64,000 bases of DNA, from NCBI RefSeq assembly GCF_006345805.1, contig NW_021824847.1:591-64590 (forward strand), in the 5' to 3' direction. Origin of the DNA: Octopus sinensis. Taxonomy: Eukaryota. The notes under the pieces are model-generated. The model searched no databases and was not told the origin of the DNA. It saw only the letters and a list, made by a program, of their open reading frames with translations. Shown piece after piece: positions 1 to 64,000 of the stretch; the stretch's first letter is position 1; each line of letters opens with the position of its first letter. The translations under genes were made by a program, and so were the position numbers.

Positions 1-129
1 CAAATTGTTTTAATTACCAGGTGATCAATCACCGTGTAAAGACCCAGGGGCAATGATTGTTATCTATTTTAAGACATTTTTCAACCCCCGTCTTCAATGA
101 ACCTTATTCTTTTACTTTTTACTGATGAT

Positions 130-540
130 TGTTTATTAACAATCATCATAGATGAAGTGGACACAAATTCAACTGCTGGTCCTGATTGTTTCCCAGCAAT
201 CCTCCTCAAAGCGTGTAAGTATGCCCTGGCAAAACCCCTCAAGATTCTCTTCCAGAGCTTTCTTACAAATGGCAAACTGCCAAGCAAGCTGAAGTGACGA
301 TGGGAGAGGTATGCAGTAATATATATCTGGAAGTTCCTGGAAGGAACTGCGCCAAATTTTGGCATTGTAAGCTACACCAATGCTAGAACGGAACGACACT
401 GAGGTGCAAATGAGGGTAGCTATATCAAACTCCATTCTTCACCAAGTGCCACATATTAGAGGAGGCTCTTAGTAATAACAGTGTAGCAGAAAACGGCGGT
501 GCATCAGCATGGACGCAGCTCTGAGCTGAAACTAGAAAGG
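130..540 (+). mobile_element. CR1/L2-group LINE fragment with a large internal deletion
   Basis: RT N-terminal motif AGPDCFPAILLKACKYALAKPL fused at about 297 to the C-terminal RWERYAVIYIWKFLEG..PNFGI; 3' tail ggcggtgc..cagcatgg..cag..ctgaaac. Confidence 0.75.
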
Positions 541-700
541 AAAAGGAAAGGAAAAATGAAACTATTGAGGTGGTGCTCCAGCATGGCCACAGTCAAATGA
601 CTGAAACAAGTAAAAGGGTAAGACAATAAATAATAAATAAGAGAAACACTATATTGTTACTGAATCCTTTTCCCCTCGTTTGCGAAATCAAACACACACA

Positions 701-743
<43 letters not shown>

Positions 744-914
744 ATATACATCCAACGCGTATTTACAGAGAGAGAGGGGGTGAAAAGGAGGCGCAATTTA
801 AGACGCTGATGTTGAATATGTCTAAGACGATGTTTATAATACTGATGTTGATTAATAAAAACTATTTAAACAGTCAAATAATTGTCCGTGTTTATTTTTC
901 TATTGTTTTATGTT

Positions 915-1165
915 CGACATGGGCTGGACACGTCGCCCGGCTCACCGATAATCGGTGGACGCTCGCAGTTGCCGAGTGGTACCCGCGCGAGCGGAAAAGA
1001 CCACCCGGAAGACCTCCACGACGGTGGAGTTACGATTTCAGGAGGACGATTGGGATCACGTGGATGAGAAAGGCGCGATCCAGAGAGGAGTGGACAGTGT
1101 GCTGTGACCAGTGGTGTCAGATGGACGCCTGATGGACGGGTCGGTCAAGGTGATCAAGGGGATAT
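915..1165 (+). mobile_element. RTE-clade LINE 3' end
   Basis: WAGHVARLTDNRWT..W.PRERKRPPGRPPRRW C-terminal signature. Confidence 0.85.
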
Positions 1166-1210
1166 TCGACATATTTTTTTGCATTTGTGTACATTTAAAC
1201 TAATTAAATG

Positions 1211-1378
1211 TGGAGGCGCAATGGCCCAGTGGTTAGGGCAGCGGACTCGCGGTCGGAGGATCGCAGTTTCGATTCCCAGACCGGGCGTTGTGTGTGTTTA
1301 TTGAGCGAAAACACCTAAAAGCTCCACGGGGCTCCGGCAGGGGATGGTGGCGACCCCTCTTGTACTCTTGTCACAAAT
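1211..1378 (+). mobile_element. SINE family C, 5' part
   Basis: tggaggcgcaatggcccagtggttagggcagcggactcgcggtc, tRNA-like head. Confidence 0.85.
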
Positions 1379-1602
1379 ATAGGTTTGGTACTACACAGCG
1401 TCTGAGTTTAAACATTCAGAAGTCCAACTATGTCCCACTCCTACATTTTCTGTCAATAAACTTACATTTAGAGAAACCGACCTCCTGCCGACATCAGTAT
1501 ATGTTAAACGTAAATTTTACTGTGGCTGAGATTTTTGTGATTACATTTGTACTTACTGAAGTTAAGTGTAAATTCAAATACGGATGATTCATTTATAAAA
1601 TA

Positions 1603-1966
1603 CTAGCACTATGACCCGGCGTTGCCGGGTCATAGTGCTAGTGCATGCATATACAGCTGCGTGCGTGGGCACATACACGCGAGTACTGTCCAAATCTCCG
1701 ACCAATCACATACAGCTAGTTGGCATTCAATTGGCGTATCAAGTTTCGGGCATTTTGATTGGGTTTCGGATAGAAAATTGACAAAAAAGTCACTTCTGAT
1801 TTTTTAATGGCTTCGCGGGGTGACTGGGGAAATGTAAAGATGTGCACGACCACCCTTGGACGGGTTTGAATGACCATAGAGAGTGCGAGCCTCTAACTGA
1901 AACTTTGTGGATTTGTATAAAGGACACACACACAGACAGACATTTTGCTGTTTATATATAGAGAGA
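1603..1966 (-). mobile_element. Helitron-like element, different family
   Basis: ctag..gacccggcgttgccgggtc hairpin at one end, tttatatatagagaga at the other. Confidence 0.6.
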
Positions 1967-2039
1967 TAAAAATTAACGTCTCTAGTAATGATGATGATGA
2001 TGATATTGATTTTAAGGGAGGGCTGCAGACACTGGCACT

Positions 2040-2815
2040 TCATCTATTACGATGACGAGTGTTCCAGTTAAATCGATCAACAGAACAGCCAGCTCCTGAA
2101 ATAAACGTGCAAGTGGCTGAGTACCTCACAGACACATGTACCCTTAACGGCGGCGGCGAGCTGGCAGAAACGTTAGCACGCCGGGGCGAAATGCTTGGCA
2201 GTATTTCGTCTGCCGCTACGTTCTGAGTTCAAATTCCGCCGAGGTCGACTTTGCCTTTCCTCCTTTCGGAGTCGATTAATTTAAGTACCAGTTACGCACT
2301 GGGGTCAATGTAATCGACTTAATCCCTTTATCTGTCCTTGTTTGTCCTCTCTATGTTTAGCCCCTTGTAGGCAATAAAGAAATAAGAAACATTAGCACGC
2401 CGGGCGAAATGCTTAGCAATATTTCGTCTGCCGTTACATTCTGAGTTCAAATTCCACCGAAGTCGACTTCGCCTTTCATCCTTTCGGGGTCGATAAATTA
2501 AGTATCAGTTACGAACTGGGATCGATGTAATCGACTTATTCCGTTTGTCTATCCTCGTTTGTCCCCTCTATGTTTAGCCCCTTGTGGGCAATAAAGGAAT
2601 AAGACACATGTACCCTTAATGTACTTCTTGGGGAGATTCAGCGTGACACAGAATGTGACAAGGCTGACCCTTTGAGTTAAAGGTACTATTCATTTTTGTC
2701 AGCTAAGTGGACTGGAGCAACTTGAAATAAAGTGTCTTGCTTAAGATCACAGCGCGCCGCCAGGAATCGAGCTCATGGCCTTACGACCGCGAACCGAATA
2801 CCCTAATCACTAAAT
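2040..2815 (-). mobile_element. Old SINE C interrupted by SINE B dimer
   Basis: Reverse consensus on both sides of the insertion. Confidence 0.7.
2151..2601 (+). mobile_element. SINE family B dimer nested in SINE C
   Basis: ggcggcgagctggcagaaacgttagc...ttctgagttcaaattcc; 18-bp TSD agacacatgtacccttaa (2130-2147 / 2602-2619). Confidence 0.9.
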
Positions 2816-2962
2816 CATTCACCGTCATTTTAACTGAGTTATATGATATTTTGTAGAGATTTAACTCCGAATTTAAGTGAAACAAAGACCTCGCATCAAC
2901 AAATGCAGAAAGCGAAAGAACATGGTCCAGCCATTTAAATATATGAACAGACGCCTGTTTAT

Positions 2963-3128
2963 AGGCGCAGGAGTGGCTGTGTGGTAAATAGCTTGTTTAC
3001 CAACCACATGGTTCTGGGTTCAGTCCCACTGCCTGGCACCTTGGGCAAGTGTCTCTTACTATTGTCTCGGGTCTACCAAAGCCTTGTGAGTGGATTTGGT
3101 AGACGGAAACTGAAAGAAGCCTGTCGTA

Positions 3129-3173
<45 letters not shown>

Positions 3174-3640
3174 ATAACGGAAGGTTTACAAAAATAAACA
3201 AAAGACGAAGGCAGGTGGAGTACAAACAAACAATGTATTAGCATGGCGCTCAGGAATAGAAATAAAACAAGTCTTTTACGTTTCGAGCCTACGCTCTTCG
3301 ACAGAAAGATACACAGAAAAGAAACAAGGAGAGAAACAAGGAGAGAAAAAAATTGCGTGTAGGGGCTAACGATCCAACATGGCGTTCCATGTATATATAT
3401 ATATGTATGTGTGTATATGTTTGTTTGTTTGTGTTTGTCCCCCCCCTAGCATTGCTTGACAACCGATGCTGGTGTGTTTACATCCCCGTAACTTAGCGAT
3501 TCAGCAAAAGAGTCAGATAGAATATGTACTAGGCTTACAAAGAATAAGTACTGGAGTCGGTCGATTTGCTCGACTAAAGGCGGTGCTCCAGCATGGCCGC
3601 AGTCAAATGACCGAAACAAGTAAAAGAGTAAAAAAAACGA
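2963..3640 (+). mobile_element. SINE family A (tRNA-type head, internal TA/TG microsatellite, CR1/L2-like tail), interrupted
   Basis: aggcgcaggagtggctgtgtggtaa (A box), gggttcagtccc (B box) ... gactgaaacaagtaaaagag. Confidence 0.85.
3165..3385 (-). mobile_element. Penelope-like terminal repeat fragment with degenerate hammerhead, inserted in a SINE A microsatellite
   Basis: Minus strand tcttt-CTGTCGA-a-gagc gtag gctc-GAAAcgta-aaaga; related copy at 23330-23520. Confidence 0.5.
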
Positions 3641-3859
3641 TGGAAAATGTCGAATTCTAAAATATTCGAATACAGTAGCTGTATACAAATGCTTGAAAAT
3701 TTAATTGCTGTACGCAAGTGCTGTCTCGATCGATAAAAATAGAGGAACGTACAGAGGTGATAATTAATTAATAATAAATGTGGTCTTTGTTGGTGTATTC
3801 GTTCGTGTATTTTTTTTTTAGTCAACTCGGCACAGACAAGCAGATTAATGAGTGTGGGG

Positions 3860-4851
3860 TGTGCTGCGTGCGTGTGGTGTGAAACTGTGTGTGTGTGTGT
3901 CTCTGTGCGAATGTGCGTGCGTGTATGTGTGCATGTACATGTGTGCGTGTCTGTGTATGTCAGTGTATGTGAGTATGTGTGTGTAGTATGTGTGTGTGCG
4001 TGCGTTTGTGTATGTGTCTGTGTGGTGTATACGTGTGGGTGGGTGTTTGTCTGTGCGAGTGTGCGTGCGTGTATGTGTGTATGTACATGTGTGCGTGACT
4101 GTGTATGTCAGTGTATGTGAGTATGTGTGTGAGTGTTCACGCATGTGTGCGTGCGTCTGTGTATGCGTGTGTGTGTATACGTGTGGGTATGTGAATGTGT
4201 GTGTGTCTGTGCGAGTGTGCGTGCGTGTATGTGTGTATGTGCATGTGTGCGTGTCTGTGTATGTCTGTGTATGTGAGTATGTGTGTGTGTGTTCGCGCAT
4301 GTGTGCGTGCGTCTGTGTATGTGTGTATGTGTGTGTGTGTATACCTGTGGGTGTGTGAATGTGTGTATGTGTCTGTGCGAGTGAGGTGCGTGTATATGTG
4401 TATGTGCGTGTGTCTGTGTATGTCCATGTGAGTATGTGTGTGTCTGTTCGCGCATGTGTGCGTGCGTATGTGTGTGTATACGTGTCGGTGTGTGAGTGTG
4501 TGTGCGTCTGTGTCTGTGCGAGTGTGCGTGCGTGTATGTGTGTATGTGCATGTGTACGTGTCTGTGTATGTCAGTGTATGTGTGTGTGTGTGTGTTCGCG
4601 CGTGTGTGCGTGCGTCTATGTATGTGTGTGCATGTGTGTGTGTATGTGTATACGTGTGGGTGTGTGAGTGTGTGTGTGTGTGCGTCTGTGTCTGTGCGAG
4701 TGTGTGTGTGTATGTATTCATATATGTATGTATGTATGTCTGTCTGTATGTATATATGTATGTATGTACGTGCGTGTCTGTGTGTGTGCGTCTGTGTGTG
4801 TACGTCTGTGTGTCTCTGGATATCAGTGTATGTGAGTATATATATGTGTGT

Positions 4852-4898
<47 letters not shown>

Positions 4899-4900
4899 CT
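3860..4900. repeat. Compound (TG/CG/TA) microsatellite with higher-order units of about 140-170 bp
   Basis: Marker gtatacgtgtggg recurs near 4027, 4176, 4339, 4476 and 4647. Confidence 0.85.
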
Positions 4901-5270
4901 GTGTATGTGTGTTCGTGCCTGCCTATGCATGTATGTATCGATATATATATGTACGTATGTGTGTGCGCTTATGTTATTTATTTCGTGTCTCTTTAAGCCA
5001 ATTGCAGCTACGAACTTGGCGGTGTGGTTAAGAAGCTCGCTTTGCAATCACGTAATTTTGAGTTCAGTTCCACTAAGTGGCACCTTGAATTAGTGTCTCC
5101 TTTTATAACACCCGGGTTAATCAATGCCATCTGAGTAAATTTGTTAAACCGAAAATGTGCAGAATCCCTTCACGTATATATATGTGTGTGTGTGTCTGTG
5201 TGTGTGTGTGTGTATGTCCATGTGAGTATGTGTGTGTGTGTTCGCGCATGTGTGCATGCGTATGTGTGTG

Positions 5271-5302
<32 letters not shown>

Positions 5303-5409
5303 CATATATATATATACATATATATATATATATTTGAGTAGTTGAATGAATTATCTTATTAAGGATAATTCGAAAGATAACCGATACCTGGGTAGCAAAT
5401 TCACATCAG

Positions 5410-5469
5410 AAAGAACACGGTGAAGCTACGTCCCTAGGGCATAGACTACGTGTCTTCGTGCGGAAATTT
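5410..5469 (+). CDS. Candidate internal exon (KEHGEATSLGHRLRVFVRKF)
   Basis: cacatcag|...|gtatgt; 60 nt; only phase 0-0 is open; lies in a unique island among repeats. Confidence 0.25.
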
Positions 5470-5509
5470 GTATGTTTATTTTAAAATTATAAGTATATGA
5501 AATAATATA

Positions 5510-5555
<46 letters not shown>

Positions 5556-5859
5556 TGTGTGGTGTGTCTGTGTTTGTTCTTCACCACGACTGACAACTGC
5601 TATTAATTTGTTCACGTCCCCGTAACTTAGTGGTTCGACAAAAGTAGCCGATTTAATAAGCACCAAACTTTAAAAATAAGCAATGAGATTGATCTGTGGG
5701 AACTATACTCGTCAAGGCGGTGCCCCAGTATAACCGCAGTCCAATAAACGAAACATGTAGAAGATAAAAAAATAAATGAAGGGAGGTCACTCTAATTTTA
5801 TTATTTTGGTCTTGAAACGATCGGTGAAGAAGAAAATATGATAGAAACTAGAATATACA

Positions 5860-6384
5860 TCAGGTCATCCCATAAGTTCTGTCCGAATTTTGAATAAAGA
5901 AAACAAGTGATCACATGTTATATTTAATTGAAATTTAATCATCAATGTACTTTCCCCGATTATCTACGACTTCCTCCCATTTATTTACAAGCTTTTTAAT
6001 CCCATCAATATAACACTCTTTTGGTTTCAAAGCGAAGAACTCTGAAATGTCAGTTTCGACCTCCACTTCTGAATTTTGCAAACCATCTTCTGCAAGTTCT
6101 TTCATTCAAACATTCTTTCCCATAAACTGAGTGTATGTTTCAAGTCGCTTCGGCTGCAGAGTTTCCCTTTTTGTACTCATAAAGCATTATGTGCCATTAA
6201 TGTTCTTTGGATACTTCCATGTTAAAAAGGATTTTAATCAAAGAAATTTAAATTCTATTATTCTGTAAAATAATATTTAATTGCATAAAATTATTTTTTA
6301 ATTCCATTAGACATTCTAAAATACTATTAAATTTTATTCAGTTTTAAAAAGGTAAAATCGAACAGAACTTATGGGATGACCTGA
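5860..6384 (-). mobile_element. Mariner deletion derivative
   Basis: TIR tcaggtcatcccataagttctgt.cga at both ends; TA on the right flank; C-terminal DGIKKLVNKWEEVVDNRGKYIDD* on minus strand. Confidence 0.85.
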
Positions 6385-6405
6385 TACATTAAAAGGAAAT
6401 GTAAA

Positions 6406-6567
6406 AGGCGCATGAGTAGCTGTGTGGTAAGTAGCTTGCCTACCAACCACATGGTTCCGGGTTCAGTCCCACTGCGTGGCACCTTCGGCAAGTGTCTTCT
6501 ACTATAGCCTCGGGCCGACCAAAGCCTTGTGAGTGGATTTGTAGACGGAAACTGAAAGAAGACCGTC

Positions 6568-6607
<40 letters not shown>

Positions 6608-6846
6608 TATATGTGTGTGTGTGTGCGTGTGTGTTTGTGTGTCTGTGTCTGTCCCCCTAGCATTGCTTGACAACCAATGCTGGTGTGTTTATGTCCCCGC
6701 CACTTTGCGGTTGGGCAAAAAGAGACCGATAGAATAAGTACTGGGCTTACAAAGAAATAAGTCCCGGGGTCGAGTTGTTCGACTAAAGGCGGTGCTCCAG
6801 CATGGCTGCAGTCAAATGACTGAAACAAGTAAAAGAGTAAAAGAGA
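6406..6846 (+). mobile_element. SINE A, full length
   Basis: Consensus head to tail. Confidence 0.9.
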
Positions 6847-7024
6847 GAGTAACTTGTATCCGAAGAGGTTTTCCATCTCTACTCTTATGATATCTGTTTC
6901 TGTGTAACTACTCATACATTTATTTACTAAATGCGGTTTCTCAAAATGAACTATTGAATTTATTAGACGTTGGATAATTTAAAGAAAAATGGATTCTAGT
7001 AAATGAGAACTAAATTGAATATAT

Positions 7025-7460
7025 AGGCGCAGGAGTGGCTGTGTGGTAAGTAGCTTGCTTGCCAACCACATGGTTCCGGGTTCAGTCCCACTGCGTGGCA
7101 CCTTGGGCAAGTGTCTTCTACTATAGCCTCGGGCCGACCAAAGCCTTGTGAGTGGATTTGGTAGACGGAAACTGAAAGAAACCCGTCGTATATATATGTA
7201 TATATATATATATATGTGTGTGCGTGTGTGTGTGTGTGTGTGTGTATGCTTGTGTGTCTGTGTCTGTCCCCCTAGCATTGCTTGACAACCAATGCTGGTG
7301 TGTTTATGTCCCAGTCACCTAGCGGTTGGGCAAAAAGAGACCGATAGAATAAGTACTGGGCTTACAAAGAATAAGTCCCGGGGTCGAGTTGTTCGACTGA
7401 AGGCGGTGCTCCAGTATGGCTGCAGTCAAATGACTGCAACAAGTAAAAGAGAAAAAGAGA
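7025..7460 (+). mobile_element. SINE A, full length
   Basis: Consensus head to tail. Confidence 0.9.
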
Positions 7461-7562
7461 GTATGAATATATATAAGACTTCATTTTTCTGGGTACCTTC
7501 ATATATGAGAGCATGGAGAAAATAATTCTGTGCGTTTGCACACTTTAATCATTATTATAAAA

Positions 7563-7775
7563 GGTGGCGAGCTGGCAGAATCGTTAGTACGCCCGGCGAA
7601 ATGCTTAGTAGTATTTCTTCCGTCTTTATGTTCTGAGTTCAAGTTCTGCCGAGGTTCACTCTGCCTTTCATCCTTTCAGGGTCGATAAAATAAGTACCAG
7701 TTAAATACTGGATTCGATGTAATCAACTTACCCCTCACCCGAAATTGCTAGCTTTATACAAAAAATTTGAAACTA
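7563..7775 (+). mobile_element. SINE B, alternative-tail variant
   Basis: Same head and core; tail cccc...cccgaaatt. Confidence 0.8.
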
Positions 7776-7799
7776 ATATTATTGTATGACGTTTAAAAT

Positions 7800-8020
7800 C
7801 CAATAGGGTTGCCATAGTTCAAATACTACAAAGAGAATTCGCTCGTGTGTACATAGACGCTTTATCTAAATAATTCTACTTCATGTTAGAAATGGATCTT
7901 ATTATTTTTCAAGAATCACATATGTACTTCAAGTTTTGCCTCCATTCATTTTGGAACTGTTCTAAATATATAGCTATGTTGATGAAGTCGGTTCTTAAAT
8001 TGTTTTGCGGTTATACCTGT
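7800..8020 (-). mobile_element. Decayed Penelope-like GIY-YIG endonuclease fragment
   Basis: Translates as TGITAKQFKNRLHQHSYIFR...EVHM*FLKNNKIHF with stops, resembling PLE YIG-TxxxFKxRxxxH. Confidence 0.5.
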
Positions 8021-8034
8021 TTAATCAGTGAGTT

Positions 8035-8105
8035 GCATCGGTGGTTCAGTGGAAGAATGCTTGCCTGCCACGCGGGCGGCCCGGGTTCGATTCCCGGTCG
8101 ATCCA
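8035..8105 (+). tRNA. tRNA-Gly(GCC), probably a pseudogene
   Basis: 71 nt, nearly identical to invertebrate tRNA-Gly; anticodon GCC at 8067-8069; about 4 substitutions including a C2:C71 acceptor-stem mismatch; no T4 terminator downstream. Confidence 0.8.
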
Positions 8106-8122
8106 CTTGCATTTAAAAATAG

Positions 8123-8365
8123 GGCGGCGAGCTGGCAGAATCGTTAGCACGCCGGGCGAAGTGCTTAGCCGTATTTCGTCTGCCGTTACGTTCTGAGTTC
8201 AAATTCCGCCGAGGTCGACTTTGCCTTTCATCCTTTCGGGGTCGATTAAATAAGTACCAGTTACGCACTGGGGTCGATATAATCGAATTAATCCGTTTGT
8301 CTGTCCTTGTTTGTCCTCTCTGTGTTTAGCCCCTTGTGGGTAGTAAAGAAATAGGTATTTCGTCT
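8123..8365 (+). mobile_element. SINE B
   Basis: Consensus; ends with the internal restart ggtatttcgtctg. Confidence 0.9.
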
Positions 8366-8647
8366 GAATTTAGGAATTCCCAATAAGTTATGAATACCCA
8401 AATTGTGAAGTCAGTTATGTAATAAGATGAAATTAGTTACCCGATAGTAAGAATTCAAATAAAGTAGCCCCGAAAAGGGCTTTAATGCGTTCCTAGAGTA
8501 TATAGAACATAGGAGGAAATACTAATAAGGCATGTATACTAAAATCACGAAGCATGTTACGTAATAACAGGCCAATCAGATATGAGATAATAACAATTCA
8601 AAACAAATAACTCTGAAAAGGGCTTTTGTACGTTCCCAGAGAATATT

Positions 8648-9045
8648 CTTTTCTACTATAGGGAAAAGGCCCGAAATTTTGGGGGAGGGGGCCAGCCGAT
8701 TAGATCGACTCCAGTATGCGACTGGTACTTAATTTAACGACCCCGAAATGATGAAAGGTGAAGTCGACCTCGGCTGAATTTGAACTCAGAACGTAAAGAC
8801 AGACGAAATACCTATTTCTTTACTACCCACAAGGGGCTAAACACAGAGAGGACAAACAAGGACAGACAAACGGATTAAGTTGATTATATCGACCCCAGTG
8901 CGTAACTGGTATTTATTTAATCGACCCCCTAAAGGATGAAAGGCAAAGTCGACCTCGGCGGAATTTGAACTCAGAACGTAGCGGCAGACGAAATACCGCT
9001 AAGCATTTCTCCAAGCGTGCTAACGTTTCTCCAGCTCACCGCCCT
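8648..9045 (-). mobile_element. SINE B dimer with two different tails
   Basis: 16-bp TSD gttcccagagaatatt (8632-8647 / 9046-9061). Confidence 0.9.
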
Positions 9046-9528
9046 GTTCCCAGAGAATATTATCCTCAGCGGCGATAGTGTTTATACATTCGTGAATAAG
9101 TCACTAACCGAAATAAGCGATTCTATTGCTTAGGAAAATGCTGTTTTTTCATTTTTAAGGATTGTACTGGATAATCTGAGAAAATAACTCTAACAGTTCA
9201 AATACTAAGAAATAAGCATACTCAATTTGATTTATACCAAATGATTTAGGAAAATGAATGGGTTATTTCCCTTGGCTGTTAAAATGAAATCTATCAGAGA
9301 TATATAAGGATCCTTTCAAGGGGCCAACAATCTGAGTATGACATGAGGTTTCCAGACGTGAGTTCTACGCACGTGTCAAGTTTCATCAAAATCGATAAAG
9401 CGATGTAGGAGGAGTTAGCTAACAACTCCACAAACACACACACACAGAATTTCCCACATATGTATATATATATATATGAAGAAAAAGAACATGGAGATTG
9501 GGAACTTAAGACAACCTCTAATCGAATT

Positions 9529-9560
<32 letters not shown>

Positions 9561-9561
<1 letters not shown>

Positions 9562-11110
9562 CACAATCAAGGAACGGCCATAATAGGCCATTCACCCACT
9601 AGAAATAACAGCCAAAGCTTCAACCGCAAAATAACATTAATTCCGTAAACCAGGAGAAAATTAAAAAACATTTACCCTGTAATTTCTTATACGATGCACC
9701 GTTTCATCTACTGTTTAATGGTAAACTAACCTGATTAAATTAAATCAAGCCAATCTTCCATAGGCCCTTAGATTCGTCAGTAAGAAATAGCCAGATCGGA
9801 ACAGATATTTTCACGAGGCATTTCTGTCCCTGCCTCGGCAATATCTGACCTAAAATTTTCAAATCATCGCACTCGCGCCAAATTTATCGGCAGCAAATAA
9901 ATATAAGCCGCCGATTCCATTACGGAATTAACCAGAAAATTCATAATTAATCAATATAGGGTGGCAAAAAATTTTGTAGAATTTTAAAAAAAAAAAAAAA
10001 AAAAAAATTCTACAAAAAATGGTCTATGACTATTAAAATTTTTCCCACTAGGTCGCTGGTGGCAAAAAAAAAAAAAAAAAAAAAAAAATTCTACAAAATT
10101 TTTTGCCACCCTATATTGATTAATTATGAATTTTCTGGTTAATTCCGTAATGGAATCGGCGGCTTATATTTATTGGCTGCCGATAAATTTGGCGCGAGTG
10201 CGATGATTTGAAAATTTTAGGTCAGATATTGCCGAGGCAGGGACAGAAATGCCTCGTGAAAATATCTGTTCCGATCTGGCTATTTCTTACTGACGAATCT
10301 AAGGGCCTATGGAAGATTGGCTTGATTTAATTTAATCAGGTTAGTTTACCATTAAACAGTAGATGAAACGGTGCATCGTATAAGAAATTACAGGGTAAAT
10401 GTTTTTTAATTTTCTCCTGGTTTACGGAATTAATGTTATTTTGCGGTTGAAGCTTGGTGTTATTTCTAGTGGGTGAATGGCCTATTATGGCGTTCCTTGA
10501 TTGTGATGTTGAACTTAAAAATGGTCTATGACTATTTAATTTTTTTCCCACTAGGCCGCTGGTGGCAAAAAAAATTCTACAAAATTTTTTGCCACCCTAT
10601 ATTGATTAATTATGAATTTTCTGGTTAATTCCGTAATGGAATCGGCGGCTATATTTACTTGCTGCCGATAAATTTGGCGCGAGTGCGATGATTTGAAAAT
10701 TTTAGGTCAGATATTGGAGGCAGGGACAGAAATGCCTCGTGAAAATATTCTGTTCCGATCTAGCTATTTCTTACTGATGAATCTAAGGGCCTATGGAAGA
10801 TTGGCTTGATTTAATTAATCAGGTTAGTTTACCATTAAACAGTAGATGAAACGATGCATCGTATAAGAAATTACAGGGTAATGTTTTTTATTTTCTCCTG
10901 GTTTACGGAATTAATGTTATTTTGCGGTTGAAACTTTGGCTTTATTTCTAGTGGGTGAATGGCCTATTATGGCCGTTCCTTGATTGTGATGTTGAACTTA
11001 TAAAATAGTCTATGACTATTTAATTTTTTTCCCACTAGGCCGCTGGTGGCAAAAAAAAAAAAAAAAAAAAATTCTACAAAATTTTTTGGCCACCCTATAT
11101 TGATTAATTA
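9561..11110. repeat. About 490-bp satellite: one inverted copy plus about 2.2 tandem copies
   Basis: 9561-9985 is the reverse complement of about 10081-10506; units start near 10019, 10521 and 11005. Confidence 0.92.
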
Positions 11111-11121
11111 TATTATATATA

Positions 11122-11155
<34 letters not shown>

Positions 11156-11204
11156 TATATATATATATATACATATATATATATGTATATACATATATTA
11201 TATA

Positions 11205-11268
<64 letters not shown>

Positions 11269-11430
11269 AATAATATATATAATATATATTATATATAGAT
11301 ACATATATATATACATATATATATATGTATATATTATATATATATATACATTAATATATAATTATATATATATCACATAATATACATATATATAATACAT
11401 ATATATATGTATATAATATATTAATATTAT
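11110..11430. repeat. (TA)n-rich microsatellite
   Basis: Direct inspection. Confidence 0.95.
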
Positions 11431-11433
11431 TAA

Positions 11434-11522
11434 TACAGTAATCCTTCGCCATAATCGCGGTTCACTTATCGCGAGGGCGGTGGCTGGAACGTAACACCCG
11501 CGATAATCGAGGGATTATTCTA
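11434..11522. mobile_element. Pogo/Tigger-like mini-MITE
   Basis: ta-cagtaatcc(t)tcg ... cgagggatta termini. Confidence 0.45.
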
Positions 11523-11884
11523 CACATATATGTGTGTGTGCGTGTATGTATGTATGTGTGTGTGTGTGTGTACATATATATGTGTATATTTATATACATA
11601 TTTAAATATATTGTATTTCCTTCCAAGACTTTTATAGACGATACTTCGTACCCAAAATTTCACGTGCCAAGGGAACACCGTAATCTATATGTCTGTCTGT
11701 CTCTCTCTCTGCCCCCCTCTCTCTCTCTCTCTCTCTCGGCGCACACGCGTATACATACCATTCTGTCTATCTACATCCATTATATCCATTATTATAGCAA
11801 GATAGGTAGGTATATAGACATTCAGGTAAAAACATAGCTAGAAAGATGTAAATGCGTAGAATTATATGTGTCTATGTATGTATT

Positions 11885-12204
11885 CTCTTGTTCTTTTAAT
11901 TGTTTCAGTCATTTCACTGCGGCCATGCTGGAGTACCACCTTAAATGGTTTTAGTCGAAGAAATCTATCCCAGAGCTTAGTCTCTGTATGCTTAGTACTT
12001 ATTCAGTCGGTCTATTTTGCCGAACCGTTAAGTTACGGGGACGTAAACACACCAACATCGGTTGTCAAGCAATGGTAGGAGGACAAACACAGACACAAAG
12101 ATAGACACACATAAATATATATATACATACATATACATACATATATATACATATACATACATATATGTACATATATATACATATACATACATACATACAT
12201 ATAC

Positions 12205-12245
<41 letters not shown>

Positions 12246-12328
12246 TACACTTATATAAATATATACGACGGGATTCTTTCAGTTTCCGTCTACCAAATCC
12301 ACTCACAAGACTTTGGTCGGCCCGAGGC

Positions 12329-12330
<2 letters not shown>
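11885..12330 (-). mobile_element. SINE A, partial
   Basis: Reverse consensus, head missing. Confidence 0.8.
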
Positions 12331-12361
<31 letters not shown>

Positions 12362-12369
<8 letters not shown>

Positions 12370-12520
12370 CAAAACTGTCCGACGAACGGGAACGTGAAAC
12401 TCCGTGTAACAGGTTTTGTTGAATTTCTGCTGCTTTTAAATAAAGCATATTACTCTACCCCTGGTATTTGAGTACTCTTTTTTCCACCTTGTTTCACATT
12501 TATGTGTTTACTCCGGTACA
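12362..12520 (+). mobile_element. Penelope-like element terminal repeat fragment
   Basis: Hammerhead motif followed by AATAAA and a T-rich tail, the usual layout of PLE pseudo-LTRs. Confidence 0.55.
12368..12420 (+). ncRNA. Minimal type I hammerhead ribozyme (CCGACGA core variant) in a Penelope-like terminal repeat
   Basis: Helix I aacaaaactgt/acag(g)ttttgtt; core CCGACGA; helix II acg-ggaa-cgt; GAAA; helix III ac/gt; GUA site at 12406-12408. Confidence 0.7.
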
Positions 12521-12538
12521 TACATACATACATATATA

Positions 12539-12935
12539 TCTTTATATATAAAAGTGAGGTTGTGTGTCTGTCTCCTACGATTTAGATTCCTAACTACTCC
12601 CACATTTTGCGGTGCAGTTTAACCAAAACCGGGTATCTTATAGTCGTGGTTCATATCGAGCCCTTCTGGGTATTAGCGCGCGTCTACGATGAGTCTACGA
12701 TTAAAAAAAAATTTACCATCATTTTTTTCCATTTTAATGCATTTTTTCGCTATTATATAAGGGAAGTAACTCTCTAAAAATGTCTACGATGAGTCAACGA
12801 TTCAAAAAAAAAATTACCATCATTTTTTTTCCATTTTTAATGCATTTTTTTGCTATTTTTTGGCTATAACTCTCTAAAAATGCATATATAATTATTTCCC
12901 TTACAAACCCGAGCAACGCCGGGTGATACTGCTAG
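12539..12935 (+). mobile_element. Non-autonomous Helitron-like element
   Basis: 5' TC, 3' hairpin cccgagcaacgccggg then CTAG, inserted between A and T without a TSD. Confidence 0.8.
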
Positions 12936-12985
12936 TATATATATATATGTATTGCTGGACGGTGAAATAAGATAGATGTAGTTAG

Positions 12986-13026
<41 letters not shown>

Positions 13027-13189
13027 TCTAATGAAAATAAAAATGCTTCCAGACACTCCAGCAATGTGAGAATGGATGCCATGTCCTCAGGTTACAAATT
13101 CTGCCGTTCCACCTCGCAGACTTAACATTCGACTTAGGTTTCCTCTGTTTATTGTTTTTGCTGCTCTTGTTATTGATGTTATTTATTAT

Positions 13190-13415
13190 ATTATCATTAT
13201 TATTATTATTATTATTATTATCATTATTATCATTGTTGTTGTTGTTGTTATTATCACATCATCATCATCGTCGTCGTCGTTGTCATCATCATTATCACCA
13301 TCATCGTCATCATCACCACCACCACCGCCGCCGCCACCACCACCACCACCACCACCACCACTACTACTACTACAACTACCACTACCACTACTACTACTAC
13401 TACTACTATTGCTGC
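13190..13415. repeat. Compound trinucleotide tract
   Basis: TAT, GTT, CAT/CGT, CAC/CCG, TAC and TGC blocks in series. Confidence 0.9.
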
Positions 13416-13486
13416 TGCTGCACCGATATACGGTATTTACTTAGGTTTCGGATTCCCGTGAATTCTTTTACCATTACACCTTTCAG

Positions 13487-13574
13487 AAAGCACCTCTTTC
13501 CAAGACTTGGAGTCCTCCCACAACTACGTGTTCGCCATTCCAAGACTTCTGAAATGGATTCCTTGTTGTTGTAG
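13487..13574 (+). CDS. Candidate terminal exon of a plus-strand gene
   Basis: Acceptor ccattacacctttcag|; (R)KHLFPRLGVLPQLRVRHSKTSEMDSLLL*; AATAAA at 13681; no homology recognised. Confidence 0.3.
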
Positions 13575-13796
13575 TTCTTATAGTAGAGAGAGTGGTTCAT
13601 CGGTTTCGTCTTCCACAGAGATTCCTCTTTGCTCATCTCAGACACTGCTTATTTTTACTGGCATGACTTGCTCAAGAACAAATAAATGGCAACAATTTAA
13701 TTAAAAACTATATTTGATACGTTACATGCCAGTTTTTCCTTATAACATTTGTAATTTCAACACAAAGTCAAAGTTCATCGTGTGTGTGTGTGTATG

Positions 13797-13885
<89 letters not shown>

Positions 13886-14320
13886 CATATATATATATAC
13901 ATATATATATTACATATATATGGATCAAAACAGTTTCTTTCAAATTCGTTGGTATTCAGAGTTTCAAGAGTGATGCTAATCTTCAGCCACTTTGAATTTG
14001 AATTCGAAATGGATGAAGATTAGAATCACGTTTGAAACTCGGAGTACAAACGAATCTGAATCAAACTGTTTTGATCCTTACGTGTAACCCCCAATAAGTG
14101 TGTTGAGTGCTCTTTTTGCGTTTGTCCACTCATTCGTGTGTGTATAATATATATATATATATATACATACATACATACATACATACATACATACATACAT
14201 GCATGCATGCATGCATGCATGCATGTATGTATGTATGTATAAACAACTAGGTGCCATATTATACCATAAAAAAATATTTAATCGCCGCTAATTGTAACTG
14301 AGGATGTCGACACATACTAT

Positions 14321-14965
14321 CATCGTTTAGCGTCCGCTTTCCATGCTAGCATGGGTTGGACGGTTCAACTGGGGTCTGGGAAGCCAGAAGGCTGCACCAG
14401 GCCCAGTCTGATCTGGCAATGTTTCTACAGCTGGATGCCCTTCCTAACGCCAACCACTCCATGAGTGTAGTGGGTGCTTTTTACGTGCCAGACGAGTCTG
14501 GCAAACGGCCACGATCGGATGGTGCTTTTTATGTGCCACCGGCACGGGGGCCAGGCGAGGCTGGCAACGGCCACGAACGGACGGTGCCTTTTACGTGCCA
14601 CCGGCACGAGGCCAGTCGGGGCGGCGCTGGCAACGGCCACGTTCGGATGGTTCTCTTACGTGCCACCAGCACTGGTATCTCAGCTGCAATTTCCATTGAT
14701 CGATTTCGATTCTGTTTCTCACTTGCCTCAACAGGTCTTCACAAGTAGAGTTTTGTGTCCCAAGAAGGGAAGGTATGCATAAGTGGACTGGCTACATCCC
14801 GTGTAGAAGGCCACGGGTTATGGTCTCACTTGTCCTGCCGGGTCTTCTCACGCACAGCATACTTCCAGAGGTCTCGGTCTCTAGTCATTTCCTCAGTGAG
14901 ACCTAAAGTTCGAAGGTCGTGCTTCACCACCTCGTCCCAGGTTTTCCTGGGTCTGCCTCTTCCAC
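14321..14965 (-). mobile_element. RTE family D 3' end
   Basis: Same ORF end (GRGRPRKTWDEVVKHDL) and UTR as 40820-41655. Confidence 0.85.
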
Positions 14966-15243
14966 AGGGAATATATATATATACACTACTAGGTAGATAG
15001 CCATTTCATGAGCGTCTCTAGGATCACTAGTCTAGACTAGTTTCGCCCATCTCCAAAGGAGTTCAAGCTCAGTACATAAAGGGCCTAATGAATTACTGCT
15101 CTTCTGATTCATTTCCCACCCCACCACTTGATAACCAGTACTGGTTTGTTTACATCCCCATAATTTAGCAGTCTGGCAAAAGAGCCCATCAGAATAAGTA
15201 CCAAACTTTAGAAAAAAAAAAAAAGAATGCCGTAAGTACTGAG

Positions 15244-15537
15244 TGGAGGCACATGGGCTAGTGGTTAGAGCAGCAGACTTGTGGTTGATGGATCGCGGGT
15301 TCGAATCTCAGACAGGGCGATGTGTGTGTTTATGAGTGAAACACCTAGGCTCCACGTGGCTCTGGCAGAAGGTAATGGCGAAACTTCTGCTGATTCTTTC
15401 GCCACAACTTTCTCTCACTCTTTCCTCCTGCATCTTGCAGCTCACCTGCGACGGATCGGCTTCCCGTCCAGGTGGGGAACCTATACGCCAAGGAAACCAG
15501 CCCTTAAGAGCTATGCATGGCTCGAGAAGGAACAAAC
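15244..15537 (+). mobile_element. SINE C variant
   Basis: Same head, different 3' body; related to 23632-23775. Confidence 0.75.
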
Positions 15538-15691
15538 AAAAACAAACATAAGTACTGAGGGTCAACTAGTTTGACTACAAGCCCTTCAAGGCAGTGCGCC
15601 ATCTAGCATGGTCCCAGTACAATGATCAAAACAAATGGAAGATAATAAAAAACAAATAAGTAAAAGATTAGATTATCATAAAAAAAAAGCT

Positions 15692-16177
15692 TTAACCCTT
15701 TAGTCATCATCATCATCCTTTAGCGTCCGTTTTCCATTCTAGCATGGGTTGGACGGTTCAACTGGGGTCTGTGAAGCCAGGCTGCATCAGGCCCAGTCTG
15801 ATCTGGCAGTGTTTATACAGCTGGATGCCCTTCCTAACGCCAACCACTCCGCGAGTGTAGTGGGTGCTTTTTACGTGCCACCCGCACAGGTGCCAGACGG
15901 AGCTGGCAAACGGCCACGGACGGATGGTGCTTTTACGTGCCACCGGCATGGGGGCCAGGCGAGGCTGGATTAATTTACCAAATTCAATGCTTATGTATTC
16001 ACACTGTTTTGAATTAATCATGCATTACCTTATAGTTTTGGGAATTCAATGGTGTGATTGTTTATTCTTAGAATGACATTGTAGGGTAGGTGTGAGAGGC
16101 CAGATCTGGCCAGTTTGAACTTAAAACAGGTAGAATATATGGGCCAGATATGGCTGGTTTAAATGCTAAAGGGTTAA
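15692..16177. mobile_element. piggyBac-like MITE, second family
   Basis: ttaaccctttag...ctaaagggttaa; carries a nested RTE UTR. Confidence 0.75.
15703..15965 (-). mobile_element. RTE family D 3' UTR fragment nested in a piggyBac-like MITE
   Basis: catcatcat...ggatgcccttcctaacgccaaccactcc. Confidence 0.8.
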
Positions 16178-16185
16178 CGAACGAT

Positions 16186-16569
16186 TGGAAGCACTCCGTC
16201 GGTTACAACGACGAGGGTTCCGGTTGATCCAAAGCAACGGAACAGCCTGCTCGTGAAATTAACGTGTAAGTGGCTGAGCACTCCACAGACACGTGTACCC
16301 TTAACGTAGTTCTCGGGGATATTCAGCGTGACACAGAGAGTGGCAAGGCCGGCCCTTTGAAATACAGGTACAACAGAAACAGGAAGTAAGAGTGAGAGAA
16401 AGTTGTGGTGAAAGAGTACAGCAGGGATCACCACCATCCCCTGCCGGAGCCTCGTGGAGCTTTAGGTGTTTTCGCTCAATAAACACTCACAACGCCCAGT
16501 CTGGGAATCGAAACCGCGATCCTATGACCGCAAGTCCGCTGCCCTAACCACTGGGCCATTGCGCCTCCA
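16186..16569 (-). mobile_element. SINE C, full length
   Basis: Reverse consensus. Confidence 0.9.
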
Positions 16570-16631
16570 CTAATGAACGATTAATTAGACAGTAAACAGA
16601 CGAACTCTCAATGTGATTAAAGCATTATACA

Positions 16632-16637
16632 TTTATT
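16632..16637 (-). promoter_or_regulatory. Polyadenylation signal of the thioredoxin-fold gene
   Basis: AATAAA on minus strand about 60 nt after the stop at 16696. Confidence 0.6.
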
Positions 16638-16695
16638 TTCAAAATAAATAACTTGCACACTGAAAGACAAACAACAACACAATGTGAAATGGTGG

Positions 16696-16824
16696 TCAGT
16701 GGAATTTGTGTTTATCATATGTTGCTTGTTTGCGACAACAGAAGACACAGAGGAGCAGCATCGTGAGAGTCAGCAGCAGAATAGTGGGTAATATAATGTA
16801 GACTTTGGTGTGGTGATCACTCTC
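16696..16824 (-). CDS. Exon 9 (terminal): TM helix and KxKxx tail
   Basis: Acceptor cgtctttcgtttcag|; ESDHHTKVYIILPTILLLTLTMLLLCVFCCRKQATYDKHKFH*; 129 nt. Confidence 0.9.
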   Translation of the reverse strand, partial: ESDHHTKVYIILPTILLLTLTMLLLCVFCCRKQATYDKHKFH

Positions 16825-16904
16825 CTGAAACGAAAGACGAAGAAGGGTTTCATTGAAAAGGCTTTCTCATTTGACTCTTCGCACACACACATACATATAT
16901 GTTT

Positions 16905-17130
16905 CTTTATTACCCACAGGGGGCTAAGCATAAAGGGGACAAACAAGGACAGACAAAGAGATTAAGTCGATTACATCGACCCCAGTGCGTAGCTGGTTCT
17001 TAATTTATCGACCCCAAAAGGATGAAAGGCAAAGTCGACCTCGGCGGAATTTGAACTCGGAACGTAACGGCAGACGAAATACGGATACGCATTTTGCCCG
17101 GTTTGCTAACGTTTCTGCCAGCTCGCCGCC
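16905..17130 (-). mobile_element. SINE B
   Basis: Reverse consensus. Confidence 0.9.
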
Positions 17131-17479
17131 TTACAAGCCCAAGTCAAACCATCCAACCCATGCCATGAATGCTAAATGATGATGATGATAATGATATCAC
17201 TATGATATCACTAACAACAGACTTTGTCTTAGCATGCAGTTGCTATGGATACTTGCTAATGATGAAGCCCGGGGAGGCAGAAATATATGTTGAGCAATAC
17301 CACTATGATTGTTCGATAAAGTTGCTACTGAGACACATTTGTGTCCTTAACACTGTACATCTATAAGAGATATTATCTGAGGGTGAAGACTGCAGTAAAT
17401 TAGGCTTTCACCGAGCTATCTGCTTTGAGTATGATACACAGATTGCTATATAATATGTGTGTGTGTGTACATATATATA

Positions 17480-18305
17480 CTCATTTTACGTTTTTACTTG
17501 TTTCAGACATTTGACTGTGGCCATACTGGAGCACTGCCTTTGGTCAAGCAAATTGACCCCGGATTTATTCTTTGTAAGCCTAGTACTTATTCTATCAGTC
17601 TCTTCTGCTGAACCGCTAAGTTATGGGGACGTAAACACACCAGCATTGGTTGTCAAGCGATGTTGGGGTGGGAGGGACAAACACAGACACACGCACATAT
17701 ATATATATATATATATACAGTAGAAGGAATAGCTAAGATTTTTTGGCTGCTATTTCTAAACTTCGGTATGTGGTAAAGCAAATCTTTGCTGAACCCTAAT
17801 TATAAAGTATTACTTAAGCTTACCATGAAATGGTCTTTTTCATGCTGAATTCTACTAGGTGAAATTACTGATTACTTCTTAATTAATTAATTTTACCCTT
17901 TGTTTTATATATATATACATATATACAACGGACTTCTTTTTTTATTTACTTTTTTTAACTGTTTCATTTCAGTCACTTGACTGCTACCATGCTGGAGCAC
18001 TTCCTTGAAGGATTTTAGTTGAACAATTTGACCCCAGGACTTATTGTCTTTACGCCTAGTATTTATTCTATTGGTCTCTTTTGCTGAACTGTCAAGTTAC
18101 AGTAATGTAAACAAACCAACAGCAGTTGTCAAGCAATGATGGAGGGACGAACACAGAAATATACACACACATATACATTTACACAATGGGCTTCTTTCAG
18201 TTTCCATCTACCAAATCCACTCACAAGGTTTTGGTCAGACCTAGGCTATAGTAGAAGACACCTGTCCCAGGTGCAACACAGTGAGACTGAACCCAGAACC
18301 AAATC
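17480..18305 (-). mobile_element. Two SINE A pieces (17480-17700, 17960-18305)
   Basis: Reverse consensus, diverged. Confidence 0.7.
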
Positions 18306-18494
18306 GTTCAGAGGTTCAAGTTTATTAGGAACTTAATTATTATCAGAAAGTGACCATTGGTTCTGCACCTATAAGGCGCTTAACCATATAGGCAACTTGC
18401 CAGACTCGGATGGCCGAATGCACCTAATCTTTCTACAACTGGAGGGAGAACATCACAATCAGTTAGTTTTGTAAACAAAAAATGTCTGTACAGG

Positions 18495-18653
18495 CGCAGG
18501 AGTGGCTGTGTGGTAAGTAGCTTGCTAACCAACCACATGGTTCCGGGTTCAGTCCCACTGCGTGACACCATGGGCAAGTGTCTTCTGCTATAGCCCCGGG
18601 CCGACCAATGCCTTGTGAGTGGATTTGGTAGACAGAAACTGAAAGAAGCCTGT

Positions 18654-18684
<31 letters not shown>

Positions 18685-18897
18685 TTGTGTGTCTGTGTTT
18701 GTCCCCCTAGCATTGCTTGACAACCGATGCTGGTGTGTTTACGTCCCCATCACTTAGCGGTTCGACAAAAAGAGACCGATAGAATAAGTATTGGGATTAC
18801 AAAGAATAAGTCCCGAGGTCGAGTTGCTCGATTAAAGGCGGTGCTCCAGCATGGCCGCAGTCAAATGACTGAAACAAGTAAAAGAGTAAAAGAGAGA
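18495..18897 (+). mobile_element. SINE A, full length with TSD
   Basis: gtacagg duplicated at 18488-18494 and 18898-18904. Confidence 0.92.
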
Positions 18898-18926
18898 GTA
18901 CAGGCTGGATAGGGTTATTCCCTTAC

Positions 18927-19016
18927 ATCGGTTCCAGCCATAATTGGAGATTCTGCCGCGGGTCTATTCAACGAATAGGAAATTCCAAGCTTGTAGTAGG
19001 ATATGCTTGTAACCTC
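18927..19016 (-). CDS. Candidate in-frame cassette exon in the last intron of the thioredoxin-fold gene
   Basis: tgtccgtgcag|gag ... gat|gtaagg; 90 nt; only phase 0-0 is open (EVTSISYYKLGISYSLNRPAAESPIMAGTD), matching the phase-0 intron. Confidence 0.35.
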
Positions 19017-19127
19017 CTGCACGGACAAATATTTTGTTTACAAAACAAACTGACCGTGACGATGGCCGGAGCCGATGCAAGGGGGATAATCCTGTCCTGC
19101 CACAGCACAGACAATTATAGTTTGTTT

Positions 19128-19550
19128 GGATCTTTTCCGTTTGAACAGCAGTTTTTTCTAGCGGTGTCATGTGAAATTGTCACCCATAATTATGACCCTA
19201 GTATCGAACTATTGCATTCCAATCTGTTTTAGGGTTAGGGTTTAGGTTAGGGTTAGGATGAAGGGTATCTTTTTTTCTTCACAAATGTAAATAAACCCAA
19301 TCTGTTTCTTAAATGAGGAACATATTCATACAGCACATAATGTTTTTTACTTCAATAGACGTCATTGATTGGTTGAATTTGCAAAATTTGAAGAAAAAAA
19401 CCAACAAATATCTTACAAACCATAGAATTTTCTCAATAAAGCCAAGAGAAAAAGATGTTTTATAAACACATTCTACCAGTATACGAAGTTTAAAATTTTT
19501 TAGTTACCGAGAAATTATGTTAAAAACTGCCAGTCAAACGGAAAAGATCC
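19128..19550. mobile_element. GGATC-ended MITE with about 30-bp TIR and 8-bp TSD (hAT-like)
   Basis: ggatcttttccgtttga / tcaaacggaaaagatcc; TSD gtttgttt / ttttgttt. Confidence 0.85.
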
Positions 19551-19780
19551 TTTTGTTTTAAAAAACCAACTGACAACAAGGTATTTCTCCCTCCAGTTTC
19601 TAGACAGGTTATACGCCTTCCACTCTTTGAGTCGGACGGATCAAGTATTACTGCAAATCCCTTTATAGGTGTGAAACCAACGGTCACTCTATGAGCGGCC
19701 ATAACTTTTAACTTCCTAAACAAAATACATTATTGGTCTTATGCTTTATCTGTTTCAAGATATATGAACTACCGACGATT

Positions 19781-20117
19781 CTATTTCTTTACTACCCATA
19801 AGGGGCTAAACACAGAGAGGACAAACAAGGACAGACAAACGGATTAAGTCGATTACATTGACCCCAGTGCGTAACTGGTACTTTATTTATCGACTCCGAA
19901 AGGATGAAAGGCAAAGTCGACCTCGGCGGAATTTGAACTCAGAACGTAACGACAGACAAAATACTTATTTCTTTACTACCCACAAGGGGCTAAACACAGA
20001 GAGGACAAACAAGGACAGACAAACGGATTAAGTCGATTATATCGACCCCAGAAGGTAACTGGTACTTTATTTATCGACCCCGAAAGGATGAAAGGCAAAG
20101 TTGACCTCGGCGGAATT
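19781..20117 (-). mobile_element. SINE B tandem (headless units)
   Basis: Two units joined at the internal restart site. Confidence 0.85.
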
Positions 20118-20514
20118 ACATGCATAAAATCACGGAAGATGAAACACAACTCATCAATACAAGCATATAAGAAAAATGTGTGAATACAGTCCATCACGGT
20201 TAAAAGTTAATGACTAATACTTTAGCGACTAAAAAAAATATATATTTTTTAAAAAACATTACATCTAGTATAATAAATACATAAAAATATAAAGAAATAT
20301 ATAAATATATAGATATATAAAAAGATATAAAAATACATATATGTAGGAAATATATAAATAAATAATATATAATATATAAGGTAAGATAAGAGTTCATCGT
20401 TTAGAAAATTTTTCGATTAAAAATTACTTTTCAAGTTAAGGGAAACCTATTGTTAAAAGTCAGTGTCCAAACAAAATAGAAACAATCACTTTATTATTGA
20501 TATATATATATATA

Positions 20515-20816
20515 CTAGCAGTATCGCCCGGCGTTGCTCGGGTTTGTAAGGGAAATAACTATATAAGCATTTTTAGAGAGTTGCTTCCCTTATATAAACC
20601 GAGCAAAAAATGCATTAAAAATGCGGAAAAATGATGGTAAATTTTTTTTTAAATCATAGACTCATCATAGACGAGCGCTAATACCCAGAAGGGCTCGATA
20701 TGAATGACAACTGTAAGATACACGCTTTTGGTTAAACTGCACCGCAAAATGTGGGAGTAGTTAGGAATCTAAATCGGAGTAGACAGACACACACACAACT
20801 TCAGTTTTATATATAA

Positions 20817-20819
<3 letters not shown>
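20515..20819 (-). mobile_element. Helitron-like element, same family
   Basis: Reverse copy with CTAG end and hairpin. Confidence 0.8.
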
Positions 20820-20864
<45 letters not shown>

Positions 20865-20907
20865 TAGGTTACATCGATAGAAAGACGTGAAGTAATACAA
20901 TACTTAC

Positions 20908-20944
20908 TTTCAATTTTTGGACTATATAATCAGTCAAAATGTCA
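20908..20944 (-). CDS. Exon 8, thioredoxin-fold membrane protein
   Basis: Acceptor tttctctattttcag|, donor aaa|gtaagt; DILTDYIVQKLK; 37 nt, phase 2-0, exactly bridges exons 7 and 9. Confidence 0.88.
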
Positions 20945-21139
20945 CTGAAAATAGAGAAAAGATATTTTAGTGCCTAAATACAATTGGTCTGCTGAGTGAA
21001 AAAACTTCAAGGGGCCTCCTATAAGCAATGTTCCCTTAGAGTTGTGGACTTGTGCATGCACTTATGTTTTGCAGCTAGGGGATGAAGGAAAACAAATGTG
21101 AACAACGATGGCGGCGGTGGCGGCGATCCTTTCTGCTGA

Positions 21140-21727
21140 AAGCACAAGGCCAGAAGTTTTTGGGGGAGGGGACTAGCTGATAACATTGACGCCAATGTTC
21201 CACTGGTACTTACTTTATCGACCCCGAAAGGATGAAAAGCAAAGTCGACCTCAGTGGAATTGAACTCAGAATGTATCAACAGATGAAATACTGCTAAGCA
21301 TTTCACCCGGCATGCTAACAACTCTGCCAGCTCACTGCCTCTTAATAATGATAATAATAATAATAATAATCTTTTCTACTGGAAGCACAAGGCCTCAAAT
21401 TTTGGGGGAAGGGGTTAAATTGATTACATTGACCCCAGTGTGTAACTGGTACTTGGTGAAATTTGAACTCAGAATGTAACAGCAGACAAAATACCTATTT
21501 CTTTATTACCCACAAGGGGCTAAACATAGAAGGGACAAGCAAGGACAAACAAACGGATTAAGTCGATTACATCGACCCCAGTGCGTAACCGGTACTTAAT
21601 TTATCGACCCTGAAAGAATGAAAGGCAAAGTCGACCTCGGCGGAATTTGAACTCAGAACGTAGCGGCAGACGAAATACCGCTAAGCATTTTGCCCGGTGT
21701 GCTAACGTTTCTGCCAGCTCGCCGCCT
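21140..21727 (-). mobile_element. SINE B multimer cluster
   Basis: Three units with mixed tails. Confidence 0.8.
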
Positions 21728-21986
21728 TTCTGCAAGTTAATTTTAGGTGGAAGGGGATAGTTAATTACATCAATACTTGATTGGTGGCTGCTTTACTGAC
21801 TCCCAAAGGGGTGAAAGACAAAGCTGACCTCAATGGAATTTGAACTCCAAACATAAAAAGCCAGATGAACTGCTGCCAGTTCAACAGCTTCACAACAACA
21901 ATAATGACACCATCACTAACAAGAACAACAACAATAACAGTAACAACATCGTAAAAACCTGGAGTAAAAGGATAAAAGAGACTCAC

Positions 21987-22112
21987 AAGGCACTTGGCTC
22001 AATAGGTACAATCTCCGCCTTAACATTTCGATGCCAGCTCTCCACAAACACTTTCATAGACTTCACGTCAAATTGTTCTGGATCATAGCGGAACAGCTTA
22101 CCATGCCGGAAG
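21987..22112 (-). CDS. Exon 7, thioredoxin-fold membrane protein
   Basis: Acceptor atctttctccag|, donor tt|gtgagt; FRHGKLFRYDPEQFDVKSMKVFVESWHRNVKAEIVPIEPSA(F); 126 nt, phase 2-2. Confidence 0.92.
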
Positions 22113-22199
22113 CTGGAGAAAGATATTTATTTGGGTTTTTATGAGAAAAAAAAAAAGAAAAAGAAAAAAAGGAGTAAAAAAAAAACAAAAAATAGAAAT

Positions 22200-22202
22200 A
22201 TG

Positions 22203-22233
<31 letters not shown>

Positions 22234-22445
22234 TTGTGTGTCTGTGTTTGTCCCCCTAGCATTGCTTGACAACCGATGCTGGTGTGTTTACGTCCCCGTC
22301 ACTTAGCGCTTCGGCAAAAGAGACCGATAGAATAAGTACTGGGCTTACAAAGAATAAGTCCCAGGGTCGATTTGCTCGACTAAAGGCGGTGCTTCAGCAT
22401 GGCCACAGTCAAAATGACTGAAGCAAGTAAAAGAGAGAAAGAGAG
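22200..22445 (+). mobile_element. SINE A, right half
   Basis: Consensus 3' half. Confidence 0.8.
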
Positions 22446-22624
22446 AGAAATAAAATAAATTAAGAATGAAGAGAAAGTGGGACTAAAAGTGACAAGTCTT
22501 GTTTTTGATCTCTTGTCCCTTTCTGCCCCCTCTGCTGCCCTGCCACACTCTAATCTTTCACCATCTGACACAATATCCACTCCCCTTATGGCCCCCTCCC
22601 CTCTCAAAATTCCTTGTCTTGCAA

Positions 22625-23330
22625 GTTACTAGCTAGCCCTGCCAGTGCTGGTGCCAAGTAAAAGAGCATCCAGTCCACACTGTGTCTGGAAGCACTCCGT
22701 CGGTTCCGACGACGAGGGTTCCGGTTGATCCGAATCAACGGAACAGCCTGCTCGTGAAATTAACGTGTAAGTGGTTGAGCACTCCACAGACACGTGTACC
22801 CTTAACGTAGTTCTCGGGGATATTCAGCGTGACACAGAGAGTGACAAGGCCGGCCCCTTGAAATACAGGTACAACAGAAACAGGAAGTAAGAGTGAGAGA
22901 AAGTTGTGGTGAAAGAGTACAGCAGGGATCACCATCATCCCCTGCCGGAGCCTCGTGGAGCTTTAGGTGTTTTCGCTCAATAAACACTCACAACGCCCGG
23001 TCTGGGAATCGAAACCGCGATCCTCCGACCGCGAGTCCGCTGCCCTAACCACTGGGCCATTGCGCCTCCACTCCAGTCCACACTATGAAGTGGTTGGCAT
23101 TTCGAAGGGCATCCAGTTGTAAAAACCCATGCCCAAACTGACCTCACCTGTGCTAGCACCATGCAAAAAGCACTCAGTCCACTATGAGGTGGCTGGTGTT
23201 AGGAAGGGCATCCAACTACAAAAACCATGTCAAAACAGACATCGTTGCCTGGGCTTGTCTTCCACGCGGCTGGCTCCTGCCAAACTGTCCAACCCATGTC
23301 AGCATAGGGGACAGACGTTAAATTAACATA
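22625..23330 (+). mobile_element. Old RTE family D UTR interrupted by SINE C
   Basis: Consensus resumes after SINE C; direct repeat ccagtccacact flanks the SINE. Confidence 0.65.
22687..23070 (-). mobile_element. SINE C, full length
   Basis: Reverse consensus with TSD ccagtccacact. Confidence 0.9.
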
Positions 23331-23520
23331 CTGAACTGTTAATCCCTACACATTTTTTACTCTCTGTTTTCATTCTCTCCCCATCTTTTTGCCTCTTAAT
23401 CCTTTCTGTTGAAGAGCATAGGCTCGAAATGTAAAAGACTTTTCCATTCTCCCCAAGGATAAAACTAATGCACCTGCTAGTTCCTATACCTGTCTTCATC
23501 TTTTGTTTTCTGTAAATTTG
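23330..23520 (+). mobile_element. Penelope-like terminal repeat fragment (same family as 3165-3385)
   Basis: ctttCTGTTGAagagcataggctcGAAAtgtaaaagac. Confidence 0.45.
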
Positions 23521-23612
<92 letters not shown>

Positions 23613-23631
23613 GTGCATAACTGTCATACAA

Positions 23632-23775
23632 TGGAGGCACATGGCCTAGTGGTTAGAGCAGCGGACTTGCGGTCGAGGGATCGCAGGTTCGAATCTCAGA
23701 CCAGGCAATGTGTGTGTTTATGAGCGAAACACCTAAGCTCCACGTGGCCCCGAGAAGGAACAAACAACTGTCATA
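23632..23775 (+). mobile_element. SINE C variant with internal deletion
   Basis: Head joined to ...cgagaaggaacaaaca. Confidence 0.7.
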
Positions 23776-23989
23776 CAAGCAAAGTTTGTTTCCAGTTTCT
23801 GTGAAAAACATGTCCACCTCTGAGAAAATGCTACCTTCCTTGGAAACAGGTGAGGATTGGTGACAGGGAGGGTACCTAAGCATACAAACCCTTTCTCAAC
23901 AAAATCAGTCTGACTCATGCAAGCATGGAAAAGTGCATCTTAAATTATATTCTATAACCAAAGCAATCAAAATCAAAGTGAAATTCGAT

Positions 23990-24500
23990 GACGGGCATGA
24001 GCACCATACGAGCGTGATCGTTGACAGAGCAGCTAACCGGCTTCTGTGCCAGTGGCACATAAAAGGCACCATTCGAGTGTTATCATTACCAGCTTTGCCT
24101 CACTGGCACCTGTGCCCCGTGCTAGTAGGGTGCTAAGAGCACCATCTGAATGTGATCGTTGCCAGAGCAGCTAACTGGCTTCCGTGCCGGTGGCATGTAA
24201 GAGGCACCATTCGAGCGTGATTGTTACCAGCATTGCCTTACTGGCACTGTGCCAGTGGCATGTGTAAAAAGATTTCAGCAAGGCCGTTGCCAGTACTGCC
24301 TGAGTGGACCCTGTGCCGGTGGCATGTAAAAGCACCCACTACACTCTCGGAGTGGTTGGCATTAGGAAGGGCATCAAGCTGTAGAAACTCTGCCAGATCA
24401 AGACTGGAGCCTGGTGCAGCCATCTGGTTCGCCAGCCCTCAGTCATTCGTCCAACCCATGCTAGCATGGAAAGCGGACGTTAAACAATGATGATGATGAA
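23990..24500 (+). mobile_element. RTE family D 3' UTR
   Basis: gagtggttggcattaggaagggcatc...gttaaacaatgatgatg. Confidence 0.8.
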
Positions 24501-24685
24501 AGCAATCTAAATGGTGGAATAAATTGTATGAATGTTGCATTTTGGGCAGGTCCCTTAATTGGAAAAAAATGCATGTTAACCAGCGTTAGTGGACAAACTG
24601 GGAGTTATGAGAGACCCACACTAATTTCTTCATATTCTAATATTACCCTGTTCTATAAACAGTTTTCCAGTTGTAATGTTCTTCT

Positions 24686-24825
24686 TATTTCTTTATTACC
24701 CACAAGGGGCTAAACAAGGACAGACAAAAGGATTAAGTCGATTAGATCGACCCCAGTGCGTAACTGGTACTTAATTTATCGACCCCGAAAGGATGAAAGG
24801 CAAAGTCGACCTTGGCAGAATTTGA
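24686..24825 (-). mobile_element. SINE B fragment
   Basis: Core and tail. Confidence 0.75.
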
Positions 24826-25004
24826 AGACTGCCTAAAATGGTTTGGTCACACAAATTGTCTCCAGCACTGATTTCTCTCTTTTAAGTCTGTTATTTATTG
24901 TATCAATCTCTTTTGTCAATCCTCTAAATCATGGGGACATAGAGAAACCAGCACCAGTAGTCAAATGGTTAGTGGGCAGGGAACAAACACAATCACACAC
25001 ACAC

Positions 25005-25200
25005 ACATATCATTTAAGGTCTCCTTTCCATGCTGGCATGGGTTTGGCAGAGAGCTGCACCAGGCCCCAACTGGTAGTTTTGGCTAGGTTTCTACAGCTG
25101 GATGCCCTTCCTAACACCAACCACTGTACAGAGTGAATAGGGTGCTTTTTATATGGCCCAGGCACAGGCGTTTTCTATGTGACACTGGCATGGGTGATTT
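25005..25200 (-). mobile_element. Degenerate RTE family D UTR
   Basis: ctggatgcccttcctaacaccaaccac. Confidence 0.6.
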
Positions 25201-25350
25201 TGATAAGGCACAACTTTCCACACAGCTTTCATTTACCAAATTCTCTCACAAGGCACTGGTTGGCCTGTAGTTATAATAGTAGAAGACACTTGCCCATGGT
25301 ACAACACAGAGGGACAAAACTTAAAATCATGTGCTAGCAAAGTGAGTTTC

Positions 25351-25578
25351 TTAACCCTTTAGTCTTTAAACCGGCCACATCCAGCCAAAATATTCTACCT
25401 GTTTTATGTTCAAACTGGCCAAATGTGGCCCCTCACACCTGTTCTACAATGTCATTCTAAAATTTAATAGTTACCTCATAAAAATTTCAAAACTATCAGA
25501 CAATACAGGATTAATTCAGAACAATGATAATAAATAAATGATACATTAGACAAGATAATCTGAATGCTAAAAGGTTAA
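25351..25578. mobile_element. piggyBac-like MITE, second family
   Basis: ttaaccctttag...ctaaaaggttaa; body matches the 15965-16177 part in reverse. Confidence 0.8.
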
Positions 25579-25706
25579 GCACTCGGTCAAGCCCCTAACC
25601 ACTCAGATACAATACTTTTGATCTGTAAATGATTCACTGAAGAAGTATGATAAACCCTAAACAGATAGTAATAACAACCAAATAGAAAAATTGCCTCCAT
25701 ACTTAC

Positions 25707-25802
25707 TAAATGATGGAAGGACACTTCTTAATTTTAAATCGTTCGACTAATTTAGGATTGGAATTCATCTGTATTTTGGCAATGTTCAGAGTGTGGTGCA
25801 TT
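25707..25802 (-). CDS. Exon 6, thioredoxin-fold membrane protein
   Basis: Acceptor ttttacttacag|, donor ta|gtaagt; MHHTLNIAKIQMNSNPKLVERFKIKKCPSII(Y); 96 nt, phase 2-2. Confidence 0.92.
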
Positions 25803-25865
25803 CTGTAAGTAAAAGAAAATAACTTTCAAATCATATGACTATGTTTGTATGTCTGATTGCATATG

Positions 25866-26020
25866 TGTGATGAAATAATAATGATAATAATAATAATGAT
25901 AATAATGATAATAATGATAATAATAATAATAATAATAATGATAATAATAATGATAATAATAATAATATAATAATAATAATAATAATAACAATGGTGATAA
26001 TAATAATAATGATAATGATG

Positions 26021-26054
<34 letters not shown>

Positions 26055-26149
26055 TAATAATAATAATAATAATGATAATAATAATAATAATAATGATAAT
26101 AATAATGATAATAATAATAATAATAATGATAATAATAATAATAATAATG

Positions 26150-26183
<34 letters not shown>

Positions 26184-26284
26184 TAATAATGATAATAATA
26201 ATAATAATAATGATAATAATAATAATAATGATAATAATAATAATAATAGTAATAATGATAATAATAATGATAATAATAATAATA
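25866..26284. repeat. (AAT/GAT)n microsatellite
   Basis: About 420 bp, directly abutting the Dong-like element. Confidence 0.95.
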
Positions 26285-26820
26285 GAAAAAAGATGGTATA
26301 AGCACACACCAGGAAAGGTCACAGAAAACGAGAAAGCAACCATACACTGGGATATGCCAATACACACAGAGATAGAGAAATTAAGGCCAACAGGCCAGAT
26401 ATAGTTGTCAGAGATCATGAAGAAAAAAAATGCTTTCTAATTGATGTATCAATACCGGCATATGACAACGGTTCTCTAAAAGAAATGGAGAAACTTTCAA
26501 AATACAAAGATCTGGAAATAGAGGTAACTAGAATGTGGAATCTAAAAACAGAAACAATTCCTATCATAGTAGGTGCATTAGGTATGATTAAAAAACCTTC
26601 AGACAAATACATAACAAAAACACCAGGACTTAAAAACACATATAACATACAGAAAATTGCACCAATGGGCACTGCACACATCCTACACAAAACACTTTCA
26701 ATACAGTAACCATCAGAGCATCACAACAAATCACAGCACATACCCAAGGCACACAGAGCTGCGCTCGGTAGTGAAGTGAAAGCATGCTATAAAAATAAAA
26801 CTACTGAATAATAATAATAA
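26285..26820 (+). mobile_element. R4/Dong-clade LINE 3' end (restriction-like endonuclease), 5' truncated
   Basis: IHWDMPIHT-DREIKANRPDIVV..CFLIDVSIP..KLSKYKDL..IPIIVGALG..TAHIL; ends in (TAA)n and starts at an (AAT)n tract. Confidence 0.9.
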
Positions 26821-26823
26821 TAA

Positions 26824-27230
26824 ATGCCCTGATGCAGTACCAGGCAGTGGCTCTCATGGCTTCTGATCTTAACTGATTGGAAGTGTTATCAAGTACATTG
26901 TTTTGTCTTGGTATAAAAGATGGGCTACAGCAAATATTCTGCTCAATACCACAGATTTGCTTGTCAGTTGTTTGACCTTAACCAGTTGAGCATGTCCCTT
27001 AGTGGCTGACGATATGTGCATCTCTGATCACGAGCAGAAGTAGTGGGGGAGCATCATAGCCATGTGTTGAGATGAATTCTTTGGGGTTTGAATAATTCAC
27101 CTCTGGAAACATGGGTGGTTCTTTCAATCATCCTTAAACAACCCTTATTCAGGGACCTTTTGAGCAGGATGGGTTACTCGACCAGAAGAAAATTCTAACT
27201 GGGCCCCACCTGCAAGGTCATGTGCTGTTT
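26824..27230 (+). repeat. Unclassified interspersed repeat
   Basis: Diverged second copy at about 54130-54390. Confidence 0.55.
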
Positions 27231-27336
27231 ATCTTGATAAGAGATCACCATGTCGCGCACATATGGTTGTGATGCATGTGCCTGGTGTACCCTTATCAGA
27301 CAGGTAGTCATGATGGGTATATTGGGCTTCATATAT

Positions 27337-27539
27337 TTTACTTGTTTCAGTCATTTGACTGCGGGCATGCTGGAGCACCGCCTTTAGTCGAGCAAATCGA
27401 CCCCGGGACTTATTCTTTGTAAGCCCAGTACTTATTCTATCGGTCTCTTTTGCCGAACCACTAAGTGACGGGGACATAAACACACCAGCATCGATTGTCA
27501 AGCAATGCTAGAGGGACAAACACAGACACACAAACATAT

Positions 27540-27592
<53 letters not shown>

Positions 27593-27758
27593 TATGACAG
27601 GCTTCTTTCAGTTTCTGTCTACCAAATTCACTCACAAGGTATTGGTCAGCCCGGGGTTATAGCAGAAGACAGTTGCCCAAGATTCCACGCAGTGGGACCG
27701 AACCCGGAACCATGTGGTTGGTTAGCAAGCTACTTACCACACAGCCACTCCTGCGCCT
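27337..27758 (-). mobile_element. SINE A, full length
   Basis: Reverse consensus. Confidence 0.9.
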
Positions 27759-28060
27759 ATTCTCTGTTCATTAATTTTACATGTACGGCAAAGTCTGTGC
27801 TTCACTAAAAAGGGCTAATAAGACCAAAACTTGCCTGGAGTTTTCTCCCCTACTTACTAAAATTATTGATATAATATTAGTTATTTAACTATTGTTAACT
27901 TTTTCTTGTGGTATAATTATTTCAGATTAATTAATCAATTTTTGTCCTGTCGCACGTTCTATTAAATATGATAATATACACACAATTATGCAAAATAGGT
28001 CACCTTAATGAAGTACATTTGACAAAATATAATTTGTGGGGAGAAAATGAAAATGCTTAC

Positions 28061-28117
28061 CTCACTGCAACAGCTTCCATTGTTGCCATGGCAATTAATC
28101 CACAGCCTGGCTTGTAA
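28061..28117 (-). CDS. Exon 5, thioredoxin-fold membrane protein (active-site region)
   Basis: Acceptor tctatcattgcag|, donor ag|gtaagc; (F)YKPGCGLIAMATMEAVAV(R) in place of FYAPWCGHC; 57 nt, phase 2-2. Confidence 0.9.
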
Positions 28118-28236
28118 CTGCAATGATAGAAACAGACATTTTGACAATTATACAGAACACAATCAGTAATGATAATTAGAAAAAGCACACACAAGCACAC
28201 ACCTATTCTAGCACAAACATATAGCACAAAATATAA

Positions 28237-28467
28237 GGTGGCGAGCTGGTAGAAACGTTAGCATGTCGGGCGAAATTCGTAGCCATATTTCATCTGTCGT
28301 TACGTTCCGAGTTCAAATTCCGCCGAGGTCAACTTTGCCTTTCATCCTTTCGGGGTCGATAAATTAAGTACCAGTTACGCACTGGGGTCGATGTTATCGA
28401 CTTAATCCCTTTGTCTGTCCTTGTTTGTCCCCTCTGTGTTTAGCCCCTTGTGGGTAGTAAAGAAATA
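28237..28467 (+). mobile_element. SINE B
   Basis: Consensus; tattctagcacaaaca repeated on both flanks. Confidence 0.88.
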
Positions 28468-28488
28468 TATTCTAGCACAAACAGTAAG

Positions 28489-28858
28489 TGGAGGTGCAAT
28501 GGCCCAGTGGTTAGGGCAGCGGACTCGCGGTCGAAGGATCGCGGTTTCAATTCCCAGACCGGGCGTTGTGTGTGTTTATTGAGCGAAAACACATAAAGCT
28601 CCACGAGGCTCCGGCAGGGGGTGGTGGCGCCCCCTGTTGTACTCTTTCGCCACAACTTTCTCTCACTCTTTCTTCGTGTTTCTTGTCCCCGACTTCCTAC
28701 GCAACCGCTGAGCCTGGATGCGCATTCATCCATCCATCGATGCTCTCTGTGTCGGGGGGTTGACCTGTTTTCTCTTGTGCGGGTCTTACGAATAGCAAAG
28801 GACCATGTTTCGGACTTCTCCCACAGATGGGACGAAGACCACTTCGCTCAACAAACAA
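28489..28858 (+). mobile_element. SINE C variant with a third body type
   Basis: C head, then a different sequence ending ...cacttcgctcaacaaacaaac. Confidence 0.75.
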
Positions 28859-28931
28859 ACAGAAATACATACATACTTTGAAGAAACTTAATAACAACAA
28901 CAACAACATCAACAACGACCAAACAACTTAC

Positions 28932-29073
28932 AACAACACCAGCCAGTCACCAGTGGTGGCTCCAGTTGAGGCTTGAGTCAAATGTTCGAAATTGTTTTCA
29001 TTCAAAACCTTCATTGCTTCCTTCTGAGCAGCTTCCAACCATTCAGCAACATCTCCTGCATCTATAGTGTTAC
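28932..29073 (-). CDS. Exon 4, thioredoxin-fold membrane protein
   Basis: Acceptor ctctctttttag|, donor tt|gtaagt; NTIDAGDVAEWLEAAQKEAMKVLNENNFEHLTQASTGATTGDWLVL(F); NFEHLTQAxTGATTGDW is a motif I recall from invertebrate Trx-domain membrane proteins; 142 nt, phase 1-2. Confidence 0.93.
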
Positions 29074-29163
29074 CTAAAAAGAGAGAGGAAACCCGTCTTG
29101 TGTGACTGAGGGCTTGAGGAATGCGAAGATGTATGCACAATAAGCATTATCATCGGCGTCATC

Positions 29164-30479
29164 TTAACCCTTTCGTTACCAACCCGGCCGAAACCGGCTC
29201 TGGTTCTGAATACAAATGTCTTGTTTTCATAAGTTTTTAGTTAAAATCTTCCGCCATACCTTAGTCACAATTTATGTTCCAAACACTAGGTTAATGGTAA
29301 CTAAGTTATTTTACTAAATTCTTTATTATGTTTAAAGTAATTGAAGGAAACACAGAGCATCTTAACCCTTTCATTACCAAACCGCCCAAAGCCGCCCGAA
29401 AAAAATTTTGGTTAATGTGACCAAACCGCCCAAAGCCTCCCGAATTTACCTATTCATATTTAAATGAGAATATCAGAGCAAATCTCTTTAGTACATTCGT
29501 AAAAACACGTGATTATGCTTCGTAAACAATTCATCTACAGTTTTGTACAACGATCGACGTGTAATTTTAATTCCCTGAATTTTGGGAGATTTTTTTCCAC
29601 ATTTTTTTCAGCATCGATTTTTCTTCAACTTTGAAAATGGATAGGAGTTTCATGTTATCAAGCATTGATTCCGAACTGGAAAATATGTGAAACAAATACT
29701 GGGTACTGTTGTGGATTTAGTTTTTATACAGGGAAACTAATGTTAGTCAGCATGGCTTAGGGTATGATGTGGTCTGGAAATTATTGTTTGAAGCAATCAA
29801 TGTGGAAACAAACTTACGCAGATTGTAAACAAACACAAAATGGGGGTTCAAATTTCGGAAAATTTGTGAAGCAAATACTGGGTACTGCATGGATTTAGTT
29901 TTTATACAGGGAAAATAATGTTAGTCAGCATGGCCTAGGGAACGATGTGGTCTGGAATTTATCACTTCCATACCATAACCAGGGCCGTATATTATTTTTT
30001 GACCGATTTCTTCAGTTCGGTCAAACTTGCAGTGGATTCCAGTATTTCACTTTATTCCACCTTTATGGTACACCTGTTGTGCATTAAATTCAACTGATGA
30101 TATAGTGATGTGCACAATTCTTCTTTATCAAAATTTTGTTGCATACCCATTTGAATATTAGTTGATGATTCATTTTCTATAGTGATGTTTAAACAAAATT
30201 TTAATATTTTTACCTTTTGCTCAATTTACCTGGATTTACCTGTAATTAAAGTCACTTTGAGACAAAAGTTATGCAATAGAATTGATTAAGTACCCTTTCT
30301 TTAATTATGTTCCAAATATCACATTAATATGTTGATAAGTAAAAAAGTTACAGTTATTTAATGAAACAAGCCTAAATTCATGATTATTTTAGAATTTAAT
30401 TGAAACTCATGAGGGGTGTATTTTGATCAAAAATATAGTAACAAAAGGGTTAAAATAAATACAGTAACAAAAGGGTTAA
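29164..30479. mobile_element. piggyBac-like MITE with a second, larger piggyBac-like element (29362-30453) nested at an internal TTAA
   Basis: TTAA-CCCTTT termini at 29164, 29362, 30453 and 30479; the uninterrupted outer form is seen at 35495-35723. Confidence 0.85.
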
Positions 30480-30760
30480 TAACTGCTTCAAGCCACATGT
30501 ATGGATCATCATCACCATCACCACCATCTTTGTCCTCATCATCACTATCACTGTCATCATCATCATCGTTTAACATCTGGTCTCCATGCTGGCATGGAAA
30601 GGGCCAGCAGGGTGCTGTCTGGACTCCAACTCTCACTCTTTTGGCCTGCTCGCTTAGCCAGCGGGGTGGCATCATTTGAAGGCTAAAACAGTGCGAAGCA
30701 CATTGTGACCAGCGATGTGTAGCAATGTCTGATAGTCTGGTTGGTCACGTGATATATATA

Positions 30761-31158
30761 TCTTTATATATAAAAGTGAGGTTGTGCGTCTGTCTGTCTC
30801 CTATGATTTAGATTCCTAACTACTCCCACATTTTGCGGTGCAGTTTAACCAAAAGCGGGTATCTTATAGTCGTGATTCATATCGAGCCCTTCTGGGTATT
30901 AGCGCGCGTCTACGATGAGTCAACAATTTAAAAAAAATTTACCATCAATTTTTCCCATTTTTAATGCATTTTTGGCATATATAAGGGAAGTAACTCTCTA
31001 AAAATTTATTATTAAATCTCAAAACATAAAAAGCTACAGTAACACCACCCCCCTTTGTGGTTAGCCATATTGAGATGGCTATTATACTTTACATCTCTAA
31101 AAATGCTTATATAGTTATTTCCCTTACAAACCCGAACAACGCCGGGCGATACTGCTAG
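30761..31158 (+). mobile_element. Helitron-like element, same family
   Basis: TC...cccgaacaacgccggg...CTAG. Confidence 0.8.
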
Positions 31159-31354
31159 TATATATATATATATATATATCTATATATAGACAGACATGCA
31201 TGCACACACAGAAATTTGCATATACAGATAGAGAGAGAAGGAAAACATTACAGTGTATTGATTGGACACAATTGACATAAGCTCTTTCCATCTTGTATGA
31301 ATAAAACAAAATATACTCGCACACATAAAGGGAAAGAGAGAGAAAAAGAGAGAG

Positions 31355-31761
31355 AGGCGCAGGAGTGGCTGTGTGGTAACTAGCTTGCTAACCAGCCAGA
31401 TGGTTCCGGGTTCAGTCCCACTGCGTGACACCTTGGGCAAGTGTCTTCTGCTATAGCCCTGGGCCAACCAATGCCTTGTGAGTGGATTTGGTAGACGGAA
31501 ACTGAAAGAAGCCCGTCGTATATATGTATATATATATGTATGTGTGTGTATGTGTTTGTGTGTCTGTGTTTGTCCCCTTAGCATTGCTTGACAACCGATG
31601 CTGGTGTGTTTACGTCCCCGTCACTTAGCAGTTCGGCAAAAGAGACCGATAGAATAAGTACTGGGCTTACAGAGAATAAGTCCCAGGGTCGAGTTGCTCG
31701 ACTTAAGGCGGTGCTCCAGCATGGCCGCAGTCAAATGACTTAAACAAGTAAAAGAGTAAAA
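31355..31761 (+). mobile_element. SINE A, full length
   Basis: Consensus. Confidence 0.9.
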
Positions 31762-31879
31762 ACAGAGAGAGAGAGAGAAAGAGAGAGAAACATTGAAACA
31801 TTTGTTGTCAAATCAACAACACCAAACATAGGATGCATAAAGAACAGAGCCAAAGTATCTTCTACCTGTTGTTACCTAC

Positions 31880-31987
31880 CGTCATATACTATGGGAGACT
31901 TCTGTCTGAAGAACACTAATGCTGGTATTACCTTCACACCATATTTGTCACCGAACGTTTGGCTTTGCAATTTCCCATAACGACAGT
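31880..31987 (-). CDS. Exon 3, thioredoxin-fold membrane protein
   Basis: Acceptor ctctacttccag|, donor g|gtaggt; CRYGKLQSQTFGDKYGVKVIPALVFFRQKSPIVYD(G), Trx cis-Pro and beta-strand pattern; 108 nt, phase 1-1. Confidence 0.9.
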
Positions 31988-32049
31988 CTGGAAGTAGAGA
32001 GAAGAGATAGAAGTGAGAAACTGACAAACAGGTTTCGTTGGTTGTGAAA

Positions 32050-32470
32050 TCATCATCATCATCATCATTTAGCGTCCGCTTTCCATGCTAGCATGGGTTG
32101 GACAGTTCAACTGGGGTCTGTGAAGCCGGAAGGCTGCATCAGGCCCAGTCAGATCTGGCAGTGTTTCTACGGCTGGATGCCCTTCCTAACGCCAACCACT
32201 CCGTGAGTGTAGTGGGTGCCTTTTACGTGCCACCTGCACAGGTGCCAGACAGAGCTGGCAAACGGCCACGAACGGATGGTGCTTTTACGTGCCACCGGCA
32301 CGGGGGCCAGGTGAGGCTGGCAACGGACACGAACGGCTGGTGCTGTTACGTGCCACCGGCATGAGGCCAGTCAGGGCGGCGCTGGCAACGGTCACGAATG
32401 GATGGTTCTCTTACGTGCCACTGGCACTGGTAACTCATCTGCAATTTCCATTGATCGATTTCGATTCTGA
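32050..32470 (-). mobile_element. RTE family D 3' UTR
   Basis: Same consensus, reverse orientation. Confidence 0.8.
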
Positions 32471-32508
32471 TCCTCTGAAATGCTAGCTTTTATGTATAAC
32501 AGATTATA

Positions 32509-33750
32509 AGCAATAATAAATCTCTGAACGAGGTATACACAGTAACTGCACGACAATGTGAAGTATATTTACCACTTAAATGTGGCTGACCACTAAGGGT
32601 GGATGTTACTGTAGCTTGTAGCCCCAGGAGAACATCTTCTCCAGCTGGCTATAGGCACAATTTCTGTGACCTATCGGCATTTGCAAAGGGAGGTCATCCA
32701 TCCCTCGTCAACCTAAGTGATACGCACGGACTGCAGTTTCTGGGTATTGACCCGTCATCAGCGCACGACAATCACTGGTTTTCGATGGAAGGGTCCCAAT
32801 GCAAATATTTATATCCTTTTTCCAGTGATTTTTCGTGACTGATCTTGAAAAAGTGTATACAAGCAATAATAAATCTCTGAACAAGGTATAGACATTAACT
32901 GCACGACAATGTGAAGTACATTTGCCATCTAAATATGGCTAACCACTAAGGGTGGATGTTACTGTAGCTTGTAGCCCCAGGAGAACATCTTCTCCAGCTG
33001 GCTATTGACACACTTTCTGTGCCCTATCGATATTTGCAAAGGGAGGTCATCCTTCCCATTGTCAATCTACGTGATATGGCCAAACACGAGTTTCTGGGTA
33101 TTGACCCGTCATCAGTTCACGGCAATCACCGGTTTTCGAGTTTCTGGGTATTGACTCGTCATCAGCTCACGGCAATCACCAGTTTTCGAGTTTCTGGGTA
33201 TTGACCCGTCATCAGCGCACGGCAATCACCGGTTTTCGAGTTTCTGGGTATTGACCCGTCATCAGCACATGGCAATCATCGGTTTTCGAGTTTTGGGTAT
33301 TGACCCGTCATCAGCTCACGGCAATCACCGGTTTTCGAGTTTCTGGGTATTGACCCGTCATCAGCGCACGGCAATCACCGGTTTTCAAGTTTCTGGGTAT
33401 TGACCCGTCATCAGCGCACGGCAATCACCGGTTTTCAAGTTTCTGGGTATTGACCCGTCATCAGCGCACGGCAATCACCGGTTTTCAAGTTTCTGGGTAT
33501 TGACCCGTCATCAGCGCACGGCAATCGCCGGTTTTCGAGTTTCTGGGTATTGACCCGTCATCAGCGCACGGCAATCACCGGTTTTCGAGTTTCTGGGTAT
33601 TGACCCGTCATCAGCGCATGGCAATCACCGGTTTTTGAGTTTCTGGGTATTGACCCGTCATCAGCGCACGGCAATCACCGGTTTCCGAGTTTCTAGGTAC
33701 AATAACATCCACCCTTAGCGGTTAGCCGTATTTGGATGGCAAATATACTT
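32509..33750. mobile_element. Duplicated element with about 55-bp inverted repeats and an internal 50-bp tandem array
   Basis: About 350-bp direct duplication (32509 / 32862); IR 32912-32968 vs 33696-33752; cagattata flanks both ends. Confidence 0.6.
33088..33697 (+). repeat. 50-bp minisatellite, 12 full copies plus a partial
   Basis: Unit gagtttctgggtattgacccgtcatcagcgcacggcaatcaccggttttc; no spacers. Confidence 0.95.
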
Positions 33751-33849
33751 CAGATTATACACAATTTGAAAGAAACAAATACATAAAGCAGGAGGGCAAA
33801 TACATATAACAGTAGTGTGGAGCAAACGAGAAGACAACATCGATAGAAA

Positions 33850-34000
33850 CATGTGGTACATCATCATCATCACCATCTATTTTCCATGCTGGAGTGGCAT
33901 GGATGGCTTGACAGCAGCTGGTCAGCCAGAGCGTTGCACCAAGCACCGATTGCCTGGGTCCTTTTCCTAATGCCAACCACTTTACAGAGTGCACCAGAGG
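33850..34000 (-). mobile_element. Degenerate RTE family D UTR
   Basis: catcatcat...ccatgctgg...cctaatgccaaccact. Confidence 0.5.
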
Positions 34001-34091
34001 ATATCCTTGTTGCTTATTTTGATTTTTATCCCCTTATTTCGAAATTGTACTAAATTCTGGTGCCTCAACTTAAGTACCATATTCATCTGAA

Positions 34092-34130
<39 letters not shown>

Positions 34131-34131
<1 letters not shown>

Positions 34132-34541
34132 TCTTTTCTCTTTTACTGGTTTCAGTCATTTGACTGCGGCCATGCTGGAGCACCGCCTTTAATCGAGCAA
34201 CTCGACCCCGGGACTTATTCCTTTGTAAGCCCAGTACTTATTCTATCGGTCTCTTTTGCCGAAATGCTAAGTAACAGGGACATAAACACACCAGTATCGG
34301 TTGTCAAGCAATGATAGGGGGACAAACACAGACACACAAACGCATATATATATATATATACATATATATATACATATATACGACAGGCTTCTTTTAGTTT
34401 CCGTCTACCAAATCCACTCACAAGGCTTTGGTCGGCCCGAAGCTATAGTAGAAGACACTTGTCCAAGGTGCCGCACAGTGGGACTGAACCCGGAACCATG
34501 TGGTTGGTAAGCAAGCTACTTACCACACAGCCACTCCTGCA

Positions 34542-34588
<47 letters not shown>

Positions 34589-34930
34589 GGCATAGGTGTG
34601 GCTGTGCTTCCCAACCACATGGTCCAGGGTTCAGTCCCACTCCATGCCACCTTGCGCAATCGTCTTCTACTATAGCTTCGGGCCGACCAAAGCCTTGTGA
34701 GTGGATTTGGTACACAAAAACTGAAAGACACACACAAATAGATATATGTGTGTGTGTGTGTCTCTGCTTGTCCCCCACCGTTACTTGACAACCGGTGTTA
34801 GTGTGTTTACACCCCCATAACTTAGCAGTTTGGCAAAATAGGCCGACAGAATAAGTACCAGGCTTTAAAATATAAGTCCTGGGGTTGATTTGTTCGACTA
34901 AAACCCTTCAAGGCAGCAGCCAAATTGCTA
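34131..34930. mobile_element. Head-to-head SINE A pair (34131-34541 minus, about 34590-34930 plus)
   Basis: Divergent copies separated by (TA)n. Confidence 0.8.
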
Positions 34931-34972
34931 AAACAAGAAAAGATAAAAGAAAAGATGATATATATATATATG

Positions 34973-35048
34973 TGGAGGCGCAATGGCCCAGTGGTTAGGG
35001 CAGCGGACTCATGGTCGTAGGATCGCGGTTTTGATTCCCAGACCGGGT
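34973..35048 (+). mobile_element. SINE C head fragment
   Basis: tRNA-like head only. Confidence 0.75.
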
Positions 35049-35175
35049 ATTGGCATTGGGAGCAAGCTACTTACCACACAGCCACTTCTATGCCTATGAC
35101 TAAAATTTATTAACATACTACAGAGCATATAAACGAATCATTTACTTACAGATGGACAAATATTTTAGTTTTGTT

Positions 35176-35723
35176 TGAACCCTTTCGTTACCAATCTGGC
35201 TGAAACCACCTCTGGCTCTGTAATACAAATGTCTTGTTTCCATAAGTCTTCAATTAAAATCTTCTACCAAACCTTAGTCACAATTTATGTTCCTAACACT
35301 AGCTTAATGATAACTAAGTTATTTTACTAAATTCTTTATTATATTTAAAATTAATTGAAAGAAACAGAGCATCTCAAAATAAATACAGTAACAAAAGGGT
35401 TAAAGACATTCAGTCAAATGTGTCTTCAATTTGCACAAGATTTGACTGCTATTTCTAACAAGTCCAAACAACTATGTGAAACAAAATCTGCAAATTAACC
35501 CTTTTCATACCAACCCGGTTGATACCGCTTCTGGCTCTGTAGTACAAATGTCTTGTTTCCATAAGTTTTGAATTAAAATCTTCCACCAAACTTTAGTCAC
35601 AATTTATGTTCCTAACACTAGCTGAATGATAACCAAGTTATTTTACTAAATTCTTTGTTATATTTAAAGTAATTGAAAGAAACACAGAGCATCTTAACAG
35701 AAATACAGTAACGAAAGGGTTAC
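35176..35723. mobile_element. Two adjacent piggyBac-like MITEs (35176-35403, 35495-35723)
   Basis: (TT)AACCCTTT...AAAGGGTTA(A) termini; same body as the outer element at 29164. Confidence 0.85.
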
Positions 35724-35832
35724 TAATTCCAAGAAGAAAATGCCTGCAGCAAGGAAAACAAGGAACAACAACGAAACAGTGGAGACAAGAAGATCTGGTA
35801 AATGGTTAAAGAACAAAAATGCTCAAAGTTAC

Positions 35833-35913
35833 CTTCCAGGAATGTCAAATCAGCCTTTAGTAATTTTTGCATTTCAAACAAAGCAGAATGGTACTCAGCA
35901 TTTATTTCATCGT
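35833..35913 (-). CDS. Exon 2, thioredoxin-fold membrane protein
   Basis: Acceptor ttttttttcctcacag|, donor g|gtaact; (Y)DEINAEYHSALFEMQKLLKADLTFLE(D); 81 nt, phase 1-1. Confidence 0.85.
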
Positions 35914-35956
35914 CTGTGAGGAAAAAAAAAGACAAGCAAAAAACAAAAAAAGTCAT

Positions 35957-36868
35957 TTAAGAAGAATTGGCAGATAATAAGGAATGGTTAAAGCAGAGGT
36001 TCCCACCCAAGGTCCATAGAGCCCTGAGGGGGGTCTACATAAGATTTTATAGTTACTCTTTTACTCTTTTACTTGTTTCAGTCATTTAACTGAAGCCATG
36101 CTGGAGCACCGCCTTTAGTCAATCGAGCAAATTGACCCCAGGACTTATTCCTTTTAAGAAGAATTGGCAGATAATAAGGAATGGTTAAAGCAGAGGTTCC
36201 CACCCAAGGTCCATAGAGCCCTGGGGGGGGGTCTACATAAGATTTAATAGTTACTCTTTTACTCTTTTACTTGTTTCAGTCATTTGACTGAGGCCATGCT
36301 GGAGCACCGCCTTTAGTCAATCGAGCAAACTGACCCCAGGACTTATTCCTTTTAAGAAGAATTGGCAGATAATAAGGAATGGTTAAAGCAGAGGTTCTTA
36401 CCCAGGGTCCATAGAGCCCTGGGGGTGGGGTCTAACATAAGATTTTATAGTTACTCTTTTACTCTTTTACTTGTTTCAGTCATTTGACTGTGGCCATGCT
36501 GGAGCACCGCCTTTAGTCAATGGAGCAAACTGACCCCAGGACTTATTCTTTTTAAGAAGAATTGGTAGATAATAAGGAATGGTTAAAGCAGGGGTTCTCA
36601 CCCAGGGTCCATAGAGCCCTGGGGGTGGGGTCTAACACAAGATTTTATAGTTACTCTTTTACTCTTTTACTTGTTTCAGTCATTTGAATGCGGCCATGCT
36701 GGAGCACCGCCTTTAGTCAAGCAAATTGACCCCAGGACTTATTCTTTGTAAGCCTAATATTTATTCTATCAGTCTCTTTTGCCGAACCGCTAAGTTATGG
36801 GGACGTAAAAACACCAGCATCGGTTGTCAAGCGATGTTGAGGGGACAAACACAGACACACAAACACAT

Positions 36869-36909
<41 letters not shown>

Positions 36910-36965
36910 TATATATATATACATATATACGACAGGCTTCTTTCAGTTTCCGTCTACCAAATCCA
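35957..36965. repeat. Four tandem 197-200-bp units built from a SINE A tail plus flank
   Basis: gaagaattgg at 35961, 36158, 36356 and 36556; the last unit continues into the rest of the SINE. Confidence 0.92.
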
Positions 36966-37361
36966 TTCTCAAGGCTCCAGCATGGCCACAGTCACATGAC
37001 TGAAACAAGAGTAAAAGAGATGAGTAATAAGGAAATGATGTGGGAGTGTGGGGGAGAGAAGAGATGGACGGTGACAGCAATGGAGATCCAGAGGCATACA
37101 TAAGGGAGGAAGGGCATCGATGGCAGATATGAGAGGGTTTTTCAGGGTAAAGAAGCATTCTGAAGTAGTGAGGGATGATATTGAGAGTATAGAATGGGTG
37201 TTAAAGGAAGTGGCTCCAAAACAAGGGATAACTGGTAACATGAAAATGGGGATGGAATATGTGCAGTTCTGCTTTCATATACCATATTTTAATGTGTATA
37301 ATGAATCCCCTAATTTTGGTGGGTCTTAAAATCTGGAAAGAAAGGTTTTGACAGAAAAGGA

Positions 37362-37737
37362 GGATCTTTTCGGTTTGATCGGCAGTTTTTAACATAATTT
37401 CCATGTAACTAAAGTATTTTAAACTTCGTATACTGGTAGAATGTGTTTATAAAACATCTTTTTCTCTTGGCTTTATTGAGAAAATTCTATAGTTTGTAAG
37501 ATATGACGTCCATTGAGGTAAAAAAAACATTCTGTGCCGTATGAATATGTCCCTCGTTTAAGAAACAGATTGGGTTTATTTATATTTCTTAAGAAAAAAA
37601 AGATACCCTTCCCCCCACCCCTAACCCTCACCCTAAAACAGATTGAAATGCAATAGATCGATACTAGGGTCATAATTATGGGTGACAATTTCATATGACA
37701 CCACTAGAAAAAACTGCTGTTCAAACTGAAAAGATCC
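37362..37737. mobile_element. GGATC MITE
   Basis: TSD gaaaagga / aaaaaggg; empty site present at about 39103-39125. Confidence 0.85.
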
Positions 37738-37752
37738 AAAAAGGGTTCCTTA

Positions 37753-38150
37753 TCTTTATATATAAAAGTAAGGTTGTGTGTCTGTCTCCTCCGATTTAGA
37801 TTCCTAACAACTCCCACATTTTGCGGTGCAGTTTAACCAAAACCGGTATCTTATAGTCGTGATTCATATCGAGCCCTTCTGGGTATTAGCACGCATCTAC
37901 AATGAGTCTATGATTTAAAAAAAAATTTACCATCATTTTTTTCCATTTTAATGCATTTTTTCGCTATTATATAAGGGAAGTAACTCTCTAAAAATGTCTA
38001 TGATGAGTCAACGATTTAAAAAAAAATTTACCATCATTTTTTTTTCCATTTTTAATGCATTTTTTTGTTATCTTTTGACTATAACTCTCTAAAAATGCTT
38101 ATATAGTTATTTCCCTTGCAAACCCGAGCAACGCCGGGTGATACTGCTGG
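37753..38150 (+). mobile_element. Helitron-like element, same family
   Basis: TC...CTGG; the empty site at about 39090-39110 shows A|T insertion with no TSD. Confidence 0.85.
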
Positions 38151-38162
38151 TATATGTTAAAA

Positions 38163-38385
38163 TAGAAGGTATTCAAAAGTCTCCATACATAGGAACAATT
38201 TATTTTTTTTATGAGAAACAGTTTATAAGAATAGTTTTTTTCAAAAAATTTAACAAGCTCTATATTGTTACCATTGTTTTGAATACACATTGCAATACGT
38301 TACCCCACTCATTGTGAACTCGTAATAGCACATCTGGTAATACCTGTTGTCATTGATATATGGAGACCTTTGAATCACCCTGTAC
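38163..38385. mobile_element. Small Tc1/mariner-type MITE
   Basis: Imperfect TIR gtattcaaaagtctccata / tatggagacctttgaatcaccctgta. Confidence 0.5.
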
Positions 38386-38570
38386 ACTAATTATTGCACC
38401 TATGAAAGAGAAACAATCTTCTAAGTGCTCTTAGTATTTACCAATCTTGCATATCTTCCATAAAGTCTACTTTCTCTATTAATATTCCCGTGATTCCACT
38501 GAGCTTCTTATGGGTCTACAGTTTGCACCAGACACCACCATACATAATTATTTTCAACACCCCTACATAC

Positions 38571-38963
38571 AGGCGCAGGAGTGGCTGTGTGGTAAGTAGC
38601 TTGTTTACCAACCACATGGTTCCAAGTTCAGTCCCACTGCGTGGCACCTTGGGCAAGTGTCTTCTACTATAGCCTTGTGAGTGGATTTGGTAGACGGAAA
38701 CTGAAAGAAGCCTGTCGTATATATGTATATATATGTATGTGTGTGTATAAGTTTGTGTGTCTGTGTTTGTTCCCCTAGCATTGCTTGACTACCGATGCTG
38801 GGGTGTTTATGTCCCCGTTACTTAGCGGTTCGGCAAAAGAGACCGATAGAATAAGTACTGGGCTTACAAAAGAATAAGTCCCAGGGTCGAGTTGCTCGAT
38901 TAAAGGTGGTGCTCCAGCATGGCCACAGTCAAATGACTGAAACAAGTAAAACAGTAAAGAGAG
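38571..38963 (+). mobile_element. SINE A, full length
   Basis: Consensus. Confidence 0.9.
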
Positions 38964-39369
38964 AGTATAGAACAGGACCATTTTCATGACAAGATTAGTG
39001 GTTTGCCTGTTTTCCTGCTTATAATAACTTTGGTTTTTACTAAGACAACTTTCAGGCCCTTTTTCAGGCGACTTTTGAACACCTTCTATTTTAACATATA
39101 TAAGGAACCCTTTTCTGTCAAAACCTTTCTTTCCAGATTTTCAGCCCCCAAAATTAGGGGATTCATTATACACGTTAAAGTATGGTATATGAAAGCAGAA
39201 CCTGAAATTTCTTTTCTAATTGTATTACAGATTCAGCTATAAGAACAAAGTTATCAGCATAGTGCGGCTCCCATAGACAACCAGTTTTAAACTCCTTTGT
39301 TATGGCCCGGAGGACAATGATAAACAGGAAGGCGTTGGGAGCTGTGTCCTGGTGAAATTCTACCTTCAT

Positions 39370-39675
39370 GCTAAGAGCACCATCCGAGTGTGATCGTTAC
39401 CAACGTCGCCTTACTGGCACCTGTGCCGGTGGCATGTGTAAAAAGATTTGAGCGAGGTCATTGCCAGTACCGCCTAACTGGCCCTCGTGCCGGTGACACG
39501 TAAAAAGTACCCACTATACTCTCGGAGTGGTTGGCGTTAGGAAGAGCATCCAGCTGTAGAAACTCTGCCAAATCAAGATTGGAGCCTGGTGCAGCCATCT
39601 GGTTCGCCAGCCCTCAGTCAAAATCGTCCAACCCATGCTAGCATGGAAAGCAGACGTTAAACAATGATGATGATG
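39370..39675 (+). mobile_element. RTE family D 3' UTR
   Basis: Same consensus with (GAT)n tail. Confidence 0.8.
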
Positions 39676-39969
39676 CTAGTTTGTTGTGTACTCATTGCTA
39701 ATTCTCTCCTTACTGACCACATCCCTGCATATGGCTCGGACAGCTCTTACCAGCCATTGACCTATTTCTAGCTCTTGCACTGTCCACCAGATCAGGGAGC
39801 AAGGGGCCTTGTTGAAGGCTTTCTCCAGGATGATGGAAACTAAATATAGTGGCTAAATATTTCTGTGGTTACCTTACTAGGAAGACATCATGAGCAGTGT
39901 CTCCCTGGCACAAAAACCAAACTGCATCTCACCTAAGTTAATTCTCTTTCCTAATTAATTCATATCAAC

Positions 39970-40300
39970 TCATGGCTCAGTGGTTACAGCGTCAAACTTA
40001 CAATCGTGAAGTTGTGAGTTCAAATCCCAGACCAGGCTGTGTGTTGTGTTCTCAAGCAAGATACTTTATTTCACGTTGCTCCAGTTCACTCACCTGTAGA
40101 AATGAGTTGCGACGTCACAGGTGCCAAGCTGTATCGGCCCTTTTGCCTTTCCCTTGGATAACATCGGTGGCGTGGAGAGGCAAGGCTAGTGTGCATGGGC
40201 AACTGTTGGTCTTCCATAAACAACCTTGCCCGGACTTGTGCCTTGGAGGGTAACTTTCTAGGTGCAATCCCATGGTCAGTCATGACCGAAGGGGGTCTCA
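39970..40300 (+). mobile_element. tRNA-type SINE with CORE-like central domain (family E)
   Basis: ggctcagtggtta.. A box, gagttcaaatccc B box, then caagatactttatttcacgttgctccagttcactcacctgtagaaatg. Confidence 0.55.
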
Positions 40301-40639
40301 GCTCAGCTCAGCTATTATCACACCCACTCAATTAAGGGGTCTTTATTGTGTTGTGAGTAAATTGGTGACCTCCCCGGGACTGCTGATGTCATGCAAAAAG
40401 CACCCAGTAAAATGAAAGTCCTTAGGAAAAGTATTGAGCCCTTGAAAACATGCCAACACAGACATTGGAGCTAAACACAGTCTTTCAGAGCATCAAATCC
40501 TATCAAACTGTCCAAAACGCTGCCAACATGGAAGTCAGATGTTCAATGATGATGACAGTGGTGATGATGAAGTTTGTGTGTATCTAAACATATATATATA
40601 TGGAAATTGTAATTAAGATACCCATGCTGGTGACACCAA

Positions 40640-40795
40640 TCGGAGTGGTTGGCATTAGGAAGGGCATCCAGCTGTAGAAACATTGCCAGATCAGACTGGG
40701 CCTGGTGCAGTCTCCTGACTTCCCAGACCCCGGTCGAACTGTCAAACCCATGCTAGCATGGAAACGGACGTTAAACGATGATGATGATGATATAT
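40640..40795 (+). mobile_element. RTE family D 3' tail
   Basis: Short 5'-truncated copy with (GAT)n tail. Confidence 0.75.
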
Positions 40796-40819
40796 ATATA
40801 TATATATGTTGGGCCTAAG

Positions 40820-41655
40820 AGGCATCAGATGTTGTGTGCAAGAGAGACTTTTGCGCTGGTATGGTCATGTGGCGAGAATGGACGAAGATAGGTGTGTGAA
40901 AAAGTGCCACACCCTGGCAGTTGAGGGGACCTGTGGAAGAGGTAACCCAGGAAAACCTGGGTCGAGGTGGTGAACACGACCTTCGAACTCTAGGTCTCAC
41001 CAGGAAATGCTGACCTATGGAAGTATGCTGTGCGTGAGAAGACCCGGCAAGACCAGTGAGAACAATCGTCCGCTGCCAGCCTCGTCTGGCACCTGTGTCG
41101 GTGATACGTAAAAGCTCCATTCACTCGTGGCCGTTTGCCAGCTCTGTCTGGCCCCTGTGTCGGTGGCATGTAAAAGCACCATCCGTATGTGTTCGTTGCC
41201 AGCCTCGGCTGGCCCCCGTGCCGGTGACATGTAAAAGCACCGTCCATTCGTGGCCGTTTACCAGCTCTGTCTGGCCCCGTGCCGGTGACACGTAAAAGCA
41301 CCATCCGCTCGTGTGCGTTGCCAGCCTCGGCTGGCCCCCGTGCCGGTGACACGTGAAAGCACCATCCGTTCGTGTTCGTTGCCAGCCTCGGCTGGCCCCC
41401 GTGCCGGTGACACGTAAAAGCACCATCCGTTCATGGCCGTTGTGCCAGCTCTGTCTGCAACCTGCAGGTGGCACGTAAAAAACACCCACGACACTCGCGG
41501 AGTGGTTGGCGTTAGGAAGGGCATCCAGCCGTAGAACACTGCCAAATCACTGGGCCTGATGAAGCCTTCCGGCTTCACAGACCCCAGTTAAACCGTCCAA
41601 CCCATGCTAGCATGGAAAACGGACGCTAAATGATGATGATGATGATGATGATACA
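40820..41655 (+). mobile_element. RTE LINE 3' ORF end plus long 3' UTR with internal tandem repeats and (GAT)n tail (family D)
   Basis: WYGHVARMDEDRCVKKCHTL..GTCGRG..RKTW; repeated gccggtgacacgtaaaagcacc units; ends atgatgatg. Confidence 0.85.
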
Positions 41656-41694
41656 CATACACACACATACAACTCTCTCTCTCTATATATAGTG

Positions 41695-42259
41695 CATCCA
41701 GCTGTAGAAACTATGCCAAGTCAAGATTGGAGCCTGGTGCAGCCATCTGGTTTGCCAGCTCCCAGGCAAAATCGTCCAACCTATGCTAGCATGGAAAGCG
41801 GACGTTAAACGATGATGATGATGATATATATATATATATACACACACACACTTTTGTGTAGATTGTTTATCCACAAAATGCTGTGTCCAGCACTCATTCT
41901 TACTGTGTATATATAATATATATATATATATATATATGGAATTTGTAGTTGTGGTACCAGTGCCGGTGATACATAAGAGAACCATCCGAACGTGGCCGTT
42001 GCCAGCACCGCATCGACTGGCCTCCGTGCCGGAGGCACGTAAAAAGCACCATCCGAGCATGGCCGTTCGCCAGCCTCATCTGGCACCTGTGTCGGTGGCA
42101 CATAAAAAGCACCCACTACACTCACGGAGTGGTTGGCGTTAGGAAGGGCATCCAGCTGTAGAAACACCGCCAGATATGACTGGGCCTGGTGGAGCCTTCG
42201 GGCTTCCCAGACCCCAGTTGAACCGGAAAAGCATGGAAAGCGGACGTTAAACGATGATG

Positions 42260-42262
<3 letters not shown>
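41695..42262 (+). mobile_element. Two further RTE family D 3' UTR copies (41695-41825, 41950-42262)
   Basis: Same consensus and tails. Confidence 0.75.
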
Positions 42263-42298
<36 letters not shown>

Positions 42299-42554
42299 TA
42301 TATATAAGTAGGTATGTTGATAGATAGATACATACATATACATAGAAAGAGAGAGAGAGTAGGTTTGCAAATGTGAGAGGGATATAAGGGATTCATACAT
42401 AAGCGTGTTCTCATACATTACAGAGATTTCAATGACAGTTTGAGTTCCAAGTTTTGCGATCGCAGAGCGAGAAAGTCGAGTAATGGTTAACATTACTTTC
42501 TATTACTCTCTCTCTCTCCATGTGTCTGTCTGTCTCCGTACACACACACACATA

Positions 42555-42615
<61 letters not shown>

Positions 42616-43391
42616 ATCTTACCATTAACTTATAATTGTGGAATTTTATGCATGATATTATTATATCGCTGTAATCTATAAGATATATATTATCGTTGGA
42701 TTCGACCCCCCAAACAAGCAATCAAATGTGATGACACATGCAGTGATGTCTACACGCATAGCATTCGTAGGATGTCGTATTTATGGTTATACATAATTTA
42801 TAAACACACTGGGTGGTTCTGATTTCCAGAGTCATCAGTTTTTCATCCACAGACTTAACTGATTAATTATAATAGCTAGCTAGGCCTTGAAACAAAATGC
42901 GCAGATCGCATTATATCTTGTATGTTTTGTAATAAAGAGGAAAATAAATGCCTTAGCTAGACAGATAAGCAAAGAGCTAAGTGAGCAAGTGATAAATAAT
43001 ATATTTGTTTTCTCTGCTCACTCCCGCCTTCTGCAATGTAAGCTAGCCATAGCTCCCCGTCTCCGCCCTCATCGCTATAGCAATTGCCGCAGAACCAAGG
43101 GACGTAACTCAAGATTGCTTACCTTTTTTTTGGTTCTTTTTCTTTTTCTTTTTTTTTTCTCCTAATGTCTCCACAGCAGCAATATAAATATATAAACAAG
43201 AGGAATGGGGGACGGAATGGATAGGAATATACCAGAATAGGAGAATAGGAATAGCGGAATGAAGTGAGAATTATTATTTTCCTTAGCAGGTGCTGTCTAC
43301 TAAAGTGTTGCGAACAATAGCAACATACATACACGCACGCACCTACGTGTCTTTATACGCACATGTATAATATACATTCACACACACACAC

Positions 43392-43465
<74 letters not shown>

Positions 43466-44169
43466 GTGCATACATGCAGCTACTTAAACGTTTACACAAA
43501 AACATATTACAAAACAAAACATAAATAAAAAATAGTCTTCCAACTAATCTCAATACTTCGTCTTTGTAGCTTTGTAGGGGGTGGGGGGAAAGGGTACATA
43601 ATCGGTCGAAGTGACCGCAGTTTCTTACTGGTATTTATTTTATTTATCCCCAAAACACTGAAGAATGAATTAGTTAAAGTAAAAACGACAACAGATTTTG
43701 AAATCAGCGCAATGAGTCAGTCCGCCCATTTCTAATAATATCAATGTCTTAATTGTTTTTTTTAATTAGGCAGCAAAACCCCCCCAGAATTTATAATGCA
43801 AGGGGGGATGAGTTTGTATGAGGTGTGTGACATTTACAACATTAGTTATATTAAATTAAGAGATCCACCAGAAATCGAAACCGTGTTCGTAGAATTCGGG
43901 AACTAACGTAAACGATAATGTTTCCTCTCTGCCAAAACCTCCAAAATTTACAAGGGAGAAGAATGAAATTTTTCAACTTTCAGTTCTTTTTTAAAAGAGA
44001 TAATAGCGACAGAAGCGAAATAGCTACAATCAAATCACAAACTCAGTTTGTTTAAAAAAAAAAAAAAGAATGCTATATTAATTGATCATAATTAAAAAAA
44101 AAAAAAAACCCGGCTCCGGGAGAACTAATTGGATGTATGTATACAGGTCGGATTGGTTTTGGTACTTAC

Positions 44170-44323
44170 AAATAAGAATCAAGGAGTGTTGAGATGTGAT
44201 GAAGCTGTGCATGCTGTTTGGCGTGACATCTTCGATAATTCGAAGGCCTTCTCGAGATGCAATGGTTCGGAATAGCGTGGAAAATGCCAGGAGTAACGTT
44301 GGCCAGCCTAAGTAGGTTGCCAT
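44170..44323 (-). CDS. Exon 1 of a tandem thioredoxin-fold type I membrane protein (signal peptide plus start of Trx domain 1)
   Basis: aacATGG start; MATYLGWPTLLLAFSTLFRTIASREGLRIIEDVTPNSMHSFITSQHSLILI; donor t|gtaagt; 154 nt, ends phase 1, t+ac=Tyr with exon 2. Confidence 0.85.
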
Positions 44324-44560
44324 GTTGTAAAAGACCGAGTATTCACAAGAGACTCGACACCGGTAGACAGACAGCAGACGTGACACCGGTGCACGGAAAG
44401 GAGGCGGCAGCGACTATCATAAATAACAACAATAGTAGCAGCAGCAGCAGCAGTAGAAACAGTACTAGCAGTAGTAGTAGTCGCAGTAGCAGTAGCGGTG
44501 ACGTACCTGATCTGTCGTAATAATGTCCCCTTCATCGATTCAATTAATCATCGCTTATCG
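44324..44560 (-). promoter_or_regulatory. Probable 5' UTR / proximal promoter of the thioredoxin-fold gene
   Basis: Unique, CpG-richer sequence directly upstream of the ATG, with short trinucleotide runs; TSS not determined. Confidence 0.35.
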
Positions 44561-44789
44561 AACTTCCAGTGTCCTCTCTCTCTTCCCCCCCCCCCTTTTT
44601 CATGCGCATTCCATCAATAAATAAATAAAATTGTCAGCTCAGACGAGATTGACGCAGTTTTGTGGGAAGCAAAAACGGCAACACGCAGACAGAAATGTCT
44701 TGTTGACAGGGATTGACACAAAAGGTAGACACACACTGTTTGTTGTTGCTGCTGTTTAGCCCCAGGTCAGTCCTGACTGAGTCGACCTA

Positions 44790-45884
44790 GGATCTTTTCT
44801 GTTTGAACGGCAGTTTTTTCTAGCGGTTTACACGTAACTAAACACTTTTAAACTTCGTATACTGGTAGAATGTGTTTATAAAACATCTTTTTCTCTTGGC
44901 TTTATTGAGAAAATTCTATAGTTTGTAAGATATTTGTTGTTTTTTTTTTTCTGCAATTTCAACAAATCAATGGCGTCTATTGAGGTGAAAACATTCTATG
45001 CCGTTTAAGAAACAGATTGGGTTTATTTACATTTGTGAAGAAAAAAGTGATCTTTTCGGTTTGACCGGCAGTTTTTAAAAATGATTTCCACGTAACTTAA
45101 ACACTTTTAAACTTCGTATACTAGTAGAATGTGTTTACAAAACATCTTTTTCTCTTGGCTTTATTGAGAAAATTCTATAGTTTGTAAGATATTTGTTGGT
45201 TTGTTTTTTTCTTCAATTTCTGCAATTTCAACCAATCAATGGCGTCTATTGAGGTGAAAACATTCTATGCCGTTTAAGAAACAGATTGGGTTTATTTACA
45301 TTTGTGAAGAAAAAAGTGATCTTTTCGTTTTGAACGGCAGTTTTTTCTAGCGGTATTATATGAAATTGTCACCTATAATTATGACCCTAGTATCGATCTA
45401 TTGCATTTCAATCTGTTTTAGGATTAGGGTTAGGGGTGGGGGGAAGAGTATCTTTTTTTCGGATCTTTTCGGTTTGAACGGCAGTTTTTAAAAATAATTT
45501 CCACGTAACTAAACACTTTTAAACTTCGTATACTGGTAGAATGTGTTTATAAAACATATTTTTCTCTTGGCTTTATTGAGAAAATTCTATGGTTTGTAAG
45601 ATATTTGTTTTTTTGTTTTTTTTCCCATTTCTGCAATTTCAACCAATCAGTGGCGTCTATTGGGGTGAAAACATTCTATGCCGTATGAATATGTCTCTCG
45701 TTTAAGAAACACATTGGGTTTATTTACATTTCTGAAGAAAGAAAGATACCCTTCCCCCCACCCCTAACCAACCCTAACCCTAAAACAGATTGAAATGCAA
45801 TAGATCGATACTAGGGTCATAATTATAGGTGACATTTTCATATGACACCGCTAGAAAAAACTGCCGTTCAAACGGAAAAGATCC
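44790..45884. mobile_element. Composite GGATC MITE (four pieces)
   Basis: Outer TSD tcgaccta / tagaccta; internal TIR restarts at about 45048, 45317 and 45461. Confidence 0.85.
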
Positions 45885-46019
45885 TAGACCTATACTGAGA
45901 GACATTACAACCGAGAACATCCACTTTGTATATCTAGCATTGCATTGTTCAATATGTCCTTCCTGTTTTGTGGTACCAAAAGGCGGTGGGGTGGGGGTGT
46001 TATTATTCTTTTTTTTTTC

Positions 46020-46418
46020 CTTTTACATGTTTCAGTCATTTGACTGCGGCCATGCTGGAGCACCGCCTTTAGTCGAGCAAATCGACCCTAGGACTTATTC
46101 TTGTGTAAGCCCAGTACTTATTCTATCGGTCTGTTTTGCCGAACCGCTAAGTGACGGGGACGTAAACACACCAGCATCGGTTGTCAAGCAATGCTAGGGG
46201 GACAAACACAGACACACAAACACACACATACATACATATATATATACATATATACGACAGGCTTCTTTCAGTTTCCGTCTACCAAATCCACTCACAAGGC
46301 ATTGGTCGGCCCGGGGCTATAACAGAAGACACTTGCCCAAGATGCCACGCAGTGGGGATGAACCCGGAACCATGTGGTTGGTTAGCAAGCTACTTACCAC
46401 ACAGCCACTCCTGCGCCT
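46020..46418 (-). mobile_element. SINE A, full length
   Basis: Reverse consensus. Confidence 0.9.
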
Positions 46419-46803
46419 ATGCTACTTTTTCCAGCAGATCGAGCGATCGCATGCATCTTTCTCGATGTATTCCGGCGTAGCTGTTCTTTCGCTTCAGACC
46501 AGCCCTGACCGAGCAATCCCAAGACTAAGGCATTCCCGTTTTATTTAAGAGTATGTAGAACTACATTATCTAATGTGTTCTTTCATTATGATTTCAAGGA
46601 GATTTGGCTGCAATTTCTAGCACACTGGACGACTATTTAGAGGCTTATTCTTTCATCCAACTGTTCTGCGATCCAAGACGATCCATTTGTGACTGTCTTT
46701 TACTCAGACATGGTGTAACTATGACTTCATCATCATCCCTTGTGTTTTTATTTTTAAAAATTTTATGGTGGTTTGGCGTAATTTAAGGGTGAGTTCACAG
46801 TTA

Positions 46804-47234
46804 GGATCTTTTCGGTTTGAACGGCAGTTTTTTAAAATAATTTCCACGTAACTAAACACTTTTAAACTTCGTATACTGGTAGAATGTGTTTATAAAACAT
46901 CTTTTTCTCTTGGCTTTATTGAGAAAATTCTATAGTTTGTAAGATATTTGTTGTTTTTTTTTCTTCAATTTCTGCAATTTCAACCAATCAATGACCGTCT
47001 ATTGAGGTGAAAACATTCTGTGCCGTATGAAAATGCTCCTCGTTTAAGAAACAGATTGGGTTTATTTACATTTCTGAAGAAAAAAATATACCCTTCCCCC
47101 CACCCCTAACCCTAACTCTAACCATAACCCTAAAATAGATTGAAATGCAATAGATCGATACTAGGGTCATAATTATGGGTAACTATTTCATATGACACCG
47201 CTAGAAAAAACTGCCGTTCAAACCGAAGTGATCC
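46804..47234. mobile_element. GGATC MITE
   Basis: TSD cacagtta / ctcagtta. Confidence 0.85.
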
Positions 47235-47319
47235 CTCAGTTATTCCTGGCCAAGTTTTTGATAGGGGTTTCGAGTGAGATTATCTAGATAGGAAAAGGGA
47301 GGACAAATCGTTAGGTTTA

Positions 47320-47780
47320 ATTAAACATGAACGTTTTCGAAATTTCTAAATTTGTTCAAATCGTAGCAAACAATATGTCTGTAGAGTTGTCTCCATTGCT
47401 TTAATGCAATAGTCGGTGCATAAACGACGATAACATTTTCACTAGTTTTATACCCCGAACAATAACATGCAGTTCGACGATATATATGTAGTGGATCTTG
47501 CAAACATGAAGTGGATTCGATCCACCATAGCCAAATTTAAACTCTGCAACAGAACTTTTCCCACAGTGGAACAATGGTTTTTCTTTGACAGCAGTTTTAC
47601 ATTTTCCAGATGCCTTTAGCTAGGCCGAAATAATGTCTTCGCCACTTGACCCACCCTTTCTAACTCCTTATACTTTACCAAAAGCTAGAATAGAGATAAC
47701 AAGATCACCAACTAAATCTATTGTTCTCAATGACATGTCTATCCTTCTGGATAGTTATAAAAGCAAGAACACCCCAAGCA
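47320..47780 (-). mobile_element. Old LINE endonuclease remnant
   Basis: NVIVVYAPT motif in a short ORF; the rest is highly degenerate. Confidence 0.35.
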
Positions 47781-47789
47781 AAAATCAGT

Positions 47790-47920
47790 CGCTGACGACT
47801 CGAGTCCAGTTACATGGTGACGACTCAACCAGGTAGTCACTTGGCGACAACGGAGTGAGGTGGCTCGTGACGACTCAACCAGTTACTAACTTCGGTGACA
47901 ACGAAGTCTGGCTGACCAGT
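47790..47920 (+). repeat. Short 49-bp tandem with gtgacgactcaaccag motifs
   Basis: Motif at about 47818 and 47867, partial at 47794; may be a subterminal repeat of a DNA transposon. Confidence 0.5.
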
Positions 47921-48289
47921 TAGAACCGTGGTCAGAGGGAGAAATGAAGTTTACTGTCAGCAACTGTGAGACAACACCCTACAACTCTCACTAGCTTCAA
48001 TTCTGTTCTCTTACAACACCATTCTATCTCTCTCTGTAATTACTACTAACCAATGAAGAGGGCACAAACACAAACTTTCCTTCGCATGCTTTTGGATTTA
48101 TCATAAGCTGCTCGTCGATGTATGGTTTTTTCAACGTAACGGTAAATAAATATTTCCTTAAAAACTTCATGCATTGTCCATCTTTCACATCTTACAACTT
48201 GCCGTTATAGCAACAGATTTTTATCGTCACAACTGCTGACTCCGACATTTCGTATTATTGTTTACTAATCAACATTTAACCGTTACATA

Positions 48290-49020
48290 TATATTCTTTT
48301 ACTCTTTTATATATTTCAGCCCTGCAGCTGTGGCCATGCTGGGACTCCGCCAGTGTAATCACCTTTTAATTGGCCGATTCTATGTGATTGGCTTTTGGTG
48401 AAATAGGGAATTCGATCCCGCTGCCTTCTTTTGAGTTTCCTGCCTTGATATTTGTTCATCTGGGACCTTGATTAGCAAGAAGTCATGTTGTTTCTTAAAA
48501 AGATCTACCCCCGCTCCATGGAGATCCCTCAGCTGCAGGCCCTTGAATCCCAAGCTTTTGCAGCACGTGGTTCTCGCCTTAGATGAAGCAACTGGGACTT
48601 TGGGAACAGTGCAGTGATGTCCAATTCGAGGTCTAGTATAACTCTCAATTTTTAAATTTGGAGCCAGTCCCTCCAGTATCTCCCACACATAATATCACTA
48701 CATACCTCTCCCGTCTTTGCTCCAGGGAGTAGAGTCGTAGCATCAGGAGGCTCCTTGACTGCTTGTACTACTTTTGTATCGTCGGCATAGCTAGTAAGTG
48801 TGATTGCAACTGATGGCATCTCTGAAAGAGACATCATGAACAGCAGCGGCCCCGATACAGTTCTCTGGGGCACACCACTTTCTATTACTGTCTCCGTGTA
48901 GAGGGCTCCGTTGGCTGCTGTCTTTTAAGAAGTCATGCAGCCACTATCCGACGTTCCCAGTTATGCTGAGTCTCCGTAGTTTGTGATATATCACCCCATG
49001 ATCAACCTTGCCCTTATTAG
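48290..49020 (-). mobile_element. CR1/L2-group LINE 3' part, decayed
   Basis: VPQRTVSGPLLF and YADDTKV RT motifs, WEILEGLAPN C-terminus, SINE-A-like 3' tail. Confidence 0.85.
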
Positions 49021-49029
49021 AGGCCTTTG

Positions 49030-50675
49030 CAAAGTGGGTCGTTTCTCCGAGTTTGATTGATGGTTCTCTTCTGGATGTATCATGTGGGGCTGGTCGGTAC
49101 ACAATCTGGGTCTTCCTAGATTTGACAGTGAGACAAAGGGCGCTGTATGCTCGCTTGAAGGCGTTCAGGATCTGCTAAAGGTTTCCACCCGAAAGAATTT
49201 TTTCAGCCAATGGTTTTAAGCGATTGTTCATAATCCGAGCAAGTACCTTGCCAGCAGTTGCCAACAAGGAGATTCCTCAGCAATTTCCGTATTCAGATCA
49301 TTCTCTCTTCCTCTTTTAGATAGTCACGTTGGTGAGGAGCTGGTACAGTTGATAATGGAATAGGCTTCCGCCGATTTTGTAAATCTCAGAGGGGATCCCG
49401 TCCAGCCAGCGGCCTTGTTGTCCTTCAGGGAGATGATGGTCTGTTTCACTTCAGCAATGGTTGGTAACTTGCTTAAGGAATCTAAGACGTCACTGTCAAA
49501 TGTGGTATCTTGATTAAGCAGATCTTCGAAGTGTTCTCCCCACCTCGCGTTGATCTCGGCATTTTTCTTGAGGATCGTTGATCTGTCCTTACTTTTCAGT
49601 GGGGCTTGACCACTGGCAGATGGTCCGAAGATTGCCTTCGTGGCATTAAAGTAGCCTCTGGTGTTGTTGGTATCTACAAGTTGTTGGATTTCTTTTGCTT
49701 TGTCCCTCCACCATTCGTTTTTCAGGTTTTGAGTGGTTTTCTGAACTTCGGCTTCGTATTCTTGATATTGCTTGTGTTTTGCAGTGGATCTCTGGTCATT
49801 CTGGGAGGCGATGAAGGCTTTTCTTTTTACATCGGTAAGTTGTTTGAGTTGCTCATCATTTTCATTGAACTAATCTTGATGTTTCTTGGACTTGAATCCG
49901 ATGGTTTCTTTGCAGGTGTCCACAATGGCGGTTTTCAGTTGGTTTCAGTGTTCCCCAATGGGTAACAACGGTTTCACTTCCTGCTGTAATAGTTTTTCAA
50001 GTAGTGTTAGACAGAGTTCCACTACTTTCTCGAAGTCTTGAAGGGTTTCAACATTGATATTTTGGTTTCGCTGTTTTCTCTTGGGTCGGATCATCATTCC
50101 CATGATTGATGGAAACAGTCAATGGTCTGTCCAACATACATCGGCACCTATGATTGCAGTTGTCTCCATGACATCTTGTTGGTCTCTGGCATTACAATGA
50201 CATAATCGATCAGTTGACAATGTTTGGAACGTGGATGTTGCTAGCTAGACTTTGTGTTTGGCTTTCTGGCGAAATAAGATGTTAGTGATTACCAGGTCAT
50301 GTTCTGCACATTTTGCCATAAGGAGTGTTCCATTTGCGGTGATTTTGCCAACCCTTATCTTCCCGATGGTGCCTTTCCAGAGGTTGTGATCTCTTCCAAC
50401 TCTGACATTGAAGTCTCCTAGTAAAATGATTTTGTCACTTTTGGGGATGGACGAGAGAATGTTGTCGAGGTGGGCATAGAAATCCTCCTTCACTTCATTT
50501 TTCCCGGTTGACTGTTCGGTGAGTTTGTGTAGACAATTCTTGATGGCAAAATTCACTCCGTGGACTCTTGATTGTTTCGGATCTAGCCCATTCCAGAAAA
50601 AAGTATATTGGCCTTATTCTTCCCTCAGTCGACCCTCTCCAGCTCTGTCGATCATACTCAGAGCGACGATGTCAA
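49030..50675 (-). mobile_element. RTE-clade LINE, decayed (APE endonuclease, RT start, 3' end)
   Basis: YTFFWNG, HGVNFAIKN, KIILLGDFNVRVG, LVITN, GLDGIP motifs; many stops and frameshifts. Confidence 0.9.
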
Positions 50676-52354
50676 AAAAAAAAAAAAAAAAAAACGCGCC
50701 CGGATAACCGATAATGGTAAAATCAACAGAATATTAACGGAATAAACAGGGCCTCTTATGACTAGATACCTAATAAAATGTGTAATTTTAGGAACAAATG
50801 CCCCCTAAATTACCGATGTCTAAATAAGGATATTAAATATTTAAGTGCACTGTAAAAACACACGAGGGTGTCTATTACTACATAGGTGCTTTCGCAACGA
50901 AATTCAAGGAATACATGATCTTATTCACTCTTTAAAAAAATACACTGCCTGTCATTGGCCAAGTTCATCTCGGATTTCATAGGGAATAATATAAACTATT
51001 CTATCTCGTGGTCTATTATAGGCAGTGCTCTTCCATATAGAGGAGACGGTGGGAATTGCAATTTGTTCTTAATGGAGGCATTTGAATTACGTAATTGCAA
51101 ATCAAACCGAATAAACTTACCTGGGTATAAATAAAATCAATGCCTAGGTTATATTATTACTGGTCCTTCGTCTTCTTTCTTCATTTACCACCTATGTAAT
51201 ATACTGAGTACGCTTTTACTAATTTGAAATCCTTAATATAATCCTTAATTATTGCACCTAACGTGATTTAATTTAATCTCATATTATAAAAGAGAAGCTG
51301 GTCACTATTTGTCTGACCGTAACAACATCTGTGTAGAGAGAAAGGGAAGAAGTGGTGGAGAAAAAGTTATTGTTCGGAGAGATACAGCGTGAGAGAGAGA
51401 AAGAGTGTGGTGTGTGTGTGAGTGTGTGTGCGTGTGCGTGTGCGTGCGTGTGCGTGTGCGTGCGTGTGTGTGTATGTGTGTAAGAAAGAGAGAGAGACAG
51501 TGAATGATAGATAAGTAGGTAGTGTTGTCACCTTGGTAACTAACAAGTTTTGATTAAAACTGTAGGAATTTTAGGTGCAAGTCTGTCAACACAACACAAC
51601 ACAGGAAAAAAACTATATGTAGTAACGATCGGTTTTTTAAAAATTCATTTTAAACGTAGTAAATCTGGTATTTCTCGAAAGGAACAGAGAGGCAGATAAT
51701 TTGGTTATAAACTATATATAATATTACTTTGCACTCAGTTGACGTCCTCTCAATATCTGTTCTAGTAAAATTATCACGCATCCCTACTACAGTCTGGCTA
51801 CCAAATAAACTTGATAAGCAGCAATAATATTCCCTAAGCTAGGTTCTTATACATACATACACAACACAACTTTGCTAAGTATAGTAATGATAGGAATTTG
51901 AATGGGGATCAGTTTATTTTTTTGCAAATATAACTTGCAACTGTTAATCTTTGGATATGGAACTATTTATTAGGCAAAAGAAAGACCGTTTGGTAGTATT
52001 ATGTTACAAAAACAACTGCCTACCTACTCGAGCTGTCGCACTGGTACGACAGAATAAGAAGGTAAGCTATCTTGTTTGAAAATACACAGAAACCTTCCTT
52101 TTGCTCTCCAAAGTACAGCTGAAAGCAGCGACCATAGATACATGAAATGGGATTTTCATTAGATGAGAAAAGGCATTTGGCACAAAATGTGTTGCTTTTA
52201 AAATTTGAGGACATGGTAGAGACAAGTTCATTTAGTACATCGCACGCCAGCCCACAGACTATTCTTGCAGGATATGAAGCAAATAAGCAATTGGGTCATT
52301 GTAAAAGACAACGTGACAGCATTGACTCCTTTGCTTGTGGTTATTTTGGCAGCG

Positions 52355-52763
52355 TGGAGGCGCAATGGCCCAGTGGTTAGGGCAGCGGACTCGCGGTCAT
52401 AGGATCGCGGTTTCGATTCCCAGACCGGACGTTGTGAGTGTTTATTGAGCGAAAACACCTAAAGCTCCACGAGGCTCCGGCAGGGGATGGTGGTGATCCC
52501 TGCTGTACTCTTTCACCACAACTTTCTCTCACTTTTACTTCCTGTTTCTGTTGTACCTGTATTTCAAGAGGCCGGCCTTGTCACTCTCTGTGTCACGCTG
52601 AATATCCCCCGAGAACTACGTTAAGAGTGCACATGTCTGTGGAGTGCTCAGCCACTTACACGTTAATTTCACGAGCAGGCTGTTCCGTTGATCCTACGAC
52701 CGCTTGCCCGCGATCCTACGACCGCTTGTCCGCTGCCCTAACCACTGGGCCATTACGCCTCCA
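52355..52763 (+). mobile_element. SINE C ending in an inverted copy of its own head
   Basis: 3' end ...ctgccctaaccactgggccattacgcctcca is the reverse complement of the head. Confidence 0.85.
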
Positions 52764-53149
52764 CTTAGCAAGAGTATAATACTCAAGCTAAATTGCTCTC
52801 CTCTTTTTTGGTAAATCGGCGCCAACTTCTATTTTCCTTCCTCTTCCCTCTTCACGCCGCCGAAGGAGAAGCAACACCTTTACGCGAGGGACAATGCAAC
52901 CTTTACAGTTTCTATTTTGCCTTGACCTTCTTGCTCTCTCTCCCTATCTTGCTCTTGCTCTCTCTCTCTCTCTCCACTCTCTCTCTCCACTCTCTCTCTC
53001 CACTTTTTCTCTCTCTCCACTCTCTCTCTCTCTCCACTCTCTCTCTCTTCTCTCCACTCTCTCTCTCTCTCTCCACTCTCCCTCTCTCTCTAGTAGTCAC
53101 AGAGATGAAACTAACTACTAATTTTCATATAGAATGGACTGGAGATATA

Positions 53150-53696
53150 TTGGGTTGTCCGGAAAGTTCGTGCCGATTTTTAAAGGAAAGAAAAAGGGTC
53201 AATAAATACTTGCCATTAATTTTTAGTCAACCAAATATGAACCGTTTTGTTGCACAATCATCTCCATCCTTCCTTTAACTTGAAAATACCCTCTTCCCAG
53301 AATTGTGGTGGTTTCATGGCAAAGAATTCATCAAGGTATCTTTTTACGTCATCCAAGGAATTGAAATTTTTACCATTAAGACTATTCTGCAGAGACTTGA
53401 ATAAGTGGAAATCCGAAGGAGCAATATCTGGTGGATATGGGGGTGGGGTAATATATCTCAGCCGAGCTGCAGCAATTTTTGTCTGGTTCCCAAAGCATCA
53501 AGTGCCGAAAATGAACTTTCTTGTCTTCCATTTACAGAATTACACAGGTTATAGGAACATAAACCTTCTTCCAGAGCTTAAACTGTGCTCTAAATGGAGG
53601 TGTAATCAAATCCCATTTTATGGACTCAACAATGTTCTCAAATAAGTCGAAAGGCAAGCTACTATAAACCGGCACGAACTTTCCGGACAACCCCAA
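53150..53696 (-). mobile_element. Mariner deletion derivative
   Basis: TIR ttgggttgtccggaaagttcgtgccg; P(Y)PDIAPSDFHLFKSLQNSLNGKNF..FWEEGIFKL motif. Confidence 0.9.
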
Positions 53697-53807
53697 ACAA
53701 ATAACTAATGTACACAAACAAGCATAAAATATTATTTTCCATATTCAAATGACTAACATTAGAACCATCACATAAATAAACGGCCATCTTAATAATTACT
53801 TAATATT

Positions 53808-54030
53808 AAGGTGGCGAGCGGGCAGAATCGTTAGCACGCCGAACGGAATGCTTAGCGCCATTTCGTTCGTCTTCACGTTCTGATTTCAAGTTCTGCCGTG
53901 GTCGACTTTACCTTTCATCCTTTCATGGTCGTTAAAGTAAGTACCAGTGAAATACTGGGGTCGATGTAAGCGACTAGTCCCCATCCCCAAAATTTCAGGC
54001 CTTGTGTCTTTAGTAGAAAGGATTATTATT
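53808..54030 (+). mobile_element. SINE B, alternative-tail variant
   Basis: Tail gactagtccccatccccaaaatttcaggccttgtg..tagtagaaaggattatt. Confidence 0.85.
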
Positions 54031-54690
54031 ATCATTATTAATTAATTAATTATTTTGTCTTTGGTCAATAACTGTTATTTCCTATTTGCTTCTATTTAGA
54101 AATCAAAGGAAATGACTACTATTCCCTTCAAACATTGCTTTTGTGACCTGGACATCAATGCCTTGAAACTGACCTATTTTCCATTACACTTCAGACAGAT
54201 TCAGCACTGAGTTGCTGAAGCAGAAATATCGTTATAGCAAATATTCTGTTCAATACCACAGATTTGCTGACCAGTTGCTTGACCGTAACCACTTGAGCAG
54301 GTCCCTTAGTGGCTGACAATATGTATATCTCTGATGATTAGCAAGAATAGTGGCGGAACATTATAGCCATGTGTTGTGGGTGATTCTTTGGGATTTGAAT
54401 AAACGCAAGAAAAGCAAAATTTGAAGGAAATCTTAGCCATTTTTCGTACTTTTTAAGGATACGAAAATAGGAAATAACAATTGCTACCCAGGGGCAAAAA
54501 TCGTTTTACGGTGTTTATCGTTAATTCATTATGCATGCAGTAAATTTTAGCTTTTAACTAGAAGGATGAATTTTATAGTATTATTTATTTGTTTTATTTT
54601 GTTTATTCAATATATATATATTTTTTTCTTTGCCCTGACCACCTCATTTTGAATCGCTGTTCAAATTTCCTGCAGAAATCACAGATCATG

Positions 54691-56003
54691 CTATATCGAA
54701 GGTGAGAACGATTGGCAGCTCGGTTTTTTGTAGCAGACGTAGATTGTTGACGTGTTAGAGCGGTCGTAGCCACTGGAATATTCACAGTAGGGCGGTGTCA
54801 TTTCGCTGACACAAATCCTGCCTGAGCTGTCTCGGTTGATACTAACTTGGCTAAATACTGCTGACTGTTCACAGGAACACATGGAACATACTGAACACGA
54901 ACACGAACACGAAGGCGTCGACAAAGGAGACATATATGAATATCCTGACAAGCAGCTACAATAAGATATTGTCGAAGAATACAAGGGCGAGGAACTTCTG
55001 TCCCTTTCCTCCTTTTCAGCTTTTTTGCGCTCCTCTGAAGTATCACTTTCACCATCTTTTGAACCACGCCTTTTGCCGTCTTTGCGGCGTGATTTGCTGT
55101 CTTCGCGCCCTTTGCCGTCTTCGCGCCCTTTGCGCCCTTTGCGCGCCCTTTGCGGCCTTTGCGCCCTTTGCGACCCTTGCGTCCTTTGCGACCCTTTTTC
55201 CCACTTTTCCCACTTTTCCCTTCGCCTGTACCTTCTTCGCCTGAACCTTCTTCGCCTGAACCTTCTTCGCCTGAACCGTATTCATCGCTTGAACCGTATT
55301 CACCGCTTTCACCTGAAGAACCACTCCCGTCTTCATCTGAAGAACCGCTTGCGCCTTCCTCCTCCTCATCCTCCCCCTCCCCCCCAGGTCCTAGTTCGCC
55401 CCTCGATTTCTGTTTTCTGCGTCTCTTTGAACTACGCTTTCTAGCACGTTTAGAACTTTTGTCCGTCCCCGAACCTGAACTTTCATCGCTGCCTTCCTCG
55501 TCTGTGAGTTGCGATTCGTCAACACTTCCTTCATCCGACGCCATTATGCCCCTGCCCTTCTTGCCTCTGCCTCTCCTTTTCTTTTTGCGTTTCTTGTCTG
55601 CAGAGCTGTCGACGGAAGCCGAGTCAGAAGCCTTCTTTCTCCCTTTCTTTTTCCTCCTCTTCTCCGCCAGTTTCTTTCTCCTTCTTTCTTCTTTCTCTTT
55701 CTCCTCTTTCTTTGCTGCCTTTTCTTTATCTTCCTGTCTTCTCATCATCAATTCGAACTTGTCCGGTACATAAACTTCCTCTTCCGGCATCTCTTCGTAT
55801 GCGATACTCTGTTTGAAAAGTGGACATTCTTTTTTCGCAACACCGAACGGTGTACATTTTGTATAGTCCATGTAAAGATTGAACAACTGCCTTTCATTGT
55901 TTTTGGCCACGGTGCGTGCATAGTAGGTTTTCCAGTGGTTGTAAGCTGCATAGTCGAAGGCCTCTTGTAACTGGGTTAAGTATTTGATACGGCATCGCCG
56001 ATA
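54691..56003 (-). CDS. Large terminal exon of an unidentified gene: globular start, K/E-rich segment, acidic Ser/Gly tract, (KGR)n, Cys/Ser-rich C-terminus; apparent frameshift at about 55142
   Basis: Acceptor ttttgttttgacag| at 56004; open from 56003 (YRRCRIKYLTQLQEAFDYAAYNHWKTYYARTVAKNNERQLFNLYMDYTKCTPFG...); a second frame from 55140 continues KGRKGREDGKG...CSCSCSVCSMCSCE...FSPSI* to 54691; minus-strand AATAAA signals at about 54584-54607. Confidence 0.8.
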
Positions 56004-56059
56004 CTGTCAAAACAAAACAAAAAAATAATAATAATAATAAAATCATTAAAAAATGAACT

Positions 56060-57068
56060 GTGTAGTAAGTAGCTTGCTAACCAACCACATGGTTCCGGGT
56101 TCAGTCCCACTGCGTGGCATCTGGGGGGCAAGTGTCTTCTGCTATAGCCCCGGGCCGACCAATGCCTTGTGAGTGGATTTGGTAGACGGAAACTGAAAGA
56201 AACCCTCGTATAATGTGTATATATATATATAGGCGAAGGAGTGGCTGTGTGGTACGTAGCTTGCTAACCAACCACATGGTTCCGGGTTCATCCCACTGCG
56301 TGGCATCTTGAGCAAGTGTCTTCTGCTATAGCCCCGGGCCGACCAATGCCTTGTGAGTGGATTTGGTAGACGGAAACTGAAAGAAGCCTGTCGTATATAT
56401 ATATATATATATACATGTAGGAGTGGCTGTGTGGTAAGTAGCTTGCTAACCAACCACATGGTTACGGGTTCAGTCCCACTGCGTGACATCTTGAGCAAGT
56501 GTCTTCTGCTATAGCCCCGGCCGACCAATGCCTTGTGAGTGGATTTGGTAGACGAAACTGAAAGAAGCCTGTCGTATATATGTATATATATATATACATG
56601 TAGGAGTGGCTGAGTGGTAAGTAGCTTGCTAATCAACCACATGGTTCCGGTTCAGTCCCACTGCGTGGTATCTTGGGCAAGTGTCTTCTGCTATAGCCCC
56701 GGGCCGACCAATGCCTTGGTGTGATTTGGTAGACGGAAAGTGAAAGAAGCCTGTCGTATATATGTATAATATATATATATATATATATAATATATATATC
56801 TATATATATATATATATATATATATATTATGTATGTGTGTGGTGTTGGTGTGTCTGTGTTTGTCCCCCTAGCATTGCTTGACAACCGATGCTGGTGTGTT
56901 TACGTCCCCGTCACTTAGCGGTTCGGCAAAAGAGACCGATAGAATAAGTACTGGGCTTACAAAGAATAAGTCCCGGGGTCGATTTGCTCGACTATAAAGG
57001 CGGTGCTCCAGCATGGCCGCAGTCAAATGACTGAAACAAGTAAAAGAGTAAAAGAGTAAAAGAGTAAA
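56060..57068 (+). mobile_element. Tandem of SINE A heads (3 partial, 1 complete)
   Basis: Head unit of about 185 bp repeats, each ending at the (TA)n tract. Confidence 0.85.
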
Positions 57069-57348
57069 TAAATGATGGCTGATCTATTACAAGTTCCTTT
57101 TTATATATTTACAAAAAAAAAGCCTCTTGCAGCAGGCGTAGGTGTGCTTGTCAACCACATGGTTCTGGGTTCAGTCCCACTGCTCGCCATCTTGGGCAAG
57201 TGTGTTATATGAGAGGATTTATGAGAGGGTTTGGTAGAGGGAAACTGAAGGAAGCCCTACACTTTTTACCGTCGGTGAATGATTTCCTTTTTGATTTTCA
57301 ATTGCGTCTAGCCACCTTAATTATTTTATGTGTGAGTGTTTGTGCCTG

Positions 57349-57384
<36 letters not shown>

Positions 57385-57536
57385 TGTATGTATGTATGTA
57401 TGTATGTATGTATGCATGCATGCATGCATGTATGTATGTATGTATGTATGTATGTATGTATTTATGTATGTATGTATGTATATATATATGTATGTTTGTA
57501 TATGTGTATATATATATACACATATATACATACATC

Positions 57537-57713
57537 GTAGCTTAGTTTTTCCTTGGGGCTGGCCGGATCGGAGCGATCTCAAGATTAATCTGCCGAAATT
57601 GCTAGGATGATCCGGTTCTTGACTGAAGATTGAAGGCTTCGAATGTCCCGTCCGTGTTTTTTGTATCGTCTTCTAAATGTTTTACGTTCTTGTCCCAGTT
57701 TGTATTTTTCTAC

Positions 57714-57760
<47 letters not shown>

Positions 57761-59085
57761 CCAAAGTGTACGTACGCCGCTTTATATTTTTATATACTAA
57801 AAACAATGGGACAAGAACGCAAAACATCCAGACAGTTAGGTGAAACAGAAAAGGGACAACAAAGCATCCAAGCAGACGATACAAAGAAAACAAGGACGGG
57901 TCATTCGGAGTTTTCTATCCTCAGTCGAGTTCCAAAATGTCTTTGCAATTTCGGCTGGTTATACTCGAGATTGCTCCAATCTGGCCAGCCCCAAGGAAAA
58001 ACTAAGCTAAGAGCATTAGATTCCTTGGAAGAAAGCAGCGAATGTATACGAAAACAAGGACGGAAAAAAACGGAGAATGTTACACAAATACAAATGCAAA
58101 TAACAGGTCATAGCAACAGGTGTCTTTCGACTAAGGGTGAGTTAAATTAAGCTGGCGTGTGTGGAAGTAAAGCCTTCAGGTAGGGACATAATATTTCACA
58201 GGGAGGAATATAGATGTTGTACGGATGGTGGTCGAACCAAGAAAGGAAGATCAGGCTTGGCCGAACACTGGTCACGTGGCGAGAGAAGAGAGAGAGGTAG
58301 AGGCAGAGGGATAGAAGACTTAAGGAGGGGCGGGGAGAAAAGGGGACACAGTGAAGTAAAAAGAGGAGGGAAAGTGAGCATGAAGAGAAGACGAGGAAAT
58401 GTGAGAGAGGGGAACGAAGGAACGAAGAGTAGAATGAACGAAGTAAGCGTGAAAGGGCTGATAGAAAGAAGGAAAGAAAAAAGAATAAAAGAATAGTCGT
58501 ACAAGACTTAGATAAATATATTACTTAAAGAGACCAAAGTGTACGTACGCCGCTCTACATTTTTTATATATAGAAAAGTGGAGGCGCAATGGCCCAGTGG
58601 TTAGGGCAGCGGACTCGCGGTCATAGGATCGCGGTTTCGATTCCCAGACCGGCCGTTGTGAGTGTTTATTGAGCGAAAACACCTAAAGCTCCACGAGGCT
58701 CCGGCAGGGGATGGTGGTGATCCCTGCTGTACTCTTTCACCACAACTTCTCTCACTCCCTACTTCCTCCTGTTTCTGTTGTACCTGTATTTCAAAGGGCC
58801 GGCCTTGTCACTCTCTGTGTCACGCTGGATATCCCCGAGAACTACGTTAAGGGTATACGTGTCTGTGGAGTGCTCAGCCACTTGCACGTTAATTTCACGA
58901 GCAGGCTGTTCCATTGATTCGGATCAACCGGAACCCTCGTCGTCGGAACCGACGGAGTGCTTCCATATATAGAAAAAATGGGATAAGAACGCAAAACATC
59001 CGGACAAATAGGTGAAACAAAAAAAGGGACAACAAAACATCCAGACATGCGATACAAAGAAAACAAGGACGGGTCGTCCCTAAAG
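57537..59085. mobile_element. Three related repeat copies (one plus, two minus), Penelope-like arrangement
   Basis: 57537-57700 is an inverted match to about 57790-58010; third copy 58530-59085 is interrupted by SINE C. Confidence 0.4.
58578..58964 (+). mobile_element. SINE C, full length with TSD
   Basis: atatatagaaaa at 58566-58577 and 58965-58976. Confidence 0.92.
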
Positions 59086-59310
59086 TGACTAAGGGCACTA
59101 ATCAGCGGCAGCATTGCTAGAAATAAGAGTCAGAACAACTCAATATCCACAGCAAGCACTTGTCTGACAAAAGAATAAGACTGACAAGGGAGGCAAGTTC
59201 CCTACAGCCTGCAGATATAGCCAGACCATCGATGATTTTGTATTTTGATGCTCATGTATGTTAATACTCATCAGTGGTTCCTATCGCGCCTTGGGTTAAA
59301 CTCAGCTCAC

Positions 59311-59331
59311 CTTGTCAGCCGACAAATCGAG
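59311..59331 (-). CDS. Candidate 21-nt microexon (LDLSADK) upstream of the 56003 exon
   Basis: tattcag|ctcgatttgtcggctgacaag|gtgagc; phase 0-0 fits the phase-0 start at 56003. Confidence 0.3.
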
Positions 59332-59359
59332 CTGAATATAATCAGTATTATATACATAT

Positions 59360-59760
59360 AGGCGCAGGAGTGGCTGTGTGGTAAGTAGCTTGCTTACCAA
59401 CCACATGGTTCCGGGTTCAGTCCCACTGCGTGGCATCTTGGGCAAGTGTTTTCTACTATAGCCTCGGGCCGACCAAAGCCTTGTGAGAGGATTTGGTAGA
59501 CGGAAACTGAAAGAAGCCCATCATGTATATGTACATATATGCATGCTTGTGTCTGTTTGTGTGTCTGTGTTTGTCCCCCTAGCATTGCTTGACAACCTAT
59601 GCTGGTGTGTTTATGTCCCCGTTACTTAGCGGTTCGGCAAAAGAGACCGATAGAATAAGTACTGGGCTTACAAAAGAATAAGTCCCGGGGTCGAGTTGCT
59701 CGACTAAAGGCGGTGATCCAGCATGGCCGCAGTCAAATGACTGAAACAAGTAAAAGAATA
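59360..59760 (+). mobile_element. SINE A, full length
   Basis: Consensus. Confidence 0.9.
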
Positions 59761-59767
59761 TAGAATA

Positions 59768-60190
59768 AGGCTGCGAGCTGGCAGAACCGTTATCATACCG
59801 GGCGAAATGCTAAGCGGTATTTCGTCTGCCGTTACGTTCTGAGTTCAAATTCCGCCGAGGTCGACTTTGCCTTTCATCCTTTCGGGGTCGATAAATTAAG
59901 TACCAGTTACGCACCGGGGTCGATGTAATCGACTTAATCCGTTTGTCTGTCCTTGTTTGTCCCCTCTGTGTTTAGCCCCTTGTGGGTAGTAAAGAAATAA
60001 GGTATTTTGTCTGCCTCTACGTTCTGAGTTCAAATTCCGCCGAGGTCGACTTTGCCTTTCGTCCTTTCGGGGTCGATAAATTAAGTACCAGTTACGCACT
60101 GGGATCGATGTAATCGACTTAATCCGTTTGTCTGTCCTTGTTTGTCCCCTCTGTGTTTAGCCCCTTGTGGGTAGTAAAGAAATAGGTATT
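59768..60190 (+). mobile_element. SINE B dimer
   Basis: Second unit restarts at ggtatttt/cgtctg. Confidence 0.9.
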
Positions 60191-60264
60191 ATATATATAT
60201 AGGATGTTCCCAGAGAAGCACTCGACCCGATTACAGGGCCATCAACACAGTCGGGTTCCAGGCC

Positions 60265-60392
60265 AAAGAGACCGATAGAATAAGTACTAGGCTTACAAAG
60301 TAAAAGTCCTGGGGTCGATTTGCTCGACTAAAGGCGGTGCTCCAGCATAACCAATCACATGACTGAAACAAGTAAAAGAGTATATATATATA

Positions 60393-60425
<33 letters not shown>

Positions 60426-60722
60426 TATATAGCACCAGGTGGTGCTATTAAGTTAGACATGGCCTGGGCCAATAATGGCCGAAACCTATCAAAGTATCAA
60501 AGTATATAATATATATATTATATATATATATATATTATATATATATATACACAAATATATGACGGGCTCCTTTCAGTATCCGTCTACCAAATCCACTCAC
60601 AAGGCTTTGGTCGGTCTGAGGCTATAGTGGAAGACACTTGCCCAAGATGCCACACAGTAGGACTGAACCCGGAACTATGTGGTGGTAAGCAAGCTACTTA
60701 CCACACAGCCACTCCTACGCCT
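60265..60722. mobile_element. SINE A tail (plus, 60265-60385) and head (minus, 60560-60722)
   Basis: Consensus fragments. Confidence 0.7.
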
Positions 60723-60737
60723 ATATATATCTATCTA

Positions 60738-60845
<108 letters not shown>

Positions 60846-61112
60846 TTTGGCTTTTATACGTACATAGACATGTGCATGTGTGTGCATATGTGTATACGTG
60901 TGTGTGCGCGTGTGTGTGTACGTGCACGCAGATGTGTTGGGTCGGTGTGATGTTGGGAAGTTCGCGCGCGCAAATCACGTTTGTGTGGGTAAATGAATGG
61001 TTTTGTAGGGGATACGCAATGATGCGGGGGTCGGTCTGGGCTGTGTGTGGTGGGCATCGATCGTTAGGAATCCCGTTCTTGCTTGTGGAGGAGCCAGTGT
61101 TGAGGTGGTGTG

Positions 61113-61732
61113 AAAAAAGGAGGGAAGGAAGGAAGAAGGAAAGGAAGAAAGGAAGGAGGAAGGAAAGAAAGAAAGGAAAGAAATAAAGAAAGAAAGAAAG
61201 GATGAAAGGAGGAAGGAAGGAAGGAAGGAAGAAAGAAAGAAAGAAAGGAAGGAAGGAAGGAAGAAAGAAAGGAAAGAAATAAAGAAGGAAGGAAGGAAGG
61301 AAGAAAGAAAGGAAAGAAATAAAGAAATAAAGAAAGAAAGGAAGGAGGAAGGAAAGAAATAAAGGAAGGAAGGAAGGGAGGAGGAAGAAAGAAAGAAAGG
61401 AAGGAAGGAAGGAGGAAGGAAAGAGAGAAAGAAAGGAAGGAAGAAAGGAGGGAAGAAAAAGAAAGAAAGGAAGGAAGGAAGGAAGGAAGGAAGGAGGAAG
61501 GAAAGAAAGAAAGGAAGGAAGGAAGAAGGAAGGAAGGAAGGAAAGAAAGAAAGAAAGAAAGAAAGGAAGGAAGAAGGAAATACATAAAGAAAGAAAGGAC
61601 GAAAGAAAGGAAGGAAGGAAGGAAGGAGAAAGAAAGAAAGGAAGGAAGGAAGGAAGGAGGAAGGAAAGAAAGAAAGAAAGAAAGGAAGGAAGGAGGAAGG
61701 AAGGAAGGAGGAAGGAAATAAATAGATGAATA

Positions 61733-61763
<31 letters not shown>

Positions 61764-62791
61764 GAGGAAAGAAAGAAAGGAAGAAAGAAAGAAATAAAGA
61801 AAGGAAGGAAGGAAGAAGGAAGAAGGAAAGGAAGAAAGGAAGGAGGAAGGAAAGAAAGAAAGGAAAGAAATAAAGAAATAAAGAAAGGAAGAAAGGAGGA
61901 AGGAAGGAAGGAAGGAAGAAAGAAAGGAAAGAAATAAAGAAATAAAGAAGGAAGGAAAGAAAGAAAGAAAGGAAGGAAGGAAGAAAGAAAGAAAGGAAGG
62001 AAGGAAGGAAGGAAGGAAGAAAGGAAGGAAGAAAGGAAGGAAGGAAGGAAGGAGGAAGGAAAGAAAGAAAAAAGAAAGAAGGAAGGAAGGAAGGAGAAAG
62101 AAAGGAAGAAATAAAGAAATAAAGGAAGGAGGAAGGAAGGAAGGAAGGAAAAGAAAGAAAGAAAGAAGAAAGAAGAAAGAAAGAAGGAAAAGAAAAGGAA
62201 GGAAGAAAGGAAGGAAGAAGAGGGAAGGAAAGAAAAAAGAAAGGAGGAAGGAAGGCAGAAAAGAAAGGAAAGAAATAAAGAAATAAGAAAGAAAGGAAGA
62301 GAAGGAAAGAAATAAGGAAGGAAGGAAGGAAGGAAGAAAGAAAGAAAGGAAGGAAGGAAGGAGAAGGAAAGAGAGAAAGAAGGAAAGGAAGGAAGAAGGA
62401 GGGAAGAAAAGAAAGAAAGGAAGGAAGGAAGGAAGAAGGAGGAAGAAAAGAAAGAAAGGAAGGAAGGAAGAAGGAAGGAAGGGAGGAAAGAAGAAAGAAA
62501 GAAAGAAAGGAAGGAGGAAAGAACTACATAAAGAAAAAAGAAAGGAAGGAAGAAAGGAAGGAGGGAAAGAATGAAGGAGAAAAGAAAAGCAAGGAAGGAA
62601 GGAAGGAGGAAGGAAAGAAAGAAAGAAAGAAAGGAAGAAGAGGAAGGATAAATAAAGAATAAAGAAAGAAGAAGGAAAGAAAGAAAGAAGAAGAAGAAAG
62701 AGGAAAGAAAAGAAAGGAGGAAAGAAAAAAGGAGGAAAGAAGAAATAAAGGAAGGAAGGAAGGAAGAAGAAGAAGAAGGAAGAAGGAAGGA

Positions 62792-62850
<59 letters not shown>

Positions 62851-63070
62851 GTGGGAAGGAAGGAAGGAAGGAGAAAGAAAGAAAGGAAGGAAGGAAGGAA
62901 GGAAGGAAGGAAGGAAGGAAGGAAAGAAAGAAAAAAGAAAGAAAGGAGGAAGGAAATAAAGAAGGAAAGAGAGAAAGAAAGAAAGAAAGGAAAGGAGGAG
63001 AAAGAAAGAAAGAAAGAAAGAAAGAAAAGGAAGAAGGAAGATAGAAATATTAGAAAGAAAGAGTAAGAGG
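61113..63070. repeat. About 1.95-kb (GGAA/GAAA)n polypurine tract
   Basis: Almost exclusively A/G on the plus strand. Confidence 0.97.
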
Positions 63071-63265
63071 GGTAGAGAGATGTCATTGCATATTTAACCT
63101 TTTCATATCATATCAATAGTGTCTTTGTTGAGTGTTGTGTCTGTCCCTGGCGGTGCCATACATGGATTCCTCCTCGGGAGGGAACCAAGGTATTTTGTTG
63201 CCTGATGGGAATAAATAATGATATACAATTGAAACAAGCGTCGAAATAAACTGCTGAATGTGTAG

Positions 63266-63438
63266 GAGGCGCAGAGTGGCTGTGTGGTAAGTAGCTTGCT
63301 TACCAACCACATGTTCCGGTTCAGTCCCACTGCGGTGCACCTTGGGGCAAGTTTCTTCTGCTATAGCCCCCGGGCCGACCAGTGCCTTGTGAGTGGATTT
63401 GGTTAGACGGAAACTGAAAGAAGCCTGTCGTATATATG

Positions 63439-63502
<64 letters not shown>

Positions 63503-64000
63503 CTCTATATATATATATATATTATATAGATATATATATATATTATCAATGTTGGAGTGGCTGTGTGGTAATAGCTTGCTAACCAACCACATGGTTTCCG
63601 GGGTCGATGTGTTCGACTAAAGGTGGTGCTCCAGCATGGCCGCAGTCAAATGACTGAAACAAGTAAATGAGTAAAAGAGTATGCATGTGTGTGTGTGTGT
63701 GTGTGTGCGTGTGCGGTTTGTCTGTGTAAGATGTGGCTGTGGTGGTAAGTAGCTTGTTTACCAGCCACATGGTTCCGGGTTCAGTCCCACTGCGTGGCAC
63801 CTTGGGCAAGCGTTTTCTACTATAGCTTTGGACCGACCAAAGCCTTGGGTGAGTGTATTTGGTAGACGAACTGGGAGAAGCCCGTCGTATATTGTGTGCG
63901 TGCGTTGTGTGGTGCGTGTGTATTGTTTGCGTTTGTGTTTGTTCTCCACCACCGCTTGACAACCGGTGTTGGTGTTTTATGTCCTCGTGACTTAGATGTT
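63266..64000 (+). mobile_element. Cluster of SINE A fragments
   Basis: Heads at about 63266, 63552 and 63735; many small indels. Confidence 0.75.

What the first reader, a model, noticed from the sequence alone, without database searches (positions are those of the whole stretch)
54691..56003. Unrecognised protein with acidic tract, (KGR)n basic repeat and Cys-rich tail, split by a 2-nt frameshift
Seen: the frame from 56003 becomes incoherent after aaa ggg cgc gc aaa (55151-55138). The frame starting at 55140 resumes the KGR repeat and reads KGRKGREDGKGREDSKSRRKDGKRRGSKDGESDTSEERKK...YCSCLSG..CSCSCSVCSMCSCE..CVSEM..YCEY..VCYKKPSCQSFSPSI*. Removing gc at 55142-55141 gives a 436-aa exon. The annotated 370-aa ORF therefore probably has the wrong C-terminus. 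Inference: alternating acidic and basic blocks plus a Cys cluster suggest a nucleic-acid-binding, condensate-forming or metal-binding protein, possibly sperm/testis or lineage-specific. I do not recognise the family.
Basis: partly seen in the sequence, partly recalled or inferred. Interest (0 to 1): 0.7.

Follow-up and report, generated by a model that had tools for sequence, protein, structure and literature searches.

The report
Frame-broken last exon, octopod orphan gene
This is the last exon of an uncharacterised gene found so far only in octopods, and its reading frame is broken by a small indel inside a coding repeat, which is more likely an assembly error or very recent slip than anything biologically unusual.

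Summary
On the minus strand a splice acceptor is followed by a 402-codon open frame from 56003. A 9-nt (AAR GGN CGC = KGR) repeat is put out of register by an extra "GC" at 55142-55141. The other frame continues KGR and runs to TAG at 54693-54691, followed by two AATAAA signals.

An exhaustive HMMER search found relatives only in octopods:
- a 235-aa Octopus fragment, 91% identical;
- Argonauta hians hypothetical protein GAB1610798.1, 51% identical.

A profile search added O. sinensis LOC118761208, which carries the upstream exons only.

In Argonauta the last exon starts at the same residue. It encodes the conserved domain, the basic and acidic blocks and a Cys/Ser-rich tail in one frame. A neighbouring thioredoxin-domain gene lies in the same order and orientation in both species.

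The exact repair is not determined: -2, +1 or +7 nt all fit. Whether the break is an assembly error or a real recent indel needs reads.

No Pfam or PDB match was found, and AlphaFold models were of low confidence. Function remains inference (a disordered, probably nuclear polyampholyte with a Cys-rich tail). Interest is low to moderate.

The parts
56004..56045 (-). 3' splice site: polypyrimidine tract (tattattattattatttttttgttttgttttgac) and AG at 56005-56004
   Evidence: Sequence. The Argonauta model has the same exon boundary, tcttgcag|TAT CGG. The P0001 model joins ...KKGERP directly to YRRC.
55719..56003 (-). Conserved domain at the start of the terminal exon (YRRCRIKYLTQLQEAFDYAAYNHW...CTPFGV...KQSIAY...), about 95 aa, first reading frame
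   Evidence: phmmer against 1.84 billion representatives gave P0001 at 8e-56 (91% identity) and Argonauta P0002 at 3e-19 (51%). BLASTP gave 59% over 69 aa. DNA is 67% identical over 166 nt in the same phase. No Pfam or PDB match.
55143..55718 (-). Alternating basic (K/R runs such as KKRKKKRR and KRRRK) and acidic Ser/Gly-rich blocks, first reading frame. Includes the 15-nt GSGEE repeat (55220-55277) and the first six KGR units.
   Evidence: Translation, TRF, windowed net charge from +13 to -9. KGR units differ only at third codon positions. P0001 is collinear through the first basic block.
55101..55197 (-). 9-nt coding tandem repeat (AAR GGN CGC)n = (KGR)n that contains the frame break
   Evidence: TRF period 9, 10.4 copies, 76% matches, 5% indels.
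55141..55142 (-). Frame break: two bases 'GC' out of register between KGR units (net +2 / -1)
   Evidence: Sequence and open-frame extents. The repair is ambiguous (-2, +1 or +7 nt).
54694..55140 (-). Continuation of the coding sequence in the second reading frame, 149 codons: KGR units, then a K/R/E/D/S stretch, then a Ser/Cys/Tyr-rich tail (about 54996-54694)
   Evidence: Translation. Composition log-likelihood is +68 bits against the Argonauta post-domain region and +51 bits against the exon's own upstream composition. Argonauta has a Cys/Ser tail in the same order.
54893..54913 (-). Hexamer (TGTTCG)3.5 that encodes CSCSCS within the tail
   Evidence: TRF. Argonauta reads TCT TGT TCG TGT ATG TGC as SCSCMC in its single-frame exon.
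54691..54693 (-). Stop codon TAG of the second-frame reading
54584..54607 (-). Two AATAAA polyadenylation signals (54607-54602 and 54589-54584), which mark this as a terminal exon
   Evidence: Read directly from the sequence.
54798..55142 (-). First-frame read-through after the break (AKGAKGAKTAKG...VSAK*), the tail of the 370-aa ORF. Judged not to be the ancestral coding frame.
   Evidence: Composition log-likelihood -49 bits. Local alignment score 31 against Argonauta, compared with 73 for the second frame. Openness p about 0.03-0.05 by codon shuffle.
63099..63201 (-). Homologue of the Argonauta penultimate exon (NKIPWFPPEEESMYGTARD...). Here it is 103 nt with an in-frame TGA at 63115-63113, so it is probably skipped or decayed.
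   Evidence: tblastn with P0004, sequence, three-species DNA alignment. The P0001 model omits it.

Best explanation
The region is the terminal coding exon, plus a short 3'UTR, of a multi-exon gene with no recognised domain that is known only from octopods. It is the orthologue of Argonauta hians Ahia01_001366300 (GAB1610798.1) and of the gene whose 5' exons are annotated in Octopus sinensis as LOC118761208.

Ancestrally the exon is read in one frame. It encodes, in order:
- a conserved domain of about 70-95 aa, predicted helical at low confidence;
- about 240 aa of alternating Lys/Arg-rich and Asp/Glu/Ser/Gly-rich blocks built partly from young tandem repeats (GSGEE, KGR);
- a Ser/Cys/Tyr-rich tail of about 100 aa.

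In this assembly a small indel inside the (KGR)n repeat (net +2 / -1) breaks the frame. The downstream frame is still intact for 149 codons and ends at a stop followed by poly(A) signals. The break is therefore either a consensus or assembly error in a low-complexity repeat (favoured, about 60%) or a very recent or polymorphic slippage mutation (about 30%). The 370-aa ORF ending ...VSAK is a by-product of the break.

Function is inferred, not shown. The protein looks like an intrinsically disordered block polyampholyte. It has NLS-like K/R runs and 14 CK2-type [ST]xx[DE] motifs across the 436-aa reading. It is most plausibly nuclear or nucleolar and binds nucleic acid or forms coacervates through its charge blocks. 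The Cys/Ser tail could bind metal or form disulfide cross-links.
For: Shown:
- Homologues at 8e-56 and 3e-19, and nothing else real among 1.84 billion representatives.
- Source names.
- The Argonauta terminal exon is contiguous, covering aa 302-842 in one tblastn segment, with an identical exon start.
- Four exons of the downstream thioredoxin-domain gene are collinear on the same strand.
- The end of the O. sinensis contig aligns to window 64000-63006 at 94%.
- KGR continues in the second frame, and unit-to-unit variation is at third positions only.
- Composition log-likelihoods are +68 and -49 bits.
- The Cys-Ser motif is read from TGT TCG in Argonauta.
- The stop is followed by AATAAA.

Inferred:
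- Charge blocks, K/R runs and 14 [ST]xx[DE] motifs suggest a nuclear disordered scaffold.
Against: - No close orthologue that covers the break could be retrieved. P0001 stops at ...GKGKK, and the O. sinensis contig ends before the exon. The frame choice therefore rests on one distant orthologue and on internal evidence.
- Tail similarity to Argonauta is compositional only (shuffle z about 1), and DNA does not align there.
- The first frame stays open 113 codons after the break (p about 0.03-0.05).
- The penultimate exon is also disrupted in two Octopus species, which leaves room for real decay of the 3' part of the gene.
- There is no expression, localisation or structural evidence. AlphaFold pLDDT was 55 and 36.
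Confidence: 0.7

Rival explanations
1. The indel is a real, fixed or polymorphic mutation in this species. The protein then ends in the alternative 113-aa tail (AKGAKG...VSAK), or the 3' part of the gene is decaying.
For: Tandem coding repeats are prone to slippage. The alternative frame stays open 113 codons. The penultimate-exon homologue is frame-incompatible or stop-containing in this window and in O. sinensis.
Against: The Cys/Ser frame is intact for 149 codons with a stop and poly(A) signals, so any real break must be very recent. The alternative tail has no compositional likeness to the orthologue (-49 bits). The conserved domain is 91% identical to another Octopus species.
Confidence: 0.27
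2. A programmed -1 ribosomal frameshift joins the two frames. After the break the first frame reads GC A_AAG_GGC, which has the formal X_XXY_YYZ shape, and slipping -1 there enters the Cys/Ser frame.
For: The heptamer A AAG GGC at 55140-55134 has the right shape and direction. The downstream RNA folds at -24.5 kcal/mol.
Against: The heptamer is an automatic consequence of shifting the AAAGGGCGC repeat by 2 nt. From established knowledge (mutational studies of coronavirus-type slippery sites), G_GGN A-site codons do not support eukaryotic -1 frameshifting. The fold is not significantly stable (z = -1.83, 8 of 200 shuffles as good) and starts at the site with no spacer. The Argonauta orthologue needs no frameshift.
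Confidence: 0.02
3. This is not a gene: a chance open frame created by low-complexity, stop-poor repeats.
For: All three frames are open across 55281-55052 because of the repeat composition. The window is full of repeat-derived ORFs.
Against: The non-repetitive first 95 codons have homologues at 8e-56 and 3e-19. The exon boundary and synteny are conserved. Variation among repeat units is at third positions only.
Confidence: 0.01

Closest known systems
Argonauta hians hypothetical protein Ahia01_001366300 (GAB1610798.1, 842 aa)
   Same: Orthologous locus: same downstream thioredoxin-domain neighbour and same exon start. The domain is 51-59% identical. The order is the same: domain, then basic and acidic blocks, then a Cys/Ser-rich tail, all in one terminal exon.
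   Different: The Argonauta tail is about 300 aa and has its own 36-nt repeats (GNSEHSRFSGCS...). It has no KGR or GSGEE arrays. Its penultimate exon is intact and in frame, and it has no frame break.
Octopus sinensis LOC118761208 (uncharacterized protein, 374 aa) and UniParc UPI00069542A3 (235-aa Octopus fragment)
   Same: Same gene. The end of the O. sinensis contig is 94% identical to window 63006-64000. UPI00069542A3 is 91% identical over the domain and collinear through the first basic block.
   Different: Both models are partial. The O. sinensis model stops in the penultimate exon because the contig ends. The fragment stops before the KGR repeat. Neither tells us anything about the break.
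Nopp140/NOLC1-type nucleolar phosphoproteins (works-like comparison, from general knowledge)
   Same: Alternating acidic Ser-rich and Lys/Arg-rich blocks, CK2-type motifs and NLS-like runs.
   Different: No sequence homology. No LisH or SRP40 C-terminal domain was hit in Pfam. Nopp140 has no Cys/Ser tail.
Cys-rich low-complexity proteins: metallothioneins, high-sulfur keratin-associated proteins, sperm SMCP (from general knowledge)
   Same: C-x-C and Cys-Ser motifs in a low-complexity tail.
   Different: The tail has only 12% Cys with 30% Ser and 9% Tyr. No Pfam hit. Metallothioneins lack aromatic residues and are far richer in Cys.

Membership tests
Octopod orphan gene family (A. hians Ahia01_001366300 / O. 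sinensis LOC118761208) | Conserved YR..R.KYL..LQ..FD.AAYN.W..YY...NLYM.Y.KCTPFGV domain at the start of the terminal exon | tested here: met
   E = 8e-56 and 3e-19. 50 invariant columns across three sequences.
Octopod orphan gene family (A. hians Ahia01_001366300 / O. sinensis LOC118761208) | Same exon boundary and genomic neighbourhood | tested here: met
   cag|TAT in both. Thioredoxin-domain neighbour collinear on the same strand. 94% DNA identity to the end of the O. sinensis contig.
Octopod orphan gene family (A. hians Ahia01_001366300 / O. sinensis LOC118761208) | Single-frame terminal exon: domain, charged blocks, then Cys/Ser-rich tail | tested here: not met
   The segments are present in the right order, but in this assembly they are split between two frames at 55142-55141.
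Nopp140/NOLC1 | SRP40 C-terminal domain or LisH motif with acidic/basic repeats | tested here: not met
   No Pfam hit at E up to 1. Only the charge-block pattern is shared.
Metallothionein | About 30% Cys in C-x-C / C-C clusters, no aromatic residues, Pfam metallothionein profile | tested here: not met
   12% Cys and 9% Tyr in the tail. No Pfam hit.
Protamine / sperm nuclear basic protein | Very high Arg (or Lys) content over most of a small mature protein | tested here: not met
   10% Arg and 13% Lys overall, 17% acidic residues, 436 aa from this exon alone.
Programmed -1 ribosomal frameshift site | Functional slippery heptamer plus a stable downstream structure after a 5-9 nt spacer | tested here: not met
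   The A_AAG_GGC shape is present only as a by-product of the repeat. The fold has z = -1.83 and no spacer. The orthologue is read in a single frame.

The most novel reading that the evidence does not exclude
An octopod-specific orphan protein combines a previously undescribed conserved helical domain, fast-evolving block-polyampholyte repeats and a Cys/Ser-rich tail. It would act as a lineage-specific condensate or cross-linked scaffold, for example in chromatin or sperm packaging or in a structural material. The frame-breaking indel would be a real polymorphism that switches the C-terminal tail.
Probability: 0.1. Interest if true: 0.5.

Novelty: new member of a known kind. Interest (0 to 1): 0.25.

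Why it matters
The main value is for annotation. The 370-aa ORF has the wrong N- and C-termini. The true product is the last exon of a gene of roughly 750 aa whose other exons lie beyond the window. That gene is currently split or truncated in public Octopus models.

It also defines a small domain that is restricted to octopods in the databases searched and is absent from Pfam.

Finally, it flags a likely consensus error, or a recent slippage allele, in a coding microsatellite. This is useful for judging assembly quality and for studying how cephalopod orphan genes evolve through repeat expansion.

Tried and rejected
- Word-index protein searches with the 101-aa domain and with the 149-aa tail found nothing. 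The index evidently misses P0001 and P0002, which the exhaustive search found.
- Exact-sequence look-ups of the 370-aa ORF, of a 357-aa ATG-start version and of P0001 found no contigs. No independent assembly or close orthologue of the break could be obtained.
- A JGI metagenome scan with degenerate patterns from the domain found no relatives.
- Pfam on all pieces and homologues, and a PDB sequence search, found nothing significant.
- AlphaFold2 on shallow alignments gave pLDDT 55 and 36. These are too poor for a fold search, so none was run.
- A literature search for LOC118761208 found no papers.
- The bacterial promoter/terminator scan is irrelevant for this eukaryotic DNA.
- The 38-nt TRF period was considered as a frame-breaking duplication. 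I rejected it because the copies are only 87% alike, and the 9-nt repeat plus the 2-nt offset explains it.
- P0003 is a repeat-derived spurious hit.

Full report
**What the sequence shows.** The window is repeat-rich animal DNA. It holds tRNA-derived SINE copies, microsatellites, LINE and mariner fragments, and one tRNA-Gly gene.

On the minus strand, a long polypyrimidine tract and an AG at 56005-56004 are followed by TAT at 56003. From there one frame is open for 402 codons, to 54801. A second frame is open from 55281 to 54694.

The first frame reads, in order:
- a non-repetitive stretch of about 95 aa;
- alternating K/R-rich and D/E/S/G-rich blocks;
- a GSGEE repeat (15-nt period, 55220-55277);
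- six KGR units (9-nt period).

The six units are aag ggt cgc / aaa gga cgc / aag ggt cgc / aaa ggg cgc / aaa ggc cgc / aaa ggg cgc. They differ only at third codon positions, which is the signature of a translated repeat.

Two extra bases (gc, 55142-55141) follow. After them the same 9-nt units continue out of register. Read from 55140 they give KGRKGREDGKGRED..., then a K/R/E/D/S stretch, then a tail with 30% Ser, 12% Cys and 9% Tyr. The reading ends at TAG 54693-54691. AATAAA signals lie at 54607-54602 and 54589-54584.

**What it is.** The two word-index searches, with the domain and with the tail, found nothing. An exhaustive phmmer search with the first 101 aa against 1.84 billion representatives found two real relatives:
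- P0001, 235 aa, 91% identical, E = 8e-56;
- P0002, 842 aa, 51% identical, E = 3e-19.

P0002 is 'hypothetical protein Ahia01_001366300 [Argonauta hians]'. P0001 is a UniParc-only fragment.

A profile search added P0004, 'uncharacterized protein LOC118761208 [Octopus sinensis]'. It covers only the upstream exons. Its 32.9-kb contig ends inside our window's homologue: L002 31890-32877 matches window 64000-63006 at 94%.

In the Argonauta locus, aa 302-842 map to one uninterrupted tblastn segment. That exon begins cag|TAT CGG, the same boundary as here.

The Argonauta gene's downstream neighbour is a thioredoxin-domain gene. Four of its exons match the window on the same strand and in the same order, at 44296-44165, 35917-35831, 31988-31878 and 29074-28943, with 73-89% identity. 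Orthology is therefore supported by sequence, gene structure and synteny.

The window holds only the last exon and a decayed copy of the penultimate exon. The remaining exons lie beyond position 64000.

**Which frame is the real C-terminus.** After its conserved domain, the Argonauta protein has a K/R/E-rich basic region, then acidic Ser-rich stretches, then a Cys/Ser-rich tail of about 300 aa (CCFSCSCMCYCSTCSYSSC...), all in one frame.

Several lines of evidence point to the second frame:
- The amino-acid composition of the Argonauta post-domain region was used as a model. The second-frame reading scores +68 bits and the first-frame read-through scores -49 bits.
- Against the exon's own upstream composition, the first 50 residues after the break score +51 bits in the second frame and -10.5 bits in the first.
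- Local alignment scores against Argonauta are 73 and 31.
- The Argonauta exon reads TCT TGT TCG TGT ATG TGC as SCSCMC. The window's TCG TGT TCG TGT TCG TGT gives SCSCSC only in the second frame, and RVRVRV in the first.

There are limits to this evidence:
- The tail similarity does not exceed that of shuffled sequences (z about 1), and the DNA does not align there. It is shared composition and motifs, not residue-by-residue homology.
- The first frame stays open 113 codons after the break. Codon shuffling gives p about 0.03-0.05. I treat that as chance.

**Nature of the break.** Three changes would each produce the observed string aaagggcgcGCaaagggcgc:
- a GC insertion;
- loss of one base from cgc gNc aaa;
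- loss of 7 bases from cgc g[aagacgg]c aaa, which would restore the 'KGR ED G' unit seen twice just downstream.

The corrected length is therefore 436, 437 or 439 aa, and 'remove GC' is not uniquely justified.

The downstream frame is intact for 149 codons with a proper stop and poly(A) signals, so the break is either not real or very young. I could not retrieve reads, independent assemblies or a close orthologue that covers the site. The split of about 60% assembly error to about 30% real indel is a judgement, not a result.

A programmed -1 frameshift is formally possible, because A_AAG_GGC at 55140-55134 leads into the right frame. I consider it very unlikely for four reasons:
- The heptamer is an automatic by-product of the repeat.
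- G_GGN A-sites are known not to support eukaryotic -1 frameshifting (established knowledge, not tested here).
- The downstream fold is unremarkable (z = -1.83).
- Argonauta needs no shift.

**How it probably works (inference).** There is no Pfam, NCBI-name or PDB relative. AlphaFold2 on three- or four-sequence alignments gave only low-confidence helices (pLDDT 55 and 36), so no fold comparison was made.

From sequence alone:
- Net charge in 20-aa windows swings between +13 and -9.
- K/R runs resemble classical nuclear localisation signals.
- There are 14 [ST]xx[DE] motifs.

This is the pattern of disordered nuclear or nucleolar phosphoproteins such as Nopp140. The Cys/Ser/Tyr tail could bind metal or form disulfides. 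None of this is tested, and tissue specificity is unknown.

**Comparison and novelty.** The gene is already in public databases as hypothetical or uncharacterised proteins, so this is a new member of a catalogued but unstudied family known so far only from octopods. The Octopus models are truncated. Joining the O. sinensis 5' exons to this terminal exon would give a protein of about 750 aa.

It is not a member of the Nopp140, metallothionein or protamine families. The defining features that could be tested were not met.

**Verdict.** The cause of the break is undetermined and the function is speculative. Interest is low to moderate.

Noticed in passing
window 63099-63201 (-): Homologue of the Argonauta penultimate coding exon (NKIPWFPPEEESMYGTARD...). 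Here it is 103 nt against 95 nt in Argonauta and carries an in-frame TGA at 63115-63113. The O. sinensis copy is 1 nt shorter than the Argonauta exon and would end out of phase. The P0001 model skips it. It may be a decayed or cassette ('poison') exon in Octopus.
   Followed up: partly
window 28943-44296 (-): 44296-44165, 35917-35831, 31988-31878, 29074-28943: Four exons of a thioredoxin-domain (PDI-like) gene, 73-89% identical at the protein level to the gene downstream of the Argonauta orthologue. Order and strand are the same, so synteny is conserved.
   Followed up: partly
window 56058-56397: A tandem pair (184-nt period, 93% match) of a tRNA-derived SINE directly upstream of the exon's polypyrimidine tract. 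Many more copies of this SINE are scattered through the window and through the O. sinensis contig.
   Followed up: no
window 8035-8106 (+): A tRNA-Gly(GCC) gene that scores well (Rfam 49 bits, also called by ARAGORN) among SINE-like sequence.
   Followed up: no
window 48383-50613 (-) and 53261-53497 (-): Fragments of a LINE-type endonuclease/reverse transcriptase ORF, and a C-terminal fragment of a mariner-type transposase (…PPYPPDIAPSDFHLF…).
   Followed up: no
window 60975-63086 and 25826-26418: Very long purine/pyrimidine and A/T-rich microsatellite tracts that produce spurious ORFs of up to 703 aa. They account for the strong GC and AT skew at 60-64 kb.
   Followed up: no
tool behaviour (vs 20): The word-index protein search missed P0001 (91% identical) on the first query. 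It never returned P0002, even when queried with a 294-aa exact substring of it. Negative results from that tool are therefore weak here.
   Followed up: partly
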